A DNA stretch of 64,000 nucleotides, taken from the NCBI GenBank assembly GCA_034780895.1, contig JAUZTB010000001.1:105695163-105759162 (forward strand), in the 5' to 3' direction. This DNA is from Rhynchobatus australiae. Lineage: Eukaryota. Shown here piece after piece: positions 1 to 64,000 of the stretch (the first letter of the stretch is position 1; every line of letters starts with the position of its first letter). The translations under genes and the position numbers were made by a program. The notes below the pieces were generated by a model. It made no database searches. It was not told the origin of the DNA and was given only the letters and a program-made list of their open reading frames with translations.

Positions 1-1636
1 TCCCTCCAGGACATCCTCCCTTTCTACAGCTGTGACACTGTCCCTGATCAGTAAATCTTTCTGATTTGTTGATCGCAGACAAATCAGCAAAGACTTCTAC
101 TCAGACTTGGGGGATCTGTGTGGTTTAATTCTCTATATGACTCTTTTGGCTGTTTAAATTGTTACAGGACTGTCTATTTTTATTATTTACACAAATCACT
201 TCATCACTTTCTATCTGCCAAAATTAAAATCTGTAGTCAATGAATAGAAATGCATTCTGCATTAGTCTCCCATGAACTTTTTTTCCTTCCACCAGCTTTT
301 CTTTCTCATTGATGAAGCAGTATTCAAACATGCGTTTGTTTGCATTGTCCAGTTATAGATTAATTGATTATTGGAAGACAAATATTTGATGTGAATATAG
401 TGCTTCCGTGGTACAGAATTGCACAGGAAGAAGGAAAAGTTGGATTCCACTAAGGATAAATTGCTTGAACTTTTGCTTTTAGTTTGAGTTTTTACCCTGA
501 AATTACTTTTGATAATCTGTCTTGTAAACATTGGCTCTTTGCTATATCGAAGAAATAGAGGATCCCTGGAAAATTGATATAGTTAACAAATTATCTGAAG
601 TCTTAGGCATAAATGAATTTTGAATTTCAAAATTTAAAATATAATGTCAGTAATGTCAGTAGCCTAGATATGAAATGCTGCACATAGAAAAGTTTTATGA
701 GGAAGTTCTTTTGATTTTTTCTGCTGTTGTTAAGTATTATGTCAGAATCAGTATTTTACATTGTTGCTGGATCGATGATTAGGTCTTNNNNNNNNNNNNN
801 NNNNNNNNNNNNNNNNNNNNNNNNNNNNNNNNNNNNNNNNNNNNNNNNNNNNNNNNNNNNNNNNNNNNNNNNNNNNNNNNNNNNNNNTACATTGTTGCTG
901 GATCGATGATTAGGTCTTCCTATTCACCACTTGATATCTAATTGCTCCTAGTATCAATACCCTCTGCACCCCCCCCCCATGGTGATTATACCTTTATAAA
1001 TAACCAAGTCTCTGTGCAAATTGACAAGATTTTATATAGTAACATCAGGAGTCCCAAAGTTACAAGGAGCTCTTTGCAATACTTTTCCTGATTGACATTG
1101 GTTCCACAACATGTGTAGCGAAGGAACGTAACATTGCAGCAACTCTCCACTGTTTACCTGGGGAGTTCATTCAAATAACCCCTGCCCATGTAGATATGAC
1201 ACAGATAAACCTTGTCCTTTGATTTCAGTAAAGAGAAATGGCTGAGGAGCTATATTAGTATTTTTAAATGCATCGATTAAAACTTCCAAAATAAATTATG
1301 CCAGATACTTCATAGAGTTGTTGATTGTGCCTAAGCTAGGGGACAAGGCTGAACTGGCTGTTGGTGTTTTTCTCTTCAACTGTTTTGTGCGCAAGGCTTG
1401 TCCTGCAGCCATGACCTTAAGCTATTTTTTTCTGCACCAAGTGGAAACTTTTCATAACACTAAGTGTGAATTCTGAGACTATATATAGGGAATTAGAGAT
1501 AGTCCTTGTTATATCCAATTAGTTTAGGGAGTTCAAATGTGCATAGCATTTTTTTCTCCAACACATCCAAAGTTAGATTTGAGACACTCTCTAAATTACA
1601 CATTCTTTACTGAATAACAGCATGCAATTTGCTTAC

Positions 1637-1734
1637 CTCCTTCTTTATCCTATAGTACTCGTCAATAGCATACTGGTACTTCGGTGCATTTATACCAAAA
1701 AGGGAAGCTAATTTTTCTCCTAAGAAGTCACACA
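1637..1734 (-). CDS. FAM177A1: FAM177A1 coding exon 4
   Basis: taatag|TG TGT GAC TTC ... AAG AAG GAG|gtaagc; CDFLGEKLASLFGINAPKYQYAIDEYYRIKKE. Confidence 0.95.
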
Positions 1735-4700
1735 CTATTAAAAAAAATTACAAAATTATTAATGAATGTTCAGTTTTATCATTAATGCTTGAAGTAGATA
1801 TGTTTCTCCAAAATTATCACATTTTCATTCTCTTAAATTCATGAAACCTCCCACTTAACACTCAAGATTTGTTTCTGTTTTCTTGTTGTTACCTTCATTT
1901 AATTTTGCTCCTTGAATTCTGTCAATTAATTACACTCCTGCATCTACTCACTGAAACATCATCCAATCCTGACAAAAGGCCATTAGCCTTGTAATTAATG
2001 ACACTACCTATATGCTATGCTTACCTGATAGTGTTCCTGTAGCAAATCTTAGCATGTAGAACCACAGAAATGGGCCCCAAGGAAGTTTGCTCTGGGGAAA
2101 AAAAAGTTTAATATTTTATACCCGGATGCTCATTTTGCCCACGATTCATAACTATAACTTAATAGTAGACTTCAATCTTACAACATCAATTGTAGGCAAC
2201 AAATCTTTCTTATCTTCTTCCTGCTCTTCTTCATCTGTGCTGTACTCCTCCATAGTTTCACCACTTGCAAAGTGAATGATTCTCCGAGGAACCTTTTGTT
2301 TCTTCGTACTCATGTCTCCAAGTTCTACATTCTCGAATGATTTTCCGCTTGCCTGCAGCTTTTAAGGAATAAATAAAATTATTTAGATGAATAATGACAG
2401 AATAAATTTGACAATCTCTCAATTCCTAGCAGATATTGTCTCATCTTGAACATAAGTGTATGGTAACAGAGAAATTTAAATAGTAACTGGAAGAGGAAGT
2501 ACGAGCATTGTACTGCTGCATTTCCTGATGCTGCTATATTCACGTGGATCTATGATCTACAACGTGCAGACACTGTCTATCCACTTTCACCATAATTTGA
2601 AAATTAATCAGTCTCCAGTTGCTTGTATTTTTGAGCCCGAGTATTAGCATTACTAAAAATAGTTCCCTAAGGCCAGTACTGTCAGCCTATAGTTACACAG
2701 ATAAAAAAGGTTTTNNNNNNNNNNNNNNNNNNNNNNNNNNNNNNNNNNNNNNNNNNNNNNNNNNNNNNNNNNNNNNNNNNNNNNNNNNNNNNNNNNNNNN
2801 NNNNNNNNNNNNNNNNNNNNNNNNNNNNNNNNNNNNNNNNNNNNNNNNNNNNNNNNNNNNNNNNNNNNNNNNNNNNNNNNNNNNNNNNNNNNNNNNNNNN
2901 NNNNNNNNNNNNNNNNNNNNNNNNNNNNNNNNNNNNNNNNNNNNNNNNNNNNNNNNNNNNNNNNNNNNNNNNNNNNNNNNNNNNNNNNNNNNNNNNNNNN
3001 NNNNNNNNNNNNNNNNNNNNNNNNNNNNNNNNNNNNNNNNNNNNNNNNNNNNNNNNNNNNNNNNNNNNNNNNNNNNNNNNNNNNNNNNNNNNNNNNNNNN
3101 NNNNNNNNNNNNNNNNNNNNNNNNNNNNNNNNNNNNNNNNNNNNNNNNNNNNNNNNNNNNNNNNNNNNNNNNNNNNNNNNNNNNNNNNNNNNNNNNNNNN
3201 NNNNNNNNNNNNNNNNNNNNNNNNNNNNNNNNNNNNNNNNNNNNNNNNNNNNNNNNNNNNNNNNNNNNNNNNNNNNNNNNNNNNNNNNNNNNNNNNNNNN
3301 NNNNNNNNNNNNNNNNNNNNNNNNNNNNNNNNNNNNNNNNNNNNNNNNNNNNNNNNNNNNNNNNNNNNNNNNNNNNNNNNNNNNNNNNNNNNNNNNNNNN
3401 NNNNNNNNNNNNNNNNNNNNNNNNNNNNNNNNNNNNNNNNNNNNNNNNNNNNNNNNNNNNNNNNNNNNNNNNNNNNNNNNNNNNNNNNNNNNNNNNNNNN
3501 NNNNNNNNNNNNNNNNNNNNNNNNNNNNNNNNNNNNNNNNNNNNNGGGACATGCCCTCTTCTTGTTACTACCATCAGGGAGGAGGTACAGGAGCCTGAAG
3601 GCCCACACTCAATGATTCAGGAACAGCTTCTTCCCCTTCGCCATCAGATTTCTGAACAATCCATAAACACTACCTCATTATTCTTTTTTTTAATGCACTA
3701 TTTATTTATTTTTGTAATGTATAGTAATTTTATGTCTTTGCACTGTACTGCTGCCACAAAACAACAAATTTCATGTCATAATCAGTGATAATAAATCTGT
3801 TTCTGATTCTGACCCTTCCAAAGGCAATATGAAACAGAAATAGCATGTAAAATAGGATATTACATAGTTTTAACACAGCCAACTCTACCAATTTAGTATT
3901 ATTGTATTACTATGATACAATAACTGGACATGTCAAATACTACAACATATTCTCTCATCTAGCTTCTATTGAGCAGTCTTCTGTGCAAAAGCTAATTGCA
4001 TCACACACATGCATACCTCTAAATAGGAGAACTTTCCTACTCTTTGAATTGTGTTGCAGGATCTTTTACATAAGTGGGGCTGGCAAGGTGATCTCAATTA
4101 AATATATTTTGCACCTCTGACAATTCAGTACTCCATTACTGTGGATGCAGGTCTCTGTAAAATCATTCAAAACCATGATGTTTTGACTTCGAGGGAAGAG
4201 TGCTATCACTGAACTGAAGGGAAACCCTAATATGCAGGTGTTGCAGGTCTGTAAAAAGGGAAAAGTTCGAAACATTCAGTGAAGTAGAAATTCAGTAATA
4301 GAAAATATGAATGCTCCAAGGTTTGTGCCAGAAATATTAACTGACTTGCGTTCTCCGGGGATGCTAATTGACCTGTTGCATCTTAGCAAAGGTAATATCA
4401 ATGACTGCCAAAATACCATGCAATAACTGCAATATCATTTTTATAGAAACCCATTAAGATAAATCATAGCTCCTATCATACGATGATAATGATGGCAAGG
4501 ATATCAACAAGGATAGAAAATTAGACATCCAGCTTCTGAATATTTACAATTAAATATATACGTAAATTCAGAAAAATTCCAGTGTGTTGAAGCCAGAAAA
4601 AGTCAGGACTGATGCATTTAGTAGGTTAATCTTTAATAATGTAAATAGTGTGATAAATGACCAACAAACAACTTCTCCGGTCCTGAACTTTATAAGAATG

Positions 4701-7471
4701 GAGTCTTATTCGTTCTTGGCAAACCACCTTCTGTTATGAAACAAGCGAATGGTTTGATGAGCCATTTCAACAACCGAGCCTCCACAGTCATTAACAGTTA
4801 ATCATGTTACTGTGGATCTGGAGTAGGCCAGACTGGATAAGGACAGATTTCCTCTTATGAAGGATGTTGCTGAACCAGGTGGCTTTTTACAACAACCCAG
4901 AAGTTCTCCAGTTACCATTACTAAGGCTACTTTTTTTTAAAGAAGAGTAAGTCTCAACATCCATTATTTACTGCTGATTGCAAATTTGGTCCGATTAATA
5001 ACTCAAGAAAAATATATTTAATACTGGGCTGTGATCACATCTCACAAATAGAAGCCAACAATCTCATTCTTTCTGATTCAAACAGAATATGCCACAATTT
5101 GTTTTCGTGACATAGTATCTTACACGTAAAGACCAAGTTTAATGATCCGCTGTTCTGCACATTCCATGTTTACTGCAACCCCACTTCATTCATCTGTAAA
5201 CTCAAATGTGACCAGCTGCAACAGAAGTACATTGTTGTCCTTCTCAAAAACCTGTTCTGAAACTGATCAGAGCTTAATTATATACCAGAGAAAGCACAAG
5301 CTGATTCTGTCTAGCCAGCATTACCCTCAGATTCCTTCAAATAGCAACTTTATCACAAAGGACCTTGGTGAGACCACACCTGGAACATTGCATACAGGTT
5401 TGGCCTCCCTCCTGACGGAAGGATAAACTTGCAATTGAGGCAAGGAAGGTTCACCAGATTGATTGTCGGGGGTGGGGGTAGGATCGTCCTATAAGGAGAG
5501 ATAATAATAGACTGGGCATAAGCTCTCTTAGAGTTTAGAAAAATGATACAAAACATACAGAATTCTTTACAGGATTCCCAAGGCTGGTGTGTCTAGAACC
5601 AGAGGTCACAGACTCTAAAGAAGGGCCTGCCATTTAGAGCTGAGGAGAGTGGAAATTTCTACACTCGGAGGTAAATTATTCTTTGGAATTCTCTACCCAA
5701 GAAGAACAGTCGAGGCTCACAGAGATGGGTAGATTTCTGGATATTAAAAGAATCACAGAATATGAGACAGCTCAGGAAAGTGGTGGTGAGCAAACCAGCC
5801 ATGATCATACAATTGCAGAGCAGATGCAAAGCCAAGTGGTCTGCTTTTTTTTTGTCCTTAGGCCCTGCCTACTTTCCACAAGCCTGGCATTCTGTGTATT
5901 CCTCACATTCTTTTCAAACTTTAGTCATTTTTATTTTAAGGATTTTGAATCCTTGTTCCTTTGATTCATTTTCAGTGGAATGTTACTTTTTATTCCTTCT
6001 AATCATTTATCACAAAATTATTATAAAATCCACGGTGGCTCCTAATCATTGTTCAACTCTTTCTTACCCTTGTGGACCAGGGACAGATAAGAGACCATTG
6101 TGGTGGGGCAGTGACCATTCTCCGCCTATCGGATACCGTGTGGTCCCAGACGGGTTGACAGTGACTGTTCCTAGTCTGGCCGGACAGTGAAAGAAAATCA
6201 TAAGACTACAGATGCTGGAAATGGGAAACAAAACTGAAATAAACTGGAAACGTTTTGGATCTAGGACGCCTCGTTCAGAACTGTGAAAGAGAAATACAAG
6301 TTTCGGTAGGAGAGGTGGGGAGGGAATGTGTAGAACAAATGTTCAAGCAGCTTGAAGGGGGCAGTTAGCAGCACATTAAGCTGCTTTCTCTGTGTAATGT
6401 GGCGAGGCTGTGGGACATGCCCAACAGGCTAGACTATATGAATAGAAATAAGAAAAAACTGAACCAACATAATGACAGGCAGAAATGGCTAGTGCTGATG
6501 CAGACTAAAGGAAAGAATGGACTTTTTAAAGTTGGACAATTCGATATGCCATCCATAAGGCTGTACCCAGACGGAAGTGGAGGTGTTCCTCAAGCTTGCC
6601 TTCCAACCCCTTGTAGCAGTGCAGGAGGCCATAGGAAGAAAGGTCAGAGTGGGACTGGGAATTAAGGTGGCAGGCAACGGGGAAGCTCAGGGTCATGTCT
6701 GCCAATTGAAAGCAGGTGCTCTGCAAAGCATCAAATCTGTGTTTGGTTTCTCCAAAGCAACAGAGACCATATTGTGAACACTGAATGGAATACCCCAGAT
6801 TGGAAGAAGTGCAAGTGAATTGCTACTTCATCAGGAAGGCCTGTTTGGATGCCTGAAAGCTGGAAGGAAGGAAGGATATGAAATGACAGATGTTGCATCT
6901 CCTTCAGATGCATGGGGAAGTACCACAGGGCGGGTACTGGTTGGTGGGGACAGAAGAGCAGACCAGGGAGTTACAAAGTGACCGAGCCTGCAAAATGCTG
7001 AAAGGGGAGGAGATTGTGTGAACTTATTGTCCACTGGGAAGTGACTGACGATGTGATTTGCACGAAGGGATACAGTTTCAGATCCAACCCTGCAGATGTG
7101 ACAGAGTTCGGTAACATACACAACGGCAAGGAGTTACAAAGAATATGCACAAGATTGCACCCCCGAGGGGGGGGGGGGATAGGGGGCCACTCCCGCTGGG
7201 AAACCAGGAGACATTCCCAGCGGCTGCTGGCTGCTGGAATACCGCGGGTCATTCCCGGCCGATCGGGCCCCGGCTCCTCACTCCGGCGCCGCGCCCTCGC
7301 CGCCCCGCCCCGCCCCGCCCGCCGGGACTCTGCGGCCTTTGGCGAACCCGCCCGTCCGCGGCCAAGGCACCGAGCCCCTTCCCTCACCTTCTCCGCGTCC
7401 ATACTGCCCCCACTGAGCAGCACGTTGCCGGGGCTGAGGTAGAGGCCGAGACCGGGCAGCTTCTCCGCCAT
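1637..7471 (-). CDS. FAM177A1: FAM177A1, partial; exons 7388-7471, 2182-2358, 2025-2091, 1637-1734; final coding exon not found in window
   Basis: Spliced translation MAEKLPGLGLYLSPGNVLLSGGSMDAEK|LQASGKSFENVELGDMSTKKQKVPRRIIHFASGETMEEYSTDEEEQEEDKKDLLPTIDV|SKLPWGPFLWFYMLRFATGTLS|VCDFLGEKLASLFGINAPKYQYAIDEYYRIKKE carries the recalled FAM177 motifs (PRRxIHF.SGETMEEYSTDE; KYQYAIDEYYR). All introns GT-AG with consistent phases. Confidence 0.95.
2025..2091 (-). CDS. FAM177A1: FAM177A1 coding exon 3
   Basis: ttccccag|AGC AAA CTT CCT TGG GGC CCA ... TCA G|gtaagc; SKLPWGPFLWFYMLRFATGTLS. Confidence 0.95.
2182..2358 (-). CDS. FAM177A1: FAM177A1 coding exon 2
   Basis: FENVELGD...VPRRIIHFASGETMEEYSTDE; donor GTT|gtaaga; an alternative in-frame acceptor would start the exon at 2352. 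Confidence 0.93.
3546..3812 (+). mobile_element. Rex1/Babar-type non-LTR retrotransposon 3' fragment
   Basis: Reads GHALFLLLPSGRRYRSLKAHTQ*FRNSFFP, a typical Rex1-clade C-terminus, then an AT-rich UTR with AATAAA and a ctgatt-like tail; 5' part lost in gap. Confidence 0.7.
4700..4940 (-). mobile_element. Old SINE/LINE-derived interspersed repeat fragment
   Basis: gtaggccagactggataagg...tgaaccaggtggctttttacaacaa; related sequence recurs near 29850-29950; family assignment from recall. Confidence 0.4.
5430..5850 (+). mobile_element. Degenerate CR1 LINE 3' fragment
   Basis: gtctagaaccagaggtcacagactc...ctttggaattctctacccaa, the CR1 ORF2 end (SRTRGH, WNSLP) plus 3' UTR; similar copy at 24930-25490. 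Confidence 0.7.
6200..7010 (-). mobile_element. Penelope-like element fragment (GIY-YIG C-terminus and tail)
   Basis: ORF 6526-6726 PVACHLNSQSHSDLSSYGLLHCY...KLEEHLHFRLGT resembles the PLE endonuclease C-terminus; ends in the cagatgctggaaa tail that recurs across the window. Confidence 0.75.
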
Positions 7472-7580
7472 TTGCTGCTCTCGGCGGTGACGAGCGGTTC
7501 CCCGGCCGGAGTTCGCTGGGTGGCCAGGCGGCGGCGGCAGCGGTGCGCTCCCCACCCAGGCTCCGCTCACACACAAACAG
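7150..7580. promoter_or_regulatory. CpG island at FAM177A1 5' end with GC boxes and YY1-like site
   Basis: Very high GC/CpG; tandem CCCCGCCC near 7300-7322; CCGCCATTT (YY1-like) overlaps the ATG at 7469-7471. Confidence 0.8.
7388..7471 (-). CDS. FAM177A1: FAM177A1 coding exon 1
   Basis: caaATGGCG start in CpG island; 28 codons; donor AAG|gtgagg, phase 0, matching exon 2. Confidence 0.85.
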
Positions 7581-7589
7581 GCGGTCTGA

Positions 7590-7830
7590 CTGCACCTGCT
7601 GCAAAACAATGGGCCTCAGTGTCTGCAGTTCCTGCCTGCATTAGGTCAGTCAACACTGTGAACACTGAATGCAATGCCCTGGACTGGAAGAAGTGCAACT
7701 GAATTGCTGCTTCATCTGGAAGGACTGTTTGGATGCCTGGAAGCTGGGAAGGCAGGAGATGAAAGGACAGGCGTTGCATCTCCTGCGGTTGCATGGGAAA
7801 GTGCCACAGAGTGGGCACTGGTTGGCACTG
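7590..7830 (-). mobile_element. Penelope-like element GIY-YIG fragment
   Basis: GTFPCNRRRCNACPFIS...FQMKQQFSCTSS...HCIQCSQC, the Cys-rich lead-in and GIY-YIG start of PLE endonucleases; homologous to 6712-6950. Confidence 0.75.
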
Positions 7831-8919
7831 CTGTCTGGCCATTTACTGAGTGTGGGCAAGAGTCGGTTCTAGTCTGCTACTTCCAACGTATTGAGAGTAG
7901 CCAGGTTATGAAGGGATGTTACTGCTCTCCGGGTCTGTATTAAGAAGCTCAAATCTCATAGACGAGAGGCCGTGCTTTCCCATCTTTAAAGAGAGCTCTG
8001 TGATTAAAGGGGTGGTGAAAGAGGTCCTGCAAAAGCTGAATTTATTCGGTTAGAGTTGAAGAATTTTGACCAGGAAATTTTATTCCAAATCCACTGTTGT
8101 AAACTATGTGTTAATGCAAATGAAGCTCCATTAAGGTATAAATCTGACCTGTATTAAGTATTCAAGTCTTTTCTACATAATATTTCTTCAGCTACTTTCA
8201 AAGCTAACCAAGGAAACACACTGTGAGACAGCCTGGCTATATAAAGTTAAGCTACAGATCCATCGTGATCTATTAATGAAACGGGCTCAAAACTGAATGG
8301 AAACAGAAAATGCTGGGAAAACTGCCTACTTTATCTATTGGTAATGAACTACGGTGACAATAAACATATCCTTCTGAATCAGGCAAAAATTGAGTCCTGA
8401 CAAATTGAATGACTAGGGTGACCGATACACCCACGTCTCCTGGACGAGAGAGTTACCAATATAAGCGGGAGGATTCAGGAAATAGTAAATTCAGAAACTG
8501 TAACAGAGATGTGTCAAAACTTGAGGGGAAAAATCTCACCTTAAAGGGGAATGCAATATAAATAGATTGAGAATGAGGGGATGGTGCTATGAAGACAGTC
8601 TATTTGTAATATTGAACAGTTTAGGACTATATTCAATGGACCAGAATAATGAAAGATGCTATCACTGAAAATAAAATATAAGAATCTGGAAAAAATATTT
8701 TCTCTCACTGAGGATTCACCAAAGGATCACAGTCTCAGGAATAAGGATTTGGTCATTAAATTGAAGTCAAAGAAACTGCAGATGCTGGAAATTGTGAAGC
8801 AAAAGCAGCAACTGCTGGAGACACTCAGCAGGTCAGGCAGCGTGTGTGGGAAGAGAAAGAGAGGTAACAGTGCATTGTCGCAGGCCCTGAGCCTTTTTGG
8901 CACTGCAGGGAAGAGATTC

Positions 8920-10440
8920 GGAGATGTCCCGGAGTCTGTGCGATCCCCGGGGGACGGGGCTGAGGGTTGGGACAACAGACCCCGCCCCCTCCCTCCAACG
9001 AGCTGACGTCATGTCACGTGACGGCCGCGCAGAACTTTGTAAACAGGCTCTCGGCTCCGAAAACAGCCGAGAGCGTGGGGGGATCCCGAGATCATCAGAT
9101 CAACGCAACCGTCTTCAGAGCTTCCAGCTAACTTTAACCCAGGATGTTTTTCATTGTTATCGAATATTAAGTAAACCGACGAGGTTGCTCGCTGCGATTG
9201 CCGGTTATTGAGGTGTCTGTGGTGTGCCGGCTCTTTCTTTCCCCCCCCCAATACCTGTGCGGTGTAGGGGTCCCGCCCGCCTTCCGGTGCCAGGCCCGGA
9301 GCCGGGACTGGAGTGGAAGCGATGAGACAGCGGCGGCGCTGAGGGAGTGAAGTGAGCGTGTGGCCGGGGGCCGCAGCCAGTGCAGCCGCTGGGGGACGGG
9401 GGGAGAGAGAGAGAGAGGAGCGAGTGAGCGGGGACGGTGCCCCAGGGCCTGAAGCCACTCCCGAGGGCGGCGGGCGGTCGGTCGGCCGGGGCCGGGCGGG
9501 AGGGAGGCCGGGGCCGAGCGATGGCGCTGTGCGGGGCCGTGGCGGCGGCGGCGNNNNNNNNNNNNNNNNNNNNNNNNNNNNNNNNNNNNNNNNNNNNNNN
9601 NNNNNNNNNNNNNNNNNNNNNNNNNNNNNNNNNNNNNNNNNNNNNNNNNNNNNAACAGTCGTCCAGAACGATGGCAGTTTCCCTTTTGTCTGGGCAGCCC
9701 GAAGGCCCGTGCCTGCCGCCTGCGCCGCCTTCCCTCCCCGCGCTCTTTGTGAGACCGCAGCGACGGCGGCGGCGGCGGCCGCCGCGCTGCCGTGCGAAGT
9801 CATCGTGCACATCTTCTCCTTCCTGCCCCCCTGGGACCGGCTGCGGGCCTCGTCCGTCTGCTCCAAGTGGCGGGAGTGCCTCTTCTACCCGTCGCTGTGG
9901 CCGGAGCTGCGGCTCCGCCTGCGCGGCTCGGCCGCCGAGCGCTGCCGCCTCGACTTCCTCATGAAGAAGTGCGGCTCATTCGTGCGGGAGCTGCGGGTGG
10001 AGTTCGAGGGCGGCGGCGGCGGCGGAGGGGGGCGGCCCGACCCGCTCCGGAGTTACATGGACGAGGTGGTGTGCGTGTTGAAGAGCGTGAGGAGCAACCG
10101 CAACCTGCAGAAGCTCAGCGTGTTCGGCGACATCTACCTGCAGGAGCCCGACGACAAGCACTCGCACGAGTAGGTGTCCTGGCCGGGAAGGGTGGAGCCC
10201 CGGGGGGAGGTGGGGGGCGCAGCCAGGGGACCCCCGACAGAGAGCAGCCCCGGCCCTGGGCATGTGGGCTCCGTGGCCATTGCCGTGTGAATGTTACACG
10301 CCGGTTGAGTTTGGTTGGATGCTCTGTCGTGCGTCCGCCTCGCAGCGCTCCTCCTTCCCCGGCTGATGGCGGTGGCGCTGGTCTCTCAGGGTCGCTCGGC
10401 TGCTGCAATGTCGCGTTGTTTCTCAGCATTTACACGCAGC
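8920..10440. promoter_or_regulatory. CpG island at FBXO33 promoter and exon 1
   Basis: CpG-dense; TGACGTCA 9004-9011, GTCACGTGAC 9013-9022, ETS-like CTTCCGG near 9281. Confidence 0.85.
9521..10169 (+). CDS. FBXO33: FBXO33 exon 1 (F-box); 9554-9653 is an N gap and about 9654-9763 may be misjoined
   Basis: gcgATGGCG start; donor CAC GA|gtaggt, phase 2, joins A ATC CAA at 14614. Confidence 0.85.
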
Positions 10441-13400
10441 TTACGAGCTAGGGAACAGAGGATTGCATCTGATTCTATCATTTAGCCTGTTTGTGTACAC
10501 GCTTTTATTTTTGCCACTTCTTCTAGAATATTGATTCCTCGCACCTTTTGAAAACAACCCATCGTGCGAATCTTGGATGAGCTTGGGAAACAATTTCACA
10601 CAAGTTGCCTTTGTAGGCCACCCTAGCCTGACCCCTACTTTTCCATAGGGCTGGCAGCAAACTTACCGGATTTTAATTTGACTTTTTTTTTGTACAGGTC
10701 TCTTTCTGTCCTATCATTACTTTAGCACAGCACAGAATCCAAGTGGAAATTTAACTGATTTAAAGTGCCTGTTCTCTTCGTGTTGGGACTTTGCTAGTGT
10801 TTTTGCCAGCTGTTGTGTTGGTTTGTGTCTGGTTTAATGGCCAATATGTAGCACAGAGAAAATCATTTACCAGGTAGCACAACTTTAAACTGAAATATGC
10901 ATAAACTGAGAACTTTTGCATTAATACCGATTGTAACATGCAGAGCCTATAAGTTAACGAAGGCTGTTAATGTAACTATTCCACAATCTCCAAGTCCACC
11001 TATTTCCATAAAATTGTGGAAGAGATTGTAAGCAGTCTTAAGAAATCATTTTTTTCTAGATATCTGACATTTTAGACTTGTTGATGGCTGTTGGGTCAGG
11101 CTGCATGGTAGACCAACTAACATGATGGCTGAAAATCTCTGAAGAGCAATGTTAATATGACTACTTCTTTCTCTGGATTGTGAAAATGAGATGTGCAAGT
11201 TTGATTTCTGGGGATGCTGGAATATGACTATCAATTGAAACTAGGATTTAAACTCTTATTTTCTGTTTTGGCTAAATGGAGAGGTACTTTAAGGCTGTGC
11301 TGAGTGCATTTTACTTTGAGTCATGCTATAGATAAATCTGACACTTTGTAGAGGGAGACAAGCAGCATTGATTGTGAATCTTGAAAACTTCACATGTGTA
11401 TCCATGTGTATCCCACATGACTGCCGTGAGTTCTGAGGTCTTTTATACTGTTTCCTAGTATATTATCTTTAGGCAGGGTCACACAAATAGTTAGGTTATA
11501 TGGTTTCAAATAAAAGACCCTAGTGAAAAATGTAGATATTAACCATAATTATTTTAGTAATTACATAATACAGCAATCAATATTGCTTATGGGCCATGTA
11601 AGAATGAAACCATTTAGGGAACTCTTTGATTCTGCAACCTAAAATAAAACTGTTCTTTATTTGTTTAGCATTAAATTGCTTTCATTGATTTCTAGTAGAA
11701 AACTGCTGGATTGCATTAGAGTTAGAATTTTTTTTCTGTCAGTGACAAGAGCTTCTGATGGCTCTTGTATAACTTTTGTATTTGCCCTTCCTTTTTGTCT
11801 TTCTTGTTTTAATGTTTGTGTTGATTTCTCTTCCAATTTCATTTTCTTTTTCTTTTATTTCTATTTCTTTAGATCGCTACTTAAAACAAAAGTCTGGGCA
11901 GATTATTTTTTTCCCCAGTCTGCATCCATTGGTTCTTCGGTATGCTAAGGAATATTTTCTGCTGGTCCAGACAATTTATATATTTTAAAACAAATGTAGG
12001 TCTCATACCAGTGGAATTTTNNNNNNNNNNNNNNNNNNNNNNNNNNNNNNNNNNNNNNNNNNNNNNNNNNNNNNNNNNNNNNNNNNNNNNNNNNNNNNNN
12101 NNNNNNNNNNNNNNNNNNNNNNNNNNNNNNNNNNNNNNNNNNNNNNNNNNNNNNNNNNNNNNNNNNNNNNNNNNNNNNNNNNNNNNNNNNNNNNNNNNNN
12201 NNNNNNNNNNNNNNNNNNNNNNNNNNNNNNNNNNNNNNNNNNNNNNNNNNNNNNNNNNNNNNNNNNNNNNNNNNNNNNNNNNNNNNNNNNNNNNNNNNNN
12301 NNNNNNNNNNNNNNNNNNNNNNNNNNNNNNNNNNNNNNNNNNNNNNNNNNNNNNNNNNNNNNNNNNNNNNNNNNNNNNNNNNNNNNNNNNNNNNNNNNNN
12401 NNNNNNNNNNNNNNCTACATGAAAGTGACATTTGATGATTGGATTTCCAATCACATTTTAAATTGGTTGTCATGAGACTCAATACCTGGTAGAAAAGAAT
12501 CAAATATCAACATGTAAAGTTGTATTTCCTCTTGAGGGGAAATGAAAGATAAATGTGTTGCTGTATATGATTGGAAAGTGTCACTACTAAAGTTGCCTGC
12601 AGATCAAAAGTACAGAATTCTAAGGGTGTTCATTAAGGCTTATCCACCAATATAAAAGGAAGAGTTACTGTTGATTATTACATATTACAAATCTCCATCC
12701 CTCACGCAAATTGATAGGATTTGGAGCTATGGCTGCTATGTAAATTGATTAGGTAGTTTGTTGCAGGATGCAGAGCCGATCCTCCGTTGTGTTATAAGAA
12801 TAGTGTTTGTGTCTGCTTGTTGCTAAGATAGGGATGGGTGTGTGTGGTACAAATTTAGTTGCTCATTCACGTGCCTGCAGCTTTACTGCAATGTGAGTGG
12901 TTATGCTGGAGGAAGTATGAATAATAACTGTGCAGTAATATAGTCAACGCATTGTGGTGGTCTGAGATCTGTGCGGAGTTTGTCTAACACAGGAAATCTG
13001 TCCTTGCGGATGGTGTGATCCTGTAACCTTTTCGCTTCCCAAGTGATATTTCTGCTGTCAGTTTTTCTTATGGGTTCCTGAATTTGCTAGGGCCTTTGAA
13101 AGCATTCTGAGCCGAGGTTAGACATTTATGTAGGGGGTTGGAAAATTACTAAGAGCATCACTTTGGGTGGAATCGCCAACAACAAACTGCAGAATAGTGT
13201 GGCTTTCACAATTACCTTGGAGCAGTTCTGTTTATGCGAGTGGAAGGAGAAGATTTTCTCTAAAAACAATTATAAGTATAAATCTTCCATGTTTCTTTTG
13301 TTCTGTATAACACGTCTTAATATTTTTAAAACTTATTAAATGCCTTTTTGCCAGTGAATTGTCACTGTTCATGTTAATGTTTGTAAAATTATTTTGCTGT

Positions 13401-16320
13401 CTTAACCCTGTCATTATAATCAGCATTACTGGTAAGTACAATTCTGTGGATTAAACATGTTTGAGACATGACAGCTGACATAATAGTCAAAATCAAGGGA
13501 ACATTTTCTTTGTAAATAATGAATACTAAATTAAGAAAACATCCTGCAGCACTATTATTTGATAAATGCTTTAATTAAATGAGGGAGGCACAATTATTTT
13601 GAATGACCATACTTTGCCACCATCTTGTGTGCAGCGTTGATACTGCAGTGATAATGAGGAAAGGAGAATGCAACTGACCCAGATATTTTGTATTTGGTTT
13701 GAAGCTGCGCTTTTGGTGCAGCTCCTACACTCTTGTGTTGTGCTGAGTCATAAATGTTGTCCTTTTTAACAAAGTTCCCAAGATTGTATGATCCTCCCAA
13801 GTGTTATTTAGAATGGAAAGTATCAGAAATGGAAATCGAGGAAACCATAATACAGACTGTATCTCTGAAGAAGGATGTTAATACAATCTGAAAAGCAAGT
13901 GCTTTGAGTTAAATAGTTTTTCATAGCTTTAAACCGTTGGAACAATGTTTTTTTTCTAGGAAAGCAACAACTGCTTGATTAAGGAATTTATTTTTAGTAA
14001 GTTTGATTAAATAGAAGCTGATTACTGTATATGGCATTAGAAAAAGTTCAAAGCCCAGAAATCCACAGCTTAAAGGTGTAAAGAAATAATATAATGAAAA
14101 AGCAAATAACTGTAGATGCTGGAAAATTGAAATAAATAAAAATGCTGGAGATGCTCAGTAGGTCAGGTAGCATCTATGGAGAGAGGATCAGTTGATTTTT
14201 GATCAGAATTGGAAATCAAACATGTTTTAAGTTGCAGAGAAATGAGGAGGGGCAGCAGGAACAAAGGGACTGTCTGAGGCAGAGTAACTGAGCTAATGGA
14301 GTAACTGCATTTTAATAATTGAAACTGGGTAGTTGAGTCTGAGAATAATTAAAGGTAAAATCAAAAGTATAACTGATTTGGCTGGGAAATTTTGTGTGAA
14401 AGGAGGATCAAGGAAAAGTACAGATTTCAATTGACAACACATGGTGGGTGCGTGGATTTTTGTTTCATTCTTGTGGTTCTGATTCAATGTGCATTCTGTT
14501 CCCAACAGACTCTTTGGGAAGAGTTGAAGGATTTTTAGGGCTTTGGACTTACAAATCTAATGAATTGCTGATGTTTAGAAATGTAGCAAATGTAATACTT
14601 TTGTTTATTACAGAATCCAACAATTGATTGAAGAGGTATTGGGAAATTCCAAACATCTGAAATGGCTCTCCCTTGGTTTTATGCTGGAGGTAGTAACTCC
14701 CACAACACTAGCAGCCTTGCCTCAGTCCAGTGCCAACTGCATTGAACACCTGAGTCTCCTGGNNNNNNNNNNNNNNNNNNNNNNNNNNNNNNNNNNNNNA
14801 GTTGAGCTGGAGCGCTTTCTCAACCTGCGATCACTTGCATTGGATTTCTGCGATTTTACTGCTGAAGTAACACGAGTACTCGCCAACAGCAACCATGTGC
14901 CTTTGCATAGGTTGTCTCTTGTAATACATCATCTCTCGATGTCCAACATACACGTTTTAGATAACATGCCACAAGATGCAGATTGGAAGGTGCTTACCAG
15001 GCACTGTGCAAATCTTCATGTTTACATCATGGCCTTTAATGTCAGGAATGACATTTTGCTAAGAATTCTGAAGCCAAGCATACCTTTAGGGAGAATTCAC
15101 TTTGACAGCTCAACTAATGGTGTTTCAGGTGCCGTGGTAGATCTCATATCCAGGCAGTATGACAAATCCCTTACCCACTTCCTCCTAATAAAGGATGTAG
15201 AGCAAGGCATTAATGGTTTTCCAGATCTCAGCGACAACCGCAATGAAGACCCTTTGGTGCTTTTGGCATGGAAGTGTACAAAGCTTTCTCACCTCTCCAT
15301 CCATGGTAAGCAGTGGAAGTATTTGTGGTTATTTCTTTGTATTAATATTGGCCTTAGCACAGTTACTTTGACTCAAATGTGTATTTCTGATCTTGATGGT
15401 AAACATTTTAAGTTTTGTATATTTGATTCTTGGATAATGGAAAGCAACAACCATTACAGAATAATAATAATTATCATGAATAGATCGAAGATTAGATTTT
15501 AATGATGAGAAAAATTGTGGGCCAAACTGTTATATGAAATTGTCATACTTCCTAGAGCACGTATCATCAAAATAAAAAATTAATTTTCTCACCACGAGTT
15601 CACCATTTTGTAACTAATTTTTGTATGAATATCTTAAATTTGTTAAGTATGTGTTTTTTAATTTGCGCTTCCACTGTTGAACTCTTGGAAAACTGCACCA
15701 GTATGAAATTTTAGACAGTAACTTTGTGATTGTCATGTTGCCATATTGTAGATTGTTTAGTGATGTAACTTTGTGGCCACTTATGACTGTTTGTACTAAC
15801 TTAATGTACTTCACTTAATGGCGCATTGTACTTGGATATGGTGGCTTTTTATTGAGGTCTTTTGTTGCTAAATATTTGGATTCACGAACATTTAGACATT
15901 ATTTCTACATAAGGATTTGTAGCGTGAAAATGAGATTGTAATTCTGGAGTCCATAATTAGCATAATAGCCAAGTTTGTTCAGAACTTTGTTTATGCAAAC
16001 ATTTCTACTTTGTTCTTGATTCCATAATCTTTTATACTTTCAACTTAGGTTATGCAGTTTGGGCCCATAATCTTATCGCTATAGCTCGACTTCGTGGACC
16101 TGAGCTGCAAGTCCTGGAGGTCACCGAGGAAAGCATTAATTTCGATGAAGATGCAATGGCTGACCTGGATGGAGATCCTGTGCATAATCTCATTGAAGAA
16201 GTATCCATAGGTTTAGGAAGGCGGTGGCATCCAGTAATGAAAAATGAAACGCTTTACGTTTTCAGTGAGACCACTCGTTATTTTTACAAAGAGATGCAGC
16301 GCTTCAGTGAAGGCATTTAG
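9521..16320 (+). CDS. FBXO33: F-box only protein 33; exons 9521-10169 (contains gap), 14614-15305, 16049-16320
   Basis: MALCG...LPCEVIVHIFSFLPPWDRLRASSVCSKWRECLFYPSLW (F-box); IQQLIEEVLGNSKHLKWLSLGFMLE...FPDLSDNRNEDPLVLLAWKCTKL; GYAVWAHNLIAIARLRG...YFYKEMQRFSEGI*. Closely matches recalled vertebrate FBXO33; GT-AG introns of phase 2 and 1. Confidence 0.96.
14614..15305 (+). CDS. FBXO33: FBXO33 exon 2
   Basis: ttattacag|A ATC CAA CAA TTG ... ATC CAT G|gtaagc; the 37-N gap preserves frame. Confidence 0.95.
16049..16320 (+). CDS. FBXO33: FBXO33 last coding exon
   Basis: caacttag|GT TAT GCA GTT TGG GCC CAT ... GGC ATT TAG. Confidence 0.95.
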
Positions 16321-17324
16321 CATTTCAAAACTTGTGTATTAGAGGGCCCTGCATTTTTCAGTAATAAGTTAACATTTACATGTGCTGTTAATTAGTATTA
16401 GTTATAAATATATACACTTGTTTATCCTGCTTAATCTGTAAATGTAGTTGGTATTGGTTTAGAAGTAGATGTGGCAAGAGTCACTGGATTTTCTCTGTCA
16501 GCGCCTGTGTCAACTGCCAAAGAAAACAGAATGAAGAAGTGCCCACATGCTGGCAGGGGCAGGCCAATGGCTGGTCAGCCAGAACCTACGAGTTTAAAAG
16601 GTCGAATTTTCGACCTGCGGTACACAGCTGTGCTGTGGCTCAGTCAACAACTTTACAGCTCTTAAATGAACGTGCACCTGGTTCACTGTGAATAGTGAAT
16701 ACAAAAAAATCAGTTCTAACAAAGCTATGAGCTGCTGCTATGATTTTTGAGAACATTCCACTAGGATAACTTTTAAAATCTTGTTAAAGCAAGAGGCTTT
16801 AAAAGCCGCAATGTTCAGGGCAACCGCGGGTACAGTCGTGGTCTCTGTGAGACTAGCACCTGACCCCAGTTTTAAGTGGTACGAATGTTGTGCATTTAAT
16901 GTAAAGGACAGCCAGTATTACTCAGTGTGGCCATCATGCTGCCCAGCAGTGCTGTGACCTGGCTGCTTTGTATAAGCTTGTAAAACAAATTTACTGTATG
17001 CAACATATGTCAAGATTCTATTTATGAAGAAAGTGTGAGTGGTGATTGTTTCAAATGGTTTTACCATCTTGTGTCAAAGATGATGCGTTTTGACAGGTGT
17101 GCATTATGTTGCGTGTCTCCAGTGATTAATGCACTTACCATGCGGATTTTATATGTACATCTGTAGAGTGGATCCACTGGTGCAATGTATGAAAATGCCA
17201 GATGTGGTGAGATTTTATCATTGAATGAGATCATATGAAATACTGACAGAAAATGTGAGGAAAGCAGTTGAATGTTAAATTAATGTTTAAAGTTTGTGTT
17301 GACTGCTGATTGTTTTAATCTATC

Positions 17325-17330
17325 AATAAA
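17325..17330 (+). terminator. Candidate FBXO33 polyadenylation signal
   Basis: AATAAA about 1 kb after the stop, followed by T/GT-rich sequence; another candidate at 19275-19280. Confidence 0.5.
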
Positions 17331-20302
17331 GCATTCAAATGTCTTATTTACGTAATGTTTAGTGCTAAAGTTTTGGGAATTTACAATAATGTTTTAAGCT
17401 TTATCATGTGTAGACTTTGCAAAAAGTTGCATGTACTGACAGTAAACTACATTGATTGGTTTAAAAGTCTAAACTATTTTACATACACTTTGAATACTGT
17501 ATTAGTATTTGCAGTAAAGTGTGGTTACAAACTATATCACTGATTTTTGCTCCTTCTACCATGCTACCATCCTTCTACCATGCTAAATGTTTAGCATTTC
17601 AAATACAAAATTGCAGTGATCTTATGAGGGTTCATTACNNNNNNNNNNNNNNNNNNNNNNNNNNNNNNNNNNNNNNNNNNNNNNNNNNNNNNNNNNNNNN
17701 NNNNNNNNNNNNNNNNNNNNNNNNNNNNNNNNNNNNNNAATGTTTAGCATTTCAAATACAAAATTGCAGTGATCTTATGAGGGTTCATTACCATAATGAT
17801 TCCACAACACATTTTATTACAATACTCTTCCTTGACAACTGTGATATGGAAAAGATTTAAACATAATTAAAAGAACTGAGCCCTAGGGCTTGTTTGGAGA
17901 CTTTGCCACAAGGTTTTTGTAAATTGTTTGCTTCATGGTATGCTCTTCTATATCATGGAATGTTCTGACTAGACAGAAAAAGTTGTTTGATGGCAGTAAT
18001 TGAGGAATGTTGTACTATGCACATGGTATAGAAGCAGTGGCTTATGTACTTGCCTNNNNNNNNNNAGGAATAGAAATTGAAATATGGGGAATTTGTGGTA
18101 AAGAAAATTGTTGGTACTAGGTCCATTATTATAGACTAGTATGTGCTTAGGATATACCCAGAAGGAAATTGTATTCACTGTTTAGTGTCACTTAAATTGT
18201 GTTGGCTGGATTTGAGGATCTCTGGTGGGATCTTCAGAGGCCAAATAGAATTAATGAACCATGCTAGTTATACTTGCAGTTAATGTTTGCTGGACTTTAC
18301 CATGGTTTAAAGATTGGATTATTGATACATTGCAAAATTGGTCATCTGATTATTTATCTTGATTTCCAAATTGAGTGACAAATGTTTTTGGAACTTAGTT
18401 GAAATCCTTTAGCTCTTGGTTAACTTAGCAAGGGGTGCCCCACCCTAAAATGTACCTCTTCAAAGTTAGTGCAAGAAAAAATATTCAAGGCTAGTATAGT
18501 CAAGAATGCTGCAGGTGGCCATATCACTTGGACTGCTGGTGTGTAGGGATTTTAAAATGTTTGTCCATTGTGTTTCTCTCCATTGCTTCGTTCAAATTGT
18601 TTGATTCATATGAAAATTTTTAAAGAGGTCTCTGTAGCTACTTACACAACAGCAGTGTTAAGATTACATGAATCCTGAAGCATTGCCTAAGCTCAAATTA
18701 TCAGATTTAATATTTCACAATTTGCTATTTACAGCTGAGAACTAATGGTCAGCATCATTCCAACCATCTCAAATACATCATCAGACTAAAGTATGCAAAT
18801 TATTACTGGTGTGCTTCCACTTATTTAGCTTCCTTCAGTGAGCTGTTGTGTTGCTTTTGTTTTATTGTTTGGAAGTATATGGATGAATGGTGGTTTGATG
18901 GTGAATAAATAGTCCACCATAACTTGTTTTCTCAGGATATCTCCTTGTTAGAGAAATATTTGGGAAAGTAAATTATTCAGTATAAGTGGCATCTTGAAGC
19001 AGATCAAGGATTTTACTCTTAGTCTTACAACAGTTACAAAACATTGTCTAATGGCTGATTTCATTGCCATTTTTTTTTGGTTAAGAACAATTAATGTTCA
19101 AAACTGACAAATTTAATGCCCAAGAACTAAGTGGATAAAGTGGATGTGAAAAACAACTTGTAAAATCCCATAAGTTTACCTTCATTCCTATGTACATAAA
19201 GTTGTATGAAAAGAATTGCACATCTAAAGTTAATTCTGTTTAAATCAAACTTGTTTTTATTTTCAGTATGTTACAATAAACATTTTTACATTCTAAATGT
19301 TCTTCAAACATTCCTTTTATCTTAGGCCTATAAATCTGCATTTACATTGGTGGAACTAGTATTAGCACCACCTTGGACATGCACATGAATGACATTCTTA
19401 CTAATTAAAATTCTAATAGTTCAAATATTGTTTTGCCATTTAAAGGAGTTACAAATTCCATAAATAAAATGGACTGGATAAAAACACAATGGTCTTAACT
19501 AAAATAGTGCATGGCAAAACCCTGCTGTACATTGGCAAGCTACCCTCAGTATTGCACAATAAAAAGTTTAATAAATTCTATGTAAGACTCCTGAGGTGTA
19601 CAATTCTAATCAAACAGCACTTCATCAGAAAACATGTGCCTTTATCCAAAGTAAGGTTGCCACCAACAATAGCAAACACCAATTAAAAAATGCAATATTG
19701 TAACCTGCACTTCACATCCCAATGCACTTTTTGGTAAGTCACAGANNNNNNNNNNNNNNNNNNNNNNNNNNNNNNNNNNNNNNNNNNNNNNNNNNNNNNN
19801 NNNNNNNNNNNNNNNNNNNNNNNNNNNNNNNNNNNNNNNNNNNNNTAATAGCGTGGCCTAAAGACAACTGACTGATGAGCTCAGTGGTTCAGTGTCAATG
19901 TTAGATATGGTCCATTATTCCAGCTAAAAATAGCCTCTGAGATTCAGCCTTGTCCGTAAATATTGACAGCAGTAATTCTTGGTCTAAATTTCCTTATGTA
20001 GTCTGTACATAGTGGACTATCCTATTCAGCAACTCTCCAGGATAAAATGCTGGGAGCTTGGCCTTCAGAAATATATTTTGCACATCTGTCACAGGACAGA
20101 TTCCTGAACAGAACTTTTCCTTATGTGTTAACAACATTACCTGACTTAAATTCCCATCAAAATGAATCTTTTAACTTCCTTAGTTTTACCTCTGGAGCAC
20201 CATCAAATAATGGAACAAAACAATAATTAGCAAAAATGGCCCCTGTCTGAGCTACAAGGCAAATTCATAGAAATTAAATCAAACAAATCCAATCTGCAAA
20301 CT

Positions 20303-20308
20303 TTTATT
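20303..20308 (-). terminator. Candidate proximal MIA2/cTAGE5 polyadenylation signal
   Basis: AATAAA on the minus strand about 70 nt after the TGA at 20378. Confidence 0.45.
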
Positions 20309-20377
20309 TGAGTAATGATGTTCTATTTGTCAAACCTGGTTGAATGCAAGTAAGGAACAGATGCTTTTGAATGATAT

Positions 20378-20550
20378 TCATTTATCTTGTGAAGATGACG
20401 GATGTTCAGTTGGGGGAAACTTGGGTAGAGGAAGCCGTGAAGGAAGGAGGCCACCAGCAATGTCTGAAAGTGGTCTATGTGGTAGGAAATTAGGCCGAGC
20501 AGGTGGGAAATTGCTCAGATATGGTCCTGGTGGTCGTAATTGATCTCTTA
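20378..20550 (-). CDS. MIA2: MIA2/cTAGE5 last coding exon
   Basis: tatttcag|TA AGA GAT CAA ... GAT AAA TGA; [26 protein letters not shown]...SSSQDK*. Confidence 0.8.
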
Positions 20551-23500
20551 CTGAAATAAAGAATGCAAGTTTTTCTTGTAATTTTTAGTCATGATCTTTG
20601 GCTAGATAACTAGTGGCAACACCTAGACAATAGGTCAGCTTGTTGGCTCAGTGCCTGATCCACAATTATCAAGTGCATGCAGCCTAGAGGGTTTATCTTT
20701 CTGGTCTAAAGTATCTCAAGCTCCAGCAACTAGGAGTGAAGAGTAGCATAGTCTCCTGTGTTGAAAAGATGGTCAATCTCCCAAAACAGCAGCTTTGACA
20801 AGTGTTTAACTTTACTGCTTTTAAAGCTGATATCTCTGATGTTCAGAGATACTATTTTTAAAAAACTTAAAACATTAATGTTCAGAGTTGACAAAATTAA
20901 ATTATTTACTTAAAAGGGACCTACCTTCCCATTTAATGTTGGGGAAACTCCTCAGAATAAATCAACCCATTTGGGCATTATGCTGTTAACACTGTCAAAG
21001 CTGATTTCATTGGAACTACCAGCTGGTGATAATATCCTCCCATACATTTAAAGTTGAACTTTTTACAAGCATTACATTTGTATTTCGTAAGATCAAAGGG
21101 CTTCAGATGCACGCAAACACCAAGTTCTCCTCTGAGTCACACACAATCTTGACTTAAGTATATTGTTGCCTCATCATCACTGGGTCTAAATCCCAGAACC
21201 TCCCTAACAGCAGTGGGAGTCATTTCACCAGAAAAATTGCAATGGTTGAGATGGGAATTCACCCATCTCCTCTTAAAACCAATTAGGAATGGATAATAAA
21301 TGATGGCCTTGCCAGCGACATCCAGATTGCAAGAAATGACTAAATATTTTAAAAATCTTCTGTCCAGTTTAAGAGGTGTTCTTTTCCAAGTATGCCATCT
21401 CTAAACTATGAAAGATCCATAAGGGAGCTGGCTAAGTACTCAGGGAGGGGGATTTGCAAGTCTATAGGAGAGGGTGGAGAGTGGGATCAGCTAGAAAGCT
21501 GTTAACTAGAGGTTTGGTCTATGCTGCAACCTGTGATTAAACTGATATCTCCAGGATGTACTGTGCTTTGAAGCGGCAGTCATCTGGGCAAAATGGAGAA
21601 TATCTTGCTGATAGTTGTCAGGTTTGAGGAAGTCAAGGAGTGAATCACTCAATGCAAAATACCAATCTTTAAGAGATGGAATTTGTGTGGCTGGTCCCAT
21701 TATGTTTTTGTCAATGGTAATCCATCCCCTACGATCACCAATGAAAATGGTACAAAGTGTTGGGAGGAGGTGACAGATTCTCTCTTAATGATGATCATTA
21801 CGTGGTACTTGCTTGGCGTAAATGTTACCTTTTACTTAACAGTTCACATCTGATTATGGGTTGGTCTTGCTACATGCAGGCATGAACCATTATTGTGAAT
21901 GGAACTGAAAACTACAATCATCAACATGTCCACTTCATACCTTATAAATGGAAGAAAGGTCAATGCTGAAACAATTGGAGATGAATGAACCTGGATTATT
22001 GCCGAGGTCCCACATCAACATCAAACTCCATGAAGGGTCTCGGCTCAAAATGTCAACTGCTCATTTCCCTCCATAGATGCTGCCCGACCTGCTGAGTTAC
22101 TCCAGCATTTCATTGGCGTTGCATCATAATCCAGAGTTGAGAATTTTTTCTCAATTTGTATTGATTTCATCTCATGGAATTGATCTATTCTGTCTACCTT
22201 TAAACCATAATATCTGTAGCCACGTGGCCTTGACAGAACACAAACTGAACATCAGTGGGCAAACTAATGATGAGCAAGAGCTGTCTGACAGTACTACTTA
22301 CTGACTTCACCACCTTTAACTACTGTTACATGAAAGTAAACTAACATGATAGCAATTGGCTGGAATGGATTTGTCCTGCTTTTTGTGGACAGGACATGCT
22401 ACAACAACTTGTTGGGGTGGGGCATGCCCAGTAACATTAACTATCCCACATTTATAATACTTAGCAATCAGATGATATAGTATTTGCGTGGTAGGAAATT
22501 TGATCCATGGACATTACCAGTAATATCATACTTCTCTTTCTGATGGAACCAATTCATTAAAAACTATTCCAGGAAGGTGATGGGTTGGCCAGTTATGATC
22601 CAATTTTTCCTGGTGATTAACCCAATTCAACCTNNNNNNNNNNNNNNNNNNNNNNNNNNNNNNNNNNNNNNNNNNNNNNNNNNNNNNNNNNNNNNNNNNN
22701 NNNNNNNNNNNNNNNNNNNNNNNNNNNNNNNNNAACACTGATTCTATTTGATATTCTGATGAAGGCTCTTCAACCTGAAACATTAACTCTCTCCACAGAT
22801 AATGCTGTATTTCCAGCTTCATCTTATTTTTTTTTAATTGCAGATCTCAATCATTTCTAGTACTTTTTGTTCTTTTTCCTCCCACCATTGGTGTGCAGTT
22901 CCCATCAACTCCAAATCTTTATTAGATACCTTCTTAACAACTAGCATGTGAAAAGATGTCCCAAGATCTTTGATAAAGCATGCAAGTTTTAATAAAGGTC
23001 CTGAAGAAGGAGACGTGGAGAAAATTAGGAAGTGAATTCTGGAGTTTTACAACTAGATAGTTGAAAAAGAACTGCCAAAAGCAGGGAAAAGAAAGTGAAG
23101 GATGACGACAGGCTGAAATTGGCAAAATGCGGTTTTAGAAGGTTATTGGGTTGAAGGAGGCTATGGTAAAAGGCCACAAACAGGTTTTGGACATGAAAAT
23201 GAGAATTATACAGGGCTTAATGTAATTCAAGGAGTACACAGGTGATCAGTAAGCAGATCTCGATGCGGTTTTGTAGAAAAACAAAAGTTTGAGCATTTCC
23301 ACAAAACCAAAACCTCCTGTTACAGTGTCAGTATAGCAAACCTTTCCTGAATCTTTTTTCAGCACTCTGGTATATTTCTTCCAATGTGATGCTCAGAACT
23401 AAATCCAGTGGTCTACACTATCTTGCATTAATTCAGCATAACTTCATTTTTATATGGATGTAAAATCTAAGCATAACCATTGGATTATAATGTCATTTTT

Positions 23501-26500
23501 AAAAATTTACTCCCAGTTTAGCATCTGGGCATCACTGGCAGGGCCGACCTTTATTGCTCATCTCTATCTGCCCATAAAAAGACAGTGCACTTAATTCCTG
23601 AAAGTGCCAAGTTTCATTTCATTTTGCAGGTGAAACTATCACCCAATCAGAGATGGCAACACTCCAGCATGGCACTCCTTTCACATTGCCAACTTCAAGC
23701 ANNNNNNNNNNNNNNNNNNNNNNNNNNNNNNNNNNNNNTGAAGTGGATTGCCAGATTACATCTGTTCTAAATTTAAATATGGACAATGGGCTCGTCTACA
23801 CCATAGATGTAGGATCAATTCCAGGGCATATTAACTATAACTAATAAACCAAAGGAGAAAAAGGCAGCTGGTGGACTGGAAGTGTCCAGCTGGCTGTCTC
23901 TCTTCTTGGCTGGGAAACACAGAAAAAAAGGATATAATGGCATGTCTGCCACTAATCAAATCTCACCTAGAGGATGGTTGCTTCCATCTATTTCTTTTGC
24001 TTTTCTAAATGACTTCTCATATACAAAACCTTTTGCAAGTAAACAATTTCACTCTGAATTGTAATCAGTTGGATTAATAAATGTGTATACTTACTTCCCA
24101 TGGAAGGATGAGGTGGCAAACCAAAAGCTCTTAGTGGGAAACGTTCTGGAGGACCATAGATTCCACCACGTGGAAGGAGTGGAAGTCCCCTGAGTGGAAC
24201 ATGGCCTCTTAGATCAACAGGTAAGGAGGGAACTTGGTTGGAATAGGCAGGTGCAAAACCAGGTCTAATTCCAAGTTCAGCTTCCACAGGAAGAGACTGG
24301 TTTAGAGATACACTTAATGAGTCCTGCAAGAAAGATCGTACACTGTTTATTCCCGAATAATCGATCAAAATCAAATAAAAGCATGGAAATTCCGAAATTA
24401 AGCTTATTGGGAACCAGTATTTTTGTAAGTAGAACAAATGCTCTAATGGTATCTAAATATAAAAAGCTGTGCAGAAATAAGACACAAGAGATTAATAATG
24501 AAGAAATGACTACACTTACACGATCTTGGGCCTGACTCTCTGAAGCAGAACTTGATGTTTGCATGCTATTTTCAAGTTTGGGGCGTCCATCTACACAAAT
24601 CAAAGCTGGAGAGAGGTAAAAATGAATTATAAATATTCGAAGATAATTTTAAATAAAATTATACCTTTATTAATTCTCTACTCATTTTATATTTTAATGC
24701 AAGGTAACCCATTGTAAATACCACATAATAGAAATGTACATACATGTGGAGTCAGAAAGTACATTCTTAGTATTCTTAGTGTAGAAGTTACCAATTTATA
24801 AACGATCAGGGATGCTAAGAGAATGATTTAAACTCTGAGGCCAAGTTACGGCCAGTAATTGAAAGAAATTAACATTCTAACTTTTAATGATAACTGGTTA
24901 CTTTGCTCTTCAATAATTATTGTCTTTGGAGACAAGTACAGGAATAGGGATGTCTTACAATTCGATAGGGCCTTGAGAGCACATCTGGAGTACCGTGTCC
25001 AGTTTTGGTATCCTTGCACAAGGAGATACTTGCTATAGATGCAGCAAAAGTTTACCAAACAGATGACAAGACTGTATGAGGAAAAATTCAATTGACAAAG
25101 GCTGCATTCATTAGAGTTTTTAAAGAATGAAAGGAGATTTCATTAGAACATTCAAAATTCTGAGAAGGCTCGATAAGCTGGATGCAGAAAGGACGGCCGT
25201 TAGATGCAGGGTGGGTGTCTAGAACCAAGGGTCAAAAGTCTCAGGATACAAGGTACGACATTTAGGAATGAGATGAGGAGAACTTTCTTCATTCAGTGGA
25301 ATTCTCTACCACAGAATGTTGTTAAGGCAAAGTGGCAGAATATATATACAAGGAGGCAGACAGATTTCTCGACACAAAGAGCAGGAATATGGTGTTGATA
25401 CAGGAATGGCCACGATTGTATTGAATGATGAGCAGACTCGAAGGACCAAATGGTCTATTCCTGTTCCTATTTTTCAATGCTTCTATGTTTCCATCTATAA
25501 AGCAGTTTACAGATGCTGTTTATTCTCTTCACCCAACAGAAAAAAAAGCACAAACATTGAAATAGAATTAAAATTTGAACAATTCCAAATTTAGATAGGA
25601 ATATTTTGTGCATCAAAAAATGTGATTAATTATTAATGAAAGAAAATATTACTTAATTATTTTGGAACAACTTGGCTTTTAATTAGCTTTTTTTTAAATC
25701 TTATTTTTCTAGTACCTTTTGTCCTCATTGGTTTTCTACTTAAAATACTCCAGTAACTTTGTGGGTGCTTTTATGTTCACTATGGACCAAAGTCAATAGT
25801 AGGTCTATTAAAATAGTAAATTAGGTCCATTCAAATCAATTTTTTTTTTAAACTACATTAGTGACATTTATTGATTGAGATTAATCAAAATCTAAAACAG
25901 CTATAATTGTATTTTCTTTCTACAAATTTTGCAAACATGCAAGACTCTTGTTGACTTACATTTTTGTTTTGCTAAAATGACAACTGCAATGCTGCACCGT
26001 ACCTGTTCTAGCTAAAAAAAATGAGTTTCAGCTGGTCCAGATAACATTCTTGCATTTGCATAATAACCTCGATCTGAAGCCTGATGACAGGGATCTCCAA
26101 GTGTATATTTAGAACACACTCAACAGCATTATGAAATGCATGCAATAGGACAAAGTGTATAGTCAAGCATTTTCTCAAAATCTTAATTCCCTTAAAATAT
26201 TCACAGGATTATACATTAGCATTTATTCAAAATTATAACAAGGCTCTATATTCAAGTGGTCATAAAACCTAAACACTCACTCAGTAGATGAATTATATAG
26301 CTGGATATTTAAAAAGGATTCTTTCATACCTGGTGATATTCTGTACAGTTTACGATCTCTTTCCCACACAGGGGACAGTGAACCACTATCCGACTGTGGA
26401 CCATGCTGATCAGACATTCGGTCAGAAACAGAATCTGTATTTTCATTAGTAGTGTGATCCATCTGGACTGATGGACCTCTCGCTATGGGCAAACACACAG

Positions 26501-29500
26501 CAAATTAATTATATTTCATATATTCAATAAATATTGTAAGTAGGACATTTTGTAGAATGGTTCACAACCTAAAGCAATTAAAACTTGCTGACAGGAGTAT
26601 ACTTACATACTATTCAGAACATTAATAAAAATCATTACTATTCAACCACTCAGCACTCTATAATTTTAGAAACATAGACACCTCAGAAAGAGGGCATTTT
26701 GTTCATAACCACCAAGAGGCCAATGAGGCTAATCTGATTCTCTGGTTATCTGTCCACAGCAAGCAGCATGTGGTCATTCAGGATTTTACTTGGTGTGATG
26801 AGGATTATTCTTGACCATCCTTTTAGGCAGCAGGTTCCAGATCTTTGCCACCCTCTTGATGAAAGTACCTTTTCTCAACTCCACTGTAAATCTTACATCT
26901 ATGCCCCACCCACTACATTCTCTCCAAAGGCATTAATTGGTTCTATTTATTGGTTATATTGATTTTATAATTTTTGTTCCAAATTCTTTATACAAAAGTG
27001 GCATGCTTCCTAGTTATTGACCTCTCAAGTCAAGGACAACAGGTCCTTCTTTGCTAACCGAATTACACCTCTCATAATTTTATACAACTTGATTGAATCT
27101 CCCCTCAGCATCCTCTGTTATAGAGAAAATAATACCAGCCTAGCCAATCTTTTCTCTTAACTAAAAATCCACACCTGGCAATAGCTTTGTAAATCTCTTG
27201 GATTGTTTGCATTACTCTGGCTGTGGCCTAACTAGTATGTAATACATTTAGAACCGACTATTGTGCTAAATACTTTACTTTTGGAGTCTGGTTTCCCAGG
27301 AAACAAAGGCGAAAACCTTAAGGGCCCATCTAGTAATGGAGGTGACAGAAAACCCACAGGTTCGGAGCCGGGTCGACCCACTGGAGAAGGGCCATATGGA
27401 GAACTTCCTCCTGTAATTATGAAGCAAAAAAAAAATCAGAAAACAGCTCTAATTTTTGATGATTAAAAAATCAAAAAATACTTCTTAAAATCTATGCTGA
27501 TCAATGTAAATAACCACTGGACTCATTCTTACAGAATTCAAGTCTCAATAGCACAAAATTAAAGGAACTGCACCAACCAAAATCTATGCTTTGTGATTAG
27601 ATGGAAGTAAATTTACTGTGATACACTGAATATACAGAAAAGAATCAAAGAGACTGCAGTACCTCTGTATGGTGGGCCAAATGTTGAAGCACTTAATGCT
27701 GGCCTTCCAGATACCTCAATTACAAGTGGATCCTTCAAAGCAATATCTATTTTGAATTCCGCTTCAGTTATTCTGTAAAAGTAATACATAATTTGCCACC
27801 TAAAATTAGCACAGGGATGGACGCCTATCCTGCCGGAAAGCTAATCCCTCCCTGTTTACAGTCAGATGTCACTGCAACACAAAGAGGAATGTGGGTATAA
27901 GCGCAGTCACTAATGACTGCACAAGGCTACTACTGGGTTTTAGATGCTGCAGTAATCAGAGAGGAAACTTCATTGGAAAACATTTCTATTAAGTAACCTA
28001 AACATTATAATCAGTACACTAGCTAAGGACCTCTCTTGATTACCTTGTTTTACATTCTAGAATTGTTGGATGGGTGCAATTTGTAAACAGAATATTTGAT
28101 AGTGTAAAGATTTTTTTTACCCTTCTGGAAAAGTCTAAAACTTGTAGTTGAAGTGAAGAATATAAAATGTATTTTAAAAGAAAACTGGAGGATAAGTACA
28201 TGGAAAATGTAATAGTTGCACTGATGAATTAGAAGATGGGAAGAACCTTGTGTGAAGCACTGACCAGCTTGGTCTAATGGTATGTCTCTGTCTATAAATA
28301 TATATTTTGGAGTACTGCCTACAAGAGCATTTGACTTACTTACTGCTTTAACTGAACTGTTGCTTTAACAGCTTAAATCATACTTTTAAGGTCTAACCCA
28401 CCCAGTTTCTGCTCCTGCATTCTTATTCTGGCAATCTGGGAGCAATGTTTTATGCAGTAAAGGTTTCTTTGGCAATGTCTTATTTAAAGATTTTCTTAAG
28501 TTGCTGATTAGCATTAGAAGTACAATGCAATCTCTGGGAGGAAAAATATCAGAAAGCTTTAAGTCTGTAGACCTTCGACAAAACTGAAAACTGACAGAGA
28601 ATTGGGCAGATATTTCAATATTTAATATACTTAGAAGTAACTTTGACAAAATGCAGGCTGCAAAAAAGACAGATGAATTGTTTTTCTCCCCCACAAAAAG
28701 TTTACTTTACAAAGGAGTATTAATATATTTACAGACTTTGACTAAATCCATGGTAGAAATTATACTTTTACACTCTTTCCTCCATCCTACCAAATATCAG
28801 GAACAAAAAGTCCAAACAATGTGGATATCTTCAGGTCAATTCTGAACTCAACAATGTTCAAGTATTTTAATTACCTCTCATCATCTCATCCATCAACTTT
28901 AGTAAAACAGCATACCTTAACATTTTTATATGGGGGTGGGGGAACTCTTGACACAGCTGGAATGCCTATATACTTTGGTTTTTTTTAAATGATACTGCAA
29001 AGTTCAGAAGAAGTTGTCACTGAATTCAAAAGTGAATGAGGAGTTCATTTGGAAATAGCTGGAAACTTACTTTTGCCGAAGGTGAACATTCTCTCTTTTA
29101 ATATTGCCAAGTTCTCGTTCAGCTTCACGAGCTGACAGCTACAATTAAAAATTTTGTACATCAGTTACAAACATTGATACAATAAACATCAACCTTTGAG
29201 AACTGCAGAAGCAATTCATTGATGGTGCAGGAATTAGTTTACAGCATGTTCAGTGATTGTTTCTTTTTACCCGATTCTGCTTTCTCCGTGAACAATGATT
29301 TCATATTTTATTAAATTCTGTTAATGTTTTTTCAGTGCTCCTAACACCAGGTGCTATACACTTGCACCGGGGTTGACTATTTTCTTATCATGAATAAATT
29401 GATGGTCAGTTGATAACCTTAGGCTTTTATATGTGCAATCATGTACTTGCACAGATATGTGCCTTCAGAAACTTTCTCTGCTGAGTCATCTACTAGGCTG

Positions 29501-32500
29501 AGCTAGTAATTACACTGTGCCAGTTGAAATAGCAAAACTGAAAAGGAAATTGTGACTAAGCCATTTTACAACAGCCATGCATGGCACCAGGGCATAAAGT
29601 TATTTCAGCAGATACATCAGAAATTTAAAAATATCAGCAACGCATTTTATGTCTGAAACTCACCCAATTATCATGTGCTTTTTTCTCATGGGATACAATC
29701 TATAAATGAAAATATAAAAGAAAATGATTTAATTAATTTGCTATTCACAGAATGTGGGCACTATTGGCAATATTTATTAATCTTCATCTTTTTATTGGGT
29801 GGTATTAAATCAATTTTGTTGCATTTCTGGCTACATCAACCAGGCTGCTTCAGAATGCCAAATTTTCTTCTTTGCAATATGTTAGTGCACTAAATGGGGT
29901 TTTCACAACAATCTAGTAAAGGCCATATATCAACTTCTTATTCCAAACGTAATTAGTTAATTGTCTGAATTTAAACTCTCCAGCTGCTGTGCTTGGTTTT
30001 GAAGCAATGTCTTCCAATTATTAGCCTGGACCTTGTGATTGCTAATCTAGTAACATAAGCATTTTGCTCTATACCCTATCTGTGCTGGCCTTCAAAATGG
30101 CAAAAGAATGGACTGCCTGGTGAACCACCCGAGCTCACCAGATGCCTGCCCTTGGGCTATGCTGTTTTTCCAGCATGGTCCCTGGCACAGTCTTCTATTG
30201 GGAGGCTGGATGGCTAGCTCCCAGGATAGGCTCTGAATGCAAGTGACCAGCTCAGCCTCCAGAAAGGCTTTCACAAAGAGTAAGGCCATTTGCAAACATT
30301 CATAGACACTCAAAGCCTATTAAAAATATTTAAACAATCATATATCATTATGGATAACAGGCAAAAAATACATCATACAGAGCAACTCTGGTATAGTAAA
30401 ACAGCTTTACTTTCAGTTAAGATCTTTAAGGAAGTGTTTCTACACAAAGTAAAAACAGAAAATGCTAGAAATCCTCAGCAGGCCCACAGGCAGCATGTGC
30501 AGAGAGAGAAACAGAATTAACATTTCATATGGAAAACCCTTCATTGTGGGTTTATNNNNNNNNNNNNNNNNNNNNNNNNNNNNNNNNNNNNNNNNNNNNN
30601 NNNNNNNNNNNNNNNNNNNNNNNNNNNNNNNNNNNNNNNNNNNNNNNNNNNNNNNAACATTTCAGATGGAAAACCCTTCATTTGGGGTTTATTAAGAAAT
30701 AAGCAAAGACGAACAATTTTCTTTTACATACTTGATTTTTATATGACTGCATAGTTTTAATTAATTCTTCTTCAAGATCTTTAGCACGTTGCCTGCAAAG
30801 AAACAAAACAGTAATTATAACTCAATTTAAAATTTATATTTTAATTAAGAAACTGACCTTCACTGTTACCTGTAAATAGTGAGCTCTTCAGTAGCTTGAT
30901 TAATCTTTTCACCAACTTCAGAAAGTTTCTCCTCTTTCTGCAAACGCTGATGCTCTTCCAGAGTTAGATTTCTGCAGACAGAACAATCAAAATAATTCCT
31001 CTGCTAATTGGTATATAGTGTCAACAGAGGGACAGATGAGAAGATAGGTTAGTGTCATCAGTCTGTTAAATTCTTGGAACTAGTTATAGGAAGAATTTTC
31101 AGTGAGGATTTTGTGCAGTTTCTGAGAGGGGAAAGCACATGTTCAATAAAAGAAAACTGCTTAATCCCTCCTCAACATTTCCTGCAACAGCAGTTGTGAT
31201 TAGTGGCTGATTAATAGGAAACTCTACCGATTAAAAATGGAGCCCAATAGCATAAAAATAACCCAACTGGACATTTGTGCTCTTTTCAATACAAAATTAA
31301 AATAAATAATTGAGGACTAACTATGATTATACCCTTTTCTAATATTTTCTATTTTTCTGTGGACAATACATTATTACATCAACAAGTAAATAGTGTCTGG
31401 ACTGTAATTACTGCTAAGGATAAAGCAATTCTAAAGGCAATGTTTTCTTCGTATTTTCCCTAGTCACAACCCCTCTGCGCTCATCATCAGGAAAGCACTG
31501 GCTTTTACCCTGACCTTCTCTCAACAGTGAAGCCGAGCTCTGAACAACGTTATGCACAGTAATACTAACAGGCCCTAAATTTGCACTGACTCTACCCAAT
31601 TATATTTATACTTTCTATAGGATTCATTTTCATTCAAAGTCTGCCTCAATCCACACTTTTTACCTTTGAAGCGCCATTTCCTTCTCATGGTACATTTCTG
31701 TCATGATCTTTAACTTCTGCTGAATGGTTTTATATTCAGTCTCAAACTGAGTTTTCACACACTGCACTGAAGCGTGCTCCAGCTGAAGTTTCTCAATGCG
31801 CTCTGCCAAATGAAAAGCAAACAAAAATTATTCACGGATTCATTGCATGTTAGGAAGTATTTTACTTTAAAACATAAGAAACAAAAATAGGAGTAGGCTC
31901 TTTGGTCTTTCAGCCTACTTCACCATTCAAATATAATCATGGATTCAGTATTCTCTTCCTGCTTCTTCCCCATATCCCTTGATCCCTCTAGCCCCAAGAA
32001 TAATATCCAACTTCTTCCTGAATATATTTATTGGGACATTCTGTAAACTACTCAGTGAGAAATTTGGATAGCTGGGCGTTTTGCATCTTTTTAAAGCAGT
32101 CAAATTGGTTGGTGATGTTGGGGCTTTTCATCGTAAAAGAACATTACACTACCACATAATCACTCTGTTTGCCAAGGCATGCTTGCTGTATTCAATTTTC
32201 ATGAAGGTAAGCACCACCCATAAGAACTGGAATGGTGTAATTATCAGATAAATTTGCAAAAGGTTTTGCTGGAATGGCAAAACGTGCATCTAGGATCCAT
32301 CTATTGCTTACTTGTTCTGCTCCACCCCTTCCTTTCATCTTATGTTTACTCTTAGTTTATGTTTTTCTTGCAGAATGCTGCTTATATGTGCTTGTGATGT
32401 TGCTGAGTAAGTTTTTCATTGCACCAGTGNNNNNNNNNNNNNNNNNNNNNNNNNNNNNNNNNNNNNNNNNNNNNNNNNNNNNNNNNNNNNNNNNNNNNNN

Positions 32501-35500
32501 NNNNNNNNNNNNNNNNNNNNNNNNNNNNNNNNNNNNNNNNNNNNNGGCTAGTTCTAATGACGGCTATCAATCTTTTTCTCTCTCCACAGAGACTGCCTAA
32601 TCTTCTGGATATTTCCAGCATAACCTTTAATTTCAGATTTCCAGCAACAGCAGTGTTTTGCGTCACACAGTTCCAGTATTGTTTTTGTTTTGTTTCCCCC
32701 TGTTCTCATTTATTTCCCTCTACCTGCAGCTCCTCCAGTTGGGCATGTTTGATTTCTAATTTTCCTAGTCTTCACAAAGTGTCATCAAACTGAAATCTGA
32801 ACTGTTTCTCTCTCCATAGATACTGCTGATGTGCTGAGTACTTACAGCATTCCTGTTCTTATTTCAGTTTCCAGCAACTGCAGATTTTATCTTTGCTTAT
32901 CTAGGCCAAGCACAGATTTGATTCAACTGTACTCGATTGGTGAGAACTCATCTGGAGTATCATGGGTAGTTCTGGTTGCCCAGCTTTAGGAAGGATGTCA
33001 TTAAGCTGGAAAGAGTGCAGAAAAGATTCACAAAGATGCTACTGGGACTGGAGGGCTTGAGTTACAAGGAGGAGGAGGATAGACTGGGGCTATTTTCCCT
33101 GGAGGGTAGGAGGCAGAAGTGCATCCTTAAAGATTGAGGGATATGGGCCAAATGTGGGCAAATGGGACTAGCTCACATAGGCAACTTGGTTGGCGTGGAC
33201 AAGTTGGGCCAAAGGGCCTGTTTTTGTGCTGTATAACTATGTATGAAAGATGCATTTCACTGTGTGTTTTGATGTACATGTGGCTAATAAAGATATCTTA
33301 AAAGTAAATAAAATCATGAGGGGTATGGGTAATGTGGANNNNNNNNNNNNNNNNNNNNNNNNNNNNNNNNNNNNNNNNNNNNNNNNNNNNNNNNNNNNNN
33401 NNNNNNNNNNNNNNNNNNNNNNNNNNNNNNNNNNNNNNNNNNNNNNNNNNNNNNNNNNNNNNNNNNNNNNNNNNNNNNNNNNNNNNNNNNNNNNNNNNNN
33501 NNNNNNNNNNNNNNNNNNNNNNNNNNNNNNNNNNNNNNNNNNNNNNNNNNNNNNNNNNNNNNNNNNNNNNNNNNGCAACTTGGTCAGCATGGACTAGTTG
33601 GGCCAAAGGGCCTGTTTTTGTGCTGTATAATTATGCATAAAATTAAAAGATGCCAAGATAGCTTAAACAAGATTGACTCTTAGCATAGAGATCAATAATT
33701 AGGGGGAAATAGATTTGTTAATTGATAAAAGGATCAGGGTGCATTGAGGATTTATTTTTCAATACATTCAGATTTTTCAGAGGCAGTAAGTCACAGGGAC
33801 CTGAGATTTAATACCCAAAGGGATAGTGGAGACGGAAACTCATTATATCTGTAAACGTACCCACGCAGCGACCTACAAGGCTACCAGTGGAAAGCCGAGA
33901 AGTGAGAGTCAAGGCCTTTATGCACACCATGGGCCAAAATGCTCCTTTTGTGTGTTGTAATTTTATTTGATTCTAAAATTCTTGTTAAATGCCAAATACG
34001 CTCCATATTCCTTTCATCTAGGCAATCAACTGCTTCTTCAAGGAGGTACCTAAAGTTTGCCAAAGATGCCTTCTCTTTAACAAATACAGAAAACAATCAA
34101 AAACTTTTAGCAGTTCAGGCTACATTGATGAAGAGATAAGCTGTAGTGTTGTCATATCCTTCCTGTATTGTGGTAACCAGAACCGTGCAGGATAACCTAG
34201 CTGTAACCTAATTAGTGACAAAATTAAGGTAAAATAGAAAGCACGGATGTTGTTTTAATGCCTTCAAGCATAATCAGTTTTCATTTCTGATTTCCAGCAT
34301 CAATAATATTTTACTTTCGATTTAACAAATCTATACTTCAAACTGGAAATCAACACTTACAATGAACTCTGGACCATAGTGGAGAAACAATAGAGCAGCT
34401 TCAGAAAGTTAGATATTCTTATACAAATTTCTGTAATCTTTCTCATCCATGTTTACCCTGTGATCTTACAGATCATTTGAAACTGGTAAAGTCACCCTGC
34501 AGCACCAGATGAGTCAGAAATTAGCATGCTGGAAAGGCAAATTACCNNNNNNNNNNTTAGAAAGCACTGAAGACATCAAAAATGCCTGCATTAAATTTAG
34601 GAAATGTGATTATGCACAAATACATTAGTTCCAAGATGTTAACCTTCCCAAAAAACACCACTGGCATACAGCGTAGCATTAAGTTCCACTAAATGGGAGT
34701 ACTGAAATCTCTATAATTACCCATCAGCTCTTGTTTTGCTTTGATTTCATCCGACAACTTGCTGTGAATCTGATTTCTTTCTTCTTCAACCGACTTCAAG
34801 CTGGCATTTAGCTAAAGAAAAATAAATGGCATTAAATTAAGATTTAAAAGCATAGCATTGGATTTTTATATTATAATTTAAAATCGAAAGTTCATTTCTA
34901 AATTTCAGATTATTATTACTCAAATGAAATGAACATGGTTATCTTGGGGAGTGTAAGATATCTTTATTAGTCACATGTACATCGAAGCACACAATGCATT
35001 TTTTGCATAGAGTGTTCTGGGGGCAGCCCGCAAGTGTCGCCATGCTTCCAGCACCAACATAGCATGTCCACAACTTCCTAACCCGTAGGTCTTTGGAACG
35101 TGGGAGGAAACCACACAGACATTGGGGAGAACGTACAAACTCCTTACAGACAGTGGCCGGAATTGAACCCCGATTGCTGGCACTGTAATAGCGTTACGCT
35201 CACCGTTACACTACCGTAACAGCTCCATCAAGGAGCTAGCACAGTACAAAGGGGTAAAGATGCCTTTCTTCTGTGCTGTATCATTCCACAATTCTATGAA
35301 TAATAATGACATATTTGGTAGGTCAGCAAGCTGACCATAAAATATTAGTTCATTCTTGTTCCTTTCAGACCCCTGAGCACCATTCATTCAGATCATGGTT
35401 GATATGTACTTCAGCTCCATTTGCCCTCCTTAATTGCACATCCATGCATATGATACCCTTGTCTAACAAAAATCCATCAGTCTCAGTTTTGGAATTTTAA

Positions 35501-38500
35501 ATAGATCTAGTCTTAACAGCCTTTTGGAGAACAAATTGCAGGTTTCCATTACAGTCTGTGTGAAGAAGTGCTTTCCAATATCCATAATAAATGTTCTAAC
35601 TCTAAGATTGTCCTCTTGTTCTGGACTTCCCCAAATTAGAAGTTTCTTCTTAACAACCAAGTAAATCTTAAATGCCCCAATTAGATCAACCCTTTACCAC
35701 CCCACNNNNNNNNNNNNNNNNNNNNNNNNNNNAATACAAGCTTGCTCCAGGCAACTTTCCCTTAAATAAGCTAAATAGAATAGAATCAGATCAGGCCTTG
35801 CATCTCAAAAACTAGGTGTACGTGGGCATGATCTGTGACTCTACAGCCCAATGTAAACATCACTATCATCAGTGACAATCCAACCTGGCTTAAAGGAACA
35901 TATTGAAGCAGCATCAAGACTAATCGAACAAGGTGTCAGCAGGGTGGAGCTACAACAGAAGTGCATGCATATTAAACAGTAGTAAACTACATTTGGAGCT
36001 AAGAAATATTACAACTGATCAGATCAAAGCTCTGCAGTCCTGAACATCCAGCTATGAATGGTGGGGGTAATAGAGCAGGAACAGCTCCATCCTCAACAAT
36101 AGTTAAGCCAGCAAGAGTATTGAAATGTTCATAAAACCTTCACCCAAAAATGACAAGGAAATTAAAGAATTCTGTGCCTAGTAAAATGAGTCAAGACCTA
36201 TCGGCCACAACAACACATTAGTTGTAGTGCTGAAGATGTGCTTCAGACGAGCTGAAGTCAACTAGTTCCAGCATAGCATTTACCTGACAACTGAAGACTG
36301 ACCAGCTACACTATCAACAAGCAGGGGAAATCCAATCCGCCTATGATTCGGGGGGAACTCAGCAGACCAGGTAGCAACCATGGAGAAAAGCAGGTGGTCA
36401 ACGTTTCAGGTCAGGGCCCTTCTTCAGGACTGAGAATAGGCAAAGTGGACACCCAATAATATAGGAGGGAAAAGCAGAGCAGTGGTAGGTGAACAAAAAG
36501 GGGAGGTGGGGTGGGCACAAGGTGGTGATAGGTAGATGCAGGTAAGAGATTGTGATAGGCAGGTGCGGGGGAGGAGGGGAGAGCAGATCCACCGGGGGAT
36601 GGGTCGAAGGTGAGGAAAAAAAGGGCTAGGTAAGGGATGAAGAGAAGAAGCACGGTGGGGGGGTGGTATCTAAAGTGGGACAATTCAATGTCCATGCCAT
36701 TAGGCTGCAAGGTTCCAAAAAAGGAAAATGAGGTGCTGTTGCTCTTCCATCTTCATTTTCCATCTTGGAACCCTGCAGCCCAAAGGCATGAATATTGAGT
36801 TCTCCCACTTTAGGTAATCCCACCCACCCCCCCACCATAGCCCTTTTTTTCCCTCTCTCTTCTTACCTTTGNNNNNNNNNNNNNNNNNNNNNNNNNNNNN
36901 NNNNNNNNNNNNNNNNNNNNNNNNNNNNNNNNNNNNNNNNNNNNNNNNNNNNNNNNNNNNNNNNNNNNNNNAGGGGATGGGTCAAAGGTGAGGAGGAAAA
37001 AAGGTAGAAAAAAAAGAGATAGGCTAGGAAAGTAAAGACACTATGATGCTGTCCCTTTCCTAACCTCTCTCTCTTTTTTCTACCTTTTTTCCTCCTTACC
37101 TTTTCTTTTCGAAGTGATGGAGGATGAGAGGCGACTTGATAGGAGGTATACAAGATTATGAGAGGCAGAGACAGAGTGGACAGCCATCATCTTTTCCCCA
37201 GGGCGATAATGGCCAATACCTGAGGTCACTCGTTTAAGATGCGTGGAAGAAAGTTCAGGGGAGATGCCAGAGGTAGTTTTTTTTTTAAAACACAGAGTGG
37301 TGGGTACCTTGACCAATAATGGATGAAAGAAAAATAGAGGGCTATGGGAGGTGAAGGAGAGAGGGGGATAGATTGAATGTGGATAAGGTTTATATAGGTT
37401 GGCACAACATTGTGCGCAGAAGGGTCTTACTGTGCTGTACTGTTCTATGCTGAGATTAAGGAGGCCAACTCCAAGATATTGGTACAGGAGTTCATTAGAA
37501 CAGTGTCCTGCCCCTTGAACTCCCATCCACAATAAATCCAAAAGTCAACATATTTAATAGTGTTCAGTTCCATTCACAACTCCTGAATTAGTGAAAACAA
37601 AAGAGACTGCAGATGCTGGAATCTGGAGCAAAAAAGAAATCTGCTGGAGGAACTCAGCAGGTCAGGCAGCATCTGTAGAGAGAAATGAGCAGTTGACATT
37701 TCAGGTCACAACCCTTCATCTGGATTGTCCATTGCTTCCTCAAATAATGAACTAGACTGTGGCTACCTGCAACATGCTTTAATATGTGGTGAGAAACATT
37801 TATGTAGGTCAACAGGCAATGACCTCCAATTTACATTAATTATCGTTGTTGAATTCCCCACCGACAGCATCCACTGATCACCATTGATCTGAATAAACCA
37901 TGGAAAAATACTGTGACCAGAAGAACAGGTTAAAGGCTGGCCGTTCTAAGAAAGGTGACACACTTCCTAACAACCAGAGCCTTCCTAACAGTTAAAAGGT
38001 ATAAGTGTGATTGCATATATTGCACCACCCTGCACCAGTAGAACTTGCAAGAGCATTCCAAATCTTGACATCATTCAAGACAAAGCAGACTGCCTAATCA
38101 CTCTATCCACACCTCAATTATGCATTCCTTTCAAAGCCAGCACAACATAGCTAGCATGCATCCCACCTACCAGCAGTGGAGCAATTTTACTAATCCACTG
38201 GTACCTCCTAACCCCACAAACTCTACAGTTTAAAAAGTCTACAGGAGCAGGCACACAGAAACATCATGATATCCAAGTTACACCACACTGTCATGTAGAA
38301 ATATGACCATTTCTTCATTGGTGCTGATTAAAATGTTGGCAATCTTTATGTGGCTGCACTGTAAAGATACCTTTGCCATGCAGAATGTAGTCCAAGACCA
38401 AGGGAAAATGTCTGTGTAGTTACAAAATACAACACAAGCTTAGACAGGGATGGGCAATAGATGTCAACTTGTCTCCAAGACCAATATATCCTTTGAGATG

Positions 38501-41500
38501 AGGTGTCCCGAACCAAAAGATGTAATCAAACAAGATCTTGACGAGGGTAGAAAACAAATTCNNNNNNNNNNNNNNNNNNNNNNNNNNNNNNNNNNNNNNN
38601 NNNNNNNNNNNNNNNNNNNNNNNNNNNNNNNNNNNNNNNNNNNNNNNNNNNNNNNNNNTCAGGCATTTCTGCATACAGATCACAAAATCTCTATTCCTAC
38701 CAAGTCCTTGTTTTCAAAAGATTTAAAAACACTGAAGAAATTTCCCTGCATGGAACTCCATCTGCCATAATTTCACATCCCCTTTGGTTCAGCTTCACTT
38801 CTGCCTGTGAAAAACTCGGGGGGAGGGGATTGTTCCGTTAAATAAAAGAGCCCTGTCATGCTGAGATTTCCTCCTCCCTGCGGCCCCCCCCNNNNNNNNN
38901 NCTCCGTATCTCTCCATTGCTTCAGTCTGTCCGTTCCTCCCTCCTCCCCCCCCCCCAAGTTATTTTAAATAACAAAAGCAACAATGTGGCAACACTCCAT
39001 ATATTTGCACATTTGGCACTGGTGAGGAACTAAATAATTGGAATAATGTTTCAAGTACTGCCAATCATAACAGGACAGACACTTCATGCAATACAAGTAC
39101 CATTAAGCAGAACTGAAAAAGTATGTCCAGAATTTTCTTTTTAGAAACTAAGAAAGCAAATGCTATAGCAAGGACATAATGCTAGTAAACTTCACCACAT
39201 GACATACCTTAGCAACATAGATCAATTTTTCAATTTTTTGCTTCTGTCGTTCTTCTGATATTTCTGACACACATTAAAAAAAACATTTTAGACAAGTTTC
39301 CTCAGACTCTAAAATTTAAGATATACAAGAGAAAAGGAGATCAACACCAACTTTCTTGAAAATAATGAGCAGTCACAATATATAAAGCATGGGTGGAAGA
39401 AATTAGTAAAGACTAACTTCACAAGAATTACTTTTTCCACGTCCTTCTAATTATAACTCGGGACAATATTAAAAAAAATTTTAAAAAAAAGTTTTTTTCT
39501 CATCTTAAGGAAAGAAGTTCCCCTCAGCATCTCTAGCATCCATTTCCAGATGTCCCAAAGTACTTTACAGTCAAATAAATACTTCTGAAGGACATTACTG
39601 TGGTAATGAAATCTACACAGCACCCAAGCAGGAAGAAATCTGAGAGCATCATGAAATTATTAGAGGAACCCCTTGTTTTCTGTAAATGTTTTTTATATTA
39701 TAAACCAATAATTTTCCCTGGTGTAATAACATTACTATGCAAGTATTAATCAATGATTTGAGGAATTACCCTTAATATAAATGGGCTAATGTTTAGTATT
39801 TGAAAACAATGAACTCTAAAGTTATCAATGTCATGGCCCAAAGCAACATCTGCCAAGTTAAATTNNNNNNNNNNTAATTTGCATCCTTAAAGGGAATACT
39901 AGATTGGTACTTTCTTGTATGGTTCTGCTAGTGCCTGTGGTTGAAGAACCCACTGTGGAATTTCTCCCCTCCTTCAGCCTGCTCCATTATAACTGTATTG
40001 GACATGATGTCTCGGCATCCAAATCTGAATGACGTCAGCTCAAATTAGTTTTCAGAGCTCATCTTGATTTCTGTTTACATACATTTATTTTTTACCATTA
40101 CACACTTTACCGACTTCATCTCAATCAAATCTAATGATCTTGGCACTTTAACCACATTATTTTTAGGGTCTTACTATTGAGACCATTATGCTGCTCATCT
40201 TCTATTTTAACTGTTCAGTGTTCTGTATTTCTATATTGTATCTCTCAGTATGTATAAATACAAATATCATTATATGTGTTCCTTTAAAATTATTTATTCC
40301 TCCATTGAACCAAACAAATACTATTGACTGCATCATGAGGACTGGATTCACAAGTGTTTTCAACATTTTATAATTCAAAATTTGAAGACTCCAGTTTGAT
40401 GGGTGTTTTAGTACAATGGATTTCCCCCCCACATATTAAGATATACAATTAAGTAAATACAGACATTTTAAAAGCACTAGTTTACCTACTTGACACTTAT
40501 CAGCATGTTGTCTCATCCAACTAAGCGGAAGGTAGAGAAACTAATTAAGTGGTAAGCATAACTCTAAAAATTGTGCAATGCATGACAATTCAGTTATTTT
40601 GAATATTTTAAAATGTCCATTTTCTCAATAAAGAGAACACTATTACGTGACACATGAAATGCTTGCACTGAGGTGACCATGTGGATAGACTTAGCACAGT
40701 ATCTATGTTATCAAACGGACCAGAAAGTGCCTCAGAATTCTAAAAACTGAAACACAGGGCCGAAAGGTTGGAGCTGATGATCTAGACTGACACTCCTTTA
40801 CAAGATACATGATAAATTGGAGCTCCATTAATGGATCAAGCAAGCAGGCATTAAAGACTGGAAAGTATTTTTCACGGTGTGACCAATGTTTCTCTGATAA
40901 CTGATAAAAAAAAATCGGAGGATTCCATGTAATACTTAAAGCTGGGCATCACTGCCATGTACTAATTGAATGCTATTTGCAGCAAATATTATGGATTGAA
41001 TATTTAGTAATTTTTAGTTTTATAATATATTATATTATATATAAATTTATATATTGTATATTATAAAAGTTTAGTAATAATAAATGTCTAGTAATTTCAG
41101 TAAGTCNNNNNNNNNNNNNNNNNNNNNNNNNNNNNNNNNNNNNNNNNNNNNNNNNNNNNNNNNNNNNNNNNNNNNNNNNNNNNNNNNNNNNNNNNNNNNN
41201 NNNNNNCTCCAGCATTTGTGCTTCTTTTACCTGCTTTAATGGGTTGTTGGACATACTCTACAAACCTGATTCTATCTGATCAATAAGAAGTTTTGATTTT
41301 TCACAGCCATTTGCTGCGATGCGTAGATCGAGAACTATGTCAAAGATCTGATGCACCTGCCATACAATATTTACAATCCCAAACATTCACCAAATCCAAC
41401 ATCTGTTGGCAAATCGATTTAGCTATTCAGGTAGGATCTGAGTAAAAGTAGTTCAAAAGCAAATTTTTTTTAAAATCATAAGGCACTGATTCACTGCCTT

Positions 41501-44500
41501 AATGCTTCTCATTTTCAGTTCTAATGCATATTTTATCCAAGTTATTACCTTCTGCGGGATTATCCTCTTCAGCTAGATTCCACAGTTTCATCTTTAGAAG
41601 GCAATCTGTCAGAGACTGAGAGAAAGGGGTTTTTAAAATGAACATTTGAGAGCATGGATACATTTGCAGTATTATTTGATTTCACTGGAACAAATCTCAC
41701 CTTCACTTCATTCTCTTTACATGCAAGAACCTCCCTTATATCCTTCTGTGATTTTGTACCTAATTTAATATGTTCAGTAAGCTCATTGTAACGCTCGTTC
41801 CACCCTTCAGATTCTTGCAACAGCTACAGACAGAAAAGTCACAATTAGACTAATGGATTGAACAAGTATTTTCTTTAAAAGAAAAGCATACTGGAACACT
41901 AAGATTGCTTTCAAAACATCTTGTATCATTAAAATTATTAAAACAATTCTAAAAGAGTAAAATGTCTTAAAAAAATACATCACAAGTTTTAGACAGACAG
42001 CTTGATTCACTAATCGAGCACACTTCCTCAATAAATTCCATCATGTGAGAAGCCCTGCAACAACATGGGTAAACATTGACCATTCAAAATTGTGCCACAT
42101 AAGTGGAGGTTTAGGTGTCAAAATATTGCTGTTAACAAAAGNNNNNNNNNNNNNNNNNNNNNNNNNNNNNNNNNNNNNNNNNNNNNNNNNNNNNNNNNNN
42201 NNNNNNNNNNNNNNNNNNNNNNNNNNNNNNNNNNNNNNNNNATGTGTTGCAAAAACAAAAGCTGTGAAGCAAATAAAGTGATTTTCTTAATTCAAAGACA
42301 GGATGCAGTGGATTGCAAAATCACAGGTTAGTGCCTGTGATCTACACAAGATATAGGACTTGTGGCTTGAAGGCTGGACATCCCAGAGAGGGAGGAAAAA
42401 GGTATCAAACACACTCTCAATGCCTTTAAGTCATTAACTGTTGTACAATTAGGTCAGGGTAAAGGCTGAATTGGTTGCTATTCTGCAGGTAGTGCAATGT
42501 ATAGGTCAAGATGGCTCAAAGAATATGGAAAATACTACAACGGGAAAACAGTGACAAAAGATTTCAATCAAGTCAAAATAAAGTAAATTTTAATTATCTT
42601 TAAACTCATCTCCATTTCATAGTCATTACACTATCACTTGCAATTGCTCAATGCTACTCTGCACATATATCAGCAAGCAGCAATCAGAGGAAAAGAATTC
42701 AAATGGAAAGTAACTTTTGTTTAGTGCAGGAGTTGATATGAAAGGTTTGGTGAAAAATATATCAGTCATACTTGGTCTCTGCTTTGTTTGAGATGATAAT
42801 TCTCTTCTTTTGCAGCTTGAAAAGATTCCTGGTGTTTTGCATGATTAGTCTGAATTTCTTTTAACTCCTTTTTAGCCTTAAAATACAAAGAGGAATATAA
42901 GTATTTCTTCTGCCACTCTGTAGAAGTGTTTTATCACTTCTTGTATCCTCACCTCTTCGACTTGGATCTTGAGATTTTGAGCTTCATTTTCCAGCACACT
43001 TAAATTTGCTTGAATTTCTGTTATCTGGATGGAGGAAAAATACAACCAAGTCTGCACAGAGTCTATATTATTATTGTATTAAACATAATTGATCATTTTA
43101 GAATCTATAAGATTAACAAATAGTTGGTTAAAATACCAGTCGAATTATTACATACCAGATCACTTTGTTGAGATCTTGTTTGTTTTTCTCCCTCTAAATC
43201 CTGTGTGAACTGATCAATTGTTTGTCTAAGAGTGTCATTTGATTTATCCAATTTGGCATAAGTTTCCTTAAAAAAAAAATTTATTACGAAATTAATTTCT
43301 AATACATCACCATTAAATACAAGCACATCAAAAAATATTTAATCCTAAAGACAAGTCTTTTGTCTCTATGTGAAAACAAAAATAAAGGTATTTCAATTGA
43401 AACTAGATCAAAATTATATATTTTTTTAAATCATAAACTCTTCATAATAAGCTCACTTTACACCCTTTCCTCTGAATATGGATAAGAGATCAATTTAAGA
43501 AATAAAGAAGGGAACTCAGTTGATCAACAGTTAAATAATGTAATGCAAGTCATAAAGGAAACCTTAGGTTTAAAATTCTAAAGATGTTCCAAATTGTAGA
43601 CGATATCATGGTGAATGGGAGATCACAAACTGTCTTGTGTAAATTCTTCCATGATGCGGAATGAAGACAGCAGTTAAATCAGTGATGAGAAAACTCTATT
43701 AACTTGGGTCGGTGGTTCTAGAAGGCTTTGAACTTAAATCAAAGTGCTCACACTACAGTACCTACCACAAATGGGTTAGACGGACCATACTTGAATTGGT
43801 TATCAATATACAGTGATAATTACATGTTTAAAATAATCACTCATCCATTTTGCAACTTATAGTACTAATTTTCTTCAAATATAATTGATTTGCCTTTACT
43901 ATTTGAAAACAAAAAAAATACAGAAACTGGAAATCATAAATCAAAACAGAAAATGCTGGAATGAATCAGTCTTCAATCTGTATCACTTTCCAGATGCTNN
44001 NNNNNNNNNNNNNNNNNNNNNNNNNNNNNNNNNNNNNNNNNNNNNNNNNNNNNNNNNNNNNNNNNNNNNNNNNNNNNNNNNNNNNNNNNNNNNNNNNNTG
44101 TATCACTTTCCAGATGCTGCCTGACCTGGTGAGTTTTACCAGCATTTTGTTTTTATCCTCATACTATTCATCTGGCCTAAACCCAAGGTATCAGTATAAA
44201 ATTCATAAAAAGTTCTGTGCCTTGTTTGTCTTAACCATGTTAGTTTTCTTCTTCCCTGACAGATAAACCCATCTTGATCAATCTACCAATACTACTCTAG
44301 TCCTTTTTGAAACTTGAACCCCAGTCTCACCCACTCCAATTCTCGACGGCCCAAGCAACACAATGAGCTTTAAAATATATATGTGCACTGCAGCTCTGTC
44401 AGAAACCTCTTCTAATCTGAAGACTTGCCAGTTTTATAATCACATTCATCCTATATTCACAGAAAATGTAATCAGGAAAGATCATAAAAATGATCCCTTT

Positions 44501-47500
44501 TAAAAAAAAATCCACTTCCATAAGTATTTGGGTTATAGCCCAAAACACTCCACTCCAATTTGTCATCCTTCAAGCACATCCTTCAAACAATCTTAGAATA
44601 TATTTCCAGAAGCACATTTAACAGTATTTTTACCTGAAGATGCAAAGTCTTTGTTTCTGTTGATTGTTTTAAACCAGCAGCATCCTTGACAGAGGCTTCA
44701 AATTCATTGTACTAAAACCAGAAGGGCAACTATTGTAAATTAGGGATAACTAAATTATTCGGATAAATTTTAAGTTTGATTTCCTTTTTTTACAGTTATG
44801 ATAATAAATTAAGATCAAATGGTGATAATCTAATTGAGTTGAAGTTGCAGCAACACTTCAGTTACATCTAACATTAGAAGGACACATCTCAATGTATTTT
44901 ATTTTCCATTAGCACAGTTCTGTAATACTGCTTCTAAATAAAGATAACATTTTAAAATCTAGTTATACCATAATGGGACCTATCCTGCATTTTCAGTGTT
45001 GATCCAATTCTGCTATTGCTCTGAATGCACATTCAGTAAAGCACTATGATACTTCTTGTGTTACATTGTGCATGCAGTCTGCAATAAGAAGTAATAGATC
45101 AACCATACTGAGACAATCCATTGCTCAAAATCTGAATTAGGCTTGCACTCAAATTTTCTGGTTAGAAGATACTTCTAAGCACTGCAGAATCAACCACAGT
45201 ACAAAATCGCTTGGATTATTTAAAATCCAATATCAATAGAACAGATCCAATTATCAATAGAACAGATTAACAGGTTGTGCTACAGCTCACAAGTGCTCAA
45301 TGTTAAGAAGCTGTCACTGAAAACATCTATCCAGAGCACCATTTACTCCTGTCACAGGTATTGCACAGAATTTAAATGACCTACATAGTTATTTTAATAT
45401 ATTCCTTGCAGAGTTACGGGGAGTGATTGGATATGCTCGGCGTGTTTTTCCTGGAGTGAAGGAGACTGAGGGGAGACCCGATAGATGTATGCAAGATTAT
45501 GAGAGGCATAGATAGAGTAGACAGTCAAAATCTTTTTCCCCGTGGTAGGGCTATCAAAAACAATAGGGCATAGTTTTAAGGTGAGAGGTAGGAGTTTTAA
45601 AGGAAACCCCAAGGTACAGTTTTGTTTTTATTTTTATAGAGAGAATAGCTGATATCTGGAACATGCTGCCAGAGGAGTTGGTGCAGTCAGATACAATTAC
45701 TACATTCATGGGGCATTTAGACAGACACTTAAATAGGCAAGGTGTAGATGGATACAATCTCAAAGTGGGCAAATGGGATTAGTGTGGATGGGCAAAAAAG
45801 TGGGTGTGGACACTGTGGGCAAAAGGGCCCGTGTGTGTGCTGTACAACTCTCTAGTCCTACCTCTGGAGTTGGTGTTTTCAATATCAAATTTTCTTTCAA
45901 AAAAAAAATTGAGAGTTAAAATAGCTTTCCTGACTGCTTGCTTGATTAGTTCTTGACTGATTTAATATTAATTATCTGCTGTGTGCAAATAACTATGTGA
46001 ATGAATTTGTTTGACTCTGTCACTGTTTGGTGTGATTGTAATAATTCAATTTCCAAAGAGGCACAGTGAAAAAGAAGTATTTTACAAGTAACATGGGATT
46101 TCCCTACTTAAGTTTCAAATGGAAATAGAATATGCACCTTGTACTGAGAATAAGTATAAGTAACAAACTCAAATAAAAAGTGCTACCTGTGTTAATTTAA
46201 TTTCTAATCGTGTCATCAAAAGTACACTGAAGCTGTTGTACAATAAGAGTGACAATTCAACAATTGTAACAAATAACAAAAAGAAAACACAAAATAGGAT
46301 CAAAAGTTGCACATACCTTTTGTTTNNNNNNNNNNAGAAACTGTTTCTGCAAGTTGTTTCTCTCTCCCTAAAGAAATGAAAATTTGGCAAATTTAAAATC
46401 TGGACTGATCAGATTACGGTGTAAATTAACTGAAAAGAACATTACTCTGCAGCTTACCCATGTATCTTCTGCTTTTCACCTATTAAGAGTAAGCAAAACA
46501 GTGGCAGTTAATGTATCACATGAATGTCCTTTTTAAGAAAAAATCTAGTGCATCAAAGACTGCCTGCAGGGCTTTTGATGCTCAATGTTATATTTAGCAA
46601 TCCAACATGCAAATACACTTACTGCCTGGCAAGTCCTGTAGATGAAAAGCAATGTGGTGAAAATCCCCAACAGAATTGAAATCAGGAACAACTCAGTGCA
46701 AGGACCATGGAGGTTTGCTGAAGCTCCCAGATCTTCAGATAATGTATCCATCATTGTTCGATAGGACTGCAAGTAAAATATTGGCATTCTCATCAAAGTA
46801 GGGTCAACACCACATGCACTAACATATCTAGTAATATTCAGTGTGTGAGGAAGAGTAACAGAGAAGATAATGCTAGCAATAGGAGTAGCAGCTCTAGGAG
46901 CTATACCAAGCACATCGAAAGTATTAACAATGGATACCAGGGTCAAGGCCAATATTATCAACCAGCCAATTCCTAAAACACTGGTGGGTGGAGCATGGCA
47001 GTCCTACCGCAAACATTTATATCTCAAAAATACTATCAAGAGGGCCAGTGGGCATGATATTCCAGGAGCATTAAAATATGACCAGCACTAATGGATATGC
47101 TGTTAACAACAATATCAAAGAGCGTGGAGTCAAATCAAATGTGCCAGAGGAGGTAATGTTACTATCCCTGCTGGTACCAGGGGATTTGATATTGCCAGTA
47201 GAACTTAGGGTGTAGTGTGCTATCAAGAGGTTAAAAGTGGAAAGTAGGGTTCCATGAGTTTTGATAGGATAACCAATATTTACATAAATAACTTGGACTT
47301 TGCAATTGAAAATATAATTTAACATGCGGACACATCACATCATGGTGCATGGGTGGCACAGAAGAGCAATATGATAAGAACTTGTAAAATGACCATGTAA
47401 CCGGCAAATAAATTTTCATACAGATATAAGAACTGATACATTTAGTAGGAAAAGTAAGACCATGCTAAGATACAGGAGCAGAATTAGGCTATTTGGCCCT

Positions 47501-50500
47501 TTGAGTCTGCTCCGCCATTCGATCATGGCTGATTGATGATTCCGTCTCAACCCAGCCTCTCAATAAGGAAGCCATGTACTTATTGGAAAATAAATTTTGC
47601 TGATGGGGTACATTGGTACTTGGGACTCCAGATGAACAATGCAGTAAAAGAGCCACAAAAATGCAGCAAAGCAGAAACAGAGGCAAAGAATTGAAAAGCA
47701 AACGCAGAACCTTGGTTGGATTACATTGGAATATTAGGCACACTTCTTTGGATAATAGAGACATTGGAGAATTTGTAGGAAGACTTACTAGAACTGAGAG
47801 ACAGAATAGAGTGGACTTTTTTTCCTCCCTAAAACAAATTCTAAGGTCATTGAACACTTGCACTGCAGCCCAGAATTAGGTGAAACTTGCTAATGAATCC
47901 AATAAATAATTTTGGAACATCTCCCCTCCTTATATTGGTGGAAACTGCCACCACAAGACACAGCCGGGCCAACAAGAATAAGTGCACGTAAGGGGAAACA
48001 GGATAAGGGAGAAAAATATGTTGTCAGTCTGGTGTCATATTGATGAGCTTTGGAACACATATTAGATCATCTGTTTCCACCTGACTCAGCACCTGTCAGA
48101 TTTCCTCTGCTGCTGAACCTTCAAGCACGCCCTTGTCACTTCTAAGCTTGATTATACCAACCAAACCTGCTGTCACTCATCTACTTGACTCCAGGTTAAA
48201 CAATGTCTTCACTGAAAAGTTCTTTCCTTGTTTTTTTAAATCCCATCTGGTCTCACATTTCCCTATTCTCCTCCCGCCCTAAACCTCTAATTCTAGTCAC
48301 TCAAGCATTCAGCCAGTCCTGCCTTTCCTTGCCCACCACCACCTCCTCCATACCTTAGAATCTACATTTATAAGCTTTTGTATCTGACTTTGTGGTATCA
48401 AGTGTTGTTTGCTAACACTCCAGGAAAGCAGCTCAGGACGAGTTACAATGCTAAAAGTGCAACATTGTTAAATAGAAGCAGATGTTGATAGGGTTAAAAA
48501 CAAAGGTGGAAAAGAAAGGAGGCTCCCAATAGGTATAACCTCTCAGAACTGGTGTCATGCCAGAACCTTCCCTAGAAGCATTGTATCCTCTTGCAATTTG
48601 GAGACCAGTCAATGCAGTACCCCATAAGCATCATCATGAATCTTTTAGACTAGATTACCCATTTCCCTGCCGCGTATAACATAATACAACATTGCCATGG
48701 TAGTGGGGATGTAGTGATACCATTATCAGAACTAGAAGAAATGACACAGCTAACAGAGGCAGAAGAGATGTCAACAAAATACCTAAGAGGGGNNNNNNNN
48801 NNNNNNNNNNNNNNNNNNNNNNNNNNNNNNNNNNNNNNNNNNNNNNNNNNNNNNNNNNNNNNNNNNNNNNNNNNNNNNNNNNNNNNNNNNNNNNNNNNNN
48901 NNNNNNNNNNNNNNNNNNNNNNNNNNNNNNNNNNNNNNNNNNNNNNNNNNNNNNNNNNNNNNNNNNNNNNNNNNNNNNNNNNNNNNNNNNNNNNNNNNNN
49001 NNNNNNNNNNNNNGTTCGGTGCCAACTACTTGCCGGCCGGGCGAACGACGTCGTTAACAAGTCCTGGGCCATCGCCCACCGTTCATTCCTCAGCAGCCAC
49101 GGGCAATCAGCACCCCGGAGCAGACCGCAGACGGCCCGCCCGCCGCCCCTCTCCCCGACTCCCGGCGCTCAGTCGGGACGTGGAGCCGCCAGTCGCGTTG
49201 GGCCCGCCGCCATCTTTAAAGCGCAGGCTGTGTTTCCGAGTCGAAGGGCACGGTCCGCAGTCGCCGCCTTCCGGTCACAGCGGCTGGCCGGGGGGATCTG
49301 GGGGGGACGGGCGGGGGGACCCGGGGGACCCGGGGGACCCGGGCAGCGGGGCGGTGCCAGAGTCCCGGGGGCAGCAGCGGCAGCAGCGGGGCGGGTGGGA
49401 GTGGGGCAATGCCATGGGTTGTGCCGGGGCCAGTGGGGCAGCCGCCCGGGTTGCCAGCTCCACAGCCTGGGTGTCGGGGACGATCGGGTGTTGGGGAGTG
49501 TGCCGGCCGTTGCAGGGTCTGGGTGTTGGTGTCAGGGCCATTGGGGGACAGGGATCGGGCGGAGGGAAGCCACCACTTGCTGTGGTGAGATACTGTGTTT
49601 ACGTTATTTCGTTACTTTTAACCTAATATCAACAAAGTGAAACAAAAAATAGAGCTCACAATAAGACTGTCTCTTTCACAACCTCGGGATGTACCAAACT
49701 CTCCTGCAGCCACTGAAAAACAGATGCATTCAAAGCTGGAGAGAAACTGGACAGCCAAAGATCAGGCACAGGCAGAGCACACAAACAGTAATGGCGTGAA
49801 TGTATCTAATGCCTGCCCAGATTATATTCTCAAATGTCTGGAGTGAGACCTGCAAGATTTAGGCTAAATCAAATGTGCTGCTATGTTTATCTGACAGTAA
49901 GCAACATATCTCATTTATGGAAGTACATACTAAAGTTCGTCACTGAGCCATCTTTTACTTTTAAAGGAAACACTTGCATCTTTTTAGCTCATTGCACAAT
50001 ATTGGGATGTGTCAAAACTAGTAAAGAACCATTTAAAAAAAATGTTTTTAGCGTTTTAACAGAGGAAACGTTGCAGCCAAATTGCACACAGTAAGTTCCT
50101 CAAAACAGTAATGTGCTTTCTTTTTTCCCAGATGTTGACTGAGGGAAATATTTGCCAGGATATCTGGGGTTAACTTTTTTGAAATAGTGCCCAGTCTTCT
50201 ATTATGACCAGATGAGATGACACGTGGCCGCAGCTTAAATCACACAGTGCGGTGGTTCCTGAGTCCTGGAATGGACTGTTATTCAAGTATTGTGAGTGTG
50301 TCTGGAGTACAATCATCAAAATAGATGCTTAGCCAAAGAAGGATACATCAAAAGAGACGAGGTTTCTCCAGCGTTACTACCCTTTGAGAAATTTATAAGA
50401 TTTTGAGAGGCATGGATAGTGTAGGCAGCCGGTATCTTTTTCCCTCCAAGGTCGAAATGTCTAATACCAGAGGGCATGCATTTAAGGTGAGAGGGGCCAA

Positions 50501-53500
50501 GTTCAAATGAGATGTGCGGGGCAAGTTTTTCCCCCACACAGAGAGTGGTGGGTACCTGGAATGCGCTGCCAGGAGTCGTAGTGGAGGCAAATACGATCGG
50601 GGCGTTTTAGTGGCTCTTAGATAGGCACATAAGTTCAAAGAATGGAGGGATATGGACAGTGTGTAAGCAGAAGGGATTAGTTTAGTTAGGCATTTAATTG
50701 CTAGTTTAATTAGTTCAGCACAACATTGTGGGCCGAAGGGCCTGTTCCCGTGCTGTCCTGTTCTATGTTTTTGTGGGTAACCAATCCTAATAGCGTCACC
50801 ATTCACAGCCATGGCTACAGCTACATGGGCCCCAAACTCTGGAACTTCCACCCACGGTGCTCTCGGCCACATTACTGCCCTCCTACGTTTAGTTTTGACA
50901 TGAACGAGGAAAGGAGGATGTCTGGGAGAAACTATGCGAAGCGGGTCTGTGGAATGGAAGACTGACAAGGAACAATGAAATGTTAACATGCCAGAAATGA
51001 AGATGAAAACAAGATTCGAATTGGTCTCAACATCGCTGTGACACTTTAGGTATGTTAAGTATTCCTGGGTTAGTTGCCCCTTTGTTCCAGCTACTCTTTG
51101 CTGGAGTAGCTAGAGCAAAGGGGCAACTAATCCAGGAATACGCGACAGTGATAGACCGCAGAGTGAAGCATGGGGAACAAGGTGATAGGAAGTGGGTTGG
51201 GAAATGTGAAGAGCAGCGGGGTGGCGAGTCAACGCACCGGGAAGGGGGACGCATGAACAGGCTGAGAGCGAAGCGGGGCGGGGCACAGAGATAGCGGGCA
51301 GCAGGGAGAAGCAAAGGCAACGGGATGATCCGGAGTGGATCTGGCAAACCCAGTGTGGTCCCGGCAGGGTGCAGCTCATGCGGACTTGAAAGGGACATTG
51401 CAGCACCGAGCTCATCCCGACCTGAAAGGGTGAAGCTCCTGCGGACCTGAAAGGGAGACGGCAGTCTGGAGCTCAGGCGGACCTGAAAGGGCGAAGCTCC
51501 TGCGGACCTGAAAGGGCGACGGCAGGCTGGAGCTCCTGCGGACCTGAAAGGGCGACGGCAGGCTAGAGCTCATGCGGACCTGAAAGGGACAGCAGGCTGG
51601 AGCTCAGGCGGACCTGAAAGGGACAGCAGGCTGGAGCTCCTGCGGACCTGAAAGGGCGAAGGCAGGCTGGAGCTCAGGCGGACCTGAAAGGGACAGCAGG
51701 CTGGAGCTCAGGCGGACCTGAAAGGGCGACGGCAGGCTGGAGCTCAGGCGGACCTGAAAGGGACAGCAGGCTGGAGCTCCTGCGGACCTGAAAGGGCGAA
51801 GCTCCTGCGGACCTGAAAGGACGACGGCAGGCTGGAGCTCCTGCGGACCTGAAAGGGCGAAGGCAGGCTGGAGCTCATGCGGACCTGAAAGGGAGACGGC
51901 CCGGCCGACCGTGTAGGGGGAACCAGCAGCAGGCATGGGCGGAGCGAGGGGAGAGCTGACCCAAGACCGCGCGGCGGCGATCGGGTGACTGGAAGTGGTC
52001 CGTGAAATGTGAAAGAGAGAGAGCGGACCCGGCACGATGAGGCAGAAACGATGCGGATAGAAAGGATTAGTGTAGATAGTACAAGGGCGGCATGGCCGTG
52101 GCGGGCCGAAGGGCCTGTTTCTGCGCTGTGTGCCTGTAACGGGAAAAGGCAGTTTCACACGAAGCAACCAAGTGCCAGAAGAGACAGGGCGGCCAAGACC
52201 TACAGTTTAGCCCAGCAGAATCGATGGCAAATAAGGATATTTAGACATTCGACAGCACAACAAAAAGAAAACAAAACTTTTTAAGATAGTTTGATTCGAA
52301 TATGGTAATGCGGCCCAAAATGTTAATTTTGTTATTTCTGTCCTGATGCAGAGTCTCGACCCAAAGTGTGCTCCTGCACCTTTAATGTCCGCAGATGCTG
52401 CCTGACCCCCTGATCTCTTCTAGCACTTGCAGTCTCTTTAAGGCTTCTAAAATGTTTACGTAATCGGCCAGAAGGCAACAGATCATTACAAATTCGGGTG
52501 TTTCATCCCTGTCATCTCAATTTATTCGGTTTAGAATGTTGTTTGAAAAGAACAAAAATGAAGATTAAAAAAAACTGCAGATGCTGGAAATCTCAGAGGG
52601 ACTTTGATGTGAAACATTAACTCTGTTTTGCTTTTCATAGATGCTGCCTGACCTTTGAGTGATTCCAGAATTTACTCCATGAAAGGAAAAGCTAATTTCA
52701 GTGCACACAAGTCAGCAGCCTTTTCCTAATTAGATTAAATATGATCAAATAACATTTTAAATGTTCGTGACTGTCAGTGTCTCTATTGAGCGCATCATTC
52801 TCTTCGAACTCCTCCGCTCCAGCATTCTTTTGCTTGCCACGTTGAGGCCAGATGCAGGTTGGAGGAACAACACCTCATATCCCGCCTTGGCAGTCTCCAA
52901 CTTAATAGCCTCAACATCGATTTCTCTGACTTCCCCCCCCTCCCNNNNNNNNNNNNNNNNNNNNNNNNNNNNNNNNNNNNNNNNNNNNNNNNNNNNNNNN
53001 NNNNNNNNNNNNNNNNNNNNNNNNNNNNNNNNNNNNNNNNNNNNNNNNNNNNNNNNNNNNNNNNNNNNNNNNNNNNNNNNNNNNNNNNNNNNNNNNNNNN
53101 NNNNNNNNNNNNNNNNNNNNNNNNNNNNNNNNNNNNNNNNNNNNNNNNNNNNNNNNNNNNNNNNNNNNNNNNNNNNNNNNNNNNNNNNNNNNNNNNNNNN
53201 NNNNNNNNNNNNNNNNNNNNNNNNNNNNNNNNGTGCTCCTCCCCCTCCCCCGACCTTCTTATCCTGGCTTCTGCCCTCTTCCTTTCCAGTCCTGATGAAG
53301 GGTCTCAGCCCAAAACGTTGACTGTTTATGTCCCTCCATAGATGCTGCCTGACCTGCTGAATTCCTCCCAGCATTTTGTGCGTGTTGCTGCAGATTACAG
53401 CATCTGCAGAATCTCTTGTGTCTCCAGTGCCTATCTAAGAGCTTCTTAAATGCCCCTATCTTATTTGTCTCCACCTCCACCCCTGGCAGCGCATTCCAGA

Positions 53501-56500
53501 CACCCACCACTGTGTGTGTAAAAAAAAACAACTTGCCCCGCACATCACCTTTGAACTTACCCCCTCTCACCTTCAATGCATGTCCTCTAGTATTAGACAT
53601 TTTGACCCTGGGGAAAAAGCTACCAGCTGTCCTCTGCACAGCTCAGCACAACACAAAAACCAGCCTCCCCTCCATGGACTTGGTCCACACTTCTCGCTGT
53701 CTTGATAAAGCTGCCAACATAATCGAAGACCCCACCCTGGATATTCTCTCTTCTCCCCCATCCCATCAGGCAGAAGATACAAAAGCCTGAACGCATGTAG
53801 CACCAGGCTCAAGGACAGCTTCTATCCCACTGTTATAAGACCATTGAACAGTTCTTTAGGACAATAAGGTGGACTCTTGACCTCATAATCTACCTCGTTA
53901 TGGCTTTGCACCTTATTGTCTGCCAGCAGTGCACTTTCTCTGTAACTTTTGCACTTTATTCTGCAGTCTGTTATTTGCTTTTCCTTTATACTACCTCAAT
54001 CACCGATGTGATGAAATGATCTGTATGGATTGCGTGCAAAACAAAGTTTTTCACTGTACCTTGGTACATGTGACAATAATAAACCAATTCCAATTCATAA
54101 TCTATCAGGTCTCCCCTCAGCCTCTGCCCCTCCAGAGAAAACAACCCAAGTTTGTCCAACCGCAGCATCCTGGTAAACCTTTCCTGCACCCTCTCCAAAC
54201 CCTCCACATCTTTCCTATCCTGGGGCGACCTGAATTGAATGCAATATTCCAGATGTGGCCTAACTAGAGTTTTATAAAACTGCAATATAACTTCTTGTTT
54301 CTTGAACTCAATGCCTTGGCTAATGACAAGCATGCCTTATGCCTTCTTTACCACCTATCAACCTGTGCAGCCACTTTCAGGGAGCTATGGACTAGGACCC
54401 CAACATCCCTCTGCACATCAACACTGTTAAGGGTCTTGCCGTTAACAATACACTGACCCGTTACACTTTAATCTCCCAAGTTACCTTCAGACTTAATTAT
54501 TTAAATGTTCTCTTTGTCAGCTTCTGATTTTCCACCTTATGTGTTGAGCCTATCTTAAAATTGTCCTCTAACTCGATATGCATCTAATCCCATTCGCTTC
54601 TGTGTTTGCTGGCCTAAGTTGATTCCCAGTCCAATAACCTCAGTCTTTAAATGTTCATTCTTGTTTTCAGATTCTTCTGTGACTTTGACCTTAAAGCTAC
54701 ATCCTCAGAAACCTCCAGCAGGTTTGTCAAACATGATTTCCTTTTCATAAATCCATGCTGAACCTGTCTAATCCCAGTGATGTTTACTAAGCATCCCCTC
54801 ACCACATCCTTTATAATAGACTCCAGCATCTTTCCTACTTCCGATGTTTGGCTAACCAGTCTAGAGTTCCTTGGTTTCTCTCTTTTTAAATAGTGGTGTT
54901 ACATTTACACCATCCAACCTGCAGCTCCACAACCTTTAGAAGTTTGGAAGGTGACAATCAGTGCATCCACTGTTTCCATGGCTGCCTCTGATAGTACCTG
55001 GGAATGGAGGTTATCAACCCCAAGATCTTTTATATCTATTGATTTCTCCAGAACATATTTTACTGATTTTCTTTAATTTTAAAGACCATAGGTGTATAAA
55101 GGAATCTTTGGCGGCCAGTCTATTGCCTCCTGAAAGTAGCAACGCAGCCGGACAGAGTGGTAAACAAGGTGATTGGCACGCTTGCCTTCATCAGTTGGGG
55201 CATTGAGTATAAATATTGGCAAGTCATACTGCGGCTGTTTGAACTGTGGTTAGGCCACAGATGTAGTATTGTGTGCAGTTCTGGTTGTCACATTGCAGGA
55301 GGATGTGGAGAGTTTGGAGAGGGCACCGAAGAGGTTGACTAGGATGCTGCCTAAATTAGAGAGTATTAGCTATAAGTAGAGGTTGGACAAACTTGGATTG
55401 TTTTCTCTGGAATGTCAAAGGCTGATCAAAGTATATACAATTATCAAGGGTAGTCAGAATCTTTTTTCCAGGGTGGAAATGTCAAATTTAAGGTGAGAGG
55501 GGGAAAGTTTACCGGAGATTTACAAGGCAAGGTTTTTGTTTATTTGCAGTGATAGGTTCCTGGAACATGGCGCCATGGGGGGTGTTGGAAGCAGATACAA
55601 TAGCATCATTGAAGAGGCATTTAGACAGGAACAAGAACAGGTCAGGAACGGAGGGATCGCGACCATGTGTTGGCAGATGGGATTAGTTTAGTTTCGCACA
55701 ATGATCGTCACAGACATTGAGAGCTAAAGGTCCTGTTTCTATGCTGTTCTCTTTTCATTAGACCCTTGGTTCCCCAACATCTCTGGGAAGTTATTTGTAT
55801 CCTTTACATTTGCTTAATTGTTCTGCCATTTTACTTGTTTCTCATAAATTCTCCTAACTGTAAGGGACCTCTGTTTGTCTTCACTGATCTTTTTCTTTTT
55901 AGACTCTTTACAATCTGCTTTTATGCTGCTTACAAATTTACTTTGAATACTCTATTTTCATATTGTCAATCAATTTCTTAATCCATCTTTGCTGAATTCT
56001 AAACTGCTTCTATTTTGGCATCTTTATAGGACTTCTCTGTGAATCTAATACTGTCCTTAACTTCTTTTGTTAGCCTAGCAAGTTGATGCCATTTTTAAGA
56101 TGGACTTAAGTTTATGTATAGATGGAAAATAGAAGGCCAGGAGAGTGCTGACTTAGTCAAAATATAATGCAAGTACATGAATGTGTCAGCAAAAGATTAG
56201 CTGATTGAGGGGCAGATGCAGGTTATATGGTGAACTAGGTGGTCTTGTGATATGGTGTGATATAACGTCAGATGCTCAGCTCTAGGTTCAATAATAGTCC
56301 ATCAATAGGGGCATGCTCAGATCTCAAAGGTTAGAGTCAATTAATAGTCTGAAGAATCTGCTGACAGTGTCTATTCTCAGATATCATAAATGTTCACTTG
56401 AATGAGTTACTGAGTCATTGTCACCTGTGGACCTACACTCAGGTATGGGTCACCAGGGAGAAGGAAGTGAACAAATAAAAAAATAATATGGAAAACAGGA

Positions 56501-59500
56501 AGAAAAAATATCAATGCTGTAAAGTAACATTCAGAAAATCAAAATACATTCATGTAACTAGAACAATGCGCAACAGAGACATTGTAAAGGTTGTTGCAAT
56601 ATTTTTTCTAGTTTACAATATACTTACATTTTGGATGAAATGATCAACTATTATCATGAAGTTTTGTAGATCGAGGTCAAAGACACTGCCCAGTATATAA
56701 CCAGCTGTTTCCTCAACACTTGCTTCATATTCTGTAAAAGAAAATGATAAATGAAAAACATTGTCTTTAAACTTTACTGTGCACATGAATGGTTTTGTAC
56801 TTTACACTCACCAATGTCATTGTCAGTTGGTGTTCCAACTCTTGGATCATCAGTTACTGTTGATTTTTTAACCTCACTTAAATGTGTGGATATTGTTCTC
56901 TCTTCAGTCTGGTAGTAACTACTTTCCTTAGTTCTTACATCCTGTGATTCCTTCTGTAATTGATTTCCTAATTTACTTTCCACTACAACCTCGGTAGTTG
57001 TTTTCTCTGAATCAGTTATTTTGTCTGACAGGTTCCAGGTCAGTGTTTCCAGCACTTGTCTCTCCGTTATGTCCGAGATGACGTCCTTGGCTCCCTTCTG
57101 CTCCTGCACATGCTTGATCATTTCAACAGATTTTTCAAAAACTTCTGAAATTTGCTTTTTGCTTGTAACTGCAGCGTTTGAAGTGTCACCCGAACTGAAA
57201 GCATCTGCAAAGTAAAGAATTAAATTATTTGTGCCCTCCAGGTATTTGCAAAGATATGATGACAGAGGCGTTCAGATGCTTACCCTCATTTGAACGATCT
57301 AAAAGTTGACAGCAAAAATTCTGGAAAGTATTGTACAGGTACTTTTGTGGTGCGTTACACCATCTGATATAGACACGAATTAAAAATAAATACTGCTTTT
57401 ATTCAGCAATTATGAGGTGAACAATAACTAAAATATACAATTCTTTCTAATTATAATAAAACTGAAAAGAAGGTGACCATGAATAAAATATCAAATGTTA
57501 CAACTGTTATAGTTTGTCACCCTGAACCACTTAATGTGACTTTTGAGGCTTTGAGAGTTACTGTGTGTTGCCTTCACTCTTTAGTTTTTTTTGTTTTAAT
57601 TTTCCTTTGCGATATTTGTTTTGTTGCTACAGGCTTTATAAGGAAGTTCAGTTGACATAACTATGTAAGAAGGTACACAGAAATAGAAGGCATTCAGCCT
57701 CACGAGCTTGTCCTCCCATTCAGTTTCATCCAGGATGATACAAGGTGCAGATTGTGCCCTTGGCTTGAAAACCTGCACAACTTGACTGGGAATTTCAGCA
57801 CAGATGTTGGAGGCTTTACAGGATTTTCCACTATACTCAAACCTGAATTCCCATAAACAACGCTGATGAATAAATTTTGGTACTAATCAAAGCACAAGTG
57901 ATCAAGACACTACATTTATGTTCTGTAGATCCTGGATTATCTATAAGGCTGCAAGTTACAAGTTAAAATTTTGCATAGTCTATTGACCATTACAACTCGC
58001 CTTTTGTTCTCTCTGCCTATCCTTCCTTTCTCCACAACCAATTTTTTTTTAATCTCCAACTTTTCTCATTGTTATGAAAAGTCATTGACCTGAACCTATT
58101 ATCGTTTCTCTCATCATGTTACCCAACCTGCATTTAATGTTCTTTTTCAGATTTCTAGCATCCGCAGCATTTTGCTTTTGGGTAATCTACTTCTGGATTT
58201 TCGGCAGTTTCACTACCCGACCTACCAACAGAACGACGTGGCCTTTTCTGGCTTACCCGCCACTTCAATAGGAAAGGATTGTCCTCCGTCTGACTTTTTT
58301 TTATAGAGATATGGCCAAAACAGTGAAACCAGGTCTCACTGCTGCACATCTGTTGCAATGCGTTATGCTTCCTTTGAATTTGAAATGTTCCTTATATCTG
58401 AACTTCCTGAATATTTAAAATGCCAAATACTCTGTTCCTTTAAGATTATGTTAAGTCATCTCCTTCCCCACATTTAGCTGTATGATGAAAACTTCAGTTT
58501 CAATTGCCAGCTTTTGCAGGGTGAGCAGACCTTGACTGAAATGGCAATGAAGGCATTTCTTGTCTTCAAGCCTCTGCAGTAGAGTAGCGGAAATTTTCCT
58601 GGTCTCGATCAACACTTATGTAGCACATAAGTGGTTGATAATGTGAGAACAGGATTATATTTAGCTGCGATTATCTTATATTTGACTACCTTCATTCATA
58701 GTTTGGGATCTTACATGAAGGATAGTCTGTGGTAACTGTAGAACCACAGCCAGCAGGAGTCACAATGTTAGACTGGAAGAAAATACATTAAATTCAATGC
58801 CAATGTCTTTGATAATTATGGTTCTTGAACAAATGACAGCTGAGTTGCACACCAGTCGTGTACATTGTTGTTCTATACCTTTAAACTGGCAAGTGAATTA
58901 ATTAGAGAATGCCTGATATGAAAGATTGGAAAAAAATAATCACTGTTGCATGAAGAGGGGTCTTCTGATACTGGGTTATTAGAGTTAAGGCACATTGTTT
59001 GGAATGCTGTAGGTCACTGTTAAACCTGACCCAGAACTGATGCTACCATTGTGTACAAGTTTTCCATTTCAAATGATAAACCATCACAACTAATAGATAC
59101 AAAATAGAAATCAAAAACATATTAAAAAAGAGTGGTTGTTCTTGTCTTTTAAAAGATGCAAAATGTACTATTCCCATGAAGTCAACTCCCAATCCTTTTG
59201 ATCATACCTGATTTAGTGACATTTGAGGTGCATTTTCATTTTGGTGGCAGAAATATCTTGTAGCTTTTGTAACATTTCTATATGTTCCCTTGCTTTCACC
59301 TTATGTTCAATGTTTACTTCATTCTTGTCATATTAGAGGTCTTTCTTTTGTTAGACACCTCTTTAAAAAGTTTACTTTATGCAGAATATCATTTAAACCT
59401 TTACAATAAAACTCCAATAATCTGGTATCCAATTATTCAGAAATCCTGACGGTTTGGAATCTGGCTCATCAGATTTTGTTTTCTATATTCCTTTTGAAAA

Positions 59501-62500
59501 TCAGTGGAGTCCCTTTTGCCGTGCTCCCGTTATACTCACCAGGGTCCTATTTTCCATACTTGCTTTGAACTCCCTGCAATCCCATTTCTCACATTCCCTT
59601 CAAACTAAAGAGGGCCCTGGTTCCACACTCACTTTAAACTCACCACATCCCCATTTCCTGCACTCCTTTTAAAGTTACTGAGTTCACTGGAAAAATTATT
59701 AAACTGCTGTGTATTATTTAAAAAAAAATATGAATGAAAAGGGTGTTGGGGTATCAATAGCAGTAATACCTAATTGCTCAAAGGATCTGCTGGTCAGTCA
59801 CCAAAGTCCCAAGGGTGGCAGATTATCGGAGTTTTATCGTAATCTTTTCTCATTCTCTAGATTCTCAAGAGTCTCTTCCAATTGTATGAGCCTGACTTTT
59901 TTTGAAAGCATCTTTCCAAAGACTGTAGCTGTGCAGATATCATATGTTTTCTCAAAAAGTCATGATCGTTAAGGAGGTGTGTACCGTCAACAGATGTACA
60001 TTTTACTCTGAACCTCTTAAGCTGGATTTTCACTTAGCCTAGAAGTGACCCTATTCCCTGAAACACAGAAGTACTGTCTTGGCAATCACTGGATTCTATA
60101 CCTTTTGATGTCAGTGATTCTTCTTCAGTGCCACTTTCAGGTTGACTTGTAGAAATGGTTCCATGTATATCTTCAGCAGTGGCATCTGGACTGGTATCAA
60201 CTTCTGCACTTTGTCTGCTTGCCTCTTTCCTTTCGTGAACAGAAGTCATTATCAGCTGTCCAGAATTACTTTGTGTTTCATCCTTCTGTAAGTTTGCAGA
60301 AGTGGATTCAATGGACAACTGTGTTGTTCCTTCATTGCTCATGTTATCAGCTTCTGCATAGTCATCATTTACTTTATATTTTGTTTCTTTGATGACATGC
60401 TGTGGTTTAATTTTAGTATTAGTGTCTTGGCGTTTACTAGAAAGTACTGCAGGTGGATTCGCATCCTCAGAAGGCAATGAATTCAAATGTTCTACCATAG
60501 CTTCAGTTTCCAGAGAATTATGCACCTTGTTACTTTTCTCAGTGCTTGTGGGAGTGACACTGATGAGAGATGCAGTTGTTCCTTCCTCTGATGAATCTAC
60601 TGTGGAATCTAAGTCAACAAATTCATTTTCTGATTCCAAATATACCCCTTTATCTTCCATAATGTTTTGTCGATAGGAAGAGTTTTCTTTGTCATTATAT
60701 GAAACTGTTCTCTCTTCAGGCTGTGAACTTGATACATGATGTGGTAAAGTTTGTTCTCCGTTGTGAGTTCTGTCCTTCTCCAAGGATTCCGCATTTTCTG
60801 TTACAGTGTGCTTTCCTGATTTAAAATCTGACATTATACATTGTTTCTGTAAAACATAGTCTTTGTCATTAAACATTTCCTTCACCAGAAATTTGCTCTT
60901 ATCTGAGATGGCATGTATCAAAACATTTGTCTGGAGAATATCTTCATTAACATGCAAATTTTCAGAAAAAGTGTCTTCCCCTTGTTCTGAAGTAGCAAGC
61001 CACTTAGGTTCTGAATTAGAAGTTGCCTGTTTTACTTGCAAGTTTTGTTCATCACGCATTTTCAGTGAAAAGGGCTTTTCAGCATCTGCAACAAGCTCAT
61101 TAGTTGCTGATTTTAAGAGTTGACATTCTTTTGTGACAGATTCTTCTCCGTGCAAGCATTCACTATGATCTGAAGGATGCTGATTGGATTCAGAATCTAA
61201 TGTTAAAGTTTGGTGCTGCAAGGCATTTCTGTCACCAGATGTTTCTTCCTTTGACAGATCCCTAGTATGATCTGAAACCTGCTGCACAGTTTGTATCTGC
61301 CATGTTTCATCATACAATTGTTTCTCTAGTGAAGGATCATTGACATTTGTAGCTATGACCCCTTTATCATTCCTATTTAGTTGAGGCATTTCTTGTTTTT
61401 TATCCTTCTCAGACAACAAATTATAATGGTCTGAAGTTTGCTCTTTTGCTGAGCTTAAATCTGNNNNNNNNNNNNNNNNNNNNNNNNNNNNNNNNNNNNN
61501 NNNNNNNNNNNNNNNNNNNNNNNNNNNNNNNNNNNNNNNNNNNNATTCAAAACTGAAGTTTTGCTGTTCATTATCAGTTTGTGTCTGGGGTAAAAGCTTG
61601 TTGTTACCTGAAGCATCAAGCTGTTCAACTTCCAAGGCTGGTATAATATCTTCCTGTTGTGAGGTTTGTTGCTTACGGTGTAATTTTTCCTCTGCCCGAT
61701 GCTGATCATTATCTGTAATAGGATTCTGTTGTAGGTCTGAATTTATTACCTGTTCTTGTGAGAACTCTTTTACATCTGGCAACTCATTCACTGACATAGG
61801 ATCAGTGGCATTTGAAGCAAGTTGTTCTGATTTCGGTCTGGATACTAAATTATCTTGTGAAACATCACCTTCAACTTGCAATTTATCCCACACTGAATGG
61901 TCTGCATTACCTGCCATCGTAAGAAGTGCAGTTTCTGAACCTGGTTCTTTATTAGATGCCCATTTGGACTGCATTGTTAAACGTTGTTCTTCTTCAGAAA
62001 AACTTTCTGGTGCTAAAGCATCATGTTTACTCACGATAGTAATCTGTTGCACTTCTGAGGTTAGGTGCAAAACCTCCTGTTCACCATGTAGTTTTTCTCC
62101 AGAATGTAGATTTTCATACGGCACAGTCTTTGTATCATCTGAAATATGTTGCTTAATTTCTGAAGTATACATCAAATGTCCTTGCAAACTTTCATCTTTA
62201 TGGAGACTTTCCTGTGTTAATGCTTTATTATGACCCAAGAAATCTGAGTCTGGTATTAAATTTTTCTCTTGTGATTCCTGAACACCTTGTAACTTTGATG
62301 TTTTGCCATCAAAACTGTTTTTTAACCCATTCATAGAAAGTCTTGATTGTGCACTTTCACTCTTTGTTTCCCTATATTCCTTCTCAGATTGCTGTAAGTA
62401 TTCAGACTGACAGGTGACATCATTCTCCACCATATTTAGACATTGTTTTGGTGACTGAATTGTGTCTTCATTTATTAATGAACCAGTAATCGATGCAACT

Positions 62501-64000
62501 CTACTTGTAACTGATTTCAATGTGGAAGAACTCTCCTCAGACTTGGCATTCATTGTGTCTTCTTTCTTATCCCTAATGGTGTGTTTCTTTCTTTCTTCTA
62601 GTGGGTTGGAAGCAAAACTATCTTCATTGGTTTGATGAAACATTAATATATCTTTTAAACCAAAGGTGACCTTTTGTGATTTTGATCTATCCACATCCAA
62701 TGTAGTGTCCTTGCTATTTTCAACAATGGTTTCTTTAGTTTTGTCTGGTAAGGAAGAAACCTGATCTTCATTTCCTTGACCAAAGCCTAACATCTCACTT
62801 AAGCTAAAGGGAGACCATTGCGAATTTGATTCATCTGTATCTCCTGGATTCCTTTTATTTCCATCAAAATTTTGAGTTTCTTCTGAGGTTCTGAAAGTCT
62901 GACCCCCACCATCACTACTAAATCTGAAGATATCACTTACTGCATTCAAGTTAACCCACCAGGATTCTGACTGGTCATTATCATTTCCACCTTCTTCCCC
63001 GGTGACTTTTGTTTCTTCTAATATGTCGGAATCCTTAGCGTCATTGATTTGCCCAAACCATAATTTATCACTTAAACCAAACAAAGATTGAACATTACTC
63101 ATTAAGTTTTGATTAACTTCGTCAATATTTTCTGATTGACTATACTTTAGGCTTGAATCATCTGCCACTGAATGTTCAGACGTTTTCTTTCCTGACTGAG
63201 TGACTAAGGTTTCACTTGGGTCTGTTGAATCATCAGCAAGATATTTTGTATTTTCATGCTTATTCTCTTCACCTTCTTTGGAAGATAAAACATCATCTGG
63301 TAAATCACTGTTGAGATTTAGCAATTGTGACAAACCCCCAATCCAACCTGACATTCCAGCACCAAGGATTCCTTTATCCTCATAATACCCACTTTTATGT
63401 CCCTCTTCTGACAACACAGAGTCCTCATCATTGTCTAATGGAATTTTTCGACTTTTAAAAGAGTTTAGCTGTACAGACTGGTCAGTTGGTTCCACAACCT
63501 TTTCATCCTTATTACCTTCCAGACCAAACCACCCACTAATTCTAGATCCAATCCAATCAGATTCCTCTTGCACAAATTTAGATACTTCATTACTTTCCAT
63601 TGTAATAGGATTATCTTCACTGATTTCTTGCCCTGGATGTTCATCTTTTTCTGCACCAATATTTTCATTATGCACAGATTCAGGAAGATTGAGTAGGTTC
63701 AATTCATTATTATCTGTATGTCTGGAGCCACTTTCATCATTTAATTGATTCTGATGATCAGCTGGTGAAAGAAATTCATTTATTTGTACATTCTCATCAG
63801 GTGCTAGACTGTTTTCAAGTTTCTCTTTACCAAAGTTCATTTCTAGCTCTGTGGTATGATGTGTTCCTTGAATCTGTTTTTTATAATGATCGACTAAATT
63901 GTCCACAGGTTCAGTTTTGACAGAATTACCTTCATAAACCTGGTTGTTTTTATTAGGCTTAGTTTCATGTCCTAATGTGGCTTTTCTTTCTTCTGGCATT
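20378..64000 (-). CDS. MIA2: MIA2/cTAGE5 (TALI) ER-exit-site cargo receptor; 5' end (signal peptide, SH3-like domain) lies beyond the window
   Basis: Exon chain with consistent phases giving an acidic luminal region, a transmembrane segment, coiled coils ([18 protein letters not shown]; SPYGPSP; SDSGSLSP.W) and a Pro-rich tail. Tail-to-tail with FBXO33, as human MIA2 is. Confidence 0.93.
21100..22420. mobile_element. Cluster of old non-LTR fragments and a PLE tail (about 22030-22115)
   Basis: aattaggaatggataataaatgatggccttgccagcgacatc LINE 3' end near 21280-21330; tgaagggtctcggctcaaaatgtcaactg...atagatgctgcc tail. Confidence 0.4.
24095..24323 (-). CDS. MIA2: MIA2/cTAGE5 proline-rich exon
   Basis: cttgcag|GAC TCA TTA ... 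ATG GGA A|gtaagt; [25 protein letters not shown]...GLPPHPSMG. Confidence 0.85.
24520..24590 (-). CDS. MIA2: MIA2/cTAGE5 exon
   Basis: tgtgtag|AT GGA CGC CCC ... GAT CGT|gtaagt; [24 protein letters not shown]. Confidence 0.8.
24930..25490 (+). mobile_element. CR1 LINE 3' fragment
   Basis: catctggagtaccgtgtccagttttgg (HLEY.VQFW), tctagaaccaagggtc, tggaattctctacc, CR1 3' UTR ending ttctatgtttc. Confidence 0.75.
26003..26118 (-). pseudogene. Frameshifted MIA2/cTAGE5 exon (pseudo-exon or sequencing error)
   Basis: [16 protein letters not shown] resembles the recalled cTAGE5 RLSGPAE exon; in-frame TAG after a homopolymer run; donor CAG|gtacgg. Confidence 0.65.
26330..26482 (-). CDS. MIA2: MIA2/cTAGE5 exon
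   Basis: gcccatag|CG AGA GGT CCA ... TCA CCA G|gtatga; [26 protein letters not shown]. Confidence 0.9.
26670..27240 (-). mobile_element. Degenerate CR1 LINE 3' fragment
   Basis: aatctcccctcagcatcctctgttatagagaaaataataccagcctagccaatct is the reverse complement of the CR1 RLGLFSL..R.LRGD segment. Confidence 0.6.
27279..27410 (-). CDS. MIA2: MIA2/cTAGE5 exon
   Basis: [38 protein letters not shown]; phase 1-1, GT-AG. Confidence 0.93.
27663..27772 (-). CDS. MIA2: MIA2/cTAGE5 exon
   Basis: [36 protein letters not shown]; phase 2-1. Confidence 0.88.
29071..29138 (-). CDS. MIA2: MIA2/cTAGE5 exon
   Basis: [22 protein letters not shown]; ttgtag| ... AA|gtaagt. Confidence 0.93.
29664..29699 (-). CDS. 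MIA2: MIA2/cTAGE5 36-nt exon
   Basis: [12 protein letters not shown]; tatag| ... TGG|gtgagt. Confidence 0.95.
30732..30792 (-). CDS. MIA2: MIA2/cTAGE5 exon
   Basis: [20 protein letters not shown]; ttgcag| ... |gtatgt. Confidence 0.93.
30870..30971 (-). CDS. MIA2: MIA2/cTAGE5 exon
   Basis: [33 protein letters not shown]; phase 2-2. Confidence 0.93.
31664..31802 (-). CDS. MIA2: MIA2/cTAGE5 exon
   Basis: [45 protein letters not shown]; phase 1-2. Confidence 0.93.
32930..33640 (+). mobile_element. CR1 LINE 3' fragments with a SINE tail (about 33240-33300) and a gap
   Basis: catctggagtatc...ttctggttgccc, aagctggaaagagtgcagaaaagattcacaaagatgct ([12 protein letters not shown]); 3' end gggccaaagggcctgtttttgtgctgtataa present twice. 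Confidence 0.7.
34721..34811 (-). CDS. MIA2: MIA2/cTAGE5 exon
   Basis: [30 protein letters not shown]; phase 0-1. Confidence 0.93.
34955..35217 (-). mobile_element. tRNA-derived SINE (V-SINE/HE1-like), near full length
   Basis: Minus strand starts ggtagtgtaacgg (A-box-like), ggttcaattcc (B box), then ggagtttgtacgttctcccc core; ends aataaagatatctt. Confidence 0.8.
35330..35700 (-). mobile_element. CR1 LINE 3' fragment
   Basis: ORF 35463-35660 ...[14 protein letters not shown] resembles CR1 ORF2 end (FFTQRVV..WN.L). Confidence 0.6.
36350..37030 (-). mobile_element. Penelope-like element 3' fragment, rearranged around a gap
   Basis: [17 protein letters not shown] motif, pyrimidine-rich tail and hammerhead-like cctgaagaagggccctgacctgaaacgttga. 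Confidence 0.7.
37110..37450 (+). mobile_element. CR1 LINE 3' fragment
   Basis: atgagaggcgacttgataggaggtatacaagattatgagaggca (RGDLI.VYKIMRG); tail gaagggtcttactgtgctgtactgttctatg. Confidence 0.75.
39208..39263 (-). CDS. MIA2: MIA2/cTAGE5 exon
   Basis: [18 protein letters not shown]|gtatgt; an alternative acceptor would start the exon at 39254. Confidence 0.85.
41549..41615 (-). CDS. MIA2: MIA2/cTAGE5 exon
   Basis: ctctcag|[23 protein letters not shown]|gtaata. Confidence 0.9.
41701..41823 (-). CDS. MIA2: MIA2/cTAGE5 exon
   Basis: [41 protein letters not shown]|gtgaga. Confidence 0.93.
42772..42876 (-). CDS. MIA2: MIA2/cTAGE5 exon
   Basis: [35 protein letters not shown]; phase 0-0. Confidence 0.9.
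42953..43024 (-). CDS. MIA2: MIA2/cTAGE5 exon
   Basis: [24 protein letters not shown]; phase 0-0. Confidence 0.9.
43156..43266 (-). CDS. MIA2: MIA2/cTAGE5 exon
   Basis: [37 protein letters not shown]|gtatgt. Confidence 0.9.
44634..44711 (-). CDS. MIA2: MIA2/cTAGE5 exon
   Basis: ttttag|[26 protein letters not shown]|gtaaaa. Confidence 0.85.
45410..45850 (+). mobile_element. CR1 LINE 3' fragment
   Basis: ggagactgaggggagacccgatagatgtatgcaagattatgagaggcatagatagagtagac ([18 protein letters not shown]) plus 3' UTR. Confidence 0.8.
46317..46367 (-). CDS. MIA2: MIA2/cTAGE5 exon interrupted by an undersized 10-N gap
   Basis: ctttag|GG AGA GAG AAA CAA CTT GCA GAA (GREKQLAE) ... AAA CAA AAG|gtatgt. 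Confidence 0.85.
46458..46479 (-). CDS. MIA2: MIA2/cTAGE5 22-nt exon
   Basis: taatag|GTG AAA AGC AGA AGA TAC ATG G|gtaagc (VKSRRYM). Confidence 0.9.
46623..46766 (-). CDS. MIA2: MIA2/cTAGE5 transmembrane exon
   Basis: [48 protein letters not shown]; hydrophobic segment; phase 0-0. Confidence 0.9.
49014..49580. promoter_or_regulatory. Intronic CpG island, probable cTAGE5 isoform promoter
   Basis: CpG-dense; YY1-like AAGATGGCGGC on the minus strand at about 49206-49216; lies just upstream of the transmembrane exon, where the mammalian cTAGE5 first exon is. Confidence 0.75.
49034..49072 (-). CDS. MIA2: Putative cTAGE5 alternative first coding exon ([13 protein letters not shown])
   Basis: gcgATGG Kozak context in the CpG island; phase-0 CCG|gcaagt GC donor, or a donor hidden in the adjacent gap. 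Confidence 0.55.
49670..50310. mobile_element. Ancient DeuSINE-like fragments
   Basis: ggaaacgttgcagccaaattgcacacagtaagttcctcaaaacagtaatg and gggatgt..caaa resemble the recalled Deu-SINE central domain; related piece at 39540-39620. Confidence 0.45.
50390..50770 (+). mobile_element. CR1 LINE 3' fragment
   Basis: tataagattttgagaggcatggatag...aataccagagggcatgcatttaaggtgagaggg ([10 protein letters not shown]); tail gggccgaagggcctgttcccgtgctgt. Confidence 0.8.
51059..51141. repeat. Near-perfect inverted repeat: 38-bp arms, 7-nt loop
   Basis: gtattcctgggttagttgcccctttgttccagctactc / tttgctg / gagtagctagagcaaaggggcaactaatccaggaatac; 3 non-Watson-Crick positions. Confidence 0.9.
51372..51900. repeat. 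GC-rich minisatellite, about 16 units of 25, 34 or 36 bp
   Basis: Repeated core ggacctgaaaggg; full unit ggacctgaaagggcgacggcaggctggagctcctgc. Confidence 0.95.
52830..53416 (+). mobile_element. Penelope-like element 3' end with hammerhead-like tail
   Basis: [30 protein letters not shown], then cagtcctgatgaagggtctcagcccaaaacgttgactg and atagatgctgcctgacctgctga. Confidence 0.8.
53417..54480 (-). mobile_element. CR1 LINE fragment interrupted by a Rex1-type insertion
   Basis: [37 protein letters not shown]...LRGDLI (54098-54333) and [29 protein letters not shown] (53417-53630). Confidence 0.85.
53632..54097 (+). mobile_element. Rex1/Babar-type LINE 3' end
   Basis: [32 protein letters not shown]...PSGRRYKSL; ends aataataaaccaattccaattc. 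Confidence 0.75.
54700..56080. mobile_element. CR1-type RT fragment (minus) with a CR1 3' fragment (plus, about 55130-55755) inside it
   Basis: [40 protein letters not shown] (RT region); plus-strand [11 protein letters not shown], tattgtgtgcagttctgg and CR1 tail. Confidence 0.7.
56628..56731 (-). CDS. MIA2: MIA2 exon preceding the transmembrane exon
   Basis: ttttacag|AA TAT GAA GCA ... ATC CAA AAT|gtaagt; [34 protein letters not shown]; phase 0 into 46766. Confidence 0.8.
56812..57204 (-). CDS. MIA2: MIA2 luminal exon, 393 nt
   Basis: ctttgcag|AT GCT TTC AGT ... GAC ATT G|gtgagt; open acidic frame, phase 1-1. Confidence 0.8.
59208..60033 (-). pseudogene. Degenerate 3' continuation of the MIA2 giant exon
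   Basis: Coding-like fragments [20 protein letters not shown] / [17 protein letters not shown] / [12 protein letters not shown] separated by stops, frameshifts and a MITE; ends in CAG|gtatga. Confidence 0.55.
59404..59839. mobile_element. Tc1/mariner-pogo type MITE, 436 bp
   Basis: Left end CAATAAAACTCCAATAATCTG versus reverse-complemented right end CGATAAAACTCCGATAATCTG (19/21 identical); TA on both sides (59402-59403, 59840-59841). Confidence 0.85.
60034..64000 (-). CDS. MIA2: MIA2 giant luminal exon, open past the window end; probable donor at 60102, read-through stop at 60034
   Basis: 1321-codon acidic ORF with recalled MIA2 motifs [12 protein letters not shown] and SFKSRKI; AAA G|gtatag at 60102 is phase 1, matching the exon at 57204. 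Confidence 0.88.
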   Translation of the reverse strand, partial: MPEERKATLGHETKPNKNNQVYEGNSVKTEPVDNLVDHYKKQIQGTHHTTELEMNFGKEKLENSLAPDENVQINEFLSPADHQNQLNDESGSRHTDNNELNLLNLPESVHNENIGAEKDEHPGQEISEDNPITMESNEVSKFVQEESDWIGSRISGWFGLEGNKDEKVVEPTDQSVQLNSFKSRKIPLDNDEDSVLSEEGHKSGYYEDKGILGAGMSGWIGGLSQLLNLNSDLPDDVLSSKEGEENKHENTKYLADDSTDPSETLVTQSGKKTSEHSVADDSSLKYSQSENIDEVNQNLMSNVQSLFGLSDKLWFGQINDAKDSDILEETKVTGEEGGNDNDQSESWWVNLNAVSDIFRFSSDGGGQTFRTSEETQNFDGNKRNPGDTDESNSQWSPFSLSEMLGFGQGNEDQVSSLPDKTKETIVENSKDTTLDVDRSKSQKVTFGLKDILMFHQTNEDSFASNPLEERKKHTIRDKKEDTMNAKSEESSSTLKSVTSRVASITGSLINEDTIQSPKQCLNMVENDVTCQSEYLQQSEKEYRETKSESAQSRLSMNGLKNSFDGKTSKLQGVQESQEKNLIPDSDFLGHNKALTQESLHKDESLQGHLMYTSEIKQHISDDTKTVPYENLHSGEKLHGEQEVLHLTSEVQQITIVSKHDALAPESFSEEEQRLTMQSKWASNKEPGSETALLTMAGNADHSVWDKLQVEGDVSQDNLVSRPKSEQLASNATDPMSVNELPDVKEFSQEQVINSDLQQNPITDNDQHRAEEKLHRKQQTSQQEDIIPALEVEQLDASGNNKLLPQTQTDNEQQNFSFEXXXXXXXXXXXXXXXXXXXXXXXXXXXXDLSSAKEQTSDHYNLLSEKDKKQEMPQLNRNDKGVIATNVNDPSLEKQLYDETWQIQTVQQVSDHTRDLSKEETSGDRNALQHQTLTLDSESNQHPSDHSECLHGEESVTKECQLLKSATNELVADAEKPFSLKMRDEQNLQVKQATSNSEPKWLATSEQGEDTFSENLHVNEDILQTNVLIHAISDKSKFLVKEMFNDKDYVLQKQCIMSDFKSGKHTVTENAESLEKDRTHNGEQTLPHHVSSSQPEERTVSYNDKENSSYRQNIMEDKGVYLESENEFVDLDSTVDSSEEGTTASLISVTPTSTEKSNKVHNSLETEAMVEHLNSLPSEDANPPAVLSSKRQDTNTKIKPQHVIKETKYKVNDDYAEADNMSNEGTTQLSIESTSANLQKDETQSNSGQLIMTSVHERKEASRQSAEVDTSPDATAEDIHGTISTSQPESGTEEESLTSKGIESSDCQDSTSVFQGIGSLLG

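Follow-up and report, generated by a model that had tools for sequence, protein, structure and literature searches.

The stretch of DNA analysed here (the window) comprises 64,000 nucleotides of contig JAUZTB010000001.1 from Rhynchobatus australiae and is identified, from the resemblance of its translations to known proteins, as the batoid MIA2/cTAGE5 (TALI) locus. The best protein matches of the window translations were all chondrichthyan (7/7), six bearing the name cTAGE5 or MIA2 and the seventh being hypothetical, and F-box-like ORFs at 9-16 kb are taken to be the neighbouring gene, FBXO33. Orthologues of the window gene carry an N-terminal SH3/MOTH domain; the corresponding part of the gene here, with its signal peptide, lies beyond the window edge. 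With Pfam, six window translations gave no match near the cut-off and, in three full orthologue proteins, SH3 alone exceeded it; Rfam gave no match over 57100-60300. The exons and donors of the gene, with splice junctions marked by a slash, are:

20381..46766, minus strand: shared cTAGE5 exons, covering the transmembrane segment, the coiled coils and the proline-rich domain; HSPs in gene order from 46778 to 20381 against Pristis P0052
56812..57204, minus strand: next MIA2 exon (DAFSS...), with a phase-1 acceptor at 57204; 84% to Pristis
60102..64000, minus strand: MIA2/TALI giant exon, present extent, its start beyond the window edge; single tblastn HSP
63925..63933, minus strand: early alternative phase-1 donor AAG/GTAATT, last exon base 63930; junction of annotated proteins
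61603..61611, minus strand: middle alternative phase-1 donor CAG/GTAACA, last exon base 61608; Narcine X6 and Leucoraja X2 junctions match
60096..60104, minus strand: putative derived donor AAG/GTATAG, last exon base 60102, phase 1; sequence and batoid protein junctions

The giant exon and its present end

The cTAGE5 exons are 68-100% identical to Pristis MIA2 (P0052), most of them 84-98%, with one short exon reaching into a 10-N gap. Upstream, the giant exon aligns with Narcine, Hemitrygon and Mobula proteins in one tblastn HSP at 61-64% identity. Read on the minus strand, its frame stays open from the window edge as far as a TAA at 60036-60034 (1321 aa), crossing an 81-N gap at 61464-61544, so that its continuity depends on the size of that gap. 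As the initial annotation had proposed, the frame runs to a phase-1 donor (AAA G/GTATAG, 60102), beyond which exactly 22 codons precede the TAA, and a phase-compatible acceptor lies at 57204. The donor at 60102 scores mid-range for the gene (3.1 versus -1.3 to 5.9 for its own 19 donors), and organisms D and E have no change there among the differences listed. Two further phase-1 donors are present within the giant exon, both used in annotated isoforms; that at 63930 matches the NQVYE/D junction of short TALI models (~1030-1080 aa) from rays and sharks. From these correspondences, we infer that both the early and the middle donor are used in Rhynchobatus australiae too.

The long isoforms of all eight ray and skate species (8/8) join the next exon at the equivalent of the 60102 donor and are missing the domain described below. 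Of annotated proteins that include the upstream anchor, taken from eight batoid species of three orders, 17/17 join as SK/D or SK/G, these junctions being automated RefSeq models. The recurrence of the same junction in all eight species indicates that the loss is batoid-wide and not private to this genome.

The decayed segment downstream of the giant exon

Downstream of the present exon end, on the side toward the acceptor at 57204, the following features were recognized:

60034..60101, minus strand: 22 read-through codons ending in TAA 60036-60034 (shark residue Glu); translation and shark alignment
59840..60033, minus strand: putative fossil coding tail, 5' half; alignment to sharks and relatives
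59404..59839, no strand assigned: MITE, a non-autonomous TIR element of 436 bp; TIRs and TA duplication
59196..59401, minus strand: putative fossil coding tail, 3' half; alignment to sharks
59202..59210, minus strand: donor-like CAG/GTATGA (59208), 12 nt inside the presumed ancestral exon; alignment and donor scoring
59190..59198, minus strand: probable ancestral donor position 59196/59195; homology end and relatives' GT

With the MITE removed, 60101-59196 amounts to 468 nt and aligns at 55% identity with the terminal 156-160 residues encoded by the shark giant exon (shark residues 1489-1644); codon alignment identities with two sharks were 82/149 and 84/153. Frameshift-aware scores with these sharks were 300-303, against a mean of 30 and a maximum of 48 for 25 base shuffles. 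With tblastn, shark proteins run on to 59899 and pick up again at 59371-59234, and batoid proteins skip from about 60102 to 57204. The coding-like pieces reported earlier (one beginning FLRKH and two further pieces of 17 and 12 residues) and the A7 run are present. The suggested ~450 nt of intronised coding sequence measures 468 nt and has the backing of shark, chimaera and bony-vertebrate proteins, and the orthologous exons of sharks appear not to end at the 60102 equivalent, their proteins running through the segment. On this homology, 60101-59196 is read as what is left of the 3' end of the MIA2/TALI giant exon, now decayed and intronic.

Several lesions interrupt the old frame. The A7 run at 59903-59897 is a +2 frameshift, represented by A6 in organism B and by an in-frame A5 in organisms D and E, and about 1 nt has been lost beside the MITE site. 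The 3' half contains a frameshift between 59372 and 59351, a TAA at 59335-59333 and a +1 near 59236, sites at which organism E has no indel or change among the differences listed. Run X1, which may be the source sample, shows 0 differences over 59000-59413 and 59745-60400, and run X3, which represents the same organism in a different study and sample, shows 0 differences over 59160-59349 and 59359-59692; given this agreement, the lesions are not assembly errors.

The TA-flanked MITE, also noted initially, occupies 59839-59404. A TA adjoins each of its ends (59841-40, 59403-02), and its terminal inverted repeats agree at 19/22 nt; going by the TA duplication, it is presumably of the Tc1/mariner type. 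It lacks a transposase and is high-copy, hundreds of contigs per run matching its ends and running loose at 59402/59407 and 59836; no second copy occurs within the window. The same insertion is found in organisms B, D and E, which together with the window's own organism (A) are close relatives, about 92-97% identical in this region.

When the window was compared with organism E in the old frame, 12/24 differences were synonymous (base-matched P 0.066), rising to 10/16 upstream of the MITE (P 0.016), a split chosen after seeing the data. An earlier P of 0.001 came from a test ignoring transition bias and was replaced by the base-matched one. This synonymous lean counts against the reading preferred below, because fully dead sequence need not show one.

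The luminal domain of the long isoform

The lost tail corresponds to a conserved, apparently uncatalogued luminal domain of ~130 residues that is predicted to be helical. Confined to long isoforms and encoded at the end of the giant exon, it is carried by all seven shark species with a long form (7/7), by chimaera, coelacanth and paddlefish, and, according to an iterated profile to which two gecko stretches had been added by hand as seeds, by 34/41 bony-vertebrate proteins of at least 1750 aa. A profile built from sharks only gave E values of 3e-42 for chimaera, 4e-20 for coelacanth and 2e-12 for paddlefish, the best of the reversed controls reaching 0.36, and these matches polarize the batoid state as a loss; it found only 6/41 of the long bony-vertebrate proteins at E<0.001, the others depending on the iterated profile. 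Among 1.84 billion proteins, the shark-only profile again recovered the coelacanth and paddlefish matches and gave no match to MIA3 (TANGO1), for which the initial annotation had supposed a similar helical segment; in this search it missed teleost MIA2 too. Between sharks, the domain core is 74-87% identical, compared to 57-72% for the preceding 488 residues. The holders include many bony fishes, newts and reptiles.

Two of the six matches of the shark-only profile among the 1.84 billion proteins (P0047 and the snail protein P0048) were dropped as repeat-driven or amphipathic chance matches, P0048 presumably having saposin-like repeats. With Pfam, the domain gave nothing consistent, no family being common to more than 2/30 members. 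Sequence searches of the PDB gave best E values of 0.37 and 0.13, the fold search with a domain model (pLDDT 68) returned generic helical bundles only (Foldseek best E 1.0; VIA Z <=8.9), and two queries of the ESM Atlas gave no usable match. No description of the domain or of its batoid loss was found in the literature searched, most subscription journals and supplements falling outside that search.

Origin of the loss and relation to known systems

We consider it highly probable (about 0.85) that, in the common ancestor of rays and skates, an upstream shift of the donor turned the 3' end of the giant exon into intron, leaving a long TALI that is predicted to be membrane-anchored and to lack the ~130-residue domain. 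The new donor AAG/GTATAG at 60102 would stem from an A>G change that turned Asp GAT into Gly GGT; that this change created the GT is likely because sharks have Arg-Asp and batoids Lys-Gly there. At the old donor, 59196/59195, the -1 G would have disappeared and, in this lineage, the GT as well: the site reads AAA/GGATTG here and AAA/GTATTG in organisms D and E, and the Asp or Gly that follows in sharks requires a G at -1 there. For both changes, the ancestral shark bases are deduced from amino acids. The freed 468 nt would then have collected the stop, the MITE and the frameshifts. Both donors being phase 1, the join to 57204 stays in frame, from which the long TALI is predicted to remain anchored, minus the luminal helical domain.

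The end of the ancestral exon had initially been placed at 59208. The donor-like site there does exist, with the top score (6.6) of 329 GT sites in 64000-57300 and in phase 1 of the old frame, but homology extends four codons beyond it, to ATC AAA ending at 59197, so that 59208 is not the ancestral exon end, which lies 12 nt further, at 59196/59195. The site reads GTATAA in organisms D and E, and likely arose by decay. Its service as donor, past or present, is very improbable: shark and chimaera proteins have four extra residues before the junction, organisms D and E have GT at 59195-94, and present use would take in stops, predicting loss of the message, since stop-containing transcripts are expected to undergo nonsense-mediated decay. 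That insertion of the MITE into the coding exon forced use of a cryptic upstream donor is also quite improbable; the element does sit mid-domain and is common to organisms A, B, D and E, but all four carriers are close relatives, and the shift of the junction is found in skates, stingrays and electric rays too.

The initial annotation had alternatively envisaged a long isoform stopping at 60034 as a soluble MIA2, which as main product is unlikely given that every one of the anchored batoid long proteins splices on into cTAGE5. A read-through transcript existing besides the spliced form, ignoring 60102, stopping at TAA 60036-34 and ending by intronic polyadenylation to give soluble MIA2 without the cTAGE5 anchor, is likewise judged unlikely. 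A skate genomic ORF (P0031) reads SK-GIES..., has the new GT and terminates at the window's TAA codon, and the 22-codon tail is identical to it at 15/22 positions versus 105/208 upstream; there is a mild synonymous excess upstream of the MITE, with 5/7 in the 22 codons (P 0.06); the human locus yields MIA2, cTAGE5 and TALI isoforms (in the accessible text of PMC8098853); and coelacanth, paddlefish and killifish models, which may be broken annotations, stop just past the giant exon. Yet no such truncated model occurs among the batoid proteins collected, the closest ATTAAA and AATAAA lie 1.9 kb and 2.6 kb downstream of the stop, and the synonymous lean continues past it (5/9), which translation cannot explain. 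A different order of events, in which a Glu to TAA change first struck the long isoform and fixation of the upstream GT followed because it restored an in-frame anchored protein, is rather unlikely. The new GT and the position of the stop are each shared by skate and this genome, so that neither is demonstrably older, and GT is still present at the old donor in organisms D and E; against this, a null long isoform would have to persist until its rescue, whereas in an exon that offers several alternative phase-1 donors a single base change gives the loss in one step.

Should the donor-shift reading hold, rays and skates would be natural deletion mutants lacking part of a lipoprotein-export receptor, and the loss a clade marker for batoids. 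TALI brings ApoB lipoproteins to ER exit sites (PMC4862334). Yolk lipid is kept back in zebrafish mia2 mutants (PMC12273961; PMC8098853). In the text available, the sole luminal fold named is the MOTH domain; from the fossil, a second conserved luminal domain is indicated, whose presence depends on the choice between alternative donors of a single giant exon, and its ~130 residues would provide a defined target for deletion and binding tests. A broader proposal is unlikely taken whole: that the domain is a second luminal cargo- or lipid-binding element of jawed-vertebrate age, lost in rays and skates by a one-base donor gain and independently in some pipefishes, natural knockouts tied to changed export of lipoproteins or bulky cargo, with batoid read-through perhaps giving soluble MIA2. 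Any link of the loss to batoid liver-lipid biology is speculation.

TALI, the fusion isoform of MIA2 and cTAGE5 (Santos et al., 2016; PMC4862334), and the medaka gene structure of the same locus (PMC12702677) are among the closest comparisons. As far as the available text of the two goes, locus and exon order are alike, with luminal exons spliced to cTAGE5 exon 2 and the downstream exons intact here; the parts named for TALI are SH3/MOTH, transmembrane, coiled-coil and proline-rich, to which the helical domain at the giant exon end, lost in batoids, is an addition. The MOTH domain of TANGO1 and TALI (PMC10119292, seen in its accessible part) is likewise a luminal folded element of the same protein, but it is an N-terminal, SH3-derived barrel, whereas the lost element is predicted to be all-helical, lies about 1400 residues downstream and gave no Pfam or PDB match in the searches above. 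Intronisation by splice-donor shift is itself already known as a mechanism. In the portion available of the report on human SMOX (53 aa) and NUB1 (14 aa) (PMC3538075), a point change similarly makes an exonic donor, with in-frame loss of conserved residues; here, in contrast, the removal amounts to 156 codons, the loss is apparently constitutive and common to four batoid lineages, this genome has lost the old donor, and the freed sequence persists as a readable fossil with a MITE inside. The locus would thereby offer a worked case of domain-scale intronisation in which both donors can still be read.

The MIA2 locus and its decayed coding tail

The window's minus strand carries the MIA2/cTAGE5 gene. 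The end of the giant ORF, used as a protein query, matched seven proteins, all seven chondrichthyan and six named MIA2 or cTAGE5, and the exons downstream of the giant luminal exon follow the order of Pristis pectinata MIA2 at 68-100% identity (mostly 84-98%), nearer to this species than to MIA2 of the stingray Hemitrygon, as would suit a batoid that is probably related to sawfishes or guitarfishes. Tail to tail with MIA2, on the plus strand (9343-16320), are F-box/LRR-like ORFs that we take to be FBXO33. A GC-rich island containing an N gap (48790-49560) probably represents the promoter and first exon specific to cTAGE5; in the intron that precedes the first-exon region lies a tandem array, GC-rich and made up of variable ~20-40-nt units (CCCTTTCAGGTCCGC...; 51400-51900).

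The initial annotation described a giant ORF with a donor AAA G|GTATAG at 60102, a TAA 22 codons beyond it, coding-like pieces with an A7 run downstream, and a TA-flanked 436-bp MITE; all are present, the MITE at 59839-59404 (TIRs 19/22). Contigs from two samples of the same organism had 0 differences where they cover the stretch, one of them (sequencing run X1) possibly being itself the source sample. With frameshifts allowed and the MITE left out, Heptranchias residues 1489-1644 align on 60102-59197 (82/149 identical) and Heterodontus on the same stretch (84/153), with scores of 300 and 303, respectively; 25 shuffles reached no more than 48. When the query was extended across the stop, shark MIA2 proteins covered 100% of it and batoid proteins at most 84%. 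The proposal that about 450 nt of coding sequence was intronised holds in its main reading, as shark proteins align across the segment and the released sequence measures 468 nt.

Lesions of the coding tail
60036-34, minus strand: TAA stop
A run: +2 frameshift
MITE: insertion, with ~1 nt missing beside it
Between 59372 and 59351: frameshift
59335-33: TAA stop
Near 59236: +1 frameshift

Two extra stops, at 59363 and 59351, are conditional on the placement of the 59372-59351 frameshift. The MITE itself contains a 53-nt direct repeat (59552-59673; 72% identity, 69-nt spacing) plus a 15-nt inverted pair, and its ends are far commoner than its middle in sequencing runs.

Splice donors of the giant exon

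The residues at the new-donor site are Arg-Asp in sharks and Lys-Gly in batoids; a GAT>GGT change, as read back from protein, would therefore make the GT of the donor at 60102. This donor is middling (3.1; range -1.3 to 5.9 over 19 donors), a result that speaks against the reading, and a 60102-to-57204 junction is predicted for the window's species. In sharks and chimaera the exon ends in TMK, TIK, SIK, TIE or STK, followed by Asp or Gly, which places the old phase-1 donor at 59196|59195 and not at 59208, 12 nt upstream, where the initial annotation had put it. The 59208 site has the highest donor score locally and probably arose through decay. Across 59196|59195 the window's sequence is AAA|GGATTG; organisms D and E, close relatives known from DNA contigs, have AAA|GTATTG, with GT at the predicted place and, at -1, an A where G is required.

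Two more phase-1 donors on the minus strand of the giant exon, 63930 and 61608, match annotated shorter isoforms. In sharks too, therefore, only the longest form carries the domain, a predicted-helical luminal segment at the exon's 3' end, and its loss was probably less costly for that reason. In rays, the 63930/61608 donors correspond to the junctions of short (~1030-1080 aa) and middle (~1750-1900 aa) TALI models, and the 63930 junction is found in sharks as well.

Probable loss in batoids and the question of read-through

All 17 annotated long batoid proteins with the upstream anchor, from eight species (skates, an electric ray, stingrays, devil rays), join SK|D or SK|G, equivalent to the 60102-to-57204 junction, and the domain is carried by all seven shark species having a long form. 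Taking chimaera and bony fishes as outgroups would place the loss on the batoid stem. The initial annotation had the event and its main reading right, and the event is wider in scope than it proposed. Contigs of organisms B (a further relative), D and E enter the MITE at the same place as the window. Among the 40 differences listed for each of D and E, none in E falls at either stop or at the 3' frameshifts, and in D none falls at the first stop or is a 3' indel. Judged from these contigs, the frameshift in the A run and the disappearance of GT from the old donor are the younger changes.

A minor soluble MIA2 product, read through past the 60102 donor, seems unlikely: the nearest canonical poly(A) signals lie 1.9 and 2.6 kb away. 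In its favour, the skate read-through tail is more alike (15/22 identical) than the sequence upstream (105/208), and differences between window and E lean synonymous in the old frame: 12/24 (P 0.066) overall, 10/16 upstream of the MITE (P 0.016, post hoc), 2/8 downstream and 13/28 (P 0.11) with D added, counts that exclude a difference inside the ambiguous frameshift zone and another at the old donor. In the dead frame, close relatives show a slight synonymous excess (59842-60102; P 0.016-0.045, post hoc), which extends past the stop codon and may be chance. One skate-cluster genomic ORF reads on as SK-GIES..., its last codon at the position of the window's stop; this end is likely a stop codon, not a contig edge.

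The domain in other vertebrates and its relation to known work

Among sharks, the domain core is 74-87% identical to Heptranchias, compared with 57-72% for the 488 preceding residues and 81-86% for SH3/MOTH; being more alike than the residues before it, the core stands out as an island under constraint. Against 1.84 billion proteins, a shark profile gave six matches: two sharks, coelacanth, paddlefish MIA2, and two discarded as chance. Within the best 120 of 312 MIA2-type proteins, picked by MOTH domain and holding no long mammal or bird isoforms, an iterated profile found the domain in chimaera, in 34/41 bony-vertebrate proteins of at least 1750 aa (bowfin, teleosts, newts, and squamates, which joined after hand seeding with two gecko stretches) and in 6/64 shorter ones. 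The shark-only profile (E<0.001) recovered chimaera, coelacanth, paddlefish and 6/41 long bony-vertebrate proteins, with 0 reversed controls. AlphaFold predicts six helices (pLDDT 68; 56 with a shallow alignment), whose Pfam and PDB searches found no match and whose fold searches found none that was specific. The TANGO1 segment of similar pattern to which the initial annotation pointed would be a candidate counterpart.

MIA2 models of three pipefishes (two Stigmatopora, Corythoichthys; P0091:1724-1775, P0100:1424-1470, P0110:1326-1370) keep the first domain helix only, exiting after ...TTILEEL/EAL, and the domain is whole in the pipefish Festucalex (P0093:1321-1457); judged from annotated proteins, Stigmatopora/Corythoichthys likely lost it independently and in frame. 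Coelacanth, paddlefish and killifish models (P0046, P0049, P0069) have C-termini a few residues past the domain, running into the intron, and are either split annotations or soluble forms.

The batoid event amounts to intronisation on the scale of a domain and across a whole clade, and it brings to light a luminal domain of long TALI that is in no catalogue. Neither domain nor batoid loss was described in the largely non-subscription literature searched. Published work covers TALI, the part it plays in ApoB export, and the MOTH domain (PMC4862334, PMC10119292, PMC8098853, PMC12273961 and PMC12702677). Intronisation is itself an already known process, PMC3538075 describing donor gain that turns coding sequence into intron.
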